Made by a program: the position numbers and the translations under genes. The notes below the pieces were generated by a model that was not told where the DNA came from, did not search any database, and worked only from the letters and a program-made list of their open reading frames with translations. A stretch of 64,000 bases of DNA from Gammaproteobacteria bacterium (GTDB lineage Bacteria; Pseudomonadota; Gammaproteobacteria; JBCCGL01). Shown one piece after another: positions 1 to 64,000 of this stretch. Every line of letters begins with the position of its first letter. Within the stretch, counting starts at the first letter, position 1. The stretch spans positions 3,808,001-3,872,000 of the forward strand of contig OZ255836.1 of NCBI GenBank assembly GCA_965277715.1, in the 5' to 3' direction.

Positions 1-216
1 TTTGGCTGTGTCGCGCTTTTCCCGTGCGACTAAAAGCGATACGGCAGGGTAAACACCTAATGACAGTGTTTTTTGTTTTCCGCCAAATCGATACCCCATT
101 CGCCAGTATCGACTGCCATTTGGATGTACCAGCAAATACATACCACCACCATCTGATAATTTGTATTGCTTGCTTTTAGGTTTGGCATTTTTTACCTGAG
201 TATTATTGAATCTCAT
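1..216 (-). CDS. P4-family tyrosine integrase, N-terminal arm-binding domain (gene runs off the window)
   Basis: Not in the ORF track; hand translation from ATG at 216 gives MRFNNTQVKNAKPKSKQYKLSDGGGMYLLVHPNGSRYWRMGYRFGGKQKTLSLGVYPAVSLLVAREKRDTAK, the typical P4/IntA arm domain; lies just past a tRNA 3' end. Confidence 0.92.
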   Translation of the reverse strand, partial: MRFNNTQVKNAKPKSKQYKLSDGGGMYLLVHPNGSRYWRMGYRFGGKQKTLSLGVYPAVSLLVAREKRDTAK

Positions 217-270
217 TTGTTGGTATAAATTCTGGTGAGGTGGTTTGTACCAACAAATGTACCAGCAAGT
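216..270. repeat. Putative integrase arm-type binding repeats (att region)
   Basis: TTTGTTGGTATA (216-227) is inverted relative to the tandem TGTACCAACAAA/TGTACCAGCAAG (246-269), between integrase start and tRNA. Confidence 0.55.
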
Positions 271-378
271 TTTGCGGATGTAAACAAACCAAGGCGAACG
301 TTAAAGAACCTTATGTCTATTTAAGTTGTTGTTTTTAAAATTAAAAAATACCTTAATGAACTATATAGGTTTTTTAAA

Positions 379-454
379 TGGTGCCGGAGAGAGGAATCGA
401 ACCCCCGACCTTTTCATTACGAGTGAACTGCTCTACCGACTGAGCTACTCCGGC
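379..454 (-). tRNA. thrW: tRNA-Thr(CGU)
   Basis: Reverse complement GCCGGAGTAGCTCAGTCGGTAGAGCAGTTCACTCGTAATGAAAAGGTCGGGGGTTCGATTCCTCTCTCCGGCACCA: 76 nt, D and T loops, anticodon CGT, encoded CCA. Confidence 0.97.
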
Positions 455-461
455 ACACCAA

Positions 462-477
462 AGGCGGCAGGATTATA
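462..477 (-). promoter_or_regulatory. -10 box and GC-rich discriminator of the tRNA promoter
   Basis: Minus strand TATAAT (477-472) followed by CCTGCCGCC just upstream of the tRNA. Confidence 0.55.
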
Positions 478-673
478 GTACAAGTGTTGTCTTGCTGTAT
501 AACCCATATTTGACACTTTTATCTCAATTTAAGCCGAATTTCACCTGATTTGAGCACGCCAATATAACTAACCTATTAATTTAACTGAGTATTGTTTTTC
601 CGACATGTAAAGTAGTGCCATAATTGTACTTCCAACCATTGACACTGCCACAATTCCCTCCTATCGTCTTGCA

Positions 674-1475
674 ATGTCCATCCGTCGCACCACCATCAAA
701 AGCCGTCAATCCGGTGAACCTTACTATACCTATCGGCTGGTCTAGTCTGTTCGTTGCGAGGGTAAAGTGCGGCAACGAACGCGACTTAATTTAGGTCGCC
801 ATTTCCAGGTGCCCCGTGAGCAATGGGCACATTTGGTTCAGCGTATTGAACATATTCTCCAGGGTCAAAACGAACGCTTTCCTATTGAACTTGAGTCACA
901 GTGGGAAGAGGTAGCGCAAAGCATTGCTGCTTTGCTGGTTAACGCCAATGCACGCCAAAAAGAAACAAAGCAAACCCCACAGGACTACCAGTGCGTAGAT
1001 ATTGATAGCTTGGAGCTATTAAGAACCCCGTAGTGTGGGCGTTGAGCATGTGGCTTTACATGCGGTGCAACAGCTTGGGCTGGATCTTAAATTGGAAGCA
1101 CTGGGGTTTAATGGTCCTCAATGTCAGGCAGCATTAGGTAACCTGATAGCTCGTATGGTTGAATCGGTCAGTGAATTGGCGACCCACCACTGGCTGCAAC
1201 AACGCAGCGGTTTGGGTGAATTGTTGGAGGTAGACTATGGCAAGCTGGGACTGGAGCAACTTTATCGTGCCTCAGACAAGCTCTATGCCAATAAAACTGC
1301 ATTGGAATCGCATTGTTATCAACAGGCACGGGAACTCTTTGCCTTTGATGAGGTGATCACACTTTATGACCTTACCAACACGTATTTTGAAGACAGCGGT
1401 AAAAAAATACGAATGCCGCCTTCGGTTGTTCCAAAGAGAAACGTTCGGACTGTCCATTAGTGACCTTGGCACTGG
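674..1475 (+). pseudogene. IS1634-family transposase, inactivated and 3'-truncated
   Basis: ATG674 MSIRRTTIKSRQSGEPYYTYRLV*SVRCEGKVRQRTRLNLGRHF...; in-frame TAG, frameshifts near 1030 and 1400, LYDLTNTYFE catalytic-region motif; cut at 1475 by the IS66 end. Confidence 0.8.
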
Positions 1476-1497
1476 GTAAGCGCCCTTAAATCAGCCT

Positions 1498-3105
1498 CTA
1501 TTCCAAGGTAATGTCCAAACCGACATGCCAAGGTAGCAAGGCCTCTCTCTTTTCAAGAGTATCCGCACTGCCGATATGATTAAGGACGTGCAGTATGTAC
1601 GCATAGGGTTCAAGCCCATTAGCTTTGGCCGTTTCGATCAATGAGTAACATGTGGCACTGGCATGGGCGCCACGGGTTGAATCGGCAAACAACCAGGCTT
1701 TTCTACCCACGGCAAAAGGCCTAATGGCATTTTCAGCCAGCACGTTGCTGATGTGTAACCGTCCATCATCACAGTAGCCTGTGAGGGTATGCCATTGATT
1801 CAGTGCATAGTCCATGGCGTTACGCGTAAGGGACTTTTTAGCCACCTTAGTAATATGCTTATCCAGCCATTGTTTGAATTCTTCCAACACCGGTTGGCTA
1901 AGTTTTTGGCGAAACCTTTGTTTTTCTGCGGGTTCAAGCGCTTGTATCTTTTTCTCAATGAGATAGAGCTTGCGGATTTTACCGATGGCGGCATCGGCTT
2001 TCGAGGCACGGGGGTTTTTCGTGTTTGCTTTATCGGCAGCTTTAATGGCATCAATGAATTTTCGGCGCACATGATCCCAGCAACCGATACGTGTCAGATT
2101 TTGCTGCTCGCACACCCCGTTATACCCTGAATAGCCATCGACTTGCAGAGTGCCTTGAAAACCTTCCAGTAAGCGTTGTGGCACTTCGCCCGAACGAGAG
2201 GGGTCGTATTCAAACAACACACTGGGCTGGGCTGGAGGGCCACCGCGCGTTAGCCACATCCATTTATCGGATTGGGCGGTTTTGCCATTTTCTTTGAGTA
2301 CCTGGATACGCGTTTCGTCCATTTGCACATAATCACCGTCATTTTGACTTTCCCGCAGCAAGGTCATCAGGGGTTTAAAAACCGCTTCCAGGCGAATCAT
2401 CCAGTTGGCCATGTTGGTGCGGCTCACGGCATGTCCATAACGCTTTAAAATGCTTTCCTGGCGATACAAGGGCAACCCATCGGCGTATTTGGACACCATG
2501 ATGTTGGCGAGCAGAGCCGTGCTGGCAAAGCACTTACCCAAAGGGTGTATGGGGCGTTGCGCGGCGATGATGTGGTCATCACCTGCGTAGCTGAAGACGG
2601 CCTTTTCTTGCCAGTACTCTAAAACGTTGAGTTGTGCGGGAATGTATTGGAGTTCTTCTTTGACTTTCACAAAGAAAGTACGTGTAGCGCCTGCTTTTTC
2701 CTCATCGCTTAAGGCTAGCTCAACGCGCACACGGGGTAAACGGTTGGAGAAGCCGCGTTGACGTTTTTTCTTGTTCGTGGTCGTAGGCTGAGGTAGCAAC
2801 TCATCCGGTAGCTGGCTATCAATGTCGACAATGGCTTGTTCGAGTTCCGCTTCATCAAACAAGTCAATCTGGAAGGCAAGCTTTTCGCTGTTAGCGCCGA
2901 ACCTCTGAACCTTGGAAAGACGCAACCGTTCTTCAAGCAAACGAATGTAGTGATCGCGGTTTTTAATGGTGTTTTTGTGACGTTGAATAATTTGGTTATG
3001 GTGCGTTAATTCGGCTTCTTTTTCAGCAAGCACGATCACTAATTCAGCCGCCGTTAAGCCGATGTAATTGCGTTGTTTTTGTTGAATTTCCGATGCCAAA
3101 ACCAT
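1498..3105 (-). CDS. tnpC: IS66 transposase TnpC
   Basis: 535 aa; RFGANSEK leucine-zipper region, KYADGLPLYRQ, QMDET, QVDGY, CWDHVRRKF, NVLAENAIRPFAVGRKAWLF. Confidence 0.95.
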   Translation of the reverse strand: MVLASEIQQKQRNYIGLTAAELVIVLAEKEAELTHHNQIIQRHKNTIKNRDHYIRLLEERLRLSKVQRFGANSEKLAFQIDLFDEAELEQAIVDIDSQLPDELLPQPTTTNKKKRQRGFSNRLPRVRVELALSDEEKAGATRTFFVKVKEELQYIPAQLNVLEYWQEKAVFSYAGDDHIIAAQRPIHPLGKCFASTALLANIMVSKYADGLPLYRQESILKRYGHAVSRTNMANWMIRLEAVFKPLMTLLRESQNDGDYVQMDETRIQVLKENGKTAQSDKWMWLTRGGPPAQPSVLFEYDPSRSGEVPQRLLEGFQGTLQVDGYSGYNGVCEQQNLTRIGCWDHVRRKFIDAIKAADKANTKNPRASKADAAIGKIRKLYLIEKKIQALEPAEKQRFRQKLSQPVLEEFKQWLDKHITKVAKKSLTRNAMDYALNQWHTLTGYCDDGRLHISNVLAENAIRPFAVGRKAWLFADSTRGAHASATCYSLIETAKANGLEPYAYILHVLNHIGSADTLEKREALLPWHVGLDITLE

Positions 3106-3172
3106 CGCGTAATAATACCCAATAACCGTCTAAAAATCATTAAAATAAAATGTTTTTACACCCTTTAGCGGG

Positions 3173-3541
3173 CTAAAAAACAGACTCGTAATGCAATACT
3201 TTGTGGCCTTTCATTGCGGCTAAATCATAGCCATCAAGCAACCCGTTTATTTGCGTTCCGGTGAGTGATATGACTTCCTCATCGAGGTCAGGCCACTTAA
3301 ATTGCTCTTCGGCCAAGGCTTTGTAATACAGTACAAAACCGTTGTCCTCCCACATCAGACATTTGATTTTGTTGCAGTGCCTGTTGGTGAACACATATAG
3401 GCCACCATCAAACAGGTTGTGGCCAAGCTCTCGCTCAACAATGGCCGCAAGGCCATTGCTTTGCTTACGAAAGTCCACCGCCTCTCGGTATAAAAACACC
3501 TTTGGAATATCGAGCGATGGCCGTAAATAACGGGCCTTCAT
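3173..3541 (-). CDS. tnpB: IS66 accessory protein TnpB
   Basis: VDFRKQSNGL, VFTNR..KIKCLMWEDNGFVLYYKAL..FKWP. Confidence 0.93.
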   Translation of the reverse strand: MKARYLRPSLDIPKVFLYREAVDFRKQSNGLAAIVERELGHNLFDGGLYVFTNRHCNKIKCLMWEDNGFVLYYKALAEEQFKWPDLDEEVISLTGTQINGLLDGYDLAAMKGHKVLHYESVF

Positions 3542-3855
3542 AACTGTGCCAGTAACGCGCCAACTAACGTCACGTTAGCGGCGGTAATGCCAGAAATGGC
3601 ACAGCCATTGGCCAGCGTAAAACACAAACCCGGATCAGCCCTTTGCCTATCAGCCACCATCACTTGGGTAAAGCCTGCTACAGGCATGTTACTCTGCACT
3701 GCTTGAATAGTTTTACGGGAACATTTACGGCTCCAATAGTAAAACTGCTTCAAGTGGATGCCGTTATCCTGGCAAAACTGCGCACCACTCAAACCGGATG
3801 CTTGCCATTGTTCAATTTGATTGCGCCAGTACGACGCACGTTCTTTATTACTCAT
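3538..3855 (-). CDS. tnpA: IS66 accessory protein TnpA
   Basis: W...IEQWQASGLSGAQFCQDNGI...FYYW; 4-bp overlap with tnpB. Confidence 0.9.
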   Translation of the reverse strand: MSNKERASYWRNQIEQWQASGLSGAQFCQDNGIHLKQFYYWSRKCSRKTIQAVQSNMPVAGFTQVMVADRQRADPGLCFTLANGCAISGITAANVTLVGALLAQL

Positions 3856-3903
3856 ACTACACCTAGCGGGTATTGGGTTGCTGTGATGCAGTGTGAAGGG
3901 CGA

Positions 3904-4542
3904 TCAGAGTAATTGGTAGACGCCTATTCTTTGGCGCTTACAGTCGATATCCTCATTGCCTATTTTTGAGCTGCTTCGCCGTGGAATAACCGGAACTGAC
4001 TTTTTCTGTCTAATCTGATGGCGTAACGCTTCGCTGTCATACCCTTTGTCAGCCACCACATACTCGCTTTTTGGCAAGGCATCAATCACTTCAGGAACCG
4101 CTGTGGAGTCATTAACCTGCCCAGCAGTTATGTCAAATAATACGGGCAACCCAAACCCATCTACAATCATGTGTATTTTCGTTGTTTTCCCGCCTCGACT
4201 GTTGCCAATGGCTTGATTTTCACGCCCTCTAGTCCCTGTGCTATGTTGGTGTGCCTTCACAATACTTCCATCAATAAATGCCCATTCTTGATCGGGTTCT
4301 TCGACAAGCACATGGAAAATGTTCATTAACTTGCCTTTCGATGACCAGTCATTGAAGCGTTTATAAACACTATTCCAGTCACCAAATGACGCCGGTAAAT
4401 CTCGCCACGGACACCCCACACGCAATCGATAAAGAATTCCTTCAACGACTAACCTTAACTTCGGCTTGTCATAAATGCCTTCTTTAAGCATGATACTCCG
4501 TAGCTTCGACCAATACTCATCGTTGAGCAATAATCGGGGCAT
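3904..4542 (-). pseudogene. IS5-family transposase lacking its C-terminus
   Basis: GILYRLRVGCPWRDLP..FGDWNSVYKRFNDW, IDGSIVKAHQH, ADKGYDS; after NEDID the frame reads into the IS66 end, so the last catalytic segment is missing. Confidence 0.85.
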
Positions 4543-4631
4543 GGCAAACTCGTATTTGTTGTTTTTCGTATATCCAATGATACGAATTTGCCTTTTGTTT
4601 CAAAAGCTTATAGCTAAACGTCAACAGGCCC
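3942..4631 (-). mobile_element. IS5-family element, right part replaced by IS66
   Basis: Left end GGGCCTGTTGACG begins at the CTAG at 4631-4634; the transposase is cut at 3942. Confidence 0.75.
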
Positions 4632-4855
4632 TAGACTTTGGTAACGATAAACCAATAATCATCCCCGTCTATACGCTGCTCATCGAGTGAGTGAGCATGT
4701 ACCCGACACCAGGCTGGAATATCGCTTTGTGTGCCGGGGTCAGTGCAGACAATGGCCACAGATTCTCCACTCACTGCCTGACCAATGGCGGTTTGTAGGC
4801 GGATAACAGGCATTGGGCATAGCAACCGGCGGGCATCAACGGTGTAGTTGGCCAT
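4631..4855 (-). CDS. tusA: Sulfur carrier TusA family protein
   Basis: VDARRLLCPMPVI (CPxP motif), TDPGTQSDIPAWC; 74 aa. Confidence 0.9.
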   Translation of the reverse strand: MANYTVDARRLLCPMPVIRLQTAIGQAVSGESVAIVCTDPGTQSDIPAWCRVHAHSLDEQRIDGDDYWFIVTKV

Positions 4856-4859
4856 GCGC

Positions 4860-5912
4860 TTATACGTACCACTCGGTGGGTATATCCACCTCGGGTATGG
4901 GGGTTACCTCTATTTCATGCCCGGCGCCACTCAGCGGTACAATTTTTATCGTTACCGATTCGGCGTTGCGCCCTTTGCCGTAACGCGCCAGTACACGCGC
5001 TGCAAGATTGGCGTCCTGTGCAGAAAATTCGGTACCCTCTACCAATGCAAATGCCCCCGGATGGCTGGTTGCATAGAGATGTATAAACTGTTTTCTATAC
5101 CCTTCAAGAAAGCGGTTTTCGCCATCTTCTCTGGCAATAATAAGCTTGAAATGTGGGCGCGGGCGTAAATGCCGCCCTACTTTCAACAGCATAATATCGT
5201 CCAGCTCGTAGCGTTTCTCACCGCGATGCGTCCACATATCCGCCAGTTTTGATGCGTATGTGGCATCGGTTAAAAAACAACAGCCGCCCGCTGGTTGTGC
5301 GTACTCTTCAATATTGAGTTGATCCGCCAGGGCCATTTGCGGTTTGCGTGAACGACCACTGAAATCAAACAACTGCTCGCGATCAACCCAGCCTTCACGC
5401 TCTGGCAGTGTTATGGGAAGGTATTTGGCACACAGTGGGCGTAATAAACGTTCATCGGCTCCTGATTCTGCAGCAATAATCGGCATGGTTTTACGCCGTT
5501 GTGATTTTGGGCGCTGGCCAATCACCTCGCCGGTAATGATGAAATCAAAACCGTTTTCCTGCATCCACTCTTTGGCTTTACCCACCATAAAAACCTTGCA
5601 GTCCAGGCACGGATTGAGGTGGGCGCCATAGCCGTGCTTGGGGTTGATCACAACATCCTTATATTCCTCAACAATATCAATAATATGTAGCTTTATGCTC
5701 AGTTGCTCCGCCACCCACAAGGCGTTATTGCGCTTTTGTTTCTTTTGATCCTGTTTGCGGATGGCGTGGGTATGCCCCTCTACACAGAAGCCGGTAAAGA
5801 AGTTAATCCCTTCAACGTGTACGCCTTGTTGCTGAATAACTTTGGTTGCGAGCATCGAGTCGAGGCCGCCGGAGATAAGGGAAACCGCTTTCCTTTGAGG
5901 AGGTGATTGCAT
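4860..5912 (-). CDS. PP-loop tRNA thiolase-like protein (ThiI/MnmA-related)
   Basis: SGGLDS PP-loop, CLDCK, GEVIGQRPKSQ, PAGGCCFLTD; co-oriented with tusA 4 bp away. Confidence 0.8.
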   Translation of the reverse strand: MQSPPQRKAVSLISGGLDSMLATKVIQQQGVHVEGINFFTGFCVEGHTHAIRKQDQKKQKRNNALWVAEQLSIKLHIIDIVEEYKDVVINPKHGYGAHLNPCLDCKVFMVGKAKEWMQENGFDFIITGEVIGQRPKSQRRKTMPIIAAESGADERLLRPLCAKYLPITLPEREGWVDREQLFDFSGRSRKPQMALADQLNIEEYAQPAGGCCFLTDATYASKLADMWTHRGEKRYELDDIMLLKVGRHLRPRPHFKLIIAREDGENRFLEGYRKQFIHLYATSHPGAFALVEGTEFSAQDANLAARVLARYGKGRNAESVTIKIVPLSGAGHEIEVTPIPEVDIPTEWYV

Positions 5913-6110
5913 GTGGTGTGGGCTAAGCGTGATTAACAGGGCGCTATATTACCTGTTTGCCGGGCGGCAATCGACAGTAATGCCGTTTACATATACGCAT
6001 CCAGCCTGTATTTTCAGTACATTAAGCATTTGTAGTGGATTCAACTGAGTGTTAGAAAGGTGACCGGCTTGAACAGGTGTGTGTGTGTCTTGTTGTCAGG
6101 TTCTAAACAC

Positions 6111-6314
6111 ATGCAGGAATTTTTTAACACAGTTGGCCCGCAAATGGCGGATATCAACTACACGGTTTATCCCTATAAACAAGCAAGCGAAGCACTGGTT
6201 AAGTTACGACAAACTCATCTGGATCAACTGACCGATAAGCTCAGCGAGCGGCGTATTCACCGGGTCATCAGCGCTATCCTCGCCTTTAACGCCAGTGATA
6301 CAGCAATGCTCTAG
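6111..6314 (+). pseudogene. Internally deleted remnant of an AAA-like ATPase
   Basis: Start MQEFFNTVGP is joined almost directly to LRQTHLDQLTDKLSERRIHRVISAIL; both segments resemble the N-terminus and a much later region of 'FFNTAGP' AAA-like proteins; no Walker motifs remain. Confidence 0.5.
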
Positions 6315-6672
6315 GGAAAAAAATTTACCATCGTCCCAGAGGGGAAACATGCTCTATTGATGTTCGGGGTGCTTGAAGCGTTGGTTTGTAGCGGCCTAAA
6401 CGGAGGCATAGAGATTTTTTAGTACAACACTTAAATTTCTATAAAATCAATAGTTTAAATTTATATTTTGCCAAAGATGTTAAGAGATCATCTACTTTTG
6501 ATAGGGCGGCTGTATATAGTATCTGTTTACCGGATGGCAAGTGTTCAGGGTGAGTAACTTGGCATGTTGTATCAATTATTTGGTGAAAAATTTTATAAAT
6601 TTCTAATATTATTGTTTTTATTGGTATATTCTTAGTAGTGTTTTCGGTGATTATATTATTGGTATATATACA

Positions 6673-8796
6673 ATGATTCAAGATAAAAGCAAAGTTTCTT
6701 CGAGCAGTGCCACTTCAGGTGAGCATATTCGCGAAAAAAATAATACAGTGAGCACGGGTGATGTAGAAAATCGCTTCAAGCATTTTGCTAATATTGCCGT
6801 GGATCTATTTTGGGAGACAGATGCCGAATTGCGTTTCACTTACCTTTCTGACGGTTATGAAGCGGCTACTGGTATCGCGCCAGAATTAGTTATTGGCACC
6901 AGTAGAAAAGATTTGATCAGAGATATGGTCGATGAAAAAACATGCGAGGAACATTTTAGGTTACTCGATCAACATTTACCGTATGATAACCTTATATATC
7001 AATGGAAAGGTCACGATGGGCGGTTGATCACTATAAAGAGCAGGGGACAACCTTATTTTGATGAACAAAAGGTATTTTGTGGTTATCGGGGTGTCGCCAG
7101 TGATATTACTGAAAGTTGTAAGGCGCAGTTAGCACTCAAGGCGAGTGAAGAGCGGTTTCAGGCATTTGCGGAAATTGCTGCAGATTTATTTTGGGAAACC
7201 GATGATAAGTTGCGATTTACCTATCTCTCTGATCGATATAAAGAAATCACGGGAGTTTCGCCAGAGAAAGTGCTTGGCATGGAACGTAAAGAACTTGTGT
7301 TGGAAATGCTCAACCCCAAGCAGCGGGAACAGCACCGAAAGGATCTCGAAGAAAAGCTCCCCTATGATGATCTGGAATATGAATGGTGTGTACCAGGTGG
7401 TCACCGGTTAATTCTTAGAAGTAGTGCCCGCCCATTTTACGATGATCAGGGAAAATTTCGTGGTTACCGTGGGGTCGCACGCGATATTACAGCGACATAC
7501 CAAGCGCAAAAGATGATCTACCATGCCACTCACGACTATTTAACTGGATTGGTCAACCGTCGTGCATTTCAGGAGCGCTTGGAAAAAGCAGTGATAAGTG
7601 CCCAAGATCGGCCTACAACGCATGTGCTGTGCTACCTGGATCTTGATCAGTTCAAGGTTGTTAATGATACCACTGGTCATGAAAGTGGCGATAACTTACT
7701 CAGAGAAATCAGCGATCTTATTAAACGACATATAAGACAGCGGGATACGCTGGCTCGCCTTGGTGGCGATGAGTTTGGGTTACTAATGGATAACTGTACC
7801 ACCGAGCAAGGTAAGAAAGTTGCTGAAAAGCTTGTAGCGGCAATCGATGCATATCAATTTAAATGGAAGGGGCGTAGCTTTAAGGTTGGTGTCAGTATTG
7901 GTCTGGTTTCTATTGATAGCTCAGCAAGCAGTGCCCAGCAGTTACTTAGCCAGGCAGATGTCGCCTGTTACACAGCCAAAGACATGGGGCGAAACTGTGC
8001 TTATACCTATCAGCCGGAGAGCGATGGCCTGGATCGTCGGCACAGTGAAATTATCCGGGCAGCGGAGTTAAAGGATGCACTTAGCGATGATCGTTTCAAC
8101 CTTGTTGCGCAACAAATTGTACCATTGCGTCCACAGCATAGTAGCTGTAAACAGTATGAAATATTACTGCGCATGCAAGGAGCAGATAAGAATGAGTTGT
8201 CACCCGATGAGTTTATTCCTGCTGCAGAACGTTATGGCCTTATGCCTATGATTGATCAGTATGTATTCGATCAAGCATTGGAAGTACTGGGTACTGCATT
8301 GAAATCCAATAAGATAACCCGTATCAACATTAATGTATCTGGGAAGTCAATGGTTGACAATACGCTATTTGAGTATGCTGCCCAAGCTGTGCGCAATAAG
8401 AAAATACCGCCCGAAAGTATCTGCTTCGAAATTACTGAAACATCACTAATTAATAATCTATCCAGTGTGGCAGAGTTGATCGATGCTATGAAAGCAGAGG
8501 GTTTCCAATTTGCACTTGACGACTTTGGTAGTGGCTTTTCATCATTTACTTACATGAAACAATTGCCAGTGAATTACCTGAAGATTGATGGAACATTTGT
8601 TCACAATATTGCCACTGATAATAAAAATCGTGCAATTGTTAAAGCAATTACCGAAATGGGCCACTCTATGGGTATGCAGACGATTGCGGAATATGCTGAA
8701 TCCCAGGCAGTAGTTGATACATTGACTGAACTGGGTGTTGACTGGGCTCAGGGTTTTGCATTGGGCAGAGTGGTGCCAGTTACTGAGATAATCTAA
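6673..8796 (+). CDS. PAS-PAS-GGDEF-EAL c-di-GMP signalling protein
   Basis: Two similar PAS/PAC repeats (DLFWETD...YRGVA.DIT), RLGGDEF, EILLRM (EAL variant), EITE, ALDDFGSG, KID. Confidence 0.93.
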   Translation: MIQDKSKVSSSSATSGEHIREKNNTVSTGDVENRFKHFANIAVDLFWETDAELRFTYLSDGYEAATGIAPELVIGTSRKDLIRDMVDEKTCEEHFRLLDQHLPYDNLIYQWKGHDGRLITIKSRGQPYFDEQKVFCGYRGVASDITESCKAQLALKASEERFQAFAEIAADLFWETDDKLRFTYLSDRYKEITGVSPEKVLGMERKELVLEMLNPKQREQHRKDLEEKLPYDDLEYEWCVPGGHRLILRSSARPFYDDQGKFRGYRGVARDITATYQAQKMIYHATHDYLTGLVNRRAFQERLEKAVISAQDRPTTHVLCYLDLDQFKVVNDTTGHESGDNLLREISDLIKRHIRQRDTLARLGGDEFGLLMDNCTTEQGKKVAEKLVAAIDAYQFKWKGRSFKVGVSIGLVSIDSSASSAQQLLSQADVACYTAKDMGRNCAYTYQPESDGLDRRHSEIIRAAELKDALSDDRFNLVAQQIVPLRPQHSSCKQYEILLRMQGADKNELSPDEFIPAAERYGLMPMIDQYVFDQALEVLGTALKSNKITRININVSGKSMVDNTLFEYAAQAVRNKKIPPESICFEITETSLINNLSSVAELIDAMKAEGFQFALDDFGSGFSSFTYMKQLPVNYLKIDGTFVHNIATDNKNRAIVKAITEMGHSMGMQTIAEYAESQAVVDTLTELGVDWAQGFALGRVVPVTEII

Positions 8797-8800
8797 ATGC

Positions 8801-9430
8801 TTATTGTTTTTGCAGTAAACAATAAATTCCATTTGGGTTGTCGCTGGCGATGTATAAATCTACTTTGGACTCCAGTATCTTTACAGTATTGCTTTCAGCA
8901 AGCGATCTAATATGCTCATCAAACCCCATATCAGACCAAGCCTCGGTATGCACAGTAAAGGCGAAGTAGCCGCCTGGCCGAAGCAGGCGCAAAATTTCAT
9001 CAATAGGCTTCGGGCCAACGTGACCGTACGTAAAAGTGCCAGAACTTACTGCTGCATCGTAATATTTATCAGGTAAATCAATTGGTTGGTTTAAGTCCTT
9101 GTTATAGAGTACTCTATACAAACCCCTCTTGTGGGCTATGTCCAGCATCTCACTGGAAAAATCTATACCATCAAAAACATAATCATCGACTTTTTTTAGG
9201 TGGTAAGCCGTGAGCCCAGTCCCACAGCCTACATCTAAGATAGTGGTTGATGGTGTTAAGTAAGGTGTGATTTGCCTGGCAAGTACACCAGGAGCGACCC
9301 AATTAAGATTTTGTTCAACATGGGCATCGTAGTTTTCCGCCCAGTTTTTGTAGAACGATAAAGTATCTCCTCTATCGCACAGGAAGTAAGCTTCTGCCAG
9401 AAAAGGATCTCCATGTGGATCAGCTTTCAC
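8801..9430 (-). CDS. Class I SAM-dependent methyltransferase
   Basis: ILDVGCGTGL motif I, GIDFSSEML, GTFTYGHVGP. Confidence 0.88.
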   Translation of the reverse strand: MKADPHGDPFLAEAYFLCDRGDTLSFYKNWAENYDAHVEQNLNWVAPGVLARQITPYLTPSTTILDVGCGTGLTAYHLKKVDDYVFDGIDFSSEMLDIAHKRGLYRVLYNKDLNQPIDLPDKYYDAAVSSGTFTYGHVGPKPIDEILRLLRPGGYFAFTVHTEAWSDMGFDEHIRSLAESNTVKILESKVDLYIASDNPNGIYCLLQKQ

Positions 9431-9664
9431 GGGGTATCTCCCGAATATATGGGTATGTTGCAGAGTAACATGGGCTAAAGAATAGTAACACCGGACTATA
9501 ATAAATAGGACTAACTAGCCATCAACTCATCAGCCAATGCCAATATTTTAATCGTTTGATATTATTTATAGCAGAAACAATGCCTGATAGTGATTATATG
9601 TTCAACAAAAGTTGTTAGCTACCAAGGAGATTAGGCTAGCTGGAGGGGACGTTATTGTTAGCTA

Positions 9665-10264
9665 TCAATGAAACCGGCACAACCCACGCTGATCAAACGG
9701 GACACTCGCGCTTTGCCCAAAATACGCCTGCAGTGCTGCCAATGCCTTTACATCCTTGTTGTCACGCCAGCACTCTGCCTGTTGCAGTAGTGATGGCCTG
9801 GGGTGTTCGATACAGGCAATCATCGTCTGTAGTACGGTGATCAGGTGGCAATAGTGCGTGGCGAGACCGGCATAGAGCGTAGACGGTATATTAGTATTGC
9901 GCCGGGCCAGTTGTCGGTAAGCGTGTTGGCCCAATTGTGCACAGGCATTGCCTGGTAGATCACAATACCCTACCCACTGTGGGCACAAACCACATAACAA
10001 CAGGCATTCGTCACCGAGTATTCGCAAATCGCGTTGACTCACTGTATCGAGCATTTCGATGGCGGTGCTCTGCACTGATGCCGATGGTGCCTGATCGGCA
10101 TAACGTACCATCAAATGTGTCAGGTAGCTCTGCTGTAGCTCATCGATTGTAAATGGCTGGTGTGAACAGGCTTCGCTGATCCGTTGGTGTAATGGGTTAA
10201 ATGAAGGGTGCACAGGTTTAATTTGGCCAGATTCTCTCGTCAACCTGACAGTTAGCTGCCGCAA
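9665..10264 (-). CDS. Hypothetical protein
   Basis: 199-aa ORF filling an intergenic gap; LRILGDECLLLCGL resembles a conserved gammaproteobacterial hypothetical. Confidence 0.55.
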   Translation of the reverse strand: MRQLTVRLTRESGQIKPVHPSFNPLHQRISEACSHQPFTIDELQQSYLTHLMVRYADQAPSASVQSTAIEMLDTVSQRDLRILGDECLLLCGLCPQWVGYCDLPGNACAQLGQHAYRQLARRNTNIPSTLYAGLATHYCHLITVLQTMIACIEHPRPSLLQQAECWRDNKDVKALAALQAYFGQSASVPFDQRGLCRFH

Positions 10265-10306
10265 AGCGAAATTCTTTAATTGTTATGCGTTTCGTGCGTG
10301 CTTCCC

Positions 10307-11209
10307 TTAGGTGTTTTCCGGGCCATTCTCAAAGGTTTCTCTGATTACCTCTACCGTTTCAAGTGGTAAGTTGGTCGCGGTAGCAATCTGTTCATTTGAC
10401 AGCCCCATAGGTATCAGCTTTTTAGCCGTTTTACGGGCGGCTATGCCTTTCCCTTTCTCCATGCCTTTCTCCATGCCTTTCTCAAGCCCTGTGCGTTCTG
10501 CCAACTGTTTTGTATATTCCATTGCATCATATTCATCCATGCGCTTTTTGTTTACGTAGTCATAAACCAACATCTCCTGCTTGCTCCAGGCGTGCTGTTG
10601 CGCCATTTCAAAGGCCGTTTTGAACACAGGATCCTGTTGGAATAAAGCGGGAACCTCATCCAGGGCGACGGTGTTTTTAATAAAATAAATCCATTTATCC
10701 ACGACGTTATCCAGCTCATCCAGGGTTTTGTGAAATTTAGGCAGTTCAATAAAACAAAAGGCAAAGTCATCCAAATGGTTTTTATGGGTATCGAGTATCA
10801 GGTGGTTAGACAGGTAGCGTTTACTGTCGGTACTGAAATCAAAATCCAGGATACCGATAAAGTGTACTTTTTTTAGCTTTTGGTACTGTGCACCTTTATC
10901 AAGCTGATTAACATAGGATTTGGCCGTGTAATACAGGCTGCGTCGGGCAAAATGCGGGCTGGGCTGCACCTGCATTTCAATAATAAAAGTACGCTGTTGC
11001 TGGTCAGTTGCCGTGACATCCAGCACGGTTTCTTTGAGGTCTTCAATTTTGGGTGGCTGGTAGGGATTGTCAAAGGACACGTCCACCACTTTAGCTCCCT
11101 CTGGGAAATCCAGCGCGGCATTGACGAAGTGGATTAACACCTCTTTATGGTTTTTGTTGCCAAAAATGCGCTTAAAGGCAACGTCATTGCGCGGGTCAGC
11201 AAATTTCAT
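10307..11209 (-). CDS. Rpn family recombination-promoting nuclease (PD-(D/E)XK)
   Basis: DPRNDVAFKRIFG, LDV...IIEMQ, RSLYY, FIELPKF, KWIYF; C-terminal GLEKGMEKGMEKG repeats and HTH-like tail; start set at MKFADP. Confidence 0.92.
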   Translation of the reverse strand: MKFADPRNDVAFKRIFGNKNHKEVLIHFVNAALDFPEGAKVVDVSFDNPYQPPKIEDLKETVLDVTATDQQQRTFIIEMQVQPSPHFARRSLYYTAKSYVNQLDKGAQYQKLKKVHFIGILDFDFSTDSKRYLSNHLILDTHKNHLDDFAFCFIELPKFHKTLDELDNVVDKWIYFIKNTVALDEVPALFQQDPVFKTAFEMAQQHAWSKQEMLVYDYVNKKRMDEYDAMEYTKQLAERTGLEKGMEKGMEKGKGIAARKTAKKLIPMGLSNEQIATATNLPLETVEVIRETFENGPENT

Positions 11210-11359
11210 AGGGTATTGTAGCATGTGATACACAAGTGATCATGGAAGCTGAGCGCATGGGGTTGAAAGAGTCACTGAGTCTATTTTGTACGGGCTAATG
11301 CCGCCACCTGCCGCTATAATTGAACGCTTTGTCTCTCACCGTCATTAAAGATTCGCCCA

Positions 11360-12316
11360 GTGCAGAAGTTAAATAAAAACGCCTCCGTGCAGACTTTTCA
11401 AGGCATGATCGCCGCCCTGCAAGATTATTGGGCTGGGCACGGCTGTGTTATCCATCAACCCTACGATATGGAGGTGGGGGCAGGTACTTTTCACCCGTCC
11501 ACTTTTATCCGTGCGATTGGCCCGGAACCCTGGCGCGCTGCACACGTACAGGGCTCGCGTCGGCCAGGCGATGGCCGCTATGGTGAAAATCCCAATCGCC
11601 TACAGCACTATTATCAGTTTCAGGTGATGCTGAAACCCTCACCGGATGATATCCAGGACTTATACCTCGGTTCTTTGCAGATGTTGGGTTTTGACCCGTT
11701 GGAACACGATATTCGCTTTGTCGAGGATAATTGGGAATCACCAACGCTGGGGGCCTGGGGGCTTGGCTGGGAGGTGTGGCTGAACGGTATGGAGGTGACG
11801 CAGTTCACCTATTTTCAACAGGTTGGTGGGTTGGAGTGTCGCCCGGTAACCGGCGAGATCGCCTACGGTATTGAGCGTTTGGCGATGTACCTGCAAGGTG
11901 TTGACAGTATTTACGATTTGGTCTGGGCGCAGGGGTACAGCGGGCCGGTAAGCTATGCGGATGTTTTTCACCAAAACGAGGTGGAACAGTCGGCTTATAA
12001 CTTTGAACATGCGGATGTCCCCGGATTATTTGAGCAGTTTCGAATGTGTGAGCAGGCGAGTACGCGGCTGTGCGGGCTGGCATTACCATTGCCCGCTTAT
12101 GAACAGGTATTGCGTGCCTCACATACATTTAACTTACTCGATGCGCGCCGGGCCATTTCGGTGACTGAGCGCCAGGGGTATATATTGCGGATTCGCACAT
12201 TGGCACGACAAGTTGCCGAGGCCTATTACGCATCACGCGAAAAATGCGGCTTTCCCTTATGCGTTGACCCCCGCCATACAGAGCAGGGTGTACAGACCAG
12301 GGAGGCAGGCGAATGA
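11360..12316 (+). CDS. glyQ: Glycine--tRNA ligase alpha subunit
   Basis: [50 protein letters not shown]. Confidence 0.98.
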
Positions 12317-14430
12317 TTGAAACGCGTGATTTGCTGATCGAGATCGGCACCGAAGAGCTACCGCCCAAATCCTTATTGACACTGGCCGCTGCCTTTGCCG
12401 AGGGCATCGTTGCCGGGCTTGTAGCGGTGGGCTTATCACCCGCCGCGCACTGTGTTTATGCAACACCACGCCGTTTGGCTGTGGTGGTTGATAGCGTACC
12501 TGTGCTACAGGCGGGCAGTGAAACAGAGCGGCTCGGCCCCGCACTTGCCGCTGCCTTTGACAGCGCGGGCGCCCCCACCAAAGCGGCTGAAGGCTTTGCG
12601 CGTTCCTGCGGTGTTGCGGTAGGTGATTTGCAACAGCGCGAGACGGATAAAGGTACCTGGTTGGTTTACACCGTTAAGCAGCCGGGCCGTCCGGTGAGTG
12701 TGTTGTTGGAAGGTATCATTGCGCAGTCGTTAGCGAAGTTGCCGATTCCAAAGCGCATGCGCTGGGGGGCGGGTGATGTTGAATTTGTGCGCCCGGTTCA
12801 CTGGGTGTGTGTGGTGTTGGGTGAGGCAACAGTCGATTGCCAGGTGCTTGGTTTGTCCGCCAGTAATACCACACGCGGCCATCGTTTCCACGCCAATCAT
12901 GCCATTACAGTGGATTGCGCCGGGAACTACCCTGAAATATTGCTTGCTCAAGGTAAAGTTATTGCCGATTTTGCGCGTCGTCGCACTGTCATCAGCGAGC
13001 AGATTGAGGTTTGTGCCCATGCACTAAATGGCCAGGCAATGGTGGCGCCAGGTTTGCTGGAAGAGGTCACTGCTCTGGTTGAGTGGCCAGTGGCAATCGG
13101 CGGTGGCTTTGAGGATAAATACCTCAGCGTGCCTGAAGAGGTATTAATAACCACCTTACAGGACAACCAAAAATACTTCCCACTGCGCGATACCGATGGC
13201 AAGTTGCTGCCTGCATTTATTACGGTGAGCAATATCGACAGCGACAACCCCGCATCGGTGCGCGAGGGCAATCAGCGCGTGGTACGCCCCCGGTTGGCCG
13301 ATGCGATGTTTTTCTGGGAGCAGGATCGCAAACAATCCCTGGCGGCACGTAGTGCAGCGCTGGCATCTGTGTTATTTCAGAAACAGCTCGGTTCACTGGC
13401 CGATAAGGTTGCACGGGTTACCGCTTTGGCCGAGTGGATCACGACTGCAATAGGGGGGGATTTATCGATCACCCGCCGTGCCGCTGTGCTCTCCCGCTGC
13501 GATTTACTCACCGATATGGTAGGTGAGTTTCCCAGCCTTCAGGGCGTGATGGGCGAGTATTACGCCCGCCATGATGGTGAACCTGCCGCCGTGGCGGTGG
13601 CATTGCGTGAGCAATACCTGCCAAAGTTTGCCAGCGATGTGTTGGCCAGCAGTGATGCAGGCAGGGCACTGGCAATTGCCGAGCGCATCGATACACTGGT
13701 GGGTATTTTTGCTATTGGCCAGCGGCCAAGTGGCGTTAAAGATCCCTTTGCGCTGCGCCGTGCTGCGCTGGGGGTATTGCGTACGTGTATCGAGTGTGAA
13801 TTGGGCATCGACCTTCGCGCACTGCTTGCGCAGGCGGCGGCACAATTTTCCGGGCAAACTAACAGTGATGATGCAGCATCGGCTGTATTCGATTTTATGA
13901 TGGAGCGCTTAAAAGCGTATTACGCCAACAAAGCGGTGGCACCACAGGTTTTTGATGCGGTGATCGCCAGGCAGCCCGGTATCCCGCTCGATTTTGACCG
14001 GCGCATTCATGCCGTGCGCAGCTTTTCAGCGCTGCCGCAGGCGGCCAGCCTGTCAGCGGCGAATAAACGCATCCGCAATATTCTTAAAAAAGCACACATC
14101 GGCACAAGTGACGGTGATGCAGATGCCCATGATTTGGGTAGCGATAGCATGGTCGTCGACCCATCACTGCTACAGGTATCACAAGAGCGCGATTTATATG
14201 CCGCCATCAGCGGGTACAGTACACAGTTGGCACCACTACTGGCAGCAGCCGATTACACCGCTGCATTAACGGTGCTCTCCGCGCTACGCGAGCCGGTCGA
14301 TGCGTTTTTTGATGCCGTAATGGTCATGGCCGAAGACCCGATGATCCGCGCCAATCGCCTGGCCCTGTTGCGTGATCTCGCTGAGTTATTGGGTCCTGTG
14401 GCGGATATTTCACGGCTCGATGGTTTATGA
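12313..14430 (+). CDS. glyS: Glycine--tRNA ligase beta subunit
   Basis: [42 protein letters not shown]; overlaps glyQ. Confidence 0.98.
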
Positions 14431-14454
14431 GGATTGTCTGATGAAAGTTGCCTT

Positions 14455-14991
14455 ATGAAACTGGTGGTACTCGATCGCGATGGCGTAATTAACGAAAACG
14501 CGGATGACTACATCAAGTCGGCGGATGAATGGATACCGATTCCCGGTAGCCTGGAGGCCATCGCCCGGCTCAACCGGGCGGGTTATCACACGGCGGTAGC
14601 GACCAATCAGTCTGGCATTGCCCGTGGTTTATTTGGAATTGAAACGCTGCACAGCATACATAAAAAAATGGATTATCTTCTGGCGCAGCACGGTGGTCAT
14701 ATCGAAACGGTATTGTTCTGCCCTCACGGTCCTGATGAGGGTTGTCCGTGCCGTAAACCAAGCCCCGGTTTGTTACTGCAACTGGCTGACAGGCTGGGTA
14801 TTGATTTGCGGGGCATTCCCTTTGTGGGCGATTCACTCAGTGATATTCAGGCGGCCACCCAGGCCGGTGCAACCCCTTTGTTGGTGCGCACGGGTAATGG
14901 CGAGCGCACCCTCCAAAACCGTGAGGCACTGCCTGAATCGGTGCAAGTCTTTGATGATTTATCCGATTGTGTTAGCCAGCTATTAGCGTGA
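14455..14991 (+). CDS. gmhB: D-glycero-beta-D-manno-heptose 1,7-bisphosphate phosphatase
   Basis: LDRDGVIN HAD motif, TNQSGIARG, CPH...CPCRKP; usual position after glyS. Confidence 0.95.
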   Translation: MKLVVLDRDGVINENADDYIKSADEWIPIPGSLEAIARLNRAGYHTAVATNQSGIARGLFGIETLHSIHKKMDYLLAQHGGHIETVLFCPHGPDEGCPCRKPSPGLLLQLADRLGIDLRGIPFVGDSLSDIQAATQAGATPLLVRTGNGERTLQNREALPESVQVFDDLSDCVSQLLA

Positions 14992-15001
14992 ACCGAAACC
15001 A

Positions 15002-15754
15002 ATGACAACATGCCTGCTATCGCGCCCGGTACTTTACCTGCGCTCGCTCTTGTTTCTGCTGCTTTTTGGGTTGAATACAATCGTCTATGCGCTACCGATG
15101 GTGCTCGCATTTTTACTGCCACTGATGTGGCGCTATCGCCTGCTAAAAGTGTATCCACTGGTGAGTCTGTGGTTGTTGAAGGTTTGCTGTGGCTTGCGTT
15201 ACCGGGTTGAGGGCAGGGAAAACCTGCCAGAGACCCCCTCGATTGTATTTGCCAAACACCAATCCACCTGGGAAGCCCTGGGCCTTATTTTGTGCCTGCC
15301 TGCCGCCGCCTATGTCGCCAAACGCGAGTTATTGTGGATTCCTTTTTTCGGCTGGGGAATGGCCTCTTTGCGCTATATCACTATCGACCGCAGCGCGGGC
15401 CGCAAGGCAATTGTTCATATTATCCGACAAGCCCGGGACCGGCTTGCCAGAGGCCTGTGGATTATTATTTTCCCCGAGGGTACACGCCGACCGGTGGGCG
15501 CATCCCTACAGTACAAAATGGGGGGGGCGATAATGGCTGTGAAAACGGGGGCAGCGGTTGTGCCCATTGCACTTAACTCGGGTGAATTCTGGCCACGCAG
15601 TGGGTTTATTAAATGGCCGGGTGAAATCACTCTGAGCATTGGGCCAGCGATCGAGACCCGTGACAAACAGGCCGAACAGGTGCGCGATGAAGCTCAGCAA
15701 TGGATCGAAACAAAAATGGCAGAAATAGTCATTCCAGATCGTTTTCCCTACTAA
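15002..15754 (+). CDS. plsC: 1-acyl-sn-glycerol-3-phosphate acyltransferase
   Basis: KHQSTWE, IFPEGTR, VVPIALN; conserved glyQS-gmhB-plsC order. Confidence 0.92.
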   Translation: MTTCLLSRPVLYLRSLLFLLLFGLNTIVYALPMVLAFLLPLMWRYRLLKVYPLVSLWLLKVCCGLRYRVEGRENLPETPSIVFAKHQSTWEALGLILCLPAAAYVAKRELLWIPFFGWGMASLRYITIDRSAGRKAIVHIIRQARDRLARGLWIIIFPEGTRRPVGASLQYKMGGAIMAVKTGAAVVPIALNSGEFWPRSGFIKWPGEITLSIGPAIETRDKQAEQVRDEAQQWIETKMAEIVIPDRFPY

Positions 15755-15816
15755 CAGGCTACGAAAGCATGTGTAATTTCAGCCGATACAATACCCGTTT
15801 CCAGTAGGATTACCGA

Positions 15817-18000
15817 ATGGATGTCTCTTCAATTCTCGACTCACTCAACCCGGCACAGCGCGAAGCGGTTGCCGCTCCCCCCGGCCCCATTCTGGTACAG
15901 GCGGGGGCCGGTAGCGGTAAAACCCGCGTATTAACCCACCGTATTGCCTGGCTTAATAGCGTCGAGGGGGTTTCACCCTTTTCCGTGCTGGCGGTCACCT
16001 TTACCAACAAGGCGGCCAGCGAAATGCGCGCCCGCGTCGAGGCGATGCTGGGTATGCCACTTGGGCCGATGTGGATTGGTACGTTTCACGGCCTGGCGCA
16101 CCGCTTACTGCGCCAGCACTGGCGGGAAGCCAGATTACAGCAGGGCTTTCAAATTCTCGATGCCGATGACCAGTTGCGCGTGGTCAAGCGGGTACTGCGT
16201 GGCCTGGCGCTCGATGAAACCCGCTGGCCTCCCAAACAGGCTGTGTGGTGGATCAACGCACGCAAAGACGAAGGATTGCGCGCCAAGCACCTGGAAGATC
16301 ATAACGACCCCATTCGCCGCCAATACATCCGCATTTATTCGGCCTATGAAACCAGTTGTGAACAGAGTAGCGCCGTCGACTTTGCCGAGCTGTTGTTGCG
16401 GGCGCTCGAACTGCTGCGCGATAACACCGGGCTGCTCGATCACTACCGAAAACGCTTTCAGCATATTCTGGTTGACGAATTTCAGGATACCAACGCAATT
16501 CAATATGCCTGGCTGCGCCTATTGGCGGGTGGTGCGGGCAACTTGTTTGCCGTGGGCGATGACGACCAGTCGATCTACAGTTGGCGTGGTGCCAAAGTGG
16601 AGAATATCCTCAATTTTGAAAAAGACTTTCCCGGCGCGCAGCTTATCCAGCTCGAACAAAACTACCGCTCGACCCACAATATCCTCTCAGCGGCCAATAC
16701 CTTGATTGCCAACAATATGGAACGCATCGGTAAGAACCTGTGGACAGAAGACACCAGTGGTGACCCAATAACGCGCTATACCGCCTATAACGAAATGGAT
16801 GAGGCGCGCTTTGTGGTCGAGCGCATTGCGCAATGGGTGGAGAGTGGGGGGCGGCGTGATGAGTGCGCTATCCTGTACCGTTCGAATGCCCAGTCAAGAG
16901 TACTGGAAGGCATGTTGCTGGATGCCGGAATGCCCTACCGTGTGTATGGCGGGTTGCGCTTTTTTGAACGGGCGGAAATCAAAGATGCTCTGGCCTATTT
17001 GCGCCTGCTGGGCAATGAAAATGACGATGTATCGTTTGAGCGTGTGGTCAACCACCCACCGCGTGGTATCGGTGAAAAAACCGTTAGCCAGATTCGCGAA
17101 GCGGCGCGTACCGGGCAGGTATCGATGTGGATTGCAGCACAGCAATTGATCTCGACTAATGCACTGTCTGCACGTGCGGCAAATGCAATCAACACATTTT
17201 TGGCATTAATACCCAGCTTGCGTGATACCTGCCACGAACTGCCACTGGCTGAAGTGATTGTCCACTGTGTTGAACACAGCGGTCTGCGCGGCTACTTCTC
17301 GCGGGATAAATCTGAAAAAGGCCAGTCACGCATCGAAAACCTGGACGAACTCGCCAGCGCCATCAATACCCGCACCAGCGCCTTAGACCACCAGCAGGAT
17401 CTACCCGAGGAAATGTCTGAGCTGGATCAGTTCCTCGCCAACGCTGCACTGGACGCCGGTGACGCCCAGGGGCAGGCCTGGGAGGACTGCGTGCAGCTAA
17501 TGACCCTGCATTCAGCCAAAGGGCTGGAGTTTGCCGTGGTGTTTTTAACCGGCATGGAAGAGGGCTTGTTTCCCGGCCAGCGATCAATCGAAGAAGAGGG
17601 GCGTATGCAGGAAGAGCGACGCCTGTGCTATGTCGGTATCACCCGCGCACGAAAAACGCTGTACCTGACCCTGGCAGAACAGCGCCGTCTGTATGGCCAG
17701 GAACATTACAGCATGGCCTCGCGCTTTCTGGGGGAAATCCCCGCAGAACTTATTCAGGATGTTCGCCCGCGTGCCTTCGTCACCCGGCCAACGTACCAGC
17801 GCGCCCACGCCGAGGCATTTATTGCCGGGCCTGCCCCGGAGGGGGTCAGTGTCGGCCAGCGGGTTAATCACGCCAAATTTGGCGAGGGTATGGTCACCGG
17901 GTTTGAAGGGCAGGGTAGCCATGCCCGCGTGCAGGTACATTTTGCCAATGCCGGTAGCAAGTGGCTGGTATTGGCTTATGCGAAGTTGGAAATACTTTAG
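15817..18000 (+). CDS. uvrD: DNA helicase II
   Basis: AGAGSGKTRVLTHRIAW, VTFTNKAA, VDEFQDTN, QNYRST, EERRLCYVGITRA, C-terminal Tudor-like HAKFGEG. Confidence 0.97.
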   Translation: MDVSSILDSLNPAQREAVAAPPGPILVQAGAGSGKTRVLTHRIAWLNSVEGVSPFSVLAVTFTNKAASEMRARVEAMLGMPLGPMWIGTFHGLAHRLLRQHWREARLQQGFQILDADDQLRVVKRVLRGLALDETRWPPKQAVWWINARKDEGLRAKHLEDHNDPIRRQYIRIYSAYETSCEQSSAVDFAELLLRALELLRDNTGLLDHYRKRFQHILVDEFQDTNAIQYAWLRLLAGGAGNLFAVGDDDQSIYSWRGAKVENILNFEKDFPGAQLIQLEQNYRSTHNILSAANTLIANNMERIGKNLWTEDTSGDPITRYTAYNEMDEARFVVERIAQWVESGGRRDECAILYRSNAQSRVLEGMLLDAGMPYRVYGGLRFFERAEIKDALAYLRLLGNENDDVSFERVVNHPPRGIGEKTVSQIREAARTGQVSMWIAAQQLISTNALSARAANAINTFLALIPSLRDTCHELPLAEVIVHCVEHSGLRGYFSRDKSEKGQSRIENLDELASAINTRTSALDHQQDLPEEMSELDQFLANAALDAGDAQGQAWEDCVQLMTLHSAKGLEFAVVFLTGMEEGLFPGQRSIEEEGRMQEERRLCYVGITRARKTLYLTLAEQRRLYGQEHYSMASRFLGEIPAELIQDVRPRAFVTRPTYQRAHAEAFIAGPAPEGVSVGQRVNHAKFGEGMVTGFEGQGSHARVQVHFANAGSKWLVLAYAKLEIL

Positions 18001-18039
18001 CCTAAACGTCTCAGTTGAATCATATAACAGTCTCCGCCA

Positions 18040-19194
18040 ATGAAAATAAACAGCAAACTGCCCCAGGTCGGCACCACCATTTTTACCGTTATGTCCGCGT
18101 TGGCGGCGAAACACAATGCGATCAACCTGTCGCAGGGGTTCCCCGACTATAGCCCACCTGAGGCGTTGGTTGAGGCCATGTGCCAAGCCTTGCGCAGCGG
18201 TGCGCATCAGTATGCACCCATGATTGGTTTGCCCGCACTGCGCGAACAACTGGCACTGAAAATCCAGCAACGCTACGCCCGTACCGTTAACCCGGACACC
18301 GGGATAACCATCGGTCCCGGTGCCACCGAAGCCCTGTACTGTGCGATTACGGCCCTAATCGGCAAAGGCGATGAAGTCATCGTGTTTGACCCGGCATATG
18401 ACAGTTATGCACCCGCCATTACACTAGCCGGTGGCCGCAGTGTGCACCTGCCGCTAACGATGGGTGATTTTCGCATCGACTGGCAACGCGTGCACGATGC
18501 CATCAACCCACGCACACGGATGATCATCATCAACACACCGCATAACCCGACGGGCACAATATTGGCGCGTGAGGATCTTGATCAATTGGCCGAACTCACG
18601 CGTGATACCGATATTGTGGTGCTTTCTGATGAGGTATATGAATACCTGGTCTTTGATGGCCACCAACACGCCAGCGTAATGTCTCACAGCGAGCTGTTTG
18701 CCCGTAGCGTCGCTGTGTTTTCATTTGGCAAGACGTTTCACGCCACCGGCTGGAAAACCGGTTACTGTGTGGCACCGCCAGCATTAATGGCAGAAATACG
18801 CAAAGTGCACCAGTTTGTCACCTTTGTTGCCAATACGGCAGTACAGCATGCACTGGCCACGTTTTACGTTGAAGATACCCAGCACCTCAGTGGCCTGGCT
18901 GATTTTTACCAACAAAAACGGGATGTGTTTTGTGCTGGACTAGCGCACACAAAATTTACCTTTACACCGTCTACCGGCACTTTTTTTCAGTTGGTCGATT
19001 ACAGCGCGCTAAGCGATAAAACAGACACCGATTTCTGTAATGCGATTACCGCACTGGGGGTTGCTGCCATTCCACTCTCACCATTCTACAACGACCCACC
19101 GCAACATCGTTTGGCGCGTTTTTGTTTTGCTAAAAATGACGAAACACTGCGACAGGCGCTGGCATTGCTGGCTGAGTTTGATCAAGTAGCGTGA
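18040..19194 (+). CDS. ybdL: PLP-dependent class I/II aminotransferase (YbdL-like methionine aminotransferase)
   Basis: SKLPQVGTTIFTVMS, NLSQGFPD, NTPHNPTG, SDEVYE, SFGKTFHATGWK. Confidence 0.88.
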   Translation: MKINSKLPQVGTTIFTVMSALAAKHNAINLSQGFPDYSPPEALVEAMCQALRSGAHQYAPMIGLPALREQLALKIQQRYARTVNPDTGITIGPGATEALYCAITALIGKGDEVIVFDPAYDSYAPAITLAGGRSVHLPLTMGDFRIDWQRVHDAINPRTRMIIINTPHNPTGTILAREDLDQLAELTRDTDIVVLSDEVYEYLVFDGHQHASVMSHSELFARSVAVFSFGKTFHATGWKTGYCVAPPALMAEIRKVHQFVTFVANTAVQHALATFYVEDTQHLSGLADFYQQKRDVFCAGLAHTKFTFTPSTGTFFQLVDYSALSDKTDTDFCNAITALGVAAIPLSPFYNDPPQHRLARFCFAKNDETLRQALALLAEFDQVA

Positions 19195-19265
19195 ATATAC
19201 AGTTGGCGTATACCTGTATTGGTTAGCAAGGTATTCTCACCGCCTGTATCGCACTCACTTGCCGC

Positions 19266-19284
19266 CCTAAACCCGACAGGCGCC
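19266..19284. repeat. Solo terminal repeat of MITE family A
   Basis: CCTAAACCCGACAGGCGCC followed by TAG matches the element end at 61366-61384 at 18 of 19 positions. Confidence 0.6.
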
Positions 19285-19578
19285 TAGTTTTTCCTCAACA
19301 CTCGCAATTTTGTCCTGGATAGACTGCTCGCGGTCAGTGCGGGTGCCTACGCGCAGTGTTGAACCACAACGCGCCACACCCATTGCATGCATTTTTTCAT
19401 GGCAGGCTTTAACTGCCGCCATCACTTCATCCCACTCGCCCTCGACATTGGTGCCATAACCGTGCATATGGTGCGTGAGGCCCGCTCCATCAAAAATCTT
19501 TTGGCACTCGGCCACGTATTTTGATACAGACAAACCGACGTTTGCCGGGCTGACACAGATATCAATCATCACTTTCAT
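19267..19578 (-). CDS. MTH1187 family thiamine-binding protein
   Basis: SVSKYVAEC, HGYGTNVEGEWDEVM, GTRTDR. Confidence 0.88.
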   Translation of the reverse strand: MKVMIDICVSPANVGLSVSKYVAECQKIFDGAGLTHHMHGYGTNVEGEWDEVMAAVKACHEKMHAMGVARCGSTLRVGTRTDREQSIQDKIASVEEKLGACRV

Positions 19579-19637
19579 TTTATTGGCCTTATCGATACGA
19601 TTATTTGTTACGCTAATGCGTTCTTAAAAATACACAC

Positions 19638-20621
19638 TTGACTATTATGTTACCACCATCAACCCCTGTCGTCCTGGTGCTGGATGAAACCCCGGAAAGT
19701 TATCTGGATGGTTTGCGCGCACGCTTTCCGGCGCTACGCATAGAAGCCTGCCGCGACGGTGAACAGGCACAATCACACGTAGCGCGATTACAGGCACAAA
19801 TTATCCTTAGCTGTAAAAGTGATCGCATCCCCGGTGCCGACAAACGCGATGCCATTATGCAGCCCAGTGTTAAGTGGGTACACGTATGCGGTGCCGGGTT
19901 TGACCATATCGATCCTATCAGTGACTTTGCTGCCATCGTCACCAATTCTGCTGGCGTGCTTAGCGCCTACCTCGGCGAGACCATTATCGGCATGATGATG
20001 GCGATGAGCTTCGGTTTTCCCGCTTATTTTCACCACCAACGCGCCCACCGCTGGCAACCCGAGCCGCGCCGTTCGTTAATAGGTAAGACAGCACTGATTA
20101 TCGGGCTTGGCAATGTGGGGCGCGAAGTGGCGTACCGCTGTAAACAGGCGGGTATGCACGTGCTTGGTATTCGCAACACCCCCGTGCCGACAAAAAATGT
20201 CGACGAAGTCGCCGGGATGGATGATTTGATGGCGTTGCTGCCACGGGCAGACTATGTATGCCTGCACACGCCACTCACCGACCTCACCCGCGACTTATTG
20301 GGTGCAGCACAGTTTGCCGCAATGCCACCCGGTAGTTATTTTCTCAACGCGGCACGCGGCGGTATTGTCGATGAGGCAGCCCTGCATCAGGCACTCATCA
20401 GTGGCCATTTATGCGCTGCCTACTCAGACGTATTTGCCCAGGAACCACTGCCAGCCGACAGCCCGCTCTGGGATCTGGATAACCTGATTATCAGCCCTCA
20501 CTACGCCGACTCAATTGACAACTGGAAACAATATTACGTGGACTTATTTGCAGACAACCTACAATGCTGGATTGAAGGTAAACCATTGCGGAATATCGTC
20601 GACCCGCAAAAAGGTTATTAA
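19638..20621 (+). CDS. D-2-hydroxyacid dehydrogenase
   Basis: GLGNVG Rossmann motif, NAARG, DVFAQEPLP, SPH. Confidence 0.9.
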   Translation: MTIMLPPSTPVVLVLDETPESYLDGLRARFPALRIEACRDGEQAQSHVARLQAQIILSCKSDRIPGADKRDAIMQPSVKWVHVCGAGFDHIDPISDFAAIVTNSAGVLSAYLGETIIGMMMAMSFGFPAYFHHQRAHRWQPEPRRSLIGKTALIIGLGNVGREVAYRCKQAGMHVLGIRNTPVPTKNVDEVAGMDDLMALLPRADYVCLHTPLTDLTRDLLGAAQFAAMPPGSYFLNAARGGIVDEAALHQALISGHLCAAYSDVFAQEPLPADSPLWDLDNLIISPHYADSIDNWKQYYVDLFADNLQCWIEGKPLRNIVDPQKGY

Positions 20622-20622
20622 T

Positions 20623-21237
20623 ATGCCCGGTATCCTGCAACGTCAGCATTGGGTGTTTGATATGGATGGCACACTCACTGTTGCTGTGCACGACTTTGAA
20701 GCGATGCGCAAGGCACTGAACATCGCGCCTAAAGTGCCGATTCTCGAAGCCCTGGCGGCGATGCCCACAGACCAGGCGGTGGAAAAACGCGCACTCCTGG
20801 ATGAGATGGAACGGGAAACCGCCAGCCGTTCCACCCCCATGCCGGGTGCCGCTGCATTACTTGCGGCGCTACAGCAGCGCGGTGTGCGCATGGGCATCCT
20901 GACCCGCAATAACCACGCCAGCGCTATTACCACGTTAAGTGCGTGTGGCTTCGATCAGTACTTCGATGCTCAGGATATCCTGCACCGCGATTCCTGCACC
21001 CCTAAACCCGCCCCGGACGGTATTAACCAGTTACTGCATCAATGGCGTGCCCCCGCACACGATGCTGTGATGGTAGGGGACTACCTGTTCGACTTACAGG
21101 CGGGAAAATGCGCCCACACAGCCACCATTTACATCGATACCCAGGCGTGTTTTGAGTGGGCTGAATATGCCGATATTAGTATTGCCAGCTTGGCCGAGCT
21201 GCTACCGCTGCCCTCTCCCAGGAGTCTGCCGGGCTGA
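20623..21237 (+). CDS. HAD family hydrolase
   Basis: VFDMDGTL, LTRN, KPAPDG, MVGDYLFD; start re-set to ATG 20623. Confidence 0.9.
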   Translation: MPGILQRQHWVFDMDGTLTVAVHDFEAMRKALNIAPKVPILEALAAMPTDQAVEKRALLDEMERETASRSTPMPGAAALLAALQQRGVRMGILTRNNHASAITTLSACGFDQYFDAQDILHRDSCTPKPAPDGINQLLHQWRAPAHDAVMVGDYLFDLQAGKCAHTATIYIDTQACFEWAEYADISIASLAELLPLPSPRSLPG

Positions 21238-21285
21238 GGCGCCCGTAGCGGGGAAAAGACCGATTTGAGTCATTTTTTGCGCACT
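21221..21285 (+). repeat. Partial copy of MITE family A
   Basis: GGAGTCTGCCGGGCTGAGGCGCCCGTAGCGGGGAAAAGACCGATTTGAGTCATTTTTTGCGCACT aligns with the reverse complement of 61320-61384. Confidence 0.8.
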
Positions 21286-21477
21286 ACGGCGCTTCGCGTA
21301 AAAATGCCATAACAGACCTATATCCGGTATAATGCCCAAATTTGCTCTTTGCCACGGCATATCATACAGTCAAGAGGCGTGCATGATAGTGGTTGGTCAA
21401 GAGTTGGCACTGATTACTGTGTTGTTTGTTGGCGTGGCTATTACGGTGTATTCGACTTTAACCTACTAAAGTTTACT

Positions 21478-22359
21478 ATGGGCTTAAAAGTAAAATTTAA
21501 CTTGATAATGCTGATTGCATTGTTGATCACCCTCTGTGCTACAGCGTTTATCGGGCAGCGCGTGCTGTCTGCAAATACACAGCAGGAAGTGCTGAATAAC
21601 GCCAAGTTGTTAATGACAGCCGCCGAATCGATCCGTACCCATACCAACTTAAAACTGATGCCGTTAATTTTTGGCAGAAAAGACGAAAAATTTGTTCCAG
21701 ATCTGCTGCCTTCAGTCAATACCAGCCGTATTCTCGATGAAATTAATGAGACATTTGAAAACTACCATTATAGCCAGGTAGCGATTAATCCCACTAATCT
21801 AAACAATAAAGCATCTGACTGGCAGGCAGACATCATTAATTACTTTCGGCAGAACCCTGATTCAGATAGCTATGTGCTGATGCGTAAACCGACCAGTCAG
21901 AGTGAGTCACTGGTGTTAGCCAAACCGATAAAGGTCGAAGATACCCGTTGCCTTATTTGCCACAGCAATCCAGAATTTGCCCCGCAATCAATGCTCGATA
22001 TCTACGGTAAAGAAAACGGTTTTGGCTGGGAAATCGATGAAATTGTTGGCATTGCCATGGTAAACATCCCAACCAATATCCCCCGCAGTAAGGCCAATAG
22101 TGCATTTTATACTTTTATGCTTATTAGCCTGTTATTGGTGCTGAGTATCTGGATTTTGCTTAATATACTGCTACATTTTGTCGTAATAAAGCCGGTTAAG
22201 TTGATGGCTGAGTCGGCGGATAAAATCAGTACGGGTGATTTCAGTGCACCTGAATTTTCGTCCAATAGCAAAGATGAAATATCATCGTTGGGGAAATCGT
22301 TCAACCGTATGTACCGCAGCCTGAAAAGTGCAATACGTTTACTTGATAAACAGCCGTGA
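21478..22359 (+). CDS. Membrane protein with periplasmic c-type heme domain (DUF3365/Tll0287-like) and C-terminal HAMP, no output domain
   Basis: TM - periplasmic domain with NPTN, CLICH (CxxCH), YGKENGFGW - TM - HAMP (KPVKLM...DEISSLGKSFNRM); protein ends after the HAMP. Confidence 0.88.
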   Translation: MGLKVKFNLIMLIALLITLCATAFIGQRVLSANTQQEVLNNAKLLMTAAESIRTHTNLKLMPLIFGRKDEKFVPDLLPSVNTSRILDEINETFENYHYSQVAINPTNLNNKASDWQADIINYFRQNPDSDSYVLMRKPTSQSESLVLAKPIKVEDTRCLICHSNPEFAPQSMLDIYGKENGFGWEIDEIVGIAMVNIPTNIPRSKANSAFYTFMLISLLLVLSIWILLNILLHFVVIKPVKLMAESADKISTGDFSAPEFSSNSKDEISSLGKSFNRMYRSLKSAIRLLDKQP

Positions 22360-23750
22360 CAGAACCGTATGAAAAAATTGGTAAATACCTTATCAAGCGC
22401 ACCATTGGTGAGGGCGCGATGGGTGTGGTACTGGAAGGGTTTGATCCGCACATAGAGCGCCGTGTCGCCATCAAACGCCTGCACTCCCATTTGATTGTCG
22501 GCGATACCAAAGAGGAATTTCTACAACGCTTCAAGCAAGAGGCCCGCATCGCGGCGCGTTGCTCGCACCCCAATATTGTCATGGTGCTTGAGTACGGTGA
22601 ACACCAGGATACACCTTATATCGTGATGGAGTATGTGGACGGTGTCAGCCTGCAGGACCTTATGCAAAAAAAGCGCGTCCGGCTCCTGAAAAGCGCTATT
22701 TCCTATATGGCACAGACCCTTAAAGCGCTTAGTGTTGCGCATGCACAAGGCGTTATTCACCGTGATATTAAACCCGCCAACATTATTGTTATGCAAAATG
22801 GTTCAATCAAGCTAAGCGATTTTGGTATCGCACGGGTGCCGGTAGACAATAACTTAACCCAGACAGGTGTTGTGGTCGGTACACCGCGCTATATGTCACC
22901 TGAACAGGCAATGGCCCGCTCAGCCGATCAACGGAGTGATTTGTATTCATTGACCATGGTGTTTGCCCAGATACTAGTCGGGCTGAGCTTGCCGCCTTCG
23001 ATTCCCGTGAAGGTGCTGCCAAAAATCAAGGGGCTTGCCAAAACGCATTACATCAACAACGAAGTACCCATACCGAAAGTATTGATTCCCATTATTATTA
23101 AAGGTCTGGCCTTTGATCCTGATGAGCGTATTCAAACGGCAAAAGAATACCTTACTCGGCTTAAATCAGCGGTGAATGCACTGAAACCTGAAAACAACAC
23201 AACTGAAAATAACACAAGCAGTTCACTGCCTATCGATACAGATATGGCGACTGCTATGCGAAAAGCCCAGATGAATATGTCGTCTATTGGTTCAAATGAG
23301 CTTGAAACGATGCGCACTATGCTGTCCAACTACATTGGTTCTGTTGCAGAAAATATCATACAGAGTGAGGCCACTCAGCACCGTGAAGCGACCGCCCTCG
23401 CCCATGCAGTTGCGGCAGAAATTCCCGATAAGTCAGATCGAAAGGCATTTATTACACAGTGGGAGGCACAGTCGGGGCAACAGACTTCCACCACTGGTAA
23501 GGCTGGCGATACAGCGCGCATGATAGTGAGTGATCGCACCTCTGTGGCCAATTATCTGGCGGGTGTCGATAGTGAAAAACTGGAAAAAACCTTTGCTCTG
23601 TACGTCGGCCCGATGGCAGGTCGGTTGATAAAGTTATACAAGGGTAAATGCCGCACTTTTTCTGAGCTGATTGATATGTTGACCGAAGAGATTCCTGACG
23701 AAACAGACAAACAGGCTTTTCTCGTCGAATGGCATGATGCCCTGACCTGA
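22356..23750 (+). CDS. Hanks-type Ser/Thr protein kinase with duplicated C-terminal module
   Basis: GEGAMG, VAIK, HRDIKPAN, DFG, GTPRYMSPEQ; GTGA overlap with the upstream gene; no TM segment seen. Confidence 0.93.
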   Translation: MTEPYEKIGKYLIKRTIGEGAMGVVLEGFDPHIERRVAIKRLHSHLIVGDTKEEFLQRFKQEARIAARCSHPNIVMVLEYGEHQDTPYIVMEYVDGVSLQDLMQKKRVRLLKSAISYMAQTLKALSVAHAQGVIHRDIKPANIIVMQNGSIKLSDFGIARVPVDNNLTQTGVVVGTPRYMSPEQAMARSADQRSDLYSLTMVFAQILVGLSLPPSIPVKVLPKIKGLAKTHYINNEVPIPKVLIPIIIKGLAFDPDERIQTAKEYLTRLKSAVNALKPENNTTENNTSSSLPIDTDMATAMRKAQMNMSSIGSNELETMRTMLSNYIGSVAENIIQSEATQHREATALAHAVAAEIPDKSDRKAFITQWEAQSGQQTSTTGKAGDTARMIVSDRTSVANYLAGVDSEKLEKTFALYVGPMAGRLIKLYKGKCRTFSELIDMLTEEIPDETDKQAFLVEWHDALT

Positions 23751-23828
23751 TACAATACTCTGCATCCACTCCCCCAACAAAATGCGGCTAATAATCGGGC
23801 GACTGATCCTGTCGTAGGCATTACTGCC

Positions 23829-24665
23829 ATGCTGGTTAGCATGTTGCTGTTTTCCGTAATGGACGCGCTGGTGAAATGGCTGAGTGCTACTTACCCCACC
23901 CATCAGATTATTTTTTTTCGCTGTACAGTCGCATTAGTACCGGTGTTGACCTTGCTCTATTTGCGCGGTGGCGTCAAAATTCTTCACAGCAAAAGGCCGT
24001 GGCTGCATGTTGCGCGTTCACTGCTTGGGCTCAGTGCAATGGGGTGTGCATTCTATGGCTTTTCATTGATGCGGCTGGCCGATGCAATTTCGATTCTGCA
24101 CACCACCCCCTTGTTTATGACAGTGTTGTCTGTCGTGATACTGGGTGAAAAAGTAGGTGTTCGCCGCTGGTCTGCGGTGACTATTGGGTTTATTGGTATG
24201 TTGATTGTTGTGCGCCCAGGTGAGGGGATATTCGACAGCGGTAGCGCTTATATGCTGATTGCAGCCCTTTGTATCGCCACGACCACTATCATCGTTCGCC
24301 AACTGAGTGTCAGTGATGACCCCGCATCGATTACCTTTTACTTTACCCTGTCTGGCAGCATTGTCGGTATCCTGGCGTGTATCTGGCTGGGTTGGCAACC
24401 CCCTCCGTTGATTGACTGGTTGTTACTGCTTGCGGTGGGTTTGCTGGGTGGTTGTGCGCAATATGCAATGACACTCAGTTACCGAAATGCCGAGGTCGGT
24501 ATCGTCGCACCATTAAAGTACCTGTCTATCGCTATAGGCGGTACTATTGGTTATTTAATCTGGTCAGAAATACCGGATAGTCAGAGTGCCATTGGCATTA
24601 GTATTATTGTTGCCACAGGCTTATACACGCTGCACCGGGAAATTCGATTGGCCAATCAAAAATGA
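23829..24665 (+). CDS. DMT/EamA family transporter
   Basis: About 10 hydrophobic segments, LGEKVGVRRW; start uncertain. Confidence 0.88.
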   Translation: MLVSMLLFSVMDALVKWLSATYPTHQIIFFRCTVALVPVLTLLYLRGGVKILHSKRPWLHVARSLLGLSAMGCAFYGFSLMRLADAISILHTTPLFMTVLSVVILGEKVGVRRWSAVTIGFIGMLIVVRPGEGIFDSGSAYMLIAALCIATTTIIVRQLSVSDDPASITFYFTLSGSIVGILACIWLGWQPPPLIDWLLLLAVGLLGGCAQYAMTLSYRNAEVGIVAPLKYLSIAIGGTIGYLIWSEIPDSQSAIGISIIVATGLYTLHREIRLANQK

Positions 24666-24678
24666 ATGTGAGTATGTT

Positions 24679-25257
24679 ATGCCTGTATTGAAAAAAACAT
24701 CGATAACAGGGTGTGTCGAGGCCGTGTTAATTAACCGCGATGCCACTACCGGTCTAAGCAGTGAGCGGGTGGATAAAGTCAATGCAGATTATGGCGGTTT
24801 TCAGGGTGATGCCCACTACGGGGTAACCCGCGCTTCCTGTGTGCGCGTCCGGCAACAATACGCTGAGGGCACTGAGATCCGCAATACCCGGCAAGTGTCG
24901 ATTTTATCGGTAGAGGAAATGCAACAAATCGCCGGGGCAATGAATATTCCCGCATTGCTGCCCGAGTGGGTGGGCGCCAATATGAGCCTTAGCGGCATTC
25001 CACAACTGAGCCAGCTTCCTCCCTCGTCACGTTTAATTTTTGCAGAGGGGGCATCGCTGGTAGTGGATATGGAAAATGGCCCATGCAAATACCCCGGTGA
25101 TGTGATCGAACAATACCACCCAGGACACGGTGTGCGTTTTGCCAGCGCTGCCATAAACCGTCGCGGGGTCACGGCGTGGGTTGAACGCGAGGGTGTTATC
25201 AAACAAGGGGAGCGCGTGGTACTGCATATTCCACCGCAGCGGATCTACTCGCTCTAA
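24679..25257 (+). CDS. MOSC domain protein
   Basis: GFQGDAH, RNTRQVSILS, GAN, ENGPCKYPG, RRGVTAWVEREG; start re-set. Confidence 0.85.
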   Translation: MPVLKKTSITGCVEAVLINRDATTGLSSERVDKVNADYGGFQGDAHYGVTRASCVRVRQQYAEGTEIRNTRQVSILSVEEMQQIAGAMNIPALLPEWVGANMSLSGIPQLSQLPPSSRLIFAEGASLVVDMENGPCKYPGDVIEQYHPGHGVRFASAAINRRGVTAWVEREGVIKQGERVVLHIPPQRIYSL

Positions 25258-25276
25258 TCCAGCATTTAACCCGGCA

Positions 25277-25552
25277 ATGCAATTCCCCGTCGACAAATTG
25301 CTGAAAAAGAATGCGGCGCTCACTCATTCCGAAATGATGAAAGTCACTTCACACGTACAGCGCGAGAGTGACGACTGGATTATCAATACCGTGATGGTGG
25401 AAAATGTTGATATTCCGTTTAAATACAAGCGTAAAAAACGCTACAAAAACCTCACGGGTGCCCGCGTTAACATGACCTACTACCCCCACAGTGAAACCGT
25501 CGCCGGGTTGGTGTTTGAAACGATGAAAGTAGTACGGATCCGCATCGCCTGA
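25277..25552 (+). CDS. Small hypothetical protein
   Basis: MQFPVDKLLKK...PFKYKRKKRYKNLTGARVNMTYYP; co-oriented, fills the gap. Confidence 0.65.
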   Translation: MQFPVDKLLKKNAALTHSEMMKVTSHVQRESDDWIINTVMVENVDIPFKYKRKKRYKNLTGARVNMTYYPHSETVAGLVFETMKVVRIRIA

Positions 25553-25561
25553 CACGTTGAC

Positions 25562-25905
25562 CTATGGCACCACATGCCCATCAGACAGGGTTTGCAGAAA
25601 AGCGACAATATCCTGCACCTGTGCATTGGTTAAACTCAAATTACCGATACCACCGGCCAGGTTAGCGTTGACCTCTGCATTACTCGCGTTGTGGCTGTTG
25701 TAGAGCTCGACCACCTCCGTCAGTGTTGAAAAACACCGTTGTGCCTATAAGGGGTTGTCAGTGCAATATTGCGTAAAGTCGGCACCCGGAATTTGCCGTT
25801 TTCGGCAGTGTTATTCACCGCTGAACCCAAGCCGAGGTCAACAAACGTTGGGTTTTGCACTAAAAATGGATTGTTTGGGTTTGGCGGTACACCAATATTT
25901 TCAAT
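25562..25905 (-). pseudogene. C-terminal remnant of a di-heme cytochrome c peroxidase/MauG family gene
   Basis: NIGVP..DLGLG..ENGKFRVPTLRNIALTTPYRHNGVFQ, frameshift, then TLTEVVELYN...DIVAFLQTLSDG; no N-terminal half and no CxxCH. Confidence 0.82.
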
Positions 25906-26064
25906 GGGTGCTCCTGAAACGAACTGTTTATACCTAAAATTATAGGTATCTATTAGGCAGATAATGTGCAAAAAACGAGGATCATCAGTATTGACAAGGG
26001 TGCGCGCAACTACCAGCATTGCACACTGTTTAGATCAACGACTTACTTTAACCTAATAATCACG

Positions 26065-26883
26065 ATGGAATTTGTTTCAATAAACCAGCAGGCACGCGAG
26101 TGCTTTCAGCGACAGGGGGCAATCTGTCTGCGTGGACAGTTTACCGACTGGCTCGATGTGTTGCGAGCCGGTGTGCAACGCAACTATGACGCCCCCGGTC
26201 CCTACTTTTCACAAAACAATACGGCCACAGATACCGGCAGTTTTTGGGACGACTACTGCAACTGGCAGCGCATTGCTGAATACGAACAATTTGTCCGCGA
26301 ATCGAGCATGGCCCGGTACGCTGCTGAGGTTATGAATTCAACGACCGCACAATTGTTTCACGACCATGTGCTGGTTAAAGAACCCGGTTCGAATAAACCT
26401 ACGCCGTGGCACCAGGATGCCCCTTATTATTTTGTCGACGGCACCCAGACCGTCAGCTTTTGGGTTGCGCTTGACGATGTGGCTATAGAGCACACACTGA
26501 AACTTATCGCCGGATCAAACCACTGGCCCAAACTGGTAAAACCTGTCAAATGGATTGACGACAGCAGCTTTTATATCAACCAACAGGACGCCTACATGGC
26601 ACTCCCGGATATCGATGCCAACCCACAAGACTACACAGTACTGCGCTGGGCGATGCAGCCCGGCGATGCGGTGCTGTTCGACTACCGCTGCGTACATGGC
26701 GCCAATGGCAATCACAGCGAAAAACGCCGCCGCGCCTTTTCAGTGCGTTGGGTGGGTGATGATGCGCGCTACATTGAAAGGCCAGGGCGCACATCCCCGC
26801 CATTTCCAGGTCACAATATGGTCACCGGGCAACGCCTGCGGGAAGACTGGTTTCCTGTTATCTGGCCAGCAACGACTGACTAA
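26065..26883 (+). CDS. Phytanoyl-CoA dioxygenase (PhyH) family Fe(II)/2OG enzyme
   Basis: TPWHQD (HxD), VHGA, RRAFSVRW; start re-set. Confidence 0.9.
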   Translation: MEFVSINQQARECFQRQGAICLRGQFTDWLDVLRAGVQRNYDAPGPYFSQNNTATDTGSFWDDYCNWQRIAEYEQFVRESSMARYAAEVMNSTTAQLFHDHVLVKEPGSNKPTPWHQDAPYYFVDGTQTVSFWVALDDVAIEHTLKLIAGSNHWPKLVKPVKWIDDSSFYINQQDAYMALPDIDANPQDYTVLRWAMQPGDAVLFDYRCVHGANGNHSEKRRRAFSVRWVGDDARYIERPGRTSPPFPGHNMVTGQRLREDWFPVIWPATTD

Positions 26884-26916
26884 AACGGCCTGATGCCTTC
26901 CACCCTTAACAAGTAA

Positions 26917-27642
26917 GTGATAGCCATGCCTAAAAACACACTGGGACAAGCCATTGGCTTTCCACTAGTCAATTTCCAAACACCTGAACGACCGCCCATT
27001 ACGCCGATGCACGGGCGTTATTGCCGTATTGAACACCTGGATATTGCCCGTCACGCGGCGGCATTGCACGACGCTAATAATAAAGATACAGAACATCGCA
27101 ACTGGACCTATCTGCCCTACGGGCCATTCACCACGCTCGACGATTACACGCGCTGGATGGAAGAGGCCTGTTTCAACGGTGATCCGCTATTTCATAGCAT
27201 CATCGATAACACCAGCGGTGAGGCGGTTGGGCTGGCCAGCTATCTGCGTATCGACCCACGCAACGCCTCTATCGAAGTGGGGCATATCAATTTTTCACCG
27301 CTATTACAGCGTACTGTCGCGGCGACAGAATCTATGTTCCTGTTAATGCAGCGTGCTTTTGCACTGGGCTACCGCCGCTATGAATGGAAGTGTGATGCCC
27401 TCAATAAACCCTCACAGCAGGCGGCACAGCGATTGGGGTTTCGCTATGAGGGCACTTTTCGCCAGGCCACCCACTACAAAAACCGCAACCGCGATACCGC
27501 GTGGTACAGCATCATCGACACCGAATGGCCCACATTGCAAACGGCTTTCCAGCATTGGCTGGCGGTGGATAATTTTGACCCCAATGGCAGGCAACGCCTA
27601 TCCCTATCCGCTTTGACTTCAGCCGCCCGCGATACACTTTAA
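26917..27642 (+). CDS. GNAT acetyltransferase (RimJ/RimL-like)
   Basis: WTYLPYGPF, IEVGHI, LGYRRYEWKCDALN, RNRDTAWYSIID.EWP. Confidence 0.9.
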   Translation: MIAMPKNTLGQAIGFPLVNFQTPERPPITPMHGRYCRIEHLDIARHAAALHDANNKDTEHRNWTYLPYGPFTTLDDYTRWMEEACFNGDPLFHSIIDNTSGEAVGLASYLRIDPRNASIEVGHINFSPLLQRTVAATESMFLLMQRAFALGYRRYEWKCDALNKPSQQAAQRLGFRYEGTFRQATHYKNRNRDTAWYSIIDTEWPTLQTAFQHWLAVDNFDPNGRQRLSLSALTSAARDTL

Positions 27643-27655
27643 CGTCGAGAACACC

Positions 27656-28534
27656 ATGCAAATATTTCAGAAAGGTATAGCTGACCCGGTGCCCGCAGCA
27701 GGTCGTTATTTATACTTTGACCTACGTTTTGCCGCCGATGTGCGCACAGGCCTAAAAAACTTACAGACCATTGCCGATGGCGAGCATATTATCGTGGGTA
27801 TCGGTCACTCACTGCTGTCGGCACTCGACCGGGAACTCACCGCCATGCCAGTGTTTCCCGCTTTGTCGCAACACGGGCTGGATATTCCCTCGACACCTGC
27901 CGCGCTCTGGTGCTGGCTGCGCGGCGATGATCGCGGTGAACTGTTGCACCTATCACGCAAAGTCATTGCGGCGGTGTCAGGTTCTTTTCAACTGCTTACC
28001 TGCATCGACGCCTTCCGCTACGGTATTGGCCGCGACCTGACCGGCTACGAAGACGGCACCGAAAACCCACAAGACGAAGAGGCCATCGAAGCGGCTTTTG
28101 TGCACGATGACAGCGCGTTGCACGGCTCCAGCTTTGTCGCGGTGCAAAAGTGGCAACACAATCTGGAGGCATTCGATGCCATGCCGCAAGCACAGCGCGA
28201 TAACACCATTGGTCGGCGCCTGAGTGACAACGAAGAGCTGGAAGACGCACCAGAATCGGCACATGTCAAACGTACTGCACAGGAGAGCTTTTCCCCCGAG
28301 GCATTTATGTTGCGGCGCTCTATGCCCTGGGCTGATGCCTGTGTGCAAGGCCTGGTGTTCGTGGCATTTGCCAACAGCGTATACCCGTTTGCCGCACAGA
28401 TGCAGCGCATGATTGGGGCAGAGGATGGCATTCGCGATGCCCTGTTCCAGTTCACCCGGCCCGTTTCCGGCAACTACTTCTGGTGCCCACCGATGCAGGG
28501 AGGCAAGCTGGATCTCCAGTTTCTCGGCGTATAA
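27656..28534 (+). CDS. Dyp-type peroxidase
   Basis: RDLTGYEDGTENP (GxxDG), IGRR, SAHVKRT, LRRSMPW. Confidence 0.93.
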   Translation: MQIFQKGIADPVPAAGRYLYFDLRFAADVRTGLKNLQTIADGEHIIVGIGHSLLSALDRELTAMPVFPALSQHGLDIPSTPAALWCWLRGDDRGELLHLSRKVIAAVSGSFQLLTCIDAFRYGIGRDLTGYEDGTENPQDEEAIEAAFVHDDSALHGSSFVAVQKWQHNLEAFDAMPQAQRDNTIGRRLSDNEELEDAPESAHVKRTAQESFSPEAFMLRRSMPWADACVQGLVFVAFANSVYPFAAQMQRMIGAEDGIRDALFQFTRPVSGNYFWCPPMQGGKLDLQFLGV

Positions 28535-28599
28535 CTGTTGATTAGTCTGTTGATTAACCGAGGGTAGCATCCCGCTGCCCAGTACCTGGAACTATCGCC

Positions 28600-29352
28600 T
28601 TGCAACCTGTGGATACATCCCAGCTACTGGTCATCGCCGCGTTCACATTTCTTTTGGCGGGCACCGTAAAAGGCGTGGTTGGCCTGGGATTGCCGACGAT
28701 AGCCGTGTCGATTTTATCCAACATCCTGCCCTTGCCCGTCGCCATAGGACTTATCGTCGTGCCAGCGGTTGTCACCAACATCTGGCAGGCTGTCGATGGT
28801 GGGCAGTTGTGGGTACTGTTGAAACGGTTGTGGTTATTCCTATTAATGAATGCCCTTTTCGCCTGGTTGGCCTACCGCTTTGTGCTGTCGCGCTACCCAA
28901 CTGAAATGACTGTATTGCTCGGTGTCTTACTGTGCATCTACGCCCTCAATGGCTTTGGTTTGCGTTTGCCAAAAATCAGCACACGCAATGCAACCCTCTC
29001 GGCCACCGTGTGTGGTGCCATCAACGGTTTTTTTGCCGGCACCACGGGTAACACCTCCATGCCTTCGGTGGCCTTTCTCGATGCGTTGGGGCTGGATAGA
29101 AACACCCTGGTGCAGGCGATGGGCCTGGCATTTGGTACGCCCATGCTGGCGATTGGGCTATCCACAATCGACAGCAATATCGTGCCGGATTCGTTGTTGT
29201 GGGTATCGTTTCTATCGCTTATTCCGGCGTTGCTGGGAATGTGGTTAGGGCGGGAAATTCGCCACCGGATAAGTGAAACCGTTTTTAAAAAACTGTTGTT
29301 TTCAGGTTTATTGTTAATTGGTGTGCGTTTGTTGTGGGTGAATAGTTTCTAA
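28600..29352 (+). CDS. Sulfite exporter TauE/SafE family
   Basis: AGTVKGVVGLGLP, multiple TM helices. Confidence 0.85.
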   Translation: MQPVDTSQLLVIAAFTFLLAGTVKGVVGLGLPTIAVSILSNILPLPVAIGLIVVPAVVTNIWQAVDGGQLWVLLKRLWLFLLMNALFAWLAYRFVLSRYPTEMTVLLGVLLCIYALNGFGLRLPKISTRNATLSATVCGAINGFFAGTTGNTSMPSVAFLDALGLDRNTLVQAMGLAFGTPMLAIGLSTIDSNIVPDSLLWVSFLSLIPALLGMWLGREIRHRISETVFKKLLFSGLLLIGVRLLWVNSF

Positions 29353-29529
29353 ATGGGCACACGGCATACCTGAACTATTCGCCATCAACCAGCGGGATCA
29401 GACAGGCATTACCGCTATAACGTTACTCAAATAATGCGCTATGTGTTAATGACACACTCAGCCAGCTCAGCTATAAGGTAAATCGATACACTTGCAAACC
29501 CCGGAAGTTATTTCGTGCACGTTCCTGAT

Positions 29530-29640
29530 ATGTATTAACTTGCAACCAATTGTTCCAGAACGCTTTTTTCTGGAACAATTATTGGCTAATACATCAGACA
29601 TCATGTATTGACTTGTGTGCAAGTTAATACATGGGGTCTA
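29530..29640. repeat. Compound palindromic (REP-like) element, family B
   Basis: AATTGTTCCAGAA/TTCTGGAACAATT stem nested inside ATGTATTA...TAATACAT, followed by CATGTATTGACTTG-TGTG-CAAGTTAATACATG. Confidence 0.75.
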
Positions 29641-29670
29641 AGGGGTTTTCCTCGTGTGAAACCCGGCGTG

Positions 29671-30831
29671 CTATTGGCCGCGTGACAAATAACGCCCGCG
29701 CACAATCAAACCTATCACCAGCAAGGCATAAATCAACGCCAGATACACCGGTAACCCGTGCGGGCCAAATAAATTCATCGACCACCCCCCGGAGACCGAG
29801 CCGAGCAAGGCACCGCTGCCCCACATCACCGCAAAGGCCGCCGAACCGTTAACCAACTCCTGACCCTGAAAGCGATCACCCAACGAAATCAGGGAGACGG
29901 TATACACGCCATACCCCGTCGCCCCGACCACGACCAGTACCGGCCACATCCATAACGTCGCCATCACCGATGGCAGCACCAGCAAGCCGATTACCGTGAC
30001 CATTGCACAGCCCGCCAGCACCAACCGATGCGGAAACCTATCCGCCAGCCAGCCAATTGGAAACTGCAAAACAATATTGCCGATAATCAACGCGGTTAGC
30101 GCGGTGGCAGCGATACTCAGTGAAAGCCCGTTTTGGATACCGTAAACCGGTAGCAGCGCCAGCGTGCCGGCATCGAAAATGGCGAAAGCACCCACTGCGA
30201 TTAACAACATGGGTGCTTTGGGGGCGAACTGGAAAATACCGTCAGTTTTGGTTTCTTCGGGTTGCTCGGTGTGCGCTTCGCGTACAAAACTCAGCGGGAT
30301 AACCCCAATCAGAATGACCACCGCACCGAGCACAAAAGGTGTCCAGCCCTCGATACCAAGCCAACCGACAATCGCCGGTCCGGCGCCAAAGCTGGCGGAG
30401 AGCACGCTGGCGTAAATTGCCACCACCTTGCCACGGTGCTCGCTACCAGCGAAACCGACAATCCACGCCTCGCTGAGCACAAACAGCGTCGATATCGACA
30501 TTCCCTGTAGCAAACGAATCACAAACCACGCCTCTAACGTATCAAACAGCTTGTAAGAGAGAATAAACCCGGCAGTCGCCACGGCAGCGACGATGGCCAG
30601 ATTGCGCGAGCCAAAGCGCTTTGACAATACGGGGATAATCGATGAAAACAGCAGAATACCAATTGGCATCATCGCCGAGTTCACCCCGATCATATTGGTC
30701 GACACACCGCGTGATTCGAGAATCAGTGACAGCAGCGGGTAGGTCATACCAAATGCCAGGCCAAATACCGTAATCGCCGAGCAGGCGGCGATCAGGTTGC
30801 GGATATTAGAGAGAGTATTGTTTTTTTGCAT
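29671..30831 (-). CDS. MFS transporter (YcaD-like)
   Basis: About 12 TM segments, SEAWI, QFPIGWLADRF; start re-set to MQKNN. Confidence 0.9.
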   Translation of the reverse strand: MQKNNTLSNIRNLIAACSAITVFGLAFGMTYPLLSLILESRGVSTNMIGVNSAMMPIGILLFSSIIPVLSKRFGSRNLAIVAAVATAGFILSYKLFDTLEAWFVIRLLQGMSISTLFVLSEAWIVGFAGSEHRGKVVAIYASVLSASFGAGPAIVGWLGIEGWTPFVLGAVVILIGVIPLSFVREAHTEQPEETKTDGIFQFAPKAPMLLIAVGAFAIFDAGTLALLPVYGIQNGLSLSIAATALTALIIGNIVLQFPIGWLADRFPHRLVLAGCAMVTVIGLLVLPSVMATLWMWPVLVVVGATGYGVYTVSLISLGDRFQGQELVNGSAAFAVMWGSGALLGSVSGGWSMNLFGPHGLPVYLALIYALLVIGLIVRGRYLSRGQ

Positions 30832-30856
30832 GATAATGGCCCTTCGCGCACATTGA

Positions 30857-30903
30857 GAGAATGTCGGAAAACTATTCGGTTCGCAATGTTTTCTGATGTT
30901 CTT
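30857..30903. repeat. Short inverted-repeat element, family C
   Basis: GAGAATGTCGGAAAAC...GTTTTCTGATGTTCTT; related to 33899-33943. Confidence 0.6.
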
Positions 30904-30944
30904 TTGAATCAGAGTAGACAGCGTCAGCAGCGCGATGCCCAACT

Positions 30945-31079
30945 ATCGGCAAAAATTAATTCACTGAAAATGCCTTCTACCTTCCCCTCGTCAATAGCAT
31001 TAAATATCTGTCGTGAAAGTGGCTCAAACTCAATATTTTTCTCAAAGGCATAAACAAAAATATTAGTGTCAGGATAACA
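30945..31079 (-). pseudogene. PIN-domain (VapC-like) toxin N-terminal remnant
   Basis: Hand translation CYPDTNIFVYAFEKNIEFEPLSRQIFNAIDEGKVEGIFSELIFA: DTN first PIN motif and the S-E motif region; no start codon, truncated. Confidence 0.65.
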
Positions 31080-31087
31080 AAACCAGC

Positions 31088-31123
31088 CCAGATCCCATGT
31101 ATTGACTAATACATGGGATCTGG
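31088..31123. repeat. Perfect 16-bp palindrome, family B
   Basis: CCAGATCCCATGTATT-GACT-AATACATGGGATCTGG; shares CATGTATTGACT and AATACATGGG with 29602-29636. Confidence 0.85.
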
Positions 31124-31206
31124 TAGAAATTTATGTTTTGTAGTATTCAGCCCAATGCCTTTTTCATTAAGGTTGGGCAAATCAATCAGCTTGAACTGAA
31201 TAGTCA

Positions 31207-32007
31207 CTATGTTTTATATGCAGGTTCACGTGTATCCAGCATACGTATCAGCGACGCCCATGAGCGGGTGACATAATCGCCCGGAGCGTCTTTGGGTGGC
31301 TTTCCATAGTCCGCCAGTTGTTTGATTACTGGTGGTTCAGGGGTGACAATTTTAGCCCCGGAGCCCATCACATCCACCTGTACCTTGCAGGCATTCTCAA
31401 GTGTATAAAGGTAGTAAAAAGCCTCGGCGACGGTTCTGCCCGCCGCTAATAAGCCGTGGTTGTGCATAACCATCAACCACTTGTCTGTGTCGTTAATATC
31501 TTCACCAATACGACGACACTCTTCCTCGTTGTCGGTGGCGATGGCGTAATCGTGGTAACTCACTAAATCGCGCACTTCATTGGCTTGCTGGGTAATCGGT
31601 AGCACACCGCAATCCATGCACGCCACCGCCATACCGGCACGCGTATGGCTGTGCAGCACGGTGTTGACATCGGGCCGCGCCTTGAGTACAGCGGTGTGGA
31701 TAGCGTGTCCGGCATCGTTAACCGGGTAGTCACCGGCGATCACATTGCCCTCGAAATCCACCTTGATCAGGCTTGAGGCGGTGATTTCGTGAAACAGCAT
31801 GCCGTAGGGGTTGATTAGGTAGTGATCGTCGTGCCCCGGCACCCGTGCACTGAGGTGGGTGAAGATCAAGTCGGTCCAACCGTAGTGCACAAACAGGCGA
31901 TAACAGGCGGCGAGGTCGACGCGGGTTTGCCATTCGGTCGCGCTGATGGAGGGGGGTGCCAGATTGGGGGCCGGGTTGGAGACCAGGCTGGAGACAGGCG
32001 TTGCCAT
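31207..32007 (-). CDS. Class II aldolase/adducin family protein
   Basis: RVDLAACYRL, THLSARVPG, IHTAV..ARPD..LHSHT, NHG. Confidence 0.93.
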   Translation of the reverse strand: MATPVSSLVSNPAPNLAPPSISATEWQTRVDLAACYRLFVHYGWTDLIFTHLSARVPGHDDHYLINPYGMLFHEITASSLIKVDFEGNVIAGDYPVNDAGHAIHTAVLKARPDVNTVLHSHTRAGMAVACMDCGVLPITQQANEVRDLVSYHDYAIATDNEEECRRIGEDINDTDKWLMVMHNHGLLAAGRTVAEAFYYLYTLENACKVQVDVMGSGAKIVTPEPPVIKQLADYGKPPKDAPGDYVTRSWASLIRMLDTREPAYKT

Positions 32008-32253
32008 AAACGCACCTCTGATGTTTGAATGGTATTAGGGCTCTCGCCGTTGAAGATCCTATCGGCGGATACGTTGAATGGCAAGATGAATTGCGCTATT
32101 TCCCCAATAGGCAGGTAAAAGGTCAAATGAAATTTGACATTCAGCAGGGCTTGGTTAAGTATCATCCGGGCTGAAATTCAGGCACTGATGTGCTGACGTG
32201 GCTTTTATCCATGTGTTTTACGTGGGTAAATTATTAAAACGACTATGTAATCC

Positions 32254-33867
32254 ATGAGGAACAAAAGAATGTCAGATTATGAAATTGAAAAATTACAGAA
32301 ACGTGTGACCAACGGCGGCATGAATCGCCGCGAATTTTTACAGGCTGCTACGGCAATGGGTTTTGCCGCCGCTGCCCCTGCACTTTACACCCAGGCCGCC
32401 TACGCCACACCCAAGCGCGGTGGCACTTTGCGCCTCGGTCTGGGCGGCGCCAATACAGCCGATTCGCTGGATCCGGAAAACAACGGCGACACCTTTATGA
32501 TCAATATGAACCAGGGCGCTGTGCGCAATGCCCTGGTTGAAGTCAACGCCGACGGCCAAGCGATTCCCGAGTTGGCCGAAAGCCTGGAGCCTTCTGCCGA
32601 TGCCAAGACCTGGGTGGTCAAGCTGCGCAAAGGTGTCGAATTTCACAGCGGTAAAACCCTGAACGCCGATGATGTGATCGCATCGATCGAGCACCATCGC
32701 GGTGAGGCATCAACCTCTGCGGCCAAGTCGGTTGCCGAGTCGATGGGTAAGATGCGCAAAGATGGCGCCGATACTGTTGTATTCGAGCTTGATGGGGGTA
32801 ATGCTGACTTCCCTTACCTGCTCAGTGACTACCATATCCTGATTGGCCCTGTTGATAAATCGGGCAAGGTCGACTGGCTGTCAGGTGATGCCACCGGCCC
32901 TTATAGCGTTAAGGAATTTGAGCCGGCGGTACGTGCGCACCTGGTGCGCAACCCCAACTACTGGAAAGAGGGTGAAGGTCATTTCGACGAAGTTAAAATG
33001 ACTGCGATCAACGATACCGCCGCCCGTATGAACGCAATGGCGACCGGCCAGGTTGATGCCATTGCCCGCTGTGACCTGAAAACTGCCAGCCTGCTGGAAA
33101 AGAAACCCGGTATCAGTGTATTGCAAACGGCGGGTACCAAACACTTCACCTACCCAATGGATATGCGCAACGCGCCGTTTAATGACAACAATATCCGCAT
33201 GGCGCTGAAACACGGTATTGACCGTGAAATATTCGTCAACACCGTGCTGCGCGGTTATGGCTCGCTGGGTAACGACCACCCGATTGGTGCTTCACAAAAT
33301 TATCACGCCGGTGATTTGCCGCAGCGCGGATACGACCCTGAAAAAGCTAAGTGGTATCTCAAACAGGCGGGCCTCAGCGCATTGGATGTGGAAATTGCTG
33401 CCTCTGATGCCGCGTTTAGTGGCGCCGTTGATGCAACGCAACTGTACGCCGAATCGCTGCGTCCCGCCGGTGTCAATCTGACCGTTAAACGTGCCTCGCC
33501 CGATGGTTATTGGGACAATGTGTGGATGAAAGTGCCGTGGAGCGCCTGTTACTGGTCTGGTCGCCCAACGGCTGACTGGATGTTTACCATTGGCTATAAA
33601 GCCGGTGGTAACTGGACAGACACCTACTGGAATCACCCCCGCTTTGAACAACTGCTGTTAGCTGGTCGCGCCGAGCTGGACGATGCCAAGCGCAATGAGA
33701 TTTATGTGGAAATGCAAACCATCGTACACAACGAAGGCGGTGTTGTCGTACCGTGCTTTGCCAACAATGTCGATGCGGCTTCCGATAAACTCGGTCGCCC
33801 GGCGAAGATGGCCGGCAACTGGGAACTGGACGGCGCTCGCGCCTGCGCCCGCTGGTGGTTTGTATAA
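32254..33867 (+). CDS. ABC transporter substrate-binding protein (family 5), Tat-exported
   Basis: NRREFL twin-arginine signal, PELAES, LRKGVEFHSGK, GTKHF..PM, GNDHPI. Confidence 0.92.
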   Translation: MRNKRMSDYEIEKLQKRVTNGGMNRREFLQAATAMGFAAAAPALYTQAAYATPKRGGTLRLGLGGANTADSLDPENNGDTFMINMNQGAVRNALVEVNADGQAIPELAESLEPSADAKTWVVKLRKGVEFHSGKTLNADDVIASIEHHRGEASTSAAKSVAESMGKMRKDGADTVVFELDGGNADFPYLLSDYHILIGPVDKSGKVDWLSGDATGPYSVKEFEPAVRAHLVRNPNYWKEGEGHFDEVKMTAINDTAARMNAMATGQVDAIARCDLKTASLLEKKPGISVLQTAGTKHFTYPMDMRNAPFNDNNIRMALKHGIDREIFVNTVLRGYGSLGNDHPIGASQNYHAGDLPQRGYDPEKAKWYLKQAGLSALDVEIAASDAAFSGAVDATQLYAESLRPAGVNLTVKRASPDGYWDNVWMKVPWSACYWSGRPTADWMFTIGYKAGGNWTDTYWNHPRFEQLLLAGRAELDDAKRNEIYVEMQTIVHNEGGVVVPCFANNVDAASDKLGRPAKMAGNWELDGARACARWWFV

Positions 33868-33898
33868 CACGCGTGTATAGCGTACTTTAGTGCGTTAG

Positions 33899-33943
33899 AG
33901 GGTGTCGGAAAACATTACAAGCGCAGTGGTTTTCCGATACCCT
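33899..33943. repeat. Short inverted-repeat element, family C
   Basis: AGGGTGTCGGAAAAC-N15-GTTTTCCGATACCCT (14 of 15 paired). Confidence 0.7.
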
Positions 33944-33956
33944 TGTTACTTACAGG

Positions 33957-33990
33957 TGGCCGGGGCGGCAATTACCCCGGCTGCTTTTTT
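33957..33990 (+). terminator. Rho-independent terminator/attenuator after the SBP gene
   Basis: GCCGGGG..CCCCGGC stem followed by TGCTTTTTT. Confidence 0.7.
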
Positions 33991-34025
33991 GTTATAAAGA
34001 GCGGTAAATACCTGTCTATATCACC

Positions 34026-34985
34026 ATGAATAATATACTGACCATAATGATTCTAAAGCGCCTGGGGCTGGGTTTGTTTACCTTGTTCGGCGTGTCTGTA
34101 CTGATCACCTTGGGTGTCGAGGCCTTATCTGGCGATATATGCACAGCCGTGCTGGGGCAGATGGCAGACGAATCCACTATCGCCGCCTGCCATATTCAGT
34201 TAAACCTGGACAGGCCCATACACACACGCTATATCGAATGGCTATTTAATTTTATGCAGGGGGATATGGGTATATCTCTCGGCAATTTGCGCCCGGTCGC
34301 TGACCTGGTGGGCAGCCGTATGGGCAATACCCTCTACCTGGCTGGGCTGACCTCGCTGATAGCCGTGCCGCTGGGGGTTATGCTCGGTGTCATCGCCGCG
34401 CTGTACCGCAACACACCCATCGACCACACCATATCCACCAGCACGCTGACCACCATCTCTTCACCTGAGTTCTTTGTCGGTTACATTCTGATGGCGATTT
34501 TTGCGGTGAGCAATAACTGGCTACCCGCCATTTCCAATGTGGAAAGCTCCATGAGCCTGCTCGAACGGCTCAAGGTGTCGGCGCTGCCCGTGATGACACT
34601 GACGCTGGTCTCGGTGGCACACATGATGCGCATGACACGCGCTTCCATCGTCAACCTGTTGGCCAGCCCCTATATCGAGATGGCGAAACTCAAAGGCATT
34701 AAGCCGAGCCGGATTATTGTCAAACACGCACTACCCAATGCCTGGTCACCGATTATTCAGGTGATTGTTTTAAATCTGGCTTATCTGATTGTCGGCGTCG
34801 TGGTCATTGAAGTGGTGTTTGTCTACCCCGGTCTGGGTTCGCTAATTGTCGATGCCGTCCTGTTGCGTGATATGCCTATCGTACAGGGCACGGCAATGAT
34901 CTTTGCCGCAGCCTACGTATTACTATTTTTGCTCGCCGATATATTATCGATGCTGGCCAATCCCCGTCTACGGCATAGGAGGTAA
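34026..34985 (+). CDS. ABC transporter permease (DppB/OppB-like)
   Basis: RMTRASIVNLLASPYIEMAKLKG (EAA loop), KHALPNA, FVYPGLG. Confidence 0.92.
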   Translation: MNNILTIMILKRLGLGLFTLFGVSVLITLGVEALSGDICTAVLGQMADESTIAACHIQLNLDRPIHTRYIEWLFNFMQGDMGISLGNLRPVADLVGSRMGNTLYLAGLTSLIAVPLGVMLGVIAALYRNTPIDHTISTSTLTTISSPEFFVGYILMAIFAVSNNWLPAISNVESSMSLLERLKVSALPVMTLTLVSVAHMMRMTRASIVNLLASPYIEMAKLKGIKPSRIIVKHALPNAWSPIIQVIVLNLAYLIVGVVVIEVVFVYPGLGSLIVDAVLLRDMPIVQGTAMIFAAAYVLLFLLADILSMLANPRLRHRR

Positions 34986-34991
34986 TTCGGT

Positions 34992-35822
34992 ATGTCCTTT
35001 ACTGCATTTTGGCATGACCTCAACTGGAGTGCCCGCATCGGCTTGTTTATCGTCTTGTTTTTTGCCTTTTGTGCCTTGTTTGCCCAGTGGCTGGCCCCGT
35101 ATGGGGAGAGCCAGATTGTCGGTGATGTATGGGAGCCAATTGGCGGTGAATTTATTTTCGGCACCGACCAAATAGGCCGCGATTTACTGTCCCGCTTGAT
35201 TTACGGGGCGCGCAACACCATTGCACTGGCGTTGTTATCCACCACTGTCTCCTTTCTTACCGGCACGGTATTAGGTTTTATTGCCGCGACAATGGGCGGT
35301 AATGCCGATCAGATATTAAGCCGCCTGGTGGATATTTGTATTTCCATTCCCACACTGATCTGCGCGCTGATCGTTTTATTTGCACTCGGCACGGATACAC
35401 TGACGCTGATACTGGTGATTGGTTTTATCTACGCTATGCCCGTCTTTCGTATCGCCCGCGCTGTCGCCATGGATGTGGAGGTGATGGACTACGTCGAAGT
35501 GGCACGCCTGCGCGGTGAAGGGCTGTGGTGGATTATGCGCCGGGAAATCCTGCCCAATGCATTAACACCACTGGCCGCTGAATTTGGTCTGCGCTTCTGC
35601 TTTGTATTTTTGTTGATTTCCAGCTTGAGCTTTCTCGGCCTCGGTCTACAACCGCCACTGGCAGACTGGGGTGCAATGGTGCGCGGCAACGCCGATGGCA
35701 TTGCCTGGGGGTTCTACCACCCACTGATCCCCGCCGGGTGTATCGCCGCGCTGACGATTGGTATCAATCTGTTGATCGACCGTTGGGTACACAAAGCCAG
35801 TGGGCTGAGAGACGACCAGTAG
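34992..35822 (+). CDS. ABC transporter permease (DppC/OppC-like)
   Basis: FGTDQIGRDLLSRLIYGAR, DYVEVARLRGE, LSFLGLGLQPP. Confidence 0.92.
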   Translation: MSFTAFWHDLNWSARIGLFIVLFFAFCALFAQWLAPYGESQIVGDVWEPIGGEFIFGTDQIGRDLLSRLIYGARNTIALALLSTTVSFLTGTVLGFIAATMGGNADQILSRLVDICISIPTLICALIVLFALGTDTLTLILVIGFIYAMPVFRIARAVAMDVEVMDYVEVARLRGEGLWWIMRREILPNALTPLAAEFGLRFCFVFLLISSLSFLGLGLQPPLADWGAMVRGNADGIAWGFYHPLIPAGCIAALTIGINLLIDRWVHKASGLRDDQ

Positions 35823-35851
35823 GTTATAGGCCAATAGGCACAAGGCATAAT

Positions 35852-37507
35852 ATGAGCGAAAAATTACTTGAAATAAAAGACCTGCTGATCGAAGCGGATA
35901 TCGATGGCGACTGGAAACCGATTGTCAACAGCCTGTCGATGACGCTGGAGCGCGGTGAGATTATCGGTTTAATCGGTGAATCGGGAGCGGGTAAATCCAC
36001 CTTCGGTCTGACTGCATTGGGTTATACCAAGCCGGGGTGTCGAATCGTTTCCGGTTCCATCCTGCTCGATGGCGTTGAGCTGGTAGGCAAACCCAACGCC
36101 GAGCTGCGCACTGTCCGGGGTAACAAAGTCGCCTATGTGGCGCAGAGTGCCGCCGCTTCGTTTAACCCTGCCCACACACTGTTTGAGCAGTTCGCCGAAT
36201 CCCCCGTACAACACGGCAAAATGAAAATGGCGGATGCGCGTAAGCGCAGCATCGAGCTGTTTCGCCAGCTCGACCTGCCGGATGCCGAACACATTGGCGA
36301 TCGCTACCCACACCAGGTGTCCGGTGGGCAGTTACAGCGTGCGATGACCGCGATGGCGCTGGGCTCAAACCCGGATATCATTATCTTCGACGAGCCGACC
36401 ACGGCGCTTGATGTCACCACTCAAATCGAAGTGCTGGGCGCTATCAAAGAGGCCGTCAAGGCGCGCAATGTGGCGGCAATCTACATCACCCACGACCTCG
36501 CCGTCGTCGCACAAATGGCCGACCGCATTATGGTACTGCGCTACGGTGATCTGGTCGAAGAGGGTAACGCACGGGATATGCTCGCCAACCCAAAACAGGA
36601 CTACACCCGTAAGTTACTTAACGTGCGCTCGCAGCGCGATGCGAGAACCGACCACGATGAAGCCGATATCCAACTCTCGGTCGAAAACATCACCGCCCGC
36701 TATCCGGGCACCGGCAGTGACGTATTGAGCGATATCAATATCAACCTGGTCAAGGGCAAGACGGTTGCCGTAGTCGGTGAGTCAGGCAGTGGTAAAAGCA
36801 CCCTGGCGCGTGTTATTACCGGCCTGTTACCGCCCAGCCAGGGTGTGGTGAAATTCCACGGGCGCACCTTAACCCCCTCCCTGAAAACCCGGCCAAAGCA
36901 GGATTTACAGTCGATCCAAATGATCTACCAAATGGCCGATGTGGCGATGAACCCCCGGCATAAAATCAAAGAGATCATTGGTCGTCCGCTGGAGTTTTAC
37001 CTCGGTATCACCGGTAGGGAACGCGATCAGCGCGTGCTCGAACTGCTGCACCAGATCGAGATTCCCGAAGACTACGCCGAGCGTTACCCATCGCAATTGT
37101 CTGGCGGAGAAAAACAACGCATCTGTATTGCCCGGGCACTGGCGGCAGAGCCGGAGCTGATTATCTGTGATGAAGTGACCTCGGCGCTGGATCAATTGGT
37201 CGCTGAAGGTATTCTCGATTTGCTGCTCAACCTGCAAAAAGAACTCAACGTCTCCTACCTTTTTATCACCCACGACCTGGCCACCGTTAAGGCCATTGCC
37301 GATGAAATTGTGGTGATGTACCAGGGAGGCGTCGTCGAACAGGGCAATAAGACTGACATACTGGCGCCGCCCTGGGCGCCTTACACTGAGCTGTTGTTGT
37401 CCTCAGTGCCGGAAATGGATCCCGATTGGTTGGATGATCTGGTTGACCGGCGCAAGCGGGGCGAGGCACCGACGGCAGAGAGTATGGCTACTGCGTATAA
37501 CCGGTAG
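35852..37507 (+). CDS. ABC transporter ATP-binding protein, fused double ATPase (DppD-F)
   Basis: Two Walker A motifs ([16 protein letters not shown]), SGGQ/SGGE signatures; start re-set. Confidence 0.93.
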
Positions 37508-37535
37508 ACTGCCGACCCTTTACAGAGGCGCCTGT

Positions 37536-38465
37536 TCATTTTGGAATAACATCTGGAAACCCCTCCGCCCGCAGTTCGGTGCCGGTGGTCTCCTCCATCA
37601 TCCTGATAACATGCGGTGTCCATGCATCGCCGCCGTATTTGGCGCGTGACTCGATAAACAATTGCTCTACCAGGCCGGTGAGCTTTAGGGGAACATCGAG
37701 GTTTTTTCCAAGTGCGGTAACAAACCCTAAATCCTTTAAACCCAGCTCGGTGGTAAACCCGGTGTTTAATGTCCCGTTTAAAATCACAGGCGCCCAGTCT
37801 TCAAATTCCCGGCTACTGCCAGAGCTGGCGGTAATCGCCTGATAGCACTTGCCCAAATCCAGCCCTCCCCGTTTGGCCAGCATCAAGGCCTCACCCATCG
37901 CCACCAGGTCGACCAGGCAGAGCAAATTGCTAATCACCTTGATCAGCGAGGCGTCGCCAATTTTTCCCATATACACAATATGCCCGCTCATTTTTTCTAG
38001 TAGTGGGCGATGACTATCAAACACCGCTTGTGCGCCGCCAACCAATAGCGTCATTTCACCGCGTGCTGCGCGGTGCACACCCCCGGTGGCGGGGCACTCC
38101 AGGGTTTCAATACCCAACTCACTGGCGAGTGCAGCGAGACGTTTGATCTCCTCTACTTCGGTGGTGCTCATTTCAATCCAGGTGGCACCGGGTTTTAACG
38201 ATGCCAAGGCACCATTATTGTCGTCATTATGACCTGTCATTACGGCGGCAGAGGCAGCGGGCGACGGCAGGCAGGTGATTAATACATCGACCTGGCTGGC
38301 GGTGTCCTGCACGGAAGTGGCCGCTTTGGCACCGGCATTGACGACGTGTTGCATCGCCATTTCGTTTAAATCGTAAACCGTCAGGTCGATAGCGGCGTCG
38401 AGTAAATTTTTGGCCAGCCTGGCGCCGAGAACACCCAGCCCAATAAAACCGTATTTCATATTCAT
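37536..38465 (-). CDS. NAD(P)-dependent oxidoreductase, 3-hydroxyisobutyrate dehydrogenase family
   Basis: GFIGLGVLG, EMST, PATGG, KVISN, KDL. Confidence 0.9.
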   Translation of the reverse strand: MNMKYGFIGLGVLGARLAKNLLDAAIDLTVYDLNEMAMQHVVNAGAKAATSVQDTASQVDVLITCLPSPAASAAVMTGHNDDNNGALASLKPGATWIEMSTTEVEEIKRLAALASELGIETLECPATGGVHRAARGEMTLLVGGAQAVFDSHRPLLEKMSGHIVYMGKIGDASLIKVISNLLCLVDLVAMGEALMLAKRGGLDLGKCYQAITASSGSSREFEDWAPVILNGTLNTGFTTELGLKDLGFVTALGKNLDVPLKLTGLVEQLFIESRAKYGGDAWTPHVIRMMEETTGTELRAEGFPDVIPK

Positions 38466-38531
38466 TACCGTGTCAGGGAGTACAGTGAGGGATCAATATA
38501 AGGCAAACCGCGTGCGTGTGTCAGCATAGCA

Positions 38532-39395
38532 ATGCGCAAAACCAAAAATCCCATTACACTATCGACTGGATCGTTCGTGGTTTTCCCGTTGAAAAAATTA
38601 TTCATTATTGCCCGCTTTGAGCTGGTGAGGCTTTTTTTTACCACACGTGGGTGTATATCGCTGCTGGCCTTCGCCCTGCTGTGGTCAGTATTGCTGCGCT
38701 ATTTGATTTATAACGCGTCCTATTATTTGTTGGACAGGGACACCAGCAACTTGATCGGTGCGTTAATCGGTAATACGGATGTGCAAAACCCACTTGCCTG
38801 GCCGGTGGCGGAAATGACCGTTTTTTGGAGCGTGGCCCTGTACCTGTTTCCGTTTTTTTGTATTGTGTTAACCGCCGATCAAACAGCGTCTGATCGCAGC
38901 CGTGGCACATTGCGCTTGATTAACTTGCGCGCCAACCGGGACACCATTTACTTTGGCCGTTTTCTCGGCCAAATGATTATCCAGGGGTTATTAATCATTG
39001 CTACTGTGGGCAGTGTGCTGGTGTTGGCAGTGTCACGGGACACCAGCCTGCTGGGGGCTGGGTTGTCACTGGCGGTGTTGATTACGGTTAACCTTGTTAT
39101 TGTCCTGCTGCCTTATACCGCACTCATGGCGCTGGTATCGGTTATCGCCAAATCAGCCCGTCAGGCGACTGTCTACGCCATAATCCTGTGGTTGATATTG
39201 CTTATTCTTATCGCCTGGCTGGCGCCCTATTTTCCCGATGTTGGTTTTTTTCAATGGATACTGCCGGGTTCGCAATTTTCTGCACTGTTAGAAAAAGAAG
39301 GCTGGGATATGTTGTCATTGGCACACATACCGCTGATACAGACGGTAGTGTTGTTAGGTGTGGGGCGTTGGCTGATGCAACGGAGTGATTTATGA
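38532..39395 (+). CDS. ABC-2 type exporter permease
   Basis: IARFEL, DRSRGTLRL, multiple TM segments; overlaps the ATPase gene; start uncertain. Confidence 0.85.
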   Translation: MRKTKNPITLSTGSFVVFPLKKLFIIARFELVRLFFTTRGCISLLAFALLWSVLLRYLIYNASYYLLDRDTSNLIGALIGNTDVQNPLAWPVAEMTVFWSVALYLFPFFCIVLTADQTASDRSRGTLRLINLRANRDTIYFGRFLGQMIIQGLLIIATVGSVLVLAVSRDTSLLGAGLSLAVLITVNLVIVLLPYTALMALVSVIAKSARQATVYAIILWLILLILIAWLAPYFPDVGFFQWILPGSQFSALLEKEGWDMLSLAHIPLIQTVVLLGVGRWLMQRSDL

Positions 39396-40288
39396 GTGTG
39401 ATCAGTTGCACCGACCTGGGCAAACGCTATGGCAGTAACGTGGCTCTGGACAGTGTCAATCTCGATTTGCAGGCAGGCGACCCTATCGCCCTGATTGGCC
39501 CAAACGGTGCGGGTAAAACCACCTTAATGAGTTTGTTGTGTGGGTACATTCGCCCTGATAGTGGCCAGGCAACTGTGTTGGGGTTGGCGCCGGGCAGTGC
39601 CGGGTTGAGTGGTCGGCTCAGCGCACTGCCACAGGATGCACAGCTCGACCCACGCTTTTCAGTGGCTCGGCAGTTGCATTTATTTGCCATATTGCAGGGG
39701 CTAAGTGGAGGGGCGGCCAGGCGTGATGTGGATCGGGTGCTCGATTATGTGGGGCTGGCTGATGCTAAACAGCAGAAACCCGCTGAATTGAGCCACGGCA
39801 TGCGTAAGCGCGTTGCTATTGCCCAGGCGCTATTGGGCGCCCCGGAAGTGGTATTGCTGGATGAACCGACTGCCGGGCTCGACCCCGCCAATGTCAAAAT
39901 CATCCGCGATTTAATCGTCTCCTGTTCACAGCGTATGACCTTTATCGTCAGCTCGCACAACCTGGATGAACTGGAAAAGTTGTGCAGTACCGTGGTACAT
40001 CTCGACCAGGGTTGCCTGAAAAATCAGGTCGATATTGGCAGTACAGGTAATGAAGGGTATTTAACCATCAAACTGGGGCAGTCTGATACACAGGATGCGG
40101 CGAAACTACTGTCGACACTCACCGGTGTTATTGATGTACTTCCCAAACAACAGGGGGATATTGTTCTGCAATACGATATTGCCTCGTATCCGACGATGGA
40201 CCAGCAGCTACTCAGGTTTTTGGCGGATAATAATCTGGCGTACAAGCACCTGATTAAGGGGCGTACGCTGGAGGATAGATTGTTTTGA
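39392..40288 (+). CDS. ABC exporter ATP-binding protein
   Basis: GPNGAGKT, LSHGM, LLDEPTAGLDP. Confidence 0.92.
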   Translation: MSVISCTDLGKRYGSNVALDSVNLDLQAGDPIALIGPNGAGKTTLMSLLCGYIRPDSGQATVLGLAPGSAGLSGRLSALPQDAQLDPRFSVARQLHLFAILQGLSGGAARRDVDRVLDYVGLADAKQQKPAELSHGMRKRVAIAQALLGAPEVVLLDEPTAGLDPANVKIIRDLIVSCSQRMTFIVSSHNLDELEKLCSTVVHLDQGCLKNQVDIGSTGNEGYLTIKLGQSDTQDAAKLLSTLTGVIDVLPKQQGDIVLQYDIASYPTMDQQLLRFLADNNLAYKHLIKGRTLEDRLF

Positions 40289-40296
40289 TCTATTTA

Positions 40297-40555
40297 TCAG
40301 AGTAGTACATTGAGATGTATAAACAGCGCTTCCATTAAAGATAATTGGTCAGCCCGGTAATATTTATAGAGTGCATTGGCTGTTTCTACATTAAATAAAC
40401 TTGGCACAATGATCTTGCTGGCTTGATCCAACAGTGTCAGCTAGTGGCCATGCTCCGTTGGAGAAAGGCTGATGCGGAGTGCTGCAGAGGCATCTAATAC
40501 ATAACAATTCACCGTTGCTCCCTGCTTTCCCGTACTATCGCTTCGGGCGTTGATG
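40297..40555 (-). pseudogene. Decayed antitoxin tail plus PIN-domain toxin
   Basis: TPEAIVRESREQR* overlaps (GTGA) VNCYVLDA, frameshift, SAALRI...*LTLLDQASKIIVPSLFNVETANALYKYYRA. Confidence 0.7.
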
Positions 40556-40588
40556 AAAAGTCAAAATGGCGCCCACTCGCTTTTATAG

Positions 40589-40785
40589 GTGACCAGATTG
40601 GCGGAACGCTACCCTGGGCTGACGTTTGAATATCTGTCGAGTTTGATGCGGGAAAATCGACTCCAGGAACTGGAAAAGCCCGTACCTAGAGAAGCAACAT
40701 TTAAAGCTGTTTCATTGAAAATAAAAGGGAAGCGATTCAATCGTGAAGAAGCCAATGCCCGATAGTGCTTTTGTCGGTAGAAAAT
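40589..40785 (+). pseudogene. Putative antitoxin remnant followed by the first codons of a PIN toxin
   Basis: 58-aa ORF ending FKAVSLKIKGKRFNREEANAR* (40765), overlapped by ATG 40755 MPDSAFV, which resembles a PIN start that breaks off. Confidence 0.5.
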
Positions 40786-41966
40786 CAAAGATAGCTTAAC
40801 TCCAGTGGGTACTCAGCCAGTACCTCGGCCCCGCTGCTTTTAATCCAAACAGGCTGCTCAAGCTTAACCCCTTCATGGCCACCCATTTCGCCCACATAGC
40901 ACTCCACACACACCACCATATTCTCTTCAAAAACGCCGTCATAAGCGCCCCATTCCTCATCTTCACGATACCAGATGAGCGGGTACTCGACACCCAGGCC
41001 ACAACCGTGGGCGACATCGGCATAGCGGTTGGGTAGGCAATTGTCCGGGAGTTGAAATGATTTGTCTGAGTATTCCAAAAACCCCAAACCGGGTTTTAGC
41101 AAGTCGATGTTATGTTGCATTTGTTGGTAGGCGGTGTTGTATAGCTGGCGTTGCTTATCACGCGGTTTTTTATCACCGACAACCCAACTGCGCGAGAGGT
41201 CGTTGTAAAACCCCATCGGCCCGATAAGGTCGGTATCGAAGGCCAGCATATCGCCATTTTGTATAATGCGGTCTGAGGTTTCCTGAAACCAGGGGTTGGT
41301 GCGTGGGCCGCTACTGAGTAAACGCGTTTCCGGGTACTCGCCTCCCTGCTCAATACTGGCGGCAATCATAATGGCCAGTGCGTCTGACTCGCGCATACCG
41401 GGGTGCAGTTTTTCACGCATGACAGCAATACTGGCTTCACAGGTTTGCAGTGACTGTTTTAACGCCGCGATTTCGTCCAATGATTTGATCGACCGGGCGC
41501 GCTCCATCAGCGGCTTTGCATCGATCAGTTGCAAAGCCTGTTGTTGGCAGGCAGTGACCAGCGTCAGATCGGCGCGGTCAATCGCCAGCTTTTTCCCGCC
41601 TATCCCTTTTTCTGTTAGTAGCGCGTGCATTTGCATCGCCCAGCGCTGTGCCATTTCAAACCCACGTTCACCGACGATCATATAATCACTGGAAAGCGCC
41701 GGGCGAATATCCTCAAGCATCGGCTCTGCCAGGTGTGAGGCACTGGGCATATCAAACAATACACAGTCACCACTGGCAAATACCACGGCGTAGCGCACAT
41801 AGTTGTGCATTGTCCACACCTGCATATTGCGGGTGCCCGTGGCGTAGCGAATATTAACCGGGTCGAACAATACGACGGCGGGGCAGTCGTACTCGCCTAG
41901 CCATTTTTTGATCTGCTCACTACGGTGGGTTTGAATAGAAGAGCGTGTATCGATATTGCTCAGCAT
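40785..41966 (-). CDS. M24 (Xaa-Pro peptidase fold) enzyme, DddP DMSP-lyase-like
   Basis: LFDPVNIRYATG.RNMQVW, ETRLLSSGPRTNPWFQE, AFDTDLIG..G...DLSR, HGCGL..EYP, CVECYVG, VKLEQ. Confidence 0.85.
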   Translation of the reverse strand: MLSNIDTRSSIQTHRSEQIKKWLGEYDCPAVVLFDPVNIRYATGTRNMQVWTMHNYVRYAVVFASGDCVLFDMPSASHLAEPMLEDIRPALSSDYMIVGERGFEMAQRWAMQMHALLTEKGIGGKKLAIDRADLTLVTACQQQALQLIDAKPLMERARSIKSLDEIAALKQSLQTCEASIAVMREKLHPGMRESDALAIMIAASIEQGGEYPETRLLSSGPRTNPWFQETSDRIIQNGDMLAFDTDLIGPMGFYNDLSRSWVVGDKKPRDKQRQLYNTAYQQMQHNIDLLKPGLGFLEYSDKSFQLPDNCLPNRYADVAHGCGLGVEYPLIWYREDEEWGAYDGVFEENMVVCVECYVGEMGGHEGVKLEQPVWIKSSGAEVLAEYPLELSYL

Positions 41967-42129
41967 TAAACATTCTCATTGCGATTCAGCCGGAGACGTT
42001 AGCGCCGGATGAACCCGGTTGTCAAACGGGTTATGCTACTGAATCTAACAAATTCGACATCTCTCTTTTCTTATCCGGGTATCAAGCGTAACTCAAACTC
42101 CCGGTATATTTTTCGTGTAACGCACTGCA

Positions 42130-43032
42130 TTGGGATATAAATTGAAACGCAAAGATAAAATCGATGCCTTTGGTGCTTCGATACTTGTGGCGACCTCAGC
42201 CACTTATGGTCTTAACCATGTGTTAATAAAAATTGTTAATGATGGTTTACAGCCTGTATTCCAGGCGGGGTTGCGCTCGCTGTGCGCTATTTTGCCCATT
42301 ATGTTATTTGCCTGGTTAACGCATAAAAAACTGACGGTGCGTGATGGTAGTTTCTGGCCTGGACTGTTGGCGGGGGTGTTCTTTTCCATTGAGTTTGTGT
42401 TGCTATACCAAGCACTGGACTACACCAGCGTGGCGCGTGCCGCGATCTTTTTTTACACCATGCCGTTTTGGGCGGCGATTGGTGCGCATTTTCTTATTCC
42501 TGGTGAACGGCTGACGATGGTGCGTACTGGCGGCTTATTACTCGCATTTGCCGGTGTCTTTGTGGCGTTATCCAATAACGCCGCACCGGCCACTGATAAG
42601 GCATTAATGGGTGATATCTTTTGCATCGTCGGTGCGGCATTGTGGGCCTGCGTTTTACTGCTGGCGCGTACCAGCAAACTATCACGCGCCTGCCCGGAAA
42701 TGCAGTTGCTCTATCAGTTATCAGTGTCTGCATTGGTGCTATTGGCGGTTACGCCATTGTTTGGTGAACCGGTGCGTGAATTTACCCCGCTGATTGCCGG
42801 AATATTTTTTGTGCAGGTATTTGGCGTGGTGTGCGTTGGGTTTCTCACCTGGTTCTGGATCCTATCGATTTACCCGGCGTCGGATATGGCATCGTTTGGG
42901 TTTCTTGCGCCGGTATTTGGAGTGTTGTTTGGTTGGTTGATTTTGGGTGAGGAGATCACTTATACCATTGTTACTGCACTGGTGATGGTGGGTGTGGGGA
43001 TTGTGTTGGTTAATCGCAAGCTCCGAGTATAG
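42130..43032 (+). CDS. DMT/EamA family transporter
   Basis: About 10 TM segments, FFYTMPFW, PGERL, GWLILGE. Confidence 0.9.
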   Translation: MGYKLKRKDKIDAFGASILVATSATYGLNHVLIKIVNDGLQPVFQAGLRSLCAILPIMLFAWLTHKKLTVRDGSFWPGLLAGVFFSIEFVLLYQALDYTSVARAAIFFYTMPFWAAIGAHFLIPGERLTMVRTGGLLLAFAGVFVALSNNAAPATDKALMGDIFCIVGAALWACVLLLARTSKLSRACPEMQLLYQLSVSALVLLAVTPLFGEPVREFTPLIAGIFFVQVFGVVCVGFLTWFWILSIYPASDMASFGFLAPVFGVLFGWLILGEEITYTIVTALVMVGVGIVLVNRKLRV

Positions 43033-43179
43033 CGTTATGGCCTTCTATAAGTTTATCCTCCTCTTTGTTCGTCCCGTAGGTAATTTGAATTATTTTACTG
43101 AGATAAAAGTGCATCTTTTATAGCAGATAATTTCCACTCGATTATCTGTGGTGGTTTGTTCTGATAAAGAAATATTTTT

Positions 43180-43212
43180 ATAGAGAGAACAACAATTTAA
43201 TATTCTCTCTAT
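43180..43212. terminator. Hairpin between convergent genes
   Basis: ATAGAGAGAA-N13-TTCTCTCTAT inverted repeat. Confidence 0.45.
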
Positions 43213-43257
43213 TGCAGTCGCGTAAATTTAAAAAGTGTCTTAATTTTTAGAAGCGCC

Positions 43258-46137
43258 TTAAGGTGTGTGTGTTATAGGGCGGGTCGCTTGGGTGGCGGCG
43301 TTACCAGCGGCATCCGCTACGTCGGCGGTTACCGTCGTGGCAGCAGGCAGAGCTTGAACGTTCAGTGCAGGTACAGTAACACTCCAGGCGCCATTGTTTA
43401 CCGGGCCTGTGTAGTTAACGCCATTCAAACCGACAGTTACTGTCTGTCCATTTTCTGCAGTGGAAAGACCAGAAATAACAATATCATTATCATCTTCGGT
43501 GGCATTGATGTCATCATTACCTGCAATAACAGCAATTGAAATGGTCGGGGGTGTTGTGTCGGGAAGTATATGTGTTAAAAAGCGAACTGCCTGGGTGGCG
43601 GCGTTACCAGAAACATCTGTCACATCGGCTGTTACCGTCGTGGCAGCAGGCAAAGCCTGGGCGTCGAGTGCAGGTACAGTAACGCTCCAGGCGCCATTGT
43701 TTACCGTGCCTGTGTAGTTAACGCCATTTAACCCGACAGTTACCATTCGTCCGTTTTCTGCATTGGAAGTACCAGCAATGATAATATCATTATCATCTTC
43801 GGTGGTATCAATTTCATTATTACCTGCAATAACAGCAATTGAAATGGTCGGGGGTGTTGTATCGGGAGGAGTGCCGGTAAATAGCCATGTGATAGTTTCG
43901 GTAGTGTTGTTGGGAAAGGTAACCAACAACTCTAATCTTACATTGGTTGACGTCACATTACCGAGCGTTAGGTTAAATCCGCCAGTTGGGCCATCTGCAC
44001 ACAAGTTATTGGTGTTTAATGTGATAGCTGTTAGGCTATTAGTTATATCAGCACCGGTTGAACTAAAAGCCAACGTCGTTCCAAAGGGTAAGGGATTGCC
44101 CATGTAAGCTGTGCCCACTGTAGTGGTGCAAGTATCTGTTGAAGATGGCGACGACAGTATATTGTTAGAGTTAACGCCTAAGTTACCATCAGAGAGGAAC
44201 AACCCACTAAAGGTTGTTCCAGTACCAATAGCGGTGATAGGACCTGAAGGATTAGGGAAAGTACCAAGTACAGCAGTAGTCACTCGATTGAGGGGCATGG
44301 CAATAATGATTTGTCTTCCGACAAAAATCGTTTCCGGTACACCAACCATATTAGAGCTGCATACTGCATTGGGATATCCTTCTTGCAAGCAAGGGCCATT
44401 CCAGAAATCATCTCCATTAGCGTCATAGGTTGAATTGTTATTAATATCCCTAAACGGTTCTCCTGAGTCATACGTTCTGTTTTCATTTTCATCGGCGTAC
44501 AGCTCGGGTAAATCATCAAAGACTATAGGTCTATCATCAGTTGGGTTTGTTGCATTGTCAGCGCCAGAATCTTCAAGTACACCATTACCATTGCGATCAA
44601 TAAAACGCTCGATACCGGGTGTGAACGCCAATAAAGTAACCCGATTATCCGGTGGTCTGGTACCTGAACTTCGCCATGTCGTTGAACACTGTCCATTGGT
44701 AGTAGTACAGAACGAGGGGCTAATCAGCCCGATTTCGCCCGTGATAAAGCTGATTAATGTGCCATCTGGCACCTGGTTACCAAACTGATCGGTTGCAATA
44801 ACACCTAATGTGACCGCTATTCCATCGGTGTTAAATGCTTGTGCAGGGCGGTTAGACCCTATTGATATAGAAAAATTATCAGATACAACCCGTCCTGTTG
44901 AAACGGCAATACCGATCGATGAACCCTGTAACTGAGAGGTTGGGTGGGTCGCGATAACTTGCAGTGAAGTGGCCAGGGTACCACTTTGTACAACCGTGCT
45001 GACATCGCCACTGGCATTAGATAAACCGCTCTCTCTATTGATGGCTATGCGGGCGCCGCCGGTATTGGGAGAGGTGGAGGTGAGGGTGAAATTAACCATC
45101 TGATTAATGACAGGAAGGCCGGAACTGTTTAATACCCTAAAAGTGACTGTAGAGGTTTGTGATCCATTGCCCAGTCCAGATATGCTTAACTGTGTAGGGG
45201 TTGCAGAAATAAACCTCACTTCGCCAATAGCGGAAGCCGTATGGTTTATAGTAACAGTGGCCGTTGCACCGCTTTCTCCAACTCTGGCAGTAATAATATC
45301 ATTCCCTACGCAACCATTTGCAGCGTAGTTAACCGAGGCTGTACCACTGGTTGTCGTGATGAGATTACTGTTGAGTGTTGCTGTTCCGTCAGTTAAGCAC
45401 TGCGAGGAAAATGAAACTGTCTGTGATGAAGTAATTAGGCTGTTGCTATTATTAGCATCGACCAGACTCAATGAGATAACGCTACTGCTGGTGGGTGGGT
45501 TTAAATTGGGGTTCAGGGTGGTCAGGCTGGCGGCAAGCTGACCCGACACAAAATTATTGCCTGTGCCATTGCCAATTACTGCGACAGTTGCTGCTGCAGA
45601 GACAGTGAGGGTGACAGTCGCTGTGAGTGTTGTGCCACCAGAGACTACACTGGCTGTCACGATATCGTTACCGACACAGCCAGCGGCGGTGTAGACGACC
45701 GAGGCGACACCTGTGGTTGTGGTAACGCTGGGGTTATCTAAATTTGCTGTATTGCTGGTAATACAAGGAGAACTAAAAGTAACAATTTGTGATGGTGAGG
45801 TGATAGCCACACCGTTATTATTAACTAGGTTGGCGGTAATCGTTGTACTGGCCCCAGCTGCCAAACTGGTTTGGGTTGCTGCCAGCGCGCCTGCAGTAAA
45901 GCCGGCACCTGAGCCATTACCGATTCGCAATGTGGTTGTCCCTGAGGTGGGTGTCCCTGCTACTGGGGTAGTTGATCCTGTGTTGTTATCACTGAATCCA
46001 CTCGTGCCACCGCCACCACCACCACCGCCACAAGCAGTTAGGCATAACATCAAAAAAAACAGTGCGGTGTAACGCAAAGCAGCAGTGGTATCGGTCAATA
46101 CGGTCTTCAGATTGACCTTGATTGGGTAGGTTATCAT
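43258..46137 (-). CDS. Large Ig-like-domain surface lipoprotein (invasin/Big-1-like)
   Basis: Hydrophobic signal with LTAC lipobox, poly-Gly linker, Thr/Ser-rich beta repeats, DxNxNG-type motifs, two C-terminal 101-aa repeats. Confidence 0.85.
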   Translation of the reverse strand: MITYPIKVNLKTVLTDTTAALRYTALFFLMLCLTACGGGGGGGGTSGFSDNNTGSTTPVAGTPTSGTTTLRIGNGSGAGFTAGALAATQTSLAAGASTTITANLVNNNGVAITSPSQIVTFSSPCITSNTANLDNPSVTTTTGVASVVYTAAGCVGNDIVTASVVSGGTTLTATVTLTVSAAATVAVIGNGTGNNFVSGQLAASLTTLNPNLNPPTSSSVISLSLVDANNSNSLITSSQTVSFSSQCLTDGTATLNSNLITTTSGTASVNYAANGCVGNDIITARVGESGATATVTINHTASAIGEVRFISATPTQLSISGLGNGSQTSTVTFRVLNSSGLPVINQMVNFTLTSTSPNTGGARIAINRESGLSNASGDVSTVVQSGTLATSLQVIATHPTSQLQGSSIGIAVSTGRVVSDNFSISIGSNRPAQAFNTDGIAVTLGVIATDQFGNQVPDGTLISFITGEIGLISPSFCTTTNGQCSTTWRSSGTRPPDNRVTLLAFTPGIERFIDRNGNGVLEDSGADNATNPTDDRPIVFDDLPELYADENENRTYDSGEPFRDINNNSTYDANGDDFWNGPCLQEGYPNAVCSSNMVGVPETIFVGRQIIIAMPLNRVTTAVLGTFPNPSGPITAIGTGTTFSGLFLSDGNLGVNSNNILSSPSSTDTCTTTVGTAYMGNPLPFGTTLAFSSTGADITNSLTAITLNTNNLCADGPTGGFNLTLGNVTSTNVRLELLVTFPNNTTETITWLFTGTPPDTTPPTISIAVIAGNNEIDTTEDDNDIIIAGTSNAENGRMVTVGLNGVNYTGTVNNGAWSVTVPALDAQALPAATTVTADVTDVSGNAATQAVRFLTHILPDTTPPTISIAVIAGNDDINATEDDNDIVISGLSTAENGQTVTVGLNGVNYTGPVNNGAWSVTVPALNVQALPAATTVTADVADAAGNAATQATRPITHTP
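43261..43866 (-). repeat. Tandem 303-bp intragenic duplication
   Basis: Units 43564-43866 and 43261-43563 both encode PDTTPPTISIAVIAGN..I..TEDDNDI.I.G...VTVGLNGVNYTG.VNNGAWSVTVPAL..QALPAATTVTADV.D..GNAATQA. Confidence 0.92.
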
Positions 46138-46549
46138 AGATTTATATGCCTCTATAGCGAGCGCGTTCCTGAGTTTCCGTGCAGTGTGCCAGTTTTAATA
46201 ATTAAAATGAAGTACTATTTATAGTCTATTGGTATTTATAGGTTTTTTTATATTTTTTCTAGAGTCGATGCTGGTATTTACCTATAGACCCACATGATCA
46301 GCGTTCAGTATTACATTATTAACCAAGATTACAGTGACGCATATTTATAATTCAGCCATCTACCCCATAATTTTAGCATCTCGTCAAAAAGTATTTTTTG
46401 TACGGCGTTATTTGATTAATCAACCACCAGGCGTAGAATCATTAATCAGGTGACAGTTTAGGTGATAACGCGTCGCCCAATAACTTTTTGCCTGCCAAAA
46501 CAGTGTGAGCGCTAATGCTTGACTGCCAAGTGCGCTTACGGATTGTTCT

Positions 46550-47755
46550 TTGTTAACCAAATCAGTAAAACCGTTATCAAGGGTTGAGTTCGTTACCTTG
46601 ATGGCGTTTATGACTTCATTTGTCGCACTATCCATCGACGCTATGCTGCCAGCATTGGCGGTAATTGGCGATGACCTCGGCGCACAGCAGGAGAATGACC
46701 GTCAATTGGTGCTTGGTGTATTGTTTCTGGGGATGGCGTTTGGGCAGTTTATCTGTGGGCCGATCTCCGATAGCGCTGGCCGCAAGCCGGTTGTTCTGGT
46801 GGGTGTGAGTGTCTTCGCTGTCGGTTGCTTAGTCAGTGCTTTTGCTGAGAGTTTTCCGGTTATGCTGATTGGGCGCTTTCTACAGGGTGTGGGAGCGGCG
46901 GCGCCGCGCAATGTTACGGTGGCGATGATCCGCGATTGCTACCAGGGCAATGCGATGGCACAAATCATGTCATTGATTATGGCGGTGTTTATTTTTGTCC
47001 CTATGGTGGCTCCTGCGCTCGGGCAGGGCATTTTGTGGCTGGCGGATTGGCGGGCCATCTTTTGGGTGTTACTGCTGTTGGCCGTTGGGGTACAGCTCTG
47101 GTTTTCATTGCGCCAACCGGAAACATTGTTGCCTGAAAAGCGCAGCACATTTTCTCTACAGCAGTTGTGGTGGGCGTTTCGTCAGGTGTGCTGCAACCGT
47201 ACAGCGATTGCTTATACGCTGGCGGCAAGCCTGGTGTTTGCGGCGTTTCTGGGCTATTTGATCTCGGCGCAGCAAATTTTGCAGGAGCAGTATCAGCTCG
47301 GTGATCAGTTTGCGCTTTATTTTGCATTAATTGCAGCATCACTTGGGTTGGCTTCATACGTTAACTCAAGGTGGGTGATGCGTTACGGGATGCAGTACTT
47401 AACCGTGCAGGCGTTAAAACTGCTCAGCGCGGTATCGTTGGTGTTTCTGTTTGTCGCCTATGGGTTTGATGGCCACCCCCCGTTTTGGTCACTGATTGTG
47501 TATTTTCTGATCGGCTTTTTCCCTATCGGCATTTTATTTGGCAATTTGAACGCACTGGCGATGGAACCGCTTGGCCATATCGCCGGTATGGCGGCGGCTG
47601 TTATCGGCTCGATTTCTACTTTTTTATCACTGCTGTTGGGCACACCGATAGGGCAGGCTTACAATGGTACGGTGATACCGATGGTGGCTGGCTTCGCGGT
47701 GTTGTGCTCATTGGCGATGGGGGTTTGTTTGTGGGTACAAAAAGCGCCTGATTGA
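46550..47755 (+). CDS. Bcr/CflA family MFS multidrug efflux transporter
   Basis: ALSIDAMLPAL, GPISDSAGRKPV, RFLQG, WRAIF, PETL. Confidence 0.92.
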   Translation: MLTKSVKPLSRVEFVTLMAFMTSFVALSIDAMLPALAVIGDDLGAQQENDRQLVLGVLFLGMAFGQFICGPISDSAGRKPVVLVGVSVFAVGCLVSAFAESFPVMLIGRFLQGVGAAAPRNVTVAMIRDCYQGNAMAQIMSLIMAVFIFVPMVAPALGQGILWLADWRAIFWVLLLLAVGVQLWFSLRQPETLLPEKRSTFSLQQLWWAFRQVCCNRTAIAYTLAASLVFAAFLGYLISAQQILQEQYQLGDQFALYFALIAASLGLASYVNSRWVMRYGMQYLTVQALKLLSAVSLVFLFVAYGFDGHPPFWSLIVYFLIGFFPIGILFGNLNALAMEPLGHIAGMAAAVIGSISTFLSLLLGTPIGQAYNGTVIPMVAGFAVLCSLAMGVCLWVQKAPD

Positions 47756-47785
47756 GAACACCCCTCTAGGTTTTTGGGAGTATTT

Positions 47786-48793
47786 ATGAGTAATAACGAT
47801 AGTTACGATTACCAAAAAAACCAGGATGCGTTTATGAACGCCCTGTATTGGTATGGTATTCCCACTTTATTTCGCGCCCCACACAATCCTGACCCGCGTG
47901 AATGTGATATTGCTTTGGTGGGGGTTCCGCACAGCACTGGCAATGGCACTACCGAGCGCGATCAACACCTGGGGCCGCGTGCGGTGCGCGATGTCTCGGC
48001 AAATGGTCGGCGCGTGCATATGAAATTCGAGCTGGACCCGTGGAACACCTGTCGTATTAATGATTTGGGCGATGTGCCGCTGACCCATGCCAACGACAAT
48101 GAAAAATCCATCGAGCATATTACCGAGTACTACCGGCATATCGATGCGGCGGGCGCCAGGCCGGTGTCTGTCGGTGGTGATCACTCGGTGACTGGCGGTA
48201 TTTTGCAGGCGCTCGGCGGGCCGACGTCGACCCTTACCCAGGGTGAAAAAGCCTGTATTTTGCATTTCGATGCACACACTGATTGCTTTAGTAATATGAA
48301 GCATTTTCTCGGTGCGAAAAAATCTGCCGCCCACTGGGCCTCGTATCTGGTGCGTGATGGCCATGTCGATGCGCACCACAGTGTACAAATCGGTATTCGC
48401 GGCAATGCGCGCACGTTGGACTGGTTAAAGCCCAGCTATGAGCATGGTTACGAAGTGATTACGATGGATCGCTACAATGAAATTGGCGCGCAAAAAAGTA
48501 TCGATATTATTCAAAACCGCATCGGTGGCCGGCCTTTATATATCACCTTCGATCTGGATTGCCTCGACCCATCAGTGGCGCCGGGGGTGTCTAATATTGA
48601 GGCCGGTTGTAATGGTTTTATGGTCGATCAGGTGATGCAGTTGTTGCAGTGCGTGCGCGGTTGTAATGTTATTGGTGGGGATGTGGTGTGTTTGATTCCG
48701 ACTAAAGACAGTCCGAATAAAATTACTTCAATGGTGGCGATGGCGGTTATGTTTGAAATTATCAGTTTGATTGCTGATGGGAAAAGTCGGTAG
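47786..48793 (+). CDS. Ureohydrolase (agmatinase/arginase family)
   Basis: GPRAVR, DLGDV, GGDHS, HFDAHTD, TFDLDCLDP..APG; start re-set. Confidence 0.92.
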   Translation: MSNNDSYDYQKNQDAFMNALYWYGIPTLFRAPHNPDPRECDIALVGVPHSTGNGTTERDQHLGPRAVRDVSANGRRVHMKFELDPWNTCRINDLGDVPLTHANDNEKSIEHITEYYRHIDAAGARPVSVGGDHSVTGGILQALGGPTSTLTQGEKACILHFDAHTDCFSNMKHFLGAKKSAAHWASYLVRDGHVDAHHSVQIGIRGNARTLDWLKPSYEHGYEVITMDRYNEIGAQKSIDIIQNRIGGRPLYITFDLDCLDPSVAPGVSNIEAGCNGFMVDQVMQLLQCVRGCNVIGGDVVCLIPTKDSPNKITSMVAMAVMFEIISLIADGKSR

Positions 48794-48801
48794 TTTGCTG
48801 T

Positions 48802-48842
48802 GCTGTCAAATCTGCGTTTGCTTAGGCGTGGTGTTTGACAGC
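48802..48842. terminator. Inverted repeat between convergent genes
   Basis: GCTGTCAAA...TTTGACAGC. Confidence 0.4.
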
Positions 48843-48888
48843 GAAGCCATAAAACCAAGTGTGACTGCTTTTTCTCATAAAGAGGGAG

Positions 48889-50370
48889 TTATATGGTTTC
48901 ACTCGCGGTGTTTTGGTGTTTTTCTTTCATCGACCGGCCAATGCGCAGTACACTCGCCACCAAGCCTTCTATATGTTCGGCCCGCGTGGCGTGGTTAATA
49001 ATGCAAACCCGCAAAACCGGCCTGCCATTTACCTGTGTGGCGGACATTAAGTAATCGCCCTCTAGCTGGATTTGGTCACGAATGCCGGTATTGATGGCGT
49101 CGATGCGTGCGTCACTCAAGCCTGGCGTAGTAAAGCGATAACACAGAATTGATAGCTGCGGTGCGGTGATCAGTTCAAGGTTATCTTCCCGCCGGATAAG
49201 ATCCGCCAAGTAGTCAGCGCATTGCACGTTGTGCAGGGCGTTGCGCCCCAGGCGCTCAATGCCGTAATGCCGTAATGCCAGGTAAAAAGGCAGGGCGCGA
49301 AAACGCCGGGATAATTCCGGACTGATATGGAAAAACATGTATTGCTCAGGAGAAGTGTCGCCACCCGCCTGTAGATAGTCCGGGTTGTCATAAAACAGTG
49401 TGCGTGCGGCGTTGGCATCGCGGTATAGCAGTACACTGCCATCCAGCGATTGAAAAAACCACTTGTGCAAATCCATCACCACCGAATCGGCGTGCTCGAT
49501 GCCCTTATAACGTGATCGTAGCGTCTGGGATAACAACCCCCCGCCACCGTAAGCGGCGTCTACATGCAGCCATACGCCGTGTTCTTTGCACAGTGTGGCG
49601 ATGCTGTCGAGTGGATCGATAGCACCGGTATTGGTCGTGCCCGCACTGGCGACAACGCAAACCACATTCGCGTGCTGTGCCAAGGCTTCAGCCAGTTTAT
49701 CGGGCTGCATACAAAACTGCGCATCGGTCGCCACGGCAATCACGTTATCTGTACCGATACCCAGCATCGCCGCTGCACGTCGAATCGAAAAGTGGGCCGC
49801 CTGTGAGCAGATCACCACCGGTGAAGACGGCTGGCTAAATGCCTGCAAGCCTTTTTGACGATAAGCAACGCCAAACTTTTTTGCCAGGGCGCTGGCGATG
49901 CCTGTGGTATTCCCCAGCGAACCACCACTGAGTAAAACCCCTTCCGCCTCTGCGGGAAAACCGGCTAAATCGGCCAGCCAGCCAATCACCGTTCGCTCAA
50001 TCGTCGTGCCAACCGGGGATGACCAATAACCGCCCACATTTTCGTTGAGCGCCGCAACCATCGCGTGGGCCAGCGGGTCGGTGGGCATGCCTGAGGGTGC
50101 CACCCAGCCGAAAAAACCGGGGTGAGTATTACGGCGCGGGCATTGATTGTTGGCATGTGTAATCTGCGCCACGAGGTCATCGAGTGTATCGCCACCCTGT
50201 GGGTAGCGGGTATCCACCAGCGCCGCGACATCAACGGCGCGGGAAGGGCGGAGAATCGGCGACAGTGCACGTTGTGCCAACAGCGGCGACAACGCGGTAT
50301 TGAGGTCGATATCGGCGGTGTGGGTCAAATCGTCGGCGGGGTCGAGGTGGGGGCGGGGTGGGCTTGTCAT
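48889..50370 (-). CDS. Group II PLP-dependent amino-acid decarboxylase
   Basis: SGGSLGN, AHFSI, AGTTNTGAIDPL, WLHVDAAYGG, DLHKW (PLP lysine), LRVCIINH. Confidence 0.93.
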   Translation of the reverse strand: MTSPPRPHLDPADDLTHTADIDLNTALSPLLAQRALSPILRPSRAVDVAALVDTRYPQGGDTLDDLVAQITHANNQCPRRNTHPGFFGWVAPSGMPTDPLAHAMVAALNENVGGYWSSPVGTTIERTVIGWLADLAGFPAEAEGVLLSGGSLGNTTGIASALAKKFGVAYRQKGLQAFSQPSSPVVICSQAAHFSIRRAAAMLGIGTDNVIAVATDAQFCMQPDKLAEALAQHANVVCVVASAGTTNTGAIDPLDSIATLCKEHGVWLHVDAAYGGGGLLSQTLRSRYKGIEHADSVVMDLHKWFFQSLDGSVLLYRDANAARTLFYDNPDYLQAGGDTSPEQYMFFHISPELSRRFRALPFYLALRHYGIERLGRNALHNVQCADYLADLIRREDNLELITAPQLSILCYRFTTPGLSDARIDAINTGIRDQIQLEGDYLMSATQVNGRPVLRVCIINHATRAEHIEGLVASVLRIGRSMKEKHQNTASETI

Positions 50371-50509
50371 TGGCGTTATCTTCTGGTTTTCTATGGGCGT
50401 GGTTTGAGTGCATCATTGTAATCGATCAATTTCATTGAAAACAGCTTCACTGAAGGTTGGCATTGGCCACGCCGCTCTCCATTCACCTCTTATTCGGGAT
50501 AGAAAACTG

Positions 50510-51397
50510 ATGATAAAAAACCCTGTGCCCTGGCCAAACAATGCCAAATGTGCGGTTGCCTTCACCTTCGATATGGATGCCGATAGCCTGATTCATTTGG
50601 AACACCCAAAAACGGCGCACCGGAGAGTCTCGGCTATTTCCATGTTGCGCTATGGCCCGGAAGTGGCGATTGCCCGCATCCTCGAAACCTACCGTGAATA
50701 CAATATGCAGCAAACTTTTTACGTACCCGCCTGGTGTATTGAACAGTACACCGATGCGGTAAAAGCAATGGTCGATGGCGGGCACGAAGTCGCCCACCAC
50801 GGCTATATCCACGAAAACCCCAATGTCCTGCCGCCGGATGAAGAAAGGCACTGGTTACAGCGTGGCATCAGCGTTATCGAAAATGTGACGGGTCAGCGCC
50901 CGCGTGGGTGGCGGGCGCCGCTCTACAATTTTTCAGATGCCTCCGTCGATTTACTGATCGACGAAGGATTTCGTTACGACGCCTCCCTAATGGGTGATGA
51001 CGTACCGTATATATTGAAAACCGATAAAGGTCAGTTAATCGAACTACCTTCCTACTGGGGTATGGATGACTGGCCACAGTTTGTGCATTCGATCGATTTA
51101 AATTACACGATGCCGCTTCAGTCCCCATCGCGGGGGATGGATGTATTCCGCGAAGAATTCGATTCCATGTACAAACACGGTGGGTTGTGGGTCACCGTTT
51201 GGCATCCGTTTGCCTCCGGGCGATTGGCGCGCTGGGAAAAAGTCATCGAACTGATTGACTATATGAACAGCAAAGGTGATGTGTGGTTTGCGCGTATGGA
51301 AGACATTGCCGCGCATGTTCAAGCATGCATTGATGACGGCAGCTATGTGCCGCGTGTCGACGCCCTGCTGTATTATTCAGGGCCAGTGGAAATATAA
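50510..51397 (+). CDS. Polysaccharide deacetylase family (CE4/PuuE-like) protein
   Basis: WPNNAKCAVAFTFDMD, HEVAHHGYIHE, GWRAP, YDASLMGDD, HPFASGR; start re-set. Confidence 0.9.
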   Translation: MIKNPVPWPNNAKCAVAFTFDMDADSLIHLEHPKTAHRRVSAISMLRYGPEVAIARILETYREYNMQQTFYVPAWCIEQYTDAVKAMVDGGHEVAHHGYIHENPNVLPPDEERHWLQRGISVIENVTGQRPRGWRAPLYNFSDASVDLLIDEGFRYDASLMGDDVPYILKTDKGQLIELPSYWGMDDWPQFVHSIDLNYTMPLQSPSRGMDVFREEFDSMYKHGGLWVTVWHPFASGRLARWEKVIELIDYMNSKGDVWFARMEDIAAHVQACIDDGSYVPRVDALLYYSGPVEI

Positions 51398-51429
51398 GTA
51401 TTTTTAATTCAACTTTAACTTATACAGGC

Positions 51430-51457
51430 TTGCCTTAATCGATTTAGGGTCTACAAT
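51430..51457 (+). promoter_or_regulatory. Candidate sigma70 promoter of the cas operon
   Basis: TTGCCT-N16-TACAAT about 55 bp upstream of cas1. Confidence 0.45.
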
Positions 51458-51510
51458 TTAAAGTAACAGGCCGTTGAAGCCTGATTATCATTTTAAAAAA
51501 AGGCAAATAA

Positions 51511-52470
51511 ATGGAACAACTGACGGATTTAAAGGCGATACTGCACTCCAAGCGAGCGAATATCTATTACCTGGAAAAATGCCGTGTAATGCAAAAAGAC
51601 GGCAGGGTGCTTTACCTCACCGAGGCGAAAAATGAAAACCAGTATTGGAATATCCCTATTGCCAATACCACGGTAATCTTATTAGGCACGGGTACATCAA
51701 TCACGCAAGCGGCGGTAAGAATGCTGGCGTCGGCGGGGGTGTTGATCGGTTTTAGTGGTAGCGGTGCGACACCGCTGTTGGCCGCCAGTGAGGTTGAATG
51801 GCTATCGCCCCAAAGTGAATACCGCCCCACTGAGTATATTCAGGGTTGGATGTCATTTTGGTTTGATGGTGAAAAACGCCTGCAAGCCGCCAAGCAGCTT
51901 CAACAGGCGCGTATTCAGTTCTTAGCGGGTGTCTGGTCAAAAGATAAAGACCTGAAAGCAGAGGGTTTTTACCTCGATGATAAGGATATTACCCATGCCT
52001 TCAAAGACATCACCACTAAGATTGATGCCGCCCCTAAAGTCAGTGACTTATTGAATACCGAAGCCCTGCTAACCAAACAACTGTACAAAATTGCAGCAAA
52101 CCGCACGCAGTACGGTGATTTTGTACGCGAGCGGGAGGCAGAAGACACCGCCAATGCCTTTCTCAATCACGGCAACTACCTGGCGTATGGGTTGGCTGCC
52201 AGCACTTTATGGGTGCTTGGCATCCCTCACGGTTTTGCGGTTATGCACGGTAAAACCCGGCGAGGTGCATTGGTATTCGATGTCGCGGACTTGATTAAAG
52301 ATGCACTGGTGTTGCCCTGGGCGTTTATCTGTGCCAGAGAAAAAGCGACGGAGCAGGAATTTCGACAGCAGTGCCTGCAAGCGTTTACCCAGCACAAGGC
52401 GTTGGATTTTATGTTTGAAGCGGTGAAAAACATCGCCTTAAAAGCCGCTTGGGAAGGTGACACCCCATGA
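51511..52470 (+). CDS. cas1: Type I-F Cas1
   Basis: ILHSKRANIYYLEKCRV, YWNIPIANTT, SEYRPTEY, HGNYLAYG, HGKTRRGALVFDVADLIKD. Confidence 0.97.
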   Translation: MEQLTDLKAILHSKRANIYYLEKCRVMQKDGRVLYLTEAKNENQYWNIPIANTTVILLGTGTSITQAAVRMLASAGVLIGFSGSGATPLLAASEVEWLSPQSEYRPTEYIQGWMSFWFDGEKRLQAAKQLQQARIQFLAGVWSKDKDLKAEGFYLDDKDITHAFKDITTKIDAAPKVSDLLNTEALLTKQLYKIAANRTQYGDFVREREAEDTANAFLNHGNYLAYGLAASTLWVLGIPHGFAVMHGKTRRGALVFDVADLIKDALVLPWAFICAREKATEQEFRQQCLQAFTQHKALDFMFEAVKNIALKAAWEGDTP

Positions 52471-55424
52471 TGGTTACCCTTGTTTCTCAGTGTGAGAAAA
52501 AAGCATTGCGTAAAACCCGCAGAGTGCTGGATGCCTTTGCCAATCGCATTGGGGACAATACCTGGCAGACGGTGATTACCCAAGAGGGTTTGCTGGCAGT
52601 TAAAAAATTGCTGCGCAAGACCGCCAGCAAAAATACAGCGGTGAGCTGCCACTGGATTCGTAGCCGCGCCCGCAGTGACTTGGTGTGGGTGGTGGGGGAT
52701 AAAAGCAAGTTTAGTGTAAACGGAATTGTACCTGTAAATTTCACGGCAAAAGAGGTGCCAATGGATATAGTAACTGACAAACCGCGTAAAGGTGTTGATT
52801 ATGCAAATACACACTTACAACGCTTAGATTATCATCTGTATGCGGTAGGGTTTATTGCACAGTATTTGTATTTAAGTTTTTATCCTGATAAAAAACAAAA
52901 CGCTAAAGCTGCTTTTTTTGCAGGTTGTTTACATGATATTGGCAAGCTTGATCCAAGCTTTCAGAATTGGGTTACTAAGTTAAAAAATAGGGCTTACTTT
53001 GCTGAAGATGGGCAGCATATAGACGAAGCAAAATTCAGTTTTGATAAACACCCTAGGCACAACGAAATTTCAGTGCTTGTTTATGAACTGTTAGATGATG
53101 TTTCGCTGAAAACAATAGATTCACAAAATAAGAAATCGATTAGACATGCTATTTATTGGCATCATGCTAAGCCCTTCAGGCAAAAGGGAGGGTTTGAGAC
53201 CTATGCCGATATTTATAAGAAATTGGATAAAGCTCTTAAAGGTGAAGCATGGTCTCAGGTGATTGAGAAGTCCTTAGAAGTATTAGCCCGTATTGGAAAG
53301 ATAGATTGTAGATATCGTGGTATTGAGTCCAGCCACTTAGAGAAGATTTACCCAAAGAAAATAGATGCCGATAAGTTGAATTATATTGAATCCAAATTGT
53401 TGCCAAAATACAAGATGTATGGCCTTTCTGAAGAAATAGCAGATTACAAAGAAGAATCAAAATTTAATGCTACTAACAATGAAATTCGATCTTTTTTAAT
53501 TACAGCAGATCGGTGGGTATCCAGCATGTCAGCGCAAGAGTTGGTAAGCGCTATTGATGAGAAGACATTGGCAGAGTTCGCTGATAATCAACTCGAAAGC
53601 GAAGTAATCATAGAAAGTAATTTAGAAAGCGAAATAGTCGCATGTATAAGTAAATTCTCCAACAGTGAACGAAGCGAAAAACAAACGCTAGTCGCCAATG
53701 CACTAGTTGAAAATAGCAATCATGTTAGTGTATTAGCAGGTGCTGCAGGTTGTGGAAAAACAAAAATAGCACTGGACTGGGCGAGGCTAGGTAAATCACA
53801 ACAAATACTTTGGATTTGTCCTCGCGTACAAATATGTCAAGGGTTATTTGCCGAATTGGCAAGTGATGTCTACCTTCCTACTACTAACATTGAGCTCTAT
53901 ACAGGTGAATTTAAGTGTACAAATACCTATCAAAACATAACTCCTGAATTAGATTATTTTACTGGTGATATTGTTATCACCACGATTGATCAGGTTCTCA
54001 GTATGGTTATAAGCCATACCAAAGCGGACAGGTTGCTTAATTATTTAACCGCGCATGTGGTGTTTGATGAATACCATGAATATATTAATATGCCAGCATT
54101 TAATTTGTTATTCGCAGAGCTCGTGGCTTCAAAGCAGAGTTTAGGTGGTAGTACAAAAACTCTGTTGGTTTCAGCTACACCACACTATGCCTATCTCGAA
54201 AATATACTGGATTTAGATGCTGAATATGATGTAGAAGAAATGCCATCGTTTAATCAAAGTCGATATAAATTTGAGTTCTGTGTTTTTTGTGAAAAGGATC
54301 ATAATGATAAAAATCCCTTGTATCATAAGCAAAAAATTAACAGTTTTGTTATTAGTAATACTGCTACAACTGCTCAGAAAAGTTTTATTCTTAACCAACA
54401 TAATGAAAATGCAATTTTACTTCATTCAAAGTATAAAAAAAGCGATAAAAAGAAATTATTTGAACGCGTATTTGAGTCATTTAGGCGTGATGGAAATAAG
54501 CAATATAAAATATTAAGGAGTGGTCCTATAGTGCAGGCGTCCTTGAATATTAGTTGTGATTATATGGTATCTGAAATAACCACTGCAGAAAACAATTTAC
54601 AACGTTTAGGGCGCTTAGATCGTTTTGGGGAAAACGAACACACCAACCAATATGTGATTGCTGTTCCTGACTCATTTCATAATGGTAAGAATAGCGGGGC
54701 TACTGCCAGGTTTCTTAATTCAACCAGTAGTCTTGCAGCGACTAGAGCGTGGTATAACTATTTACAGGAGGTAAGTGATTTAGGAGAAAAGATTTTTTTA
54801 CTGGCTGATATTTATCATATTTACAAAGATTTTTATAGTTTGGGTTCGCCTGCCTATAAAGAGATAGTCAGCGACTTACTCAAAGCAATGAAAGAGAGCG
54901 TTAATCTAATAACAGCTAAGGTATCAGAACCTCAAGTCATTGCGAGATCGAAAAAAAGCGCTGCACAAAGAAAAAAAATTAGTAAGAATTCATTGCGTGG
55001 TGATAATCGTTTTATACAGATGGCGATATGTGATGTATCGTTGGTTTATAGTCCTCAAGTTCTTGATCAGTATGCTTACGATATTCCTACATCAGAATCA
55101 GTTGATGTTGATAATATAACCGGTTCTTTAAGAAGGCTTATTTCGGATGGATTACTCAGTTATGCTGCGCAAAAACATGGTCGCATAGATGAAACCAGTA
55201 TAATTAAGGATATACCAGCAAATAGAATGAAAGTTAGAGAAACCTTGTTAGAGGGATATGCAAGAGATCCTGAGTACCCTATTTTTGTAAGTTATACGCC
55301 TAGTGAGTTAGATCAGAAGCTTGGAGAACACACTGCGCATGATGAAGCAATTTACTATGGAGTGTGTGAGAAGCAACCCATAGGCAGTATTTCAATGAAA
55401 CAGTTACTTAACCCTGAGGAGTAA
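52467..55424 (+). CDS. cas3: Cas2-Cas3 fusion (HD nuclease plus SF2 helicase), I-F variant type
   Basis: N-terminal Cas2 (VSQCEKKAL..TRRVLDAFA.RIGD.TWQT.IT.EGL, TAVSCHWIR), HD (LHDIGK), Walker A GAAGCGKT, DEYH, SAT, QRLGRLDR. Confidence 0.95.
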   Translation: MMVTLVSQCEKKALRKTRRVLDAFANRIGDNTWQTVITQEGLLAVKKLLRKTASKNTAVSCHWIRSRARSDLVWVVGDKSKFSVNGIVPVNFTAKEVPMDIVTDKPRKGVDYANTHLQRLDYHLYAVGFIAQYLYLSFYPDKKQNAKAAFFAGCLHDIGKLDPSFQNWVTKLKNRAYFAEDGQHIDEAKFSFDKHPRHNEISVLVYELLDDVSLKTIDSQNKKSIRHAIYWHHAKPFRQKGGFETYADIYKKLDKALKGEAWSQVIEKSLEVLARIGKIDCRYRGIESSHLEKIYPKKIDADKLNYIESKLLPKYKMYGLSEEIADYKEESKFNATNNEIRSFLITADRWVSSMSAQELVSAIDEKTLAEFADNQLESEVIIESNLESEIVACISKFSNSERSEKQTLVANALVENSNHVSVLAGAAGCGKTKIALDWARLGKSQQILWICPRVQICQGLFAELASDVYLPTTNIELYTGEFKCTNTYQNITPELDYFTGDIVITTIDQVLSMVISHTKADRLLNYLTAHVVFDEYHEYINMPAFNLLFAELVASKQSLGGSTKTLLVSATPHYAYLENILDLDAEYDVEEMPSFNQSRYKFEFCVFCEKDHNDKNPLYHKQKINSFVISNTATTAQKSFILNQHNENAILLHSKYKKSDKKKLFERVFESFRRDGNKQYKILRSGPIVQASLNISCDYMVSEITTAENNLQRLGRLDRFGENEHTNQYVIAVPDSFHNGKNSGATARFLNSTSSLAATRAWYNYLQEVSDLGEKIFLLADIYHIYKDFYSLGSPAYKEIVSDLLKAMKESVNLITAKVSEPQVIARSKKSAAQRKKISKNSLRGDNRFIQMAICDVSLVYSPQVLDQYAYDIPTSESVDVDNITGSLRRLISDGLLSYAAQKHGRIDETSIIKDIPANRMKVRETLLEGYARDPEYPIFVSYTPSELDQKLGEHTAHDEAIYYGVCEKQPIGSISMKQLLNPEE

Positions 55425-55427
55425 AGA

Positions 55428-56381
55428 ATGAAAAAAGTAACAGGCATTAAAAGTGTTGATTTCAGAGTTACAGCTAGAGGTCATGGCGTTGTAAACTGGA
55501 ATGGCCCCACGACTCTTAGTAACAGCGAAGGTAAAATGATGAATAATCATACGCTGCCAAAGCTGCGGGGTTATACCAATCTAACCGGTAAAATTAAAGA
55601 TGAAACGGGTTTCAAATATAAAAAAGAGGCTACCGATATAAACTTTAAGGAGAACCCTCTTTATATCAGTCAAAATTGTATACGGCATCATTTGTTTAGA
55701 GATCACGCGTTTGACCTTCATTATGCAGGTGAGAAAAATTTAACGCCTGTACTCGCATCTATTACTGGTTTGATTCGAGGGTATGTTGTCCCAGTTAGCC
55801 AGTGTAAACGCACTAGCCCATTATTGATGGAGGATTTTGTAGACCAATTGGGAAATGGTAATTTTGAACAGTTTGGTCAAGCGGGTGAGCGAGATGATTC
55901 TTCATTTTTTTCAAAAACCACTTTTGGTGATACCGAGTATCTATCTTATGGTTCGATTAGCATTGAACAGTTGCAATTTATCTCACTCGACAAAAAATTT
56001 GATCGGGCCGCAATGTTGATAAAAGACGGTGAAGGTGAAAAAGTTGCTGAAGCTGTTCAGGCATTTATTCAATCTTTGGACGAAGAACTAAACCCTCAAG
56101 CGACCTTTCATAAAAACTACGTGAGAAAAGGAACTATTTTTGAAGAAGGTGAAGTTGGAGTTCTCCTTAATCAGGATGCTATGCAGGCGCTCGTCAGTTA
56201 TACCATCAAAGCTATATCTGAGCTTTCAATACGCCAAGCAAAATCTTATATGTATGTAGACACGGTTGAAGTCGACTATAACAATAGTCCAAAAATGATG
56301 AGGATTAAACGCTCAGATGGACAGGTATCTCCAGATCCTGAATCGCCTTTCGCTATTTATTTTGAAGAAAAATCGGTGTAA
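55428..56381 (+). CDS. cas7fv: Cas7fv backbone protein
   Basis: 317 aa; [10 protein letters not shown]...[31 protein letters not shown] resemble Shewanella I-Fv Cas7; directly after cas3 with no cas8f. Confidence 0.88.
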
Positions 56382-56386
56382 GTATA

Positions 56387-57394
56387 ATGAGGATAAAAAT
56401 TGAATATGAGTCGTCGTGGCGAAATTCTTTTTTAGATGGAAGCAATAATGAATCTTTGCCAAAAAAAGGTAGGAATTTTGTTGGTTCGATGACAGCATTG
56501 AAAAAAGAGGAAAATTATTTGTCTCGTGAAATTACTTTGTCGACAGTGATGGGCATTTTGAACCGATTGATCGGTGACCAGCGAAAACTATACCAATCAA
56601 GGAGTTCTCCCGATTATTATTTTTATGAAATAGAAAAATTAGTTGAGTTTGAGGATAAACCATATTTTATTAACAATGAGGTGATTTATATTAGAAATAT
56701 GAAAGGTAGTACCGATCAAAATGCTTTCACCGGTATGATAAAAGTAAATGATCCCATTTTTATTTCTGGCTATTCAAGTCAGTTCTGGGGCACCTTGCAA
56801 TTAGATTTTGAGGAATTATGTCAGTTTATTATTAACGATAATTTTTTGATTGAGAGATTGAAAAAAACTGACCCAATTTTGATGATTAGTCGCCTGGAGT
56901 CTCTGGACAAAGAAAAAGCAGTTGAGCTAACCGGCCATGTAAAGTTAGCCCATGAAAAGCTAAACTTGATGTTTCCAGAACAAAATTACTTAAACCCTAA
57001 GGGCTTGATAAAGCCAATAATGTTTTATTGCTCTGCGTTGTATCTTCAACTTGCTAGACTTGAAAAACGTTTCGATATGAGAAGTGCCAAAACAAAATCT
57101 GGTGGTATTGGTGGTATATCCAAACGAGGTTTTACTAAAAAAGATTTTATGAATTGTTATACCACGGGAGGTAAAAAAATTATTTGGGGTAACCCATATA
57201 TGAAAAAAGAAAGATTGAAAGGAGAAGGAGAGGTAACATCATTGCTGACTAAAGCAAGTGGGCTATTAACCATCAGAATTGATGTTGATAAAAGCTGGGC
57301 GAGAAACTTTAAAGACCTAATTGAGACTGCTGGGGTATCCAGTTTCTACCTGGGTAAAAAAGGACTTGCTTATGTTAGCGATATTAGAATTTAG
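56387..57394 (+). CDS. cas5fv: Cas5fv
   Basis: 335 aa; [50 protein letters not shown] (Gly-rich RAMP loop). Confidence 0.88.
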
Positions 57395-57406
57395 AGAGAA
57401 TCGAAT

Positions 57407-57967
57407 ATGAACTATTATTTTGATATAAAACTTAATCCAGATTCTGAAATGCCACTTAATCAATTATTAAATGTGGTGTATACCAAATTTCATAAGGCAT
57501 TGTATGATCTGTCATCACAAAGTATTGGTGTAAGCTTTCCTCGATATAATATTATTTTGGGAAATGTGGTTCGAGTACATGGTGATGCTAAAGCGCTTGA
57601 AAATTTGCGAGAAATAAATTGGTTAGGTGGTATAAGTGGTTACTGTGATGTTATCACTATCAAACAAGTACCTCACAACGTACAGTATCGCACTATTAGC
57701 CGTGTACAGCCTAATATGAGTCTATCCGATTTACGGCGTCTTACAAAACGACACTCAATCTCTGAGGGTGTTGTTAAAGAGTATAAAGCCAAGATGTTCA
57801 GCAAAGGACTAGATAATCCATTTGTTGAGTTGGATAGTGGTTCAAGTGGAAATAAATACCGGCGTTATTTCCAGTTTGGAGTGTTACTTGACGAACCTAT
57901 ACAGGGAATATTTGACCAGTTTGGCCTTAGTAAAACAGCTACAGTACCTTGGTTCCCAGCAGGTTGA
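57407..57967 (+). CDS. cas6f: Cas6f (Csy4) crRNA endoribonuclease
   Basis: KFHKAL (catalytic His position), IGVSFP, LGNVVRVHG, FDQFGLSKTATVPWF. Confidence 0.95.
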   Translation: MNYYFDIKLNPDSEMPLNQLLNVVYTKFHKALYDLSSQSIGVSFPRYNIILGNVVRVHGDAKALENLREINWLGGISGYCDVITIKQVPHNVQYRTISRVQPNMSLSDLRRLTKRHSISEGVVKEYKAKMFSKGLDNPFVELDSGSSGNKYRRYFQFGVLLDEPIQGIFDQFGLSKTATVPWFPAG

Positions 57968-58080
57968 TGCCAGCATCCAGTTCCATAAACTAGGTGTAGT
58001 ATTCTTAATCTGATTACGGATTACCTCATTTTTCTGTCAGTGTACGTCTGCACAGTTGGCAAGGTAAGTCGATTGAATTT

Positions 58081-58243
58081 ATGTGGCAAAGGCGTTTAAC
58101 TTTTCCATATGCCTATGTAAAAAGCTTATCCACTGGGAATATGATAAGGATATATTGATCACGGTGTATTGTGTGATACACCGCAAGAAGGTGTATTCTC
58201 CAGCTATGGCCTAAGCAAGACAGCAACGATACCCTGGTTTTAA
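58081..58243 (+). pseudogene. cas6f: C-terminal relic of a second, divergent cas6f
   Basis: RRLTFPYAYVKSLSTGNMIRIY, frameshift in an ATATAT run, IDHGVLCDTPQEGVFSSYGLSKTATIPWF*. Confidence 0.88.
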
Positions 58244-58374
58244 CCTTCTTTTTTTATGTTCTTTAAAAATTTAATAAGATTAATAAGTTATAGAATCACT
58301 AAATTTCATAGGTATTTTTGTTATTTGAGGTTAAGTGTTTATTGTGGCTAATTTTTTTTGCTTTATATTCGTGG
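58244..58374 (+). promoter_or_regulatory. Type I-F CRISPR leader
   Basis: AT-rich, 131 bp; CCTTCTTTTTTT...CTTTAAAAAT, IHF-like ATTAATAAGTTA, T-tract just before the repeat. Confidence 0.8.
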
Positions 58375-58402
58375 GTGCACTGCCGTACAGGTAGCACTAA
58401 TC
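58375..58402 (+). CRISPR. Single degenerate type I-F repeat; no spacer or second repeat
   Basis: GTGCACTGCCGTACAGGTAGCACTAATC versus canonical GTTCACTGCCGTACAGGCAGCTTAGAAA (19 of the first 21 match, 3' end diverged). Confidence 0.82.
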
Positions 58403-58489
58403 AACGGGTACAACTAAATACGTACTTAGCCGACTAAAACTTCTATAGTAATACGCTATAAAGCAATCTGAAGCACTGAAAAAATACCT

Positions 58490-59458
58490 ATGCAGACCCC
58501 ATCTACCAGCACGCCTAAAAAAATCCCAGTAGGTATCAGCGCCTGTCTACTCGGTGATCCGGTGCGTTATAACGGTGGCCACAAACGCTCAACCTTATGC
58601 CAGGAAGTGTTTACCGAGTACTTTGATTACGTTACCTTTTGCCCGGAAGTCAGTGCCGGGTTTGGGGTGCCAAGGCCCACCATGCGCCTGGTCGGTGACC
58701 CCAGCGCGCCGGTTTTAACCTATGTAAAAAACAGCGATGAAGACCTTAGTGAGCAGTTGCGCGCCGGGTTTACCGCGCAGCTCGAACGCTGTGTCGATCT
58801 CGATGGTTATATTCTGATGAAGAATTCACCGAGCTGCGGTATGGCGCGCATCAAGGTTTATCAAGCCTCTGGGGCGCCGCATCAAACCAAATCCCGTGGT
58901 TTGTTTGCCGATGCCTTGATAAAACGTTACCCACAGATGCCGATTGAGGAAGAAGGTCGGTTGAACGATACGCACCTTCGGGAGAATTTTGTTATGCGGG
59001 TGTACGCACACCATCGCTTTCGCCACGATGTGCTGGCGGTGCGCCGCTATAAGGCGTTGCTGGATTATCACAGTGGCTATAAATACCTGTTGATGGCGCA
59101 TAGCCAAACCGCCTATCGGGCGTTAGGGAAAATGCTGGCATCGTCCAGCGCCTTGCCCATTGATACCGTGTTGCACGATTATTTTGTCGATTTTATGGCG
59201 GCGATTGCGACACCCGCCAGCCGGGCCGGGCATTGTAATGTCTTGCAGCATATCCTGGGCTACCTGAAAAAATCGGTATCCGGGCAAGCGCGGCAGGATA
59301 TCGATCAGGTGATTGCCCGTTATCGGCGTGGTGAGGTTAGCCTGGCCACGCCACTGGCGTTACTTAACCACTATATTAAGCAGTCGGGTAGTGATTATAT
59401 TCGTGCGCAACGCTACTTGGCACCGCACCCGCCGTCGCTAGAGGCTTGTCGGTTTTAA
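58490..59458 (+). CDS. DUF523/DUF1722 (YbgA, 2-thiouracil desulfidase-like) protein
   Basis: GISACLLGDPVRYNGGH, CPEV, KNSPSCG, EEEGRLND, HSGYKYLLMAHS, NVLQHILGYLK. Confidence 0.92.
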   Translation: MQTPSTSTPKKIPVGISACLLGDPVRYNGGHKRSTLCQEVFTEYFDYVTFCPEVSAGFGVPRPTMRLVGDPSAPVLTYVKNSDEDLSEQLRAGFTAQLERCVDLDGYILMKNSPSCGMARIKVYQASGAPHQTKSRGLFADALIKRYPQMPIEEEGRLNDTHLRENFVMRVYAHHRFRHDVLAVRRYKALLDYHSGYKYLLMAHSQTAYRALGKMLASSSALPIDTVLHDYFVDFMAAIATPASRAGHCNVLQHILGYLKKSVSGQARQDIDQVIARYRRGEVSLATPLALLNHYIKQSGSDYIRAQRYLAPHPPSLEACRF

Positions 59459-59536
59459 GCGCGTTATTTATTTTTAAGGCAGTCGACGATATTCTCATAT
59501 TGAACGCTATCGCACACCGCTCCTGAATAACACGAT

Positions 59537-61141
59537 TTAATCGTGTCGCGCTAACATCATATCCGCCGCTTTCTCGGCAATCATAATCGTCGGTGCATTG
59601 GTATTGCCAGAGGTGATATTCGGCATAATCGAGGCATCGGCGATACGCAGCCCCTGAATGCCGTGCACGCGCAGTTGGGCATCGACTACCGCGCTGTTAT
59701 CGCCGCCCATTTTGCAGGTGCTGGTGGGGTGGTAGATGGTCTCGGCGATGTTTTTTGCGCCTTCGAGAATCTCTGCATCGCTTTGCTTATCCATCCCCGG
59801 TCGGAACTCTTCGGCAACATAGTGTTGCATGGTGGGGGAGTGGGCAATCGCCCGGGATTTTTTAATGCAGGCAATCGCCGTATTGCGGTCTAGTTCAGTG
59901 GATAGGTAGTTGGGCTGAATGCTTGGGTATTCACGCGGGTTGGCCGAGACCAGGTTGATGCTGCCACGGCTCTCGGGGCGCAATTGGCAAATCGAGGCGG
60001 TAAAAGCAGAGAACGGGTGCAAACCCTCTCCGGGGGAGTCGGCGCTGAGGGGTTGCATATGGAATTGAATATCCGGGCGCATCACCTCGGGTGTCGAGTT
60101 GCAAAAAACGTATACCTGGCTGGCCGCCATGCTCAGCGGGCCGGTGCGGGTGAGGATGTATTGCACCCCTACACGCATTTTTTGCAATACATTACTCAGT
60201 TCGTCATTGAGGGTCGGCGTGTGGGTTTTGTACACCGCACGAAATTGCAGGTGATCCTGCAGGTTTTGCCCTACCCCCGGTAACGCCTTAACCACCTCGA
60301 TACCCTGGCCACGCAACAACTCCGCGTCACCAACCCCAGATAGTTGTAGCAGGTGAGGGGAGTTGATGGCGCCCGCCGATAACACCACTTCACGGGTGCA
60401 ATCGAAGCGGTGTTTGCCACCATCCCGGATAACCTCAACACCGCAGGCACGCGTGCCGTCAAAAAGGATTCTATCGACTTGTGTGTTGGTTAATACACGC
60501 AGGTTGCTGCGTTTTTTCGCTGGGTTTAAATACCCTTTGGCGGTGCTCCAGCGGCGCCCTTTATGGGCGGTTAGTTGGTAGTAGCCGACGCCTTCCTGGG
60601 TGGCGCCGTTACAGTCGTTATTTCTGGGAATACCCACCTCTACTGCGCCTTCGATAAAGGCATCACAGATGGGCCGGGTAAAACCGATATTGGAGACTTT
60701 GAGCGGGCCGCCGACACCGTGGAATTCACTCGCGCCACGCGCCTGGTCTTCGGCTTTTTTGAAGTAGGGCAGTACATCATCAAACCCCCAGCCGGGGTTA
60801 CCTGCGTCACGCCAGTCGTCGTAGTCCTGCACTTGTCCGCGTATATAGAGCAGGCCATTGATCGAGCTGGATCCGCCGAGCACTTTGCCGCGTGGCCACT
60901 TTAATGAACGGTTGTTAATGCCGGGGTCTGGCTGGGTTTTGTAACACCAGTCCATACCGGGGTTGTGGATGGTCTTGAAGTAGCCAACGGGCATATGAAT
61001 CCACGGGCTGGTGTCTTTGCCACCGGCTTCAATCAGCAGCACGCGGTTAGTTGAGCTTGCCGACAGGCGGTTGGCCAACACGCAACCGGCAGAACCTGCA
61101 CCGACGATAATGAAATCGTATTGTTCGTTGTGGTTACTCAT
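59537..61141 (-). CDS. GMC family FAD oxidoreductase (choline dehydrogenase-like)
   Basis: VGAGSAGCVLANRLS, PRGKVLGGSSSING, GQNLQDH, YHPTSTCKMG, GNTNAPTIMIAEK. Confidence 0.93.
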   Translation of the reverse strand: MSNHNEQYDFIIVGAGSAGCVLANRLSASSTNRVLLIEAGGKDTSPWIHMPVGYFKTIHNPGMDWCYKTQPDPGINNRSLKWPRGKVLGGSSSINGLLYIRGQVQDYDDWRDAGNPGWGFDDVLPYFKKAEDQARGASEFHGVGGPLKVSNIGFTRPICDAFIEGAVEVGIPRNNDCNGATQEGVGYYQLTAHKGRRWSTAKGYLNPAKKRSNLRVLTNTQVDRILFDGTRACGVEVIRDGGKHRFDCTREVVLSAGAINSPHLLQLSGVGDAELLRGQGIEVVKALPGVGQNLQDHLQFRAVYKTHTPTLNDELSNVLQKMRVGVQYILTRTGPLSMAASQVYVFCNSTPEVMRPDIQFHMQPLSADSPGEGLHPFSAFTASICQLRPESRGSINLVSANPREYPSIQPNYLSTELDRNTAIACIKKSRAIAHSPTMQHYVAEEFRPGMDKQSDAEILEGAKNIAETIYHPTSTCKMGGDNSAVVDAQLRVHGIQGLRIADASIMPNITSGNTNAPTIMIAEKAADMMLARHD

Positions 61142-61207
61142 TCATATGTTCCTGATCGACCTGGTTCAATATGGGGACGACAACCGGGTATCGATCACCG
61201 CAAGCTG

Positions 61208-61384
61208 GGAGCCTGTCTGATTCAGGACTGCTCTACTGCGGAAAAGCCGACCTGGCCCTTTTTTGCGCCCCCATTTTTTGCGTACTATTTCGTCAAATAG
61301 AACCACTATGTTTCTCAACAGTGCACAAAAAATGACTCAAATCGGTCTTTCCCTCGTTACGAGCGCCTAAACCCGACAGGCTCC
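61208..61384. mobile_element. MITE family A, complete 177-bp copy
   Basis: Terminal IRs GGAGCCTGTCTGATTCAGG and CCTAAACCCGACAGGCTCC (16 of 19), non-coding interior, TG on both flanks, related copies at 21221 and 19266. Confidence 0.8.
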
Positions 61385-61548
61385 TGGAGCGGATTATGCC
61401 CGAGTGTTCAGGAATGTCTAATAGTGAGAGTACTATTCTTATTAATGGGATTACTGCAGGGCGCAATAGCACTGTATCTGGTGAGTTTCTATACGCCGGT
61501 TTGTGCGCTAAGCTGCGGTTATTTCGCGTCGTGATTTGAGGTAATAGC

Positions 61549-62448
61549 GTGGCAGTTCAAATAACCCCCAACCCGGTACTCGACCAAATACTCGACCAGG
61601 CCAGGCAGTTGCCGTGCTGGCATGGCCCGGTTAATCCACAGCCCCTTTCCGGTGGTTTGAGTAACCACAACTACACGGTTGAAGACGGTGGCCGAAAATA
61701 TGTTGTGCGTATTGGTGGCGATGCCCCTATGCACAATGTTATGCGCTTTAACGAGCACGCCTGCGGGCGGGCGGCTGAGGCTATTGGCATTACCCCCGGG
61801 CAGGTGTACACGGGGGCAGATGTGTTGGTGATGGATTTTATCGATGGCAAGACATTCGATGCGGGTGATGTGCAGGCAAATCTGGTGCGCATTGTGTCGA
61901 CGGTAAAAACCTTGCACACGGCAGGTATGCGGGCGCTGCGCGGGCCGGTGCTGGGGTTTTCGGTGTTTCATGTGCTGCGCCACTACGCAAAACTGCTCGA
62001 CGGGTCGGCCTGCCGCAGCGCGGCCCAATTGCCCCGCCTACTGAAAATTGCCGATGCGCTGGAGGCGGTTGTCGGTCCCAGTGAGGTGGCGCTCTGCCAT
62101 AACGACTTGCTGGCTGCAAATTTTATCGACGACGGCGAAAAAATCTGGCTGATCGATTGGGAGCACGCCGGTCTGGGTATGCCATTGTTTGATCTTGCCA
62201 GCATCGCCTCAAATAACGCGCTGGATGAAACCCTCGAACGCAGCCTGCTCGAATGCTATTACGGCACACCGCCGGATGCGTTGTTGTGGCGTCGTTTCAA
62301 AGCGCTGCGGGTGGCCTCTCACCAGCGCGAGACGATGTGGAGCATGGTGTCAGAAATTCACTCCGGGTTAGACGAGGACTACGCCGCCTACACCGACAAA
62401 AATCTGGAGGATTTCAACGAAGCTTACGCAGGCTTTAAAATACTATGA
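61549..62448 (+). CDS. Choline/ethanolamine kinase (APH-like phosphotransferase) family
   Basis: LSGGLSNHN, CHNDLLAANF (Brenner motif), LIDWEHAG, FDLA. Confidence 0.9.
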   Translation: MAVQITPNPVLDQILDQARQLPCWHGPVNPQPLSGGLSNHNYTVEDGGRKYVVRIGGDAPMHNVMRFNEHACGRAAEAIGITPGQVYTGADVLVMDFIDGKTFDAGDVQANLVRIVSTVKTLHTAGMRALRGPVLGFSVFHVLRHYAKLLDGSACRSAAQLPRLLKIADALEAVVGPSEVALCHNDLLAANFIDDGEKIWLIDWEHAGLGMPLFDLASIASNNALDETLERSLLECYYGTPPDALLWRRFKALRVASHQRETMWSMVSEIHSGLDEDYAAYTDKNLEDFNEAYAGFKIL

Positions 62449-64000
62449 GTAACGCAACACTGCCCGCCGAGGCGCGCATCGTCATTATCGGCGGCGGCAT
62501 TATTGGCTGCTCGACGGCCTACCACCTGGCCAAAATGGGCTGCAACGACGTACTGGTATTGGAGAAAGGCCAGCTCACCTCTGGCTCGACATTCCACGCC
62601 GCTGGCTTGGTGGGTCAGTTGCGCAGCAACGCCAATATCACCCAACTGCTCGGTTATTCGGTCGAGCTGTATCGCTCGCTGGAACAGGAAACCGGGCTGG
62701 CCACAGGCTGGAAGATGAACGGCGGCCTGCGCCTGGCGTGTAACCAACAGCGCTGGACCGAAGTCAAACGCCAGGCGACCACCGCCCACTCCTTTGGCCT
62801 GGATATGCACCTGCTCAGCCCCGCCGAGGCACTCGAACTGTGGCCGATCATGGACACCAGCGACCTGGTGGGGGCGGCTTTCCTGCCCAGTGATGGCCAG
62901 GCCAACCCCTCAGATATTACCCGCTCACTGGCCAGCGGCGCCCGCCGGGCCGGTGTGCAGTTCCACGAGGAGACCAAGGTACAAGGCTTTGCCTTTGAGG
63001 GTGAACGTCTGTGTGGCGTGTGCACCAATCGGGGTGATGTACGGTGCGAGCGCGTGGTTATTTGCGCCGGGCAGTGGTCCCGGCAGCTCGGTCTACTCGC
63101 CGGGGTCAACGTACCGCTGGTATCGATACAACACCAATATCTGATAACCGAGCGCATACCCTCGGTGCCCGCTAACCTCCCCACCCTACGCGACCCGGAT
63201 CGACTCACCTACTTCAAGGAAGACGTGGGCGGATTAGTGATGGGCGGCTACGAGCCGAACCCTATCCCGTGGGCGCAACGCGGTATTCCCGAGGGCTTTA
63301 ACTTCACTCTGTTGGACAACGACTGGGCACACTTCGAACCACTGATGGCGCAGGCCATCGCCCGCGTACCGGCACTGGCAGACGCGGGCGTTAAGCAAAT
63401 GATCAACGGCCCGGAGAGCTTCACGCCAGACGGCAACTTTATTCTCGGCGAAGCGCCCGAGCGCAAAAACGTCTTTGTCGGCGCGGGCTTTAACGCCTTT
63501 GGTATCGCCTCTGGCGGTGGCGCGGGTATGGCCCTGGCCGAGTGGGTATTAAAAGGTGCGCCACCGTTTGACTTATGGCCGGTGGATATCCGCCGTTTTG
63601 GCCAGCCTCACCGCGATGTCGAATGGGTGCGCGAACGCACGCTGGAGGCCTACGCCAAGCACTACACCCTGGCCTGGCCGCACGAAGAACACAGCAGCGG
63701 CCGCCCCTGTCGTCGCTCGCCTTTATACGACAGCCTAAAAGCACAGGGTGCTTGTTTTGGTGAAAAGCTCGGCTGGGAGCGCCCCAACTGGTTTGCCACA
63801 GAGGGTCAGGCAGCGGTCGACCACTACAGCTATGGGCGGCAAAACTGGTTTGACACCGTGGGGGGCGAACACCGCGCCGTGCGTGAGCGGGTGGCAGTAT
63901 TCGATCAAACCTCCTTTACCAAATACCGGGTGCACGGGCCGGATGCAGCGCGGGCGCTGTCATGGCTGTGCGCCAACGACATCGAACGCCCACCGGGTGC
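62445..64000 (+). CDS. FAD-dependent GcvT-family oxidoreductase (dimethylglycine/sarcosine dehydrogenase-like), runs off the window
   Basis: Not in the ORF track (no stop inside the window); ATG 62445 overlaps the upstream TGA; MSNATLPAEARIVIIGGGIIGCSTAYHL, TSGSTFHAAG, LRDPD, NGPESFTPDG, GWERPNWF. Confidence 0.92.
   Translation, partial: MSNATLPAEARIVIIGGGIIGCSTAYHLAKMGCNDVLVLEKGQLTSGSTFHAAGLVGQLRSNANITQLLGYSVELYRSLEQETGLATGWKMNGGLRLACNQQRWTEVKRQATTAHSFGLDMHLLSPAEALELWPIMDTSDLVGAAFLPSDGQANPSDITRSLASGARRAGVQFHEETKVQGFAFEGERLCGVCTNRGDVRCERVVICAGQWSRQLGLLAGVNVPLVSIQHQYLITERIPSVPANLPTLRDPDRLTYFKEDVGGLVMGGYEPNPIPWAQRGIPEGFNFTLLDNDWAHFEPLMAQAIARVPALADAGVKQMINGPESFTPDGNFILGEAPERKNVFVGAGFNAFGIASGGGAGMALAEWVLKGAPPFDLWPVDIRRFGQPHRDVEWVRERTLEAYAKHYTLAWPHEEHSSGRPCRRSPLYDSLKAQGACFGEKLGWERPNWFATEGQAAVDHYSYGRQNWFDTVGGEHRAVRERVAVFDQTSFTKYRVHGPDAARALSWLCANDIERPPG

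Follow-up and report, generated by a model that had tools for sequence, protein, structure and literature searches.

The type I-F CRISPR-Cas locus analyzed here raises the question of whether its interference genes were exchanged in place while the adjoining adaptation genes remained where they were. The locus lies in a stretch of 64,000 nucleotides (the window) from a sponge bacterium, and comprises cas1f, cas2-3, cas7fv, cas5fv, and cas6f in that order, all five intact. On the 3' side of the cas genes follow 118 bp, a frameshifted cas6f relic, a leader, and one degenerate repeat with zero spacers (Table 1). The initial annotation had proposed that an incoming cas3-cas7fv-cas5fv-cas6f block displaced an older effector module, with the resident cas1-cas2 and leader being kept. 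Our analysis, in which sister-strain contigs were found to carry another middle at the same site, indicates that the interference half of this I-F2 locus very probably did arrive by replacement in place, with cas2-3 made a hybrid gene and the old cas6f reduced to a dead stub.

Table 1. Features of the CRISPR-Cas locus and its flanks, in window coordinates.
Feature	Coordinates	Strand	Evidence
Upstream host flank gene, polysaccharide deacetylase family	50408..51397	+	Pfam PF01522; common to sister strains (X1 and X2 match, ~1% differences)
cas1f, resident adaptation gene	51511..52470	+	TIGR03637 Cas1f, 481 bits; GC3 0.55, host-like; X1, X2, and X4 match at ~99%
cas2-3 5' part, Cas2 domain (codons 1-77), resident DNA	52467..52696	+	PF21384, residues 1-79; GC3 48/77
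Left junction zone, in frame within cas2-3	52697..52764	+	X2/X4 match ends at 52696; GC3 change-point interval 52692-52764
Putative incoming cas2-3 part, I-F2-type Cas3 (HD nuclease and helicase)	52697..55424	+	TIGR01596 HD; TIGR01587 helicase core; GC3 0.29
cas7fv	55428..56381	+	NF040577 equivalog, 467.5 bits (cut-off 200), profile positions 1-316 of 317
cas5fv	56387..57394	+	PF20158 Cas5fv helical domain, 226 bits, profile positions 1-157 of 158
Intact cas6f, ends PWFPAG*	57407..57967	+	PF09618, 184 bits; TIGR02563, 161 bits; GC3 0.27
118-bp tail of putative incoming block	57968..58085	+	Unmatched by X1 or X2; GC 0.40
Relic 3' end of putatively displaced cas6f	58086..58243	+	Two-frame tblastn; 2-bp loss near 58149/58150; X1 alignment from 58086
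Resident CRISPR leader, 128 bp	58244..58371	+	GC 0.21; X1 aligns across relic and leader
Single degenerate terminal I-F repeat	58372..58399	+	One match in window; X2 match resumes within it at 58383
Downstream host flank gene, 2-thiouracil desulfurase/DUF1722	58490..59458	+	PF04463 and PF08349; GC3 0.59; matched by X1, X2, and X4

Gene content assigns the locus to CRISPR-Cas type I-F2 (I-Fv). It possesses Cas7fv, Cas5fv, Cas1f, Cas6f, and a Cas2-Cas3 fusion, and both the large subunit (Cas8f/Csy1) and the small subunit are absent between cas2-3 and cas6f, where positions 55428-57394 are filled by just two ORFs (317 and 335 aa) that leave gaps of 3-12 bp. Profile searches detected Csy1-3 equivalogs in the I-F1 loci L077 and L064 and none in the window locus; cas5fv returned no NCBIfam match at 1e-5. 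In the window Cas2-3 protein, the Cas3f model TIGR02562 matches no more than residues 1-97, with a score of 142 bits where the cut-off is 566. The best relative of the Cas3 part is only 64% identical, placing the donor lineage outside the sampled set. The full protein of 985 aa falls within the I-F2 length class of 962-994 aa, and the hybrid is seamless in that its length matches that of other I-F2 Cas2-3 proteins.

The GC content of cas1 and the Cas2 part had been described from the sequence as host-like, turning AT-rich from there through cas6f, and the codon data bear this out. GC3 is 0.55 in cas1 and 0.567 in the Cas2-domain codons (52467-52736), mostly 0.50-0.72 in the 36 other window ORFs of at least 250 aa, and 0.29 in the remainder of cas2-3, 0.32 in both cas7fv and cas5fv, and 0.27 in cas6f. 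The drop falls at codon 77/78 of cas2-3 (~52697), with G or C at the third position in 21/39 of codons 1-39, 27/38 of codons 40-77, 5/16 of codons 78-93, and 10/37 of codons 94-130. Maximum likelihood places the change at 52710 in GC3 (2-lnL interval, 52692-52764) and at 52699 when all bases are used; the break itself stands, while the position first given for it, about 52740, is some 40 bp late. By itself, the break is weak evidence. Most I-F loci show GC3 drops of a like kind (mean 0.13, sd 0.09, n = 116), and in nine of these 116 other loci the drop exceeds the 0.27 seen in the window; composition therefore neither dates nor proves the event.

At the other end of the block, the intact Cas6f does extend past the usual PWF end to PWFPAG*, as first read. 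Such an ending is a minority feature and not a unique one, since one to three residues beyond the P-x-F end are present in 7 of 45 relatives and exactly three in one of the 45. The 118 bp between the stop codon of this gene and the relic have no similarity to the 100 regions downstream of cas6f in other loci. The relic had been taken for the frameshifted 3' end of a different cas6f ending in PWF* directly against the leader, and it was recovered as such by tblastn in two frames, ~58081-58155 and 58151-58243, aligning colinearly with the C-terminal ~54 residues of intact Cas6f proteins. It shares with the intact cas6f no more than 60% amino acid identity over 30 residues and ~75% nucleotide identity over 40 nt, a likeness low enough to rule out its being a duplicate of that gene. 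Among 101 regions downstream of cas6f, the window alone contains a clear relic (E = 8e-12), and one other region gave a marginal match (E = 5.7e-4).

The decisive evidence comes from sister-strain contigs that have matching flanks and a different middle. The contigs compared are from sponge metagenomes: X1 (study P1), X2 (study P2), X4 (study P3), and X7, which belongs to the organism of the window and is from another sample. Both flanks of X1 and X2 are ~98-99% like the window and enclose 7.3 kb of different DNA, as opposed to 5.5 kb in the window. X1 matches positions 50334-52582 (25 differences in 2249) and 58086-61249 (43 in 2875); between the two it has 7336 letters of its own where the window has 5503, and its match restarts precisely at the start of the relic. 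X2 matches 46500-52427 (55 differences in 5928), 52467-52696, and 58383-61349 (47 in 2967), with 7275 other letters between (joint 52696 to 58383), and the X4 match ends at the same point, 52696. These joints were found at a likeness of 88, a setting prone to false joints, and have sides here of 230-255 letters that sit within kilobase-long matching flanks. The picture is that of in situ exchange, with a near-identical cas1 (~99%) and a different 7.3-kb middle (X1 and X2) at the same site, and alleles other than I-F2 were present at the site in three of the four studies. The 5' part of cas2-3 (52467-52696) differs from X2 and X4 at 12 of 230 nt, which for X2 is 5.2% as against ~1% in the flanks, and X1 diverges already at 52582 rather than 52696; thus either the ancestor was a mosaic or more than one event took place. 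Over the relic and leader (58086-58395), X1 shows 20 differences and 12 gap letters from the window. It carries an extra AT behind 58149 that brings both relic frames into register, the frame starts at 58081 and 58151 being 70 nt apart, or 72 with the AT.

Evidence on the displaced module comes from a Cas2-3 protein of the X2 type, at the level of the gene, and from the size of the X1 insert. The former, P0008, is a protein of 1123 aa encoded on a 19452-nt Logan contig (the X2 contig is likewise 19452 nt) and scores as a Cas3f equivalog of full length (TIGR02562, 875 bits). Its identity to the window Cas2-3 is 89% over residues 1-93, with nothing alike beyond, so the Cas2-3 of the X2-type allele is a canonical I-F1 Cas3f whose likeness to the window protein is confined to the Cas2 domain. 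Judged by its size, the X1-type allele that gave the relic is most likely I-F1 as well: its 7336 letters are inside the range of I-F1 loci (6833-7887, n = 34) and above all 60 I-F2 loci (5139-6887). The Cas2-3 of X1 was not among the 120 proteins listed in each of two protein searches. Both alleles accord with the original suggestion that the older module was possibly I-F1.

These alleles and the relic are best explained by the following course of events. In the ancestor, the present cas1 and leader would have enclosed a larger I-F module, most likely of type I-F1 (cas3f, csy1-3, and cas6f), whose place would have been taken by foreign AT-rich DNA comprising the Cas3 part of cas2-3, cas7fv, cas5fv, cas6f, and ~118 bp downstream. 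On the left, a crossover in frame near codon 77/78 of cas2-3 would have produced a hybrid protein with a resident Cas2 domain and an incoming Cas3; homologous recombination is likely at this point, as the DNA of cas1 and the Cas2 domain is conserved between I-F1 and I-F2. The join on the right (58085/58086) falls within the old cas6f and lacks homology, and may be illegitimate or the result of a later deletion. The last ~54 codons of the old cas6f would have remained and subsequently lost 2 bp. The truncated relic is our ground for inferring which way the event ran, and the recombination mechanism is likewise inferred.

An in-frame fusion of this kind could in principle be an assembly chimera, in which the I-F2 genes of another bacterium of the sponge community were joined to the contig at conserved Cas2-domain sequence. 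Across many bacteria, protein identity in Cas1 and the Cas2 domain is 75-89%, several I-F carriers are present in sponge metagenomes, and 52448-52859, which holds the left join, is unspanned by the X7 contigs listed. We nevertheless consider a chimera highly improbable. Between organisms, the I-F1/I-F2 Cas2-domain DNA identity is mostly ~80% or lower, too low for a k-mer join, and the right join has no shared sequence to mislead an assembler. An X7 contig from a different sample covers that join from 56652 to 58247 with zero differences, so that the right join is not peculiar to one assembly, and all sampled words of 50400-59460 are contained in two sequencing runs (share 1.00), which carry the support for the left join and may be the assembly's own source. 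The hybrid ORF is also in frame and of normal I-F2 length, and the protein sits on a 4.29-Mb contig.

Two further readings accept the assembly, and each is improbable, if slightly less so than a chimera. The event could have run in reverse, I-F2 being ancestral in the species and the X1 and X2 strains having each swapped in larger modules. With three alleles, recombination at the site is evidently recurrent, and the polarity is one that only an outgroup strain could root. Against this direction, a fragment of an X1-like cas6f, truncated at its 5' end and frameshifted, adjoins an X1-like leader in the window; its presence requires that an X1-like gene preceded the I-F2 block in the window lineage, and the prevalence of non-I-F2 alleles among the studies points the same way. 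Alternatively, no recent swap may have occurred, the I-F2 genes being old at the site, their AT-richness intrinsic to I-F2 effectors, and the relic an old tandem remainder. The GC3 drop at the Cas2|Cas3 boundary is indeed the rule in I-F loci, and GC3 of the I-F2 Cas3 part hardly tracks host GC (slope 0.36, r 0.37, n = 28; slope 1.47 for cas1). However, strains whose flanks differ by only ~1-1.6% carry other modules, so the alleles have turned over within the species. The relic and leader are 6.5% from X1, about what a rough estimate predicts for unconstrained sites given a 1-1.5% difference in the flanking genes, and the relic segment thus looks inherited rather than like ancient debris. Tandem cas6f, which the initial annotation had weighed as a possible normal feature of such loci, was not seen in 99 of 100 other loci.

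Trees of the separate components agree with replacement in place and extend the pattern beyond this species. The window falls within a seven-row clade of the Cas3 tree (SH-aLRT 100) that the Cas1 and Cas2-domain data reject (AU p = 0.012, lnL difference 95); adaptation-gene and effector-gene trees therefore conflict, as in an in situ exchange and as had been anticipated for a swap. Monophyly of I-F2 on Cas1 plus the Cas2 domain is likewise rejected (p = 0.033, lnL difference 738), and Cas1 does not sort with I-F2 systems, the grouping that would have spoken against a swap. In a Cas1 tree of 91 rows, I-F1 and I-F2 are interspersed with 23 changes, at least 10 of them forced by well-supported branches. 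Because the Cas1 trees mix the two subtypes and conflict with the Cas3 trees, swaps look recurrent. The Nitrosomonas loci L076 and L077, a sister pair within one genus, are 95% identical over cas1 and the Cas2 domain and have a common upstream flank. DNA homology between I-F2 and I-F1 cas2-3 genes ends at nt 113-302 in 2253 of 2555 pairs (median nt 272) and never restarts, and the repeat consensus is the same in both subtypes.

We tentatively propose, with somewhat less than even confidence, that type I-F systems as a whole family may have a permanent seam in cas2-3, located where the Cas2 domain ends. The resident chassis, slowly evolving and host-tracking, would consist of cas1, the Cas2 domain, the repeat, and the leader; in it, an I-F1 or I-F2 interference cassette (from the Cas3 part to cas6f) would be swapped repeatedly by crossover in the conserved left arm, I-F2 cassettes being drawn from an AT-rich mobile pool. 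In favor of this stand the mixing of subtypes on the Cas1 tree, the Nitrosomonas pair, the point at which cas2-3 DNA homology ends, the common repeat consensus, and the near-independence of GC3 in the I-F2 Cas3 part from host GC, in contrast to cas1. If this is true, the seam would keep the adaptation machinery, along with spacer memory where arrays survive, and would renew the parts exposed to phage inhibitors. Escape from anti-CRISPRs as a motive for such swaps is speculative, and is described as such in the literature too (PMC12956352). In the 64-kb window there are no other copies of the repeat core, no tandem array, and no spacer, and the 3' end of the one repeat deviates from the consensus that I-F1 and I-F2 loci share. 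The system is without guides at this site, unless arrays sit elsewhere in the genome; the absence of a guide-supplying array from the window concerns activity and not classification by gene set.

A comparison with described systems shows both shared and distinct features. Like canonical I-F1 systems (Cas3f, Csy1-4; L077, L064, P0008), the window locus has cas1f, the Cas2 domain, the repeat consensus, and a Cas6f, but it lacks csy1-3 and its Cas3 part is not Cas3f. Its gene order and absence of large and small subunits are those of the I-F2 system of Shewanella putrefaciens CN-32, as described in PMC4937334, and of the I-Fv operon on Legionella longbeachae plasmid pB1445CHC_73K (L081), to whose annotated cas7fv product the window Cas7fv is 77.5% identical. 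Unlike either of these, as far as they are described, it is chromosomal between host genes, retains part of an earlier cas6f as a stub, and lacks spacers at the site; its cas1 and Cas2 domain are host-like in composition while the remainder is not. In Escherichia coli type I-E, the cas-E genes (cas-E1/cas-E2) are reported as "altogether replaced" within the species, with the terminal degenerate repeat proposed as an "anchor" for substitution (Almendros et al. 2014, mBio, PMC3903273). Here too, within one species and at one chromosomal site, a cas set has been exchanged for a substantially different variant, and the degenerate terminal repeat is common to the alleles, the X2 match resuming within it. 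Unlike the E. coli case, in which both variants are of the same subtype and all cas genes are replaced, the window keeps cas1 and the Cas2 domain and the subtype changes from I-F1-like to I-F2; its left join lies within a fusion gene and yields a hybrid protein, and a gene stub remains at the right join. Closely related cas1 genes beside distantly related effector genes have been described as a general trend with an estimated rate, using cas9 in subtype II-C as the worked example and cas8, cas9, cas10, or cas12 as the effector markers tallied (Makarova 2025, Nat Microbiol, PMC12669027). The window shares this trend in its near-identical cas1 beside unrelated effectors, and I-F1-to-I-F2 swaps may escape such a tally because I-F2 has no cas8. 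Type I-F breakpoints, a scar, and within-species alleles do not appear in main-text passages of that study, whose supplement may hold more. The window locus is a well-documented new instance of effector exchange, with the crossover inside the cas2-3 fusion gene.

The cas genes of the window are assigned to type I-F2 (I-Fv) on the basis of their domain and equivalog matches and of a gene order that is the same as that annotated on a Legionella longbeachae plasmid (cas1f, Cas3'', cas7fv, cas5fv, cas6f), whose Cas7fv is 77.5% identical to that of the window. The match of the window Cas2-3 to the Cas3f model TIGR02562 is confined to residues 1-97. All of the cas genes are intact, but the site is unloaded: it contains no spacers, and neither further copies of the repeat core nor a tandem array were found within the 64-kb window. 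An Rfam search of 57900-58600 gave no match, nor did a comparison of the 118 bp following cas6f with 100 downstream regions of other loci.

Features of the I-F2 site, matches of four sponge-metagenome runs to it, and inserts between cas1 and cas2-3 at comparison I-F loci (the last in positions of each locus)
Feature	Position	Strand	Assignment or remark
cas1f	51511-52470	+	TIGR03637
cas2-3, 985 aa	52467-55424	+	PF21384 I-F Cas2 domain (residues 1-79), then HD nuclease, helicase
cas7fv, 317 aa	between cas2-3 and cas5fv	+	NF040577 equivalog, 467 bits
cas5fv, 335 aa	between cas7fv and cas6f	+	PF20158 Cas5fv helical domain
cas6f	57407-57967	+	PF09618 and TIGR02563
118 bp	directly 3' of intact cas6f		no assignment
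cas6f 3' relic	58086-58243		ends with PWF*; two reading frames
Leader, 128 bp	between relic and repeat		AT-rich, GC 0.21
Degenerate I-F repeat, single	58372-58399		
Host gene	starts 58490		3' of repeat
X1 (study P1), one 12862-nt contig	50334-52582; 58086-58395; 58375-61249		25 differences; 20 differences and 12 gap letters; 43 differences
X2 (study P2), one 19452-nt contig	46500-52427; 52467-52696; 58383-61349		12 differences in the second piece
X4 (study P3), one contig	match ends at 52696		374-letter insert as in X2
X7 (window's organism, other sample)	covers I-F2 genes; one contig 56652-58247		zero differences in that contig; middle not replaced
cas1/cas2-3 inserts	L018:10945-12393; L082:1038-2725; L011:7952-9224; L037:10933-11843; L001:10948-11681; L084:4660-5364		

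The initial annotation proposed that an incoming cas3-cas7fv-cas5fv-cas6f block displaced an older effector module while cas1-cas2 and the leader were retained, and this in-place replacement is supported by independent strain data. When the four runs were aligned to 46500-62500 at an identity setting of 88%, with the depth differences of X7 and the uncovered parts of X4 left out of the evidence, sister strains with flanks about 98-99% identical to the window were found to carry other, larger DNA at the same site. The middle of the X1 contig has 7336 letters where the window has 5503, and its match restarts exactly at the first base of the relic. The X2 contig has 7275 letters between 52696 and 58383, and a further 374 letters replace 52428-52466. 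Divergence from the window begins at cas2-3 codon 39 in X1 and at codon 77 in X2, and the Cas2-domain stretch differs by 5.2% between the window and X2, compared to about 1% in the flanks. At the 88% setting the relic aligns with the cas6f end and leader of X1, whereas those of X2 do not align. The site thus has at least three alleles, which points to at least two exchanges or to a mosaic ancestor, rather than to one clean event.

The spacing of the aligned X1 pieces, with 99 contig letters separating them and 37 lying between two repeat copies, suggests that X1 possesses three repeats and two spacers, against the one repeat of the window; arrays at the site are tiny in both strains alike. Elsewhere in the aligned region, 61208-61390 and 48883-48927 stand out by a rise of about tenfold in summed contig depth and by numerous loose ends. 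All four runs skip 89-95 nt there (61248->61338 and similar), and a joint, 48883<->61208, connects opposite strands. These signs point to a small repeat element in multiple copies whose presence varies from strain to strain.

The second cas6f end noted in the initial annotation is indeed present 3' of the intact gene, in two frames and unlike its neighbor, to which it is 60% identical in amino acids over 30 residues and about 75% in nucleotides over 40 nt. It is colinear with the C-terminal ~54 residues of intact Cas6f proteins. The two frames start 70 nt apart and would be brought into register by two more bases; X1 has "AT" behind 58149, which makes the relic the decayed version of a gene that X1 presumably carries whole. 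Against a representative library the relic peptide gave 13 matches of at most 70% identity. The PWFPAG end of the intact Cas6f, also noted initially, is real though not special, as 1-3 additional residues occur in 7 of 45 relatives, and it was dropped as a mark of the join. By identity to the window's protein, Cas6f falls into two sequence classes (52-61% and 27-38%, with one locus between at 45%) that do not track the I-F1/I-F2 split: some I-F1 loci are in the 52-61% class, and Cas6f of the I-F2 loci L036 and L055 is in the 27-38% class, which the motifs of the relic resemble.

The suggestion that the displaced module was possibly I-F1 is supported by the Cas3f of the X2 type and, by size, probably also holds for X1. 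A protein search with residues 1-95 of the window Cas2-3 recovered P0008, a 1123-aa Cas2-3 protein on a 19452-nt Logan contig, which equals the X2 contig in length. P0008 is 89% identical to the window Cas2-3 over residues 1-93 and unrelated beyond, and is a full-length Cas3f equivalog (TIGR02562, 875 bits); among the matches listed, its closest relatives carry the name type I-F Cas3f, with 64% the highest identity. Neither protein search listed an X1-type Cas2-3 among its 120 proteins. The distance from cas2-3 codon 39 to a point about 155 nt short of the cas6f end ranges over 6833-7887 nt among 34 I-F1 loci and over 5139-6887 nt among 60 I-F2 loci, so that on size alone the 7336 nt of X1 fits I-F1 only. 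Equivalogs of Csy1-4 were found in the I-F1 loci L077 and L064.

The composition break noticed between the Cas2 domain and the Cas3 part of cas2-3 was seen again: third-position GC (GC3) is 0.55 for cas1 and 0.567 for the Cas2-domain codons ahead of it, and 0.29 (Cas3 part), 0.32 (cas7fv), 0.32 (cas5fv), and 0.27 (cas6f) behind it. Breakpoint analysis placed the change at 52710 for GC3 (2-lnL interval 52692-52764) and at 52699 for all bases, coincident with the end of the X2 and X4 matches at 52696; counted by blocks of cas2-3 codons, GC3 goes from 27/38 (codons 40-77) to 5/16 (codons 78-93). As a control, GC3 of cas1 plus the Cas2 domain was compared with that of the Cas3 part in 116 I-F loci from genomes and metagenomes, giving a mean difference of +0.13 (sd 0.09), with nine loci showing a drop larger than the 0.27 of the window. 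Such breaks are thus common between the Cas2 domain and the Cas3 part, one alone does not demonstrate a recent swap, and GC was abandoned as an argument for recency. Among 28 I-F2 loci having at least 3 kb of flank, GC3 of cas1 tracks flank GC (slope 1.47, r 0.84) and that of the Cas3 part is almost independent of it (slope 0.36, r 0.37; loci from L001-L161). In 31 I-F1 loci both track the flank (slopes 0.90 for cas1 and 0.98 for the Cas3 part), the Cas3 part being about 0.10 lower.

The separate trees are incongruent. In the Cas3-part tree the window groups with L082, L084, L090, L088, L085, and L086 (support 100), a clade that the Cas1 plus Cas2-domain data reject (AU p=0.012). Nor do Cas1 and the Cas2 domain group congruently with I-F2 systems, as the same data reject I-F2 monophyly (p=0.033, lnL difference 738). 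All trees were quick searches on a sample with some duplicated rows, in which genome loci had been selected as the top 80 by Cas1 match to the window and metagenome loci were chosen by similarity to I-F2 Cas3. In the Cas1 tree of 91 rows, I-F1 and I-F2 are interspersed: the type changes 23 times, and well-supported branches (SH-aLRT of at least 95) force at least 10 of these changes; shuffles averaged 27.9 changes, and 14-15 of 500 were as low as observed. Well-supported I-F2/I-F1 sister pairs include two within a genus, L076/L077 in Nitrosomonas (support 99) and L027/L056 in Candidatus Spongiihabitans (98), and a third, L007/L010 (95). L076 and L077 have a common upstream flank (86% over 5.7 kb) and are 95.3% identical over cas1 and 279 nt of cas2-3, after which nothing is alike until the arrays. 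Among 2555 I-F2 by I-F1 pairs, DNA similarity from the cas2-3 start ends at nt 113-302 (median 272) in 2253, and none extends past nt 330. The length of Cas2-3 is bimodal, at 1084-1135 aa in 35 I-F1 rows and 962-994 aa in 56 I-F2 rows, including the window. The repeat consensus is identical in both types.

At 36 of 123 I-F loci, more than 100 nt are inserted between cas1 and cas2-3 (counterpart 52428-52466 in the window), the same spot as the 374-letter insert of X2 and X4. The inserts examined code for proteins of DNA-binding families typical of phages and mobile elements (Bro-N, ORF6N, RhuM, KilA-N, or Fic/DUF4172), and the gap looks like a cargo slot within I-F operons. One comparison contig binned as an Archaeoglobaceae archaeon (L023, JALWBF010000067.1, 3646 nt) encodes a Cas1f 80% identical to that of the window along with an I-F Cas2 domain; mis-binning of bacterial DNA is a likelier explanation than an archaeal I-F system. 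Elsewhere in the window, a 303-bp tandem repeat (43289-43867, 1.9 copies, 87% identity) lies inside a 959-aa minus-strand ORF (43258-46137) of unusual GC2 (0.54).

The most likely course of the exchange would be a homologous crossover in the conserved cas1/Cas2-domain arm at the left, where the join lies at most 42 nt from the usual end of I-F1/I-F2 homology, and a non-homologous join within the old cas6f at the right, formed either at once or by deletion following a cointegrate. Cas1 would then stay with its Cas2 partner and Cas3 would arrive with its own Cascade, which fits the docking of I-F2 Cas3 on Cas5 and Cas7, not Cas8, described in the available text of PMC12956352. A metagenome scan with the last 234 aa of the X2-type Cas3f gave no match. 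One with the window Cas3 part returned 80 loci, none closer than 64%, so that no near relative of the donor emerged. No match to Cas5fv was present in viral contigs, and none to the flank in E. coli genomes.

Both joins, the scar, and the alternative alleles of sister strains are visible together here, which opens to direct study a process otherwise usually inferred from conflicting trees alone. The locus shows that a resident Cas2 domain and a foreign Cas3 from a different subtype can together re-form a Cas2-Cas3 fusion, and such a hybrid Cas2-3 bears on the co-adaptation of Cas1-Cas2-3 with Cascade and on the engineering of hybrid I-F systems. A bolder, family-wide reading of type I-F may also hold. 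If so, subtype labels describe the interference cassette only, the adaptation half has a separate, host-bound history, and such swaps could provide a testable route to changing anti-CRISPR targets without loss of arrays; anti-CRISPR escape in I-F2 appears only as speculation in the available text of PMC12956352. We found no description in the literature of an I-F1-to-I-F2 swap joined inside cas2-3, although supplements may cover type I-F, such as that of PMC12669027, the accessible part of which takes cas9 as its example and bases its tally on cas8, cas9, cas10, or cas12. Replacement of cas-E genes within E. coli was described in 2014, and the portion of that report available proposes that the terminal degenerate repeat acts as an anchor (PMC3903273). 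The finding presented here is real and represents a new, unusually complete instance of a known process.

Follow-up and report, generated by a model that had tools for sequence, protein, structure and literature searches.

A type I-F leader and a single terminal-type repeat beside an I-F2 cas operon: a probable case of CRISPR array collapse accompanied by effector exchange

Within a 64,000-nt stretch of DNA from a sponge-sample gammaproteobacterium (the window), a type I-F2 cas operon is followed by a type I-F leader and only one repeat. The locus is probably a collapsed, vestigial array that retains an intact I-F leader and nothing of its repeats except the degenerate terminal one, in a strain whose effector genes were swapped. 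The evidence comes from the organization of the locus itself (Table 1), from related I-F loci, and from contigs of other strains and samples.

Table 1. Features of the CRISPR-Cas island, in order along the window
Feature	Position	Strand	Details
cas1 (type I-F Cas1f)	51511..52470	+	TIGR03637, 480.9 bits, positions 1-306 of 307; PF01867 also
cas2-3, chimeric	52467..55424	+	Cas2 (1-79), HD, DEAD and C-terminal domains
cas7fv (317 aa)	55428..56381	+	NF040577, 467.5 bits (cut-off 200)
cas5fv (335 aa)	56387..57394	+	PF20158 (Cas5fv helical domain), E 3.1e-67
cas6f (Csy4) of the imported I-F2 module	57407..57967	+	PF09618, E 3.2e-54; TIGR02563
Imported flank 3' of the new cas6f (118 nt)	57968..58085	+	Terminator-like hairpin 58053-58075
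Remnant of the former resident cas6f (about the last 52 codons, 158 nt)	58086..58243	+	2-nt deletion at 58149/58150
Type I-F CRISPR leader (131 nt)	58244..58374	+	69-78% identity to leaders of 18/82 I-F loci
Solitary terminal-type repeat GTGCACTGCCGTACAGGTAGCACTAATC	58375..58402	+	Hairpin 58380-58394
Trailer up to the DUF523/DUF1722 gene (87 nt)	58403..58489	+	Non-array sequence
Host gene, 2-thiouracil desulfurase-like (DUF523) + DUF1722	58490..59458	+	PF04463, PF08349

Every cas gene is full-length relative to its family model. The spacing between the genes is only 3-12 nt, which leaves no space for cas8f or any other large subunit and thus assigns the locus to type I-F2 (I-Fv), with Cas7fv and Cas5fv replacing Cas8f, Cas5f and Cas7f alongside Cas6f, Cas1 and a Cas2-3 fusion. 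The original prediction had described the Cas machinery as intact; this stands as far as the full-length family matches go, but not in the sense of a canonical I-F1 system, since the operon is of the I-F2/I-Fv kind and lacks Cas8f. The closest solved relative of its Cas6f is 5o6u_B (E 5.2e-56; annotated 'Csy4 family'), which belongs to what we take to be the I-Fv Cascade from Shewanella. The I-F Cas3f model covers residues 1-97 only of the window's Cas2-3 in the family search. Elsewhere in the window, a 303-nt tandem repeat (1.9 copies, 87% match) occupies 43289-43867 within a 959-aa minus-strand ORF (43258-46137).

To place the region downstream of the operon, 57968-58489 was compared by blastn with 82 fetched I-F loci, which gave matches to the leaders of 18. 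Of these, 15 alignments end precisely at 58395, nucleotide 21 of the repeat, and none extends further. When the window was aligned with 16 leaders, picked from the blastn matches plus locus L001, invariant columns appeared in the G.TCTTTAA, AGTTA, TAAG and TTG.TG blocks and in a run of T. The segment is AT-rich, carries these conserved blocks and lies directly 5' of the first repeat, so that the typical I-F leader named in the original prediction is borne out by both the blastn matches and the alignment. A sigma-70-like promoter was not found under our scan rule in 57900-58600, and an Rfam search of 57300-58700 returned nothing at E ≤1. Inspection by eye suggests that TTGTGG-16 nt-TATATT in the window might correspond to the conserved leader blocks TTGTAA-16 nt-TATACT.

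The repeat begins 408 nt beyond cas6f, after the leader, and between the cas genes and a host gene common to conspecific strains. Its hairpin pairs CTGCC (58380-58384) with GGTAG (58390-58394) through one G-U pair and is present in both the MFE and the centroid fold, with C6 (58380) and G20 (58394) pairing in canonical register at the stem base; an alternative fold with an extended GUGC/GCAC stem moves that base. Relative to the first repeats of 16 loci, all of which are canonical and end in TTAGAA(A/G), the window repeat departs from them at nucleotides 3 and 18 and at six of the seven final nucleotides. It therefore matches the consensus at 19 of its first 21 positions and at one of its last seven, and both the retained hairpin and the diverged 3' handle reported earlier were found as described. 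A consensus-like 5' part with its hairpin, a degenerate 3' end and non-array DNA beyond together characterize a terminal repeat. All five related arrays whose end falls within a locus finish with a repeat whose 3' part deviates, and the same pattern of degenerate terminal repeats appears in excerpts of the review PMC8047081.

Several scans bear on whether a second repeat exists. With up to three mismatches, the 5' part of the repeat (21 nt) occurs once in the window and in 0 of 100 shuffles, and the hairpin motif likewise occurs once in the 64 kb. A scan of both strands of the window for the canonical 28-mer (≤8 substitutions) returned the repeat site at seven substitutions and three other sites at eight, none of which passed a scan for 5-bp hairpins flanked by GT..CA; that scan retained, across the window, the repeat site and one unrelated place at 17260. 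A tandem array with a ~60-nt period was not found in the window. The mismatch, hairpin and tandem-repeat scans thus agree, across all 64 kb, with the earlier statement that no second repeat lies at the expected ~60-bp period, and the locus lacks what defines a functional CRISPR array, namely at least two repeats around a spacer.

We then asked how common such a state is among relatives. A Cas6f scan of genome contigs returned only two relatives (56-57% identity), and a Cas1 scan of metagenomes returned 80 loci, the best at 82% and none conspecific. A Cas6f match was present in 37 loci, 34 of them with at least 400 nt downstream. Of these 34, 32 have 2-67 repeats after cas6f, and the other two have one repeat at which the contig ends, as in L001, whose contig breaks off within the second repeat. 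The window's arrangement, in which a lone repeat gives way to other DNA, occurs in 0 of the 34 related loci.

The same loci yielded observations on the segment between cas6f and the array. Among the 34 that extend 400 nt or more beyond cas6f, 21 have their first repeat 0.5-1.8 kb away from that gene. Inserts at this place (L019:6970-7485, L037:8039-8455, L039:7374-7622, L041:16671-17825 and L001:5424-6245) include OGFr_N-like, ParD-like and Phd/YefM antitoxin genes and an AAA+DUF4143 ATPase, and one of them carries what appears by eye to be a frameshifted KilA-N gene.

Four sets of public-run data (X6, X8, X1 and X2) were available as contigs rather than reads, with X1 and X2 compared through alignment tables. 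X6 is probably the window's own source and so is not independent; X8 is another sample from that study. One 15,016-nt contig of X6 matches 50400-60400 with 0 differences. In X8, one contig (56652-58247; depth 37.7) spans the new cas6f, the 118-nt flank, the cas6f remnant and the start of the leader, and another (58281-58592; depth 20.3) spans the leader, the repeat and the DUF523 gene, each with 0 differences. Within the I-F2 module, X8 has stretches of low or zero cover, and X1 and X2 have no cover at all; only the bridged joints from X8 serve as evidence. Depth in the X8 flanks is 56-61, and the lower depths of the junction and repeat contigs suggest a mixed population in which other forms of the locus coexist. 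The solitary-repeat form was seen in two samples of one study only.

These contigs bear directly on the idea, raised in the original prediction, that a multi-spacer array was collapsed by the assembler. Repeats can indeed break or collapse assemblies, and X6 probably represents the window's own data. Yet the contigs of both X6 and X8 bridge the leader, the repeat and the DUF523 gene without a difference. Moreover, unique 32-nt spacers prevent collapse when an assembler uses words longer than the 28-nt repeat, and the contigs of these runs were presumably built with 31-letter words. The terminal-type 3' end and the one-spacer relative described below also fit a truly minimal array. We consider an assembly artefact extremely unlikely: where a normal multi-spacer array was to be looked for, the contigs of X6 and X8 show the solitary repeat instead.

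The most informative comparison is with X1, a sponge metagenome from another study that contains a strain ~99% identical to the window strain. Its 12,862-nt contig shows 25 differences from the window over 50400-52582 and 34 over 58375-60400, and carries 7336 other letters in place of window positions 52583-58085. X2, from a third study, has 7275 other letters between 52696 and 58383 and rejoins the window only at 58383. In both strains cas1 is ~99% identical to that of the window, and the DUF523/DUF1722 gene, at the right edge of the CRISPR-Cas island, is present at ~98% identity. For 50400-52582 in X1, 14 of the 25 differences are listed individually; among seven listed for cas1, four are synonymous and three non-synonymous, too few to judge selection. 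Behind its leader, X1 has repeat nucleotides 1-21, then 37 letters starting TTAAAAA, then the repeat again, with a period of 60. Its array is thus repeat, 32-nt spacer, repeat, and the orthologue of the window's repeat is the second and last.

The repeats suggest a direction for this change. Insertion of a spacer at a lone terminal repeat should copy that repeat, including its 3' end. The first repeat of X1 ends in TTAAAAA, unlike the terminal repeat, so the one-spacer state is not a fresh insertion into a lone repeat, and the change would be a loss in the window and not a gain in X1. This weighs against the alternative that the single repeat is the original state, in which the locus never held spacers and X1 gained one later. 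A leader with one repeat does suffice for acquisition in laboratory systems, according to work cited in the excerpted text of PMC8047081, but the solitary repeat is also built like a terminal one, and we regard an original single-repeat state as improbable. Array collapse by recombination between repeats, one of several options listed in the original prediction, fits best, given the terminal-repeat anatomy and a ~99%-identical strain, X1, that keeps repeat-spacer-repeat.

The sequence immediately 5' of the leader adds a second line of evidence, which the original prediction overlooked: a remnant of another cas6f. Its 58151-58243 portion encodes YIDHGVLCDTPQEGVFSSYGLSKTATIPWF followed by a stop codon, a Cas6f C-terminus unlike that of the operon's own Cas6f, and tblastn gave a 30-aa match here (YIDHGVL...GLSKTATIPWF and the stop) to three Cas6f proteins at E 9e-13 to 2e-12. 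The upstream frame (58081-58158) ends ...STGNMIRIY; in X1, two extra letters after 58149 join this first frame to the second (58151-58243), which restores a single cas6f reading frame. In L002 and similar relatives the leader begins directly after the cas6f stop codon, and the leader and repeat of the window therefore belong to the older, now truncated cas6f. The 118-nt flank that separates the new cas6f from this remnant is absent from the X1 and X2 contigs, with X1 homology resuming at 58086, and had no blastn match in the 82 loci. Judged from its length and from the cas6f remnant, the 7.3 kb that X1 carries in this place is probably an I-F1 effector module. We also noted by eye a perfect 8-bp inverted repeat, CGGTGTAT ... 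ATACACCG, with a 6-nt loop, at 58162-58183 inside the remnant.

The left break lies within cas2-3. Homology to the window ends at 52582 in X1 and at 52696 in X2, which places the junction between these positions (codons 39-77), where it coincides with a step in GC content from ~0.50 in cas1 and the start of cas2-3 to ~0.36 near 52600-52800; GC rises again near 58400 and reaches ~0.52 at the DUF523/DUF1722 gene. Across I-F1-type and I-F2 members of the 82 loci, both Cas1 (75-82% identity to the window's) and the Cas2 domain (58-92%) are conserved. For the remainder of Cas2-3, by contrast, matches come solely from loci of the I-F2 kind, at 33-64% identity (19 loci with Cas7fv, plus seven partial ones whose contigs end before Cas7fv could show). 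The cas1 gene is part of the resident adaptation module, the start of cas2-3 with its Cas2 domain is likewise resident, and the remainder was imported with the I-F2 module. The conservation of Cas1 and of the Cas2 domain across I-F1 and I-F2 makes this region a ready site for homologous crossover.

The boundary between cas1 and cas2-3 is itself variable. In many I-F loci an extra gene is wedged between the two (L009:10972-11952, L010:2740-3753, L012:1287-2393, L030:3051-4031 and L060:10974-11837; also L022 and L074), with products of Bro-N, RhuM+Fic, DUF4172+Fic, ORF6N or KilA-N type. At the same junction, X2 has 374 extra letters between 52427 and 52467.

Taken together, these data suggest a sequence of events. 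The ancestor would have been a resident I-F1-type locus with cas1, cas2-3, ~7 kb of effector genes, cas6f, the leader and a very short array. Its effector module would have been replaced by a low-GC I-F2 module comprising most of cas2-3, cas7fv, cas5fv, cas6f and 118 nt beyond, with the left crossover in the highly conserved Cas2-coding start of cas2-3 and an illegitimate right junction inside the old cas6f, of which the final 158 nt would have stayed as a scar. After this swap, or already before it, the first repeat and the spacer would have been lost through recombination or slippage in the 21 nt common to the repeats, leaving the terminal repeat. It is established that effector and adaptation modules undergo modular exchange. 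Here, the truncated old cas6f and the chimeric cas2-3 indicate that one species swapped an effector module internally and retained its adaptation module and leader, which makes the locus a concrete, testable case of modular cas evolution.

With one repeat and no spacer, the collapsed locus itself would supply no guide. Whether guides might come from elsewhere, as the original prediction had suggested, depends on a second leader. In all four runs, the stretch 58153-58371, which holds the cas6f end and the leader, has a diverged counterpart (33-37 differences) on a separate contig of 275-316 nt. The loose end of this contig enters a canonical repeat in X6 and X8; in X2 the contig aligns through repeat nucleotide 21 (to 58395), and in X1 the matches listed show no continuation past 58371. 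It is covered 1.15-1.9 times as deeply as the locus. The I-F2 effector could thus receive crRNAs from a second I-F array, with canonical repeats, in the same genome, and the same canonical repeat does serve the I-F2 relatives L001 and L002. Such an array could also refill the empty one by cross-priming; the available text of PMC7056967 shows cross-priming into a lone last repeat in the I-F system of L. pneumophila. The variation in depth ratio between runs, however, fits a co-occurring organism equally well, and sponge microbiomes share many co-occurring symbionts. The second leader may accordingly belong to this bacterium, as a further locus, or to an organism that co-occurs with it. We treat a supply of guides in trans as possible though doubtful; it is compatible with collapse and differs from it only in what the locus can do at present.

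This second copy of the old cas6f end and leader is ~84% identical to the window. Among the positions listed, it agrees with the X1 orthologue against the window at five substitutions and one insertion, which suggests that the leader and remnant of the window are gathering private changes.

What refilling would achieve depends on the repeat that survived. The Cas5-type subunit of I-F complexes reads the 5' handle of the crRNA. New spacers inserted by Cas1-Cas2-3 would copy the degenerate 3' end of the lone repeat, and the resulting crRNAs would bear CACUAAUC as their 5' handle in place of CUUAGAAA. Unless guides arrive from a compatible array elsewhere, the collapsed locus, with the degenerate 3' end copied and the 5' handle wrong, is likely a dead end and not a clean reset. 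The label 'reset system' in the original prediction is therefore doubtful, as any refilled array would copy the degenerate handle. More generally, collapse need not be reversible: a repeat that survives in a badly degenerate state would hand on a faulty 5' handle when the array is refilled. In Legionella, the refilled array adopted the last repeat's sequence (PMC7056967, in the part available).

A broader reading joins these elements. The window could be a natural snapshot of a 'collapse and repopulate' cycle, coupled to a swap from an I-F1-type to an I-F2 effector within one sponge-associated species through crossover in the Cas2 segment, in which the resident Cas1, leader and array remnant were retained, and with refilling through cross-priming by a co-resident I-F array. 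We offer this combination as speculation that is rather unlikely to hold in full. If true, it would mean that adaptation modules and arrays form a shared chassis that takes on different I-F effectors within populations.

The retained hairpin raises the further alternative that the solitary repeat is a working RNA element: a Cas6f site that yields a guide like CreA/CreR, an endogenous decoy like Racr, or a place at which the DUF523/DUF1722 mRNA is processed. Two points would favor this: the stem base still has C6 and G20, and the trailer, which ends at the gene 87 nt downstream, holds no terminator-like site. C6 and G20 are reported as crucial for Cas6f binding in the accessible sections of PMC10651486, and their retention in the hairpin suggests that Cas6f may still bind and cut after 58394. 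Complementarity to possible targets was assessed for three flanking segments (58403-58434, 58396-58427 and 58343-58374) against the 64-kb window. In ungapped comparison these 32-mers match the window at 19-20 of 32 positions, with shuffle means of 20.0-20.6 and a shuffle maximum of 22; no PAM-proximal seed exceeds nine specified nucleotides, and none has a CC PAM. The check that had been proposed earlier for 58403-58435, made here with 58403-58434, thus gave nothing above chance within the 64-kb window, and PAM-flanked partial complementarity to a nearby promoter, which marks CreA/CreR guides, was not found there. The repeat also stands where an array belongs, behind a leader. With target complementarity at chance level and with a position and anatomy that differ from the known cases, a regulatory or processing role appears highly improbable.

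Comparison with those known cases leads to the same view. CreA and CreR elements (bioRxiv 10.64898/2026.06.02.729485; PMC9458426; bioRxiv 10.1101/2023.03.10.532045), as far as the portions of these sources at hand describe them, are hairpin-keeping degenerate repeats inside a cas locus, as here. The known I-F CreA consists of two repeat-like units around a 20-26-nt guide, its first unit keeps the 5' handle, and it lies between cas2-3 and csy1 (excerpts of bioRxiv 10.64898/2026.06.02.729485). Neither CTTAGAAA nor CTAAGAAA, the handles of such a first unit, is present in the window's repeat, whose 3' end is CACTAATC. On the same partial descriptions, the two units, the canonical handle, the cas2-3/csy1 position and a CC-flanked nearby target are all features without a counterpart in the window.

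Elements closer to this description did appear among the fetched loci. In L075:13930-14070 (minus strand), an I-F2 locus, a unit ending TTAGAAA is followed by a 19-nt guide-like segment and a second unit, and a CC-flanked near-match to the guide-like segment lies ~60 nt upstream. Degenerate repeat-like units on the strand opposite to the cas genes also occur in L020 and L032 (pairs) and in L046, L061 and L071 (single). All lie ~3.5-5 kb after the cas1 start, which by distance fits the gap between cas2-3 and the next gene, a placement checked by sequence in L075 only. L075-type elements resemble the CreTA/CreR mini-arrays described for the I-F system of P. aeruginosa in the partial texts cited above.

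The likeness to Racrs is limited in a similar way. In the available portions of PMC10651486, these are single I-F-like repeats without a proper 5' handle that form a hairpin of the Cas6f type whose stem base has C6 and G20, and the window repeat has the same features in its predicted fold. If transcribed, it could by analogy with Racr (PMC10651486, in part) give a guideless product bound to Cas6f. The same portions describe Racrs, however, as solitary repeats that lie on mobile elements (viruses or plasmids), apart from cas genes, and have their own promoter, whereas the window repeat has a genuine leader and neighbors cas6f within an island of the chromosome. Its surroundings showed no phage or plasmid context.

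In the genes that it now carries, the locus most resembles the I-Fv system of Shewanella putrefaciens CN-32, whose gene order we take to be like that of the window. Both have the effector set cas7fv, cas5fv and cas6f beside cas1 and cas2-3, and neither has a large subunit (PMC4937334, in the part available). The Shewanella system has a working array, whereas the window has none. In addition, the window proteins have only 54-81% identity to the nearest fetched I-F2 loci, and, unlike in the Shewanella I-Fv system, cas2-3 is chimeric with a resident adaptation module linked to I-F1.

In the state of its array, the closest parallel is Legionella pneumophila str. Lens. This is not a new kind of system, since collapse and refilling have already been published for Legionella, as the accessible portions of that literature make clear. 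Collapse to the last repeat by recombination between first and last repeats was modelled and engineered in the L. pneumophila I-F system (PMC7056967), and such collapse of I-F arrays is also discussed in the review PMC8047081; both are cited here from excerpts. In that strain, too, an I-F leader and the last repeat alone remain beside intact cas genes, and a second I-F array may act in trans, as is possible in the window (PMC7056967; PMC8047081, in the same excerpts). Natural collapse in Legionella was, in the text of PMC7056967 available, deduced only from repeat polymorphisms, and the empty state was engineered, whereas the empty state of the window comes from natural samples. The last repeats differ as well: that of Legionella is one nucleotide off its consensus in the same source, and that of the window departs at six of the seven last nucleotides and at two more. 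Relative to the parts of these sources at hand, what is new is an empty state seen directly beside a one-spacer sister strain and together with the scar of a swap from I-F1-like to I-F2. To a collapse of the Legionella type, the window thus adds an exchange of the effector, from I-F1-like to I-F2.
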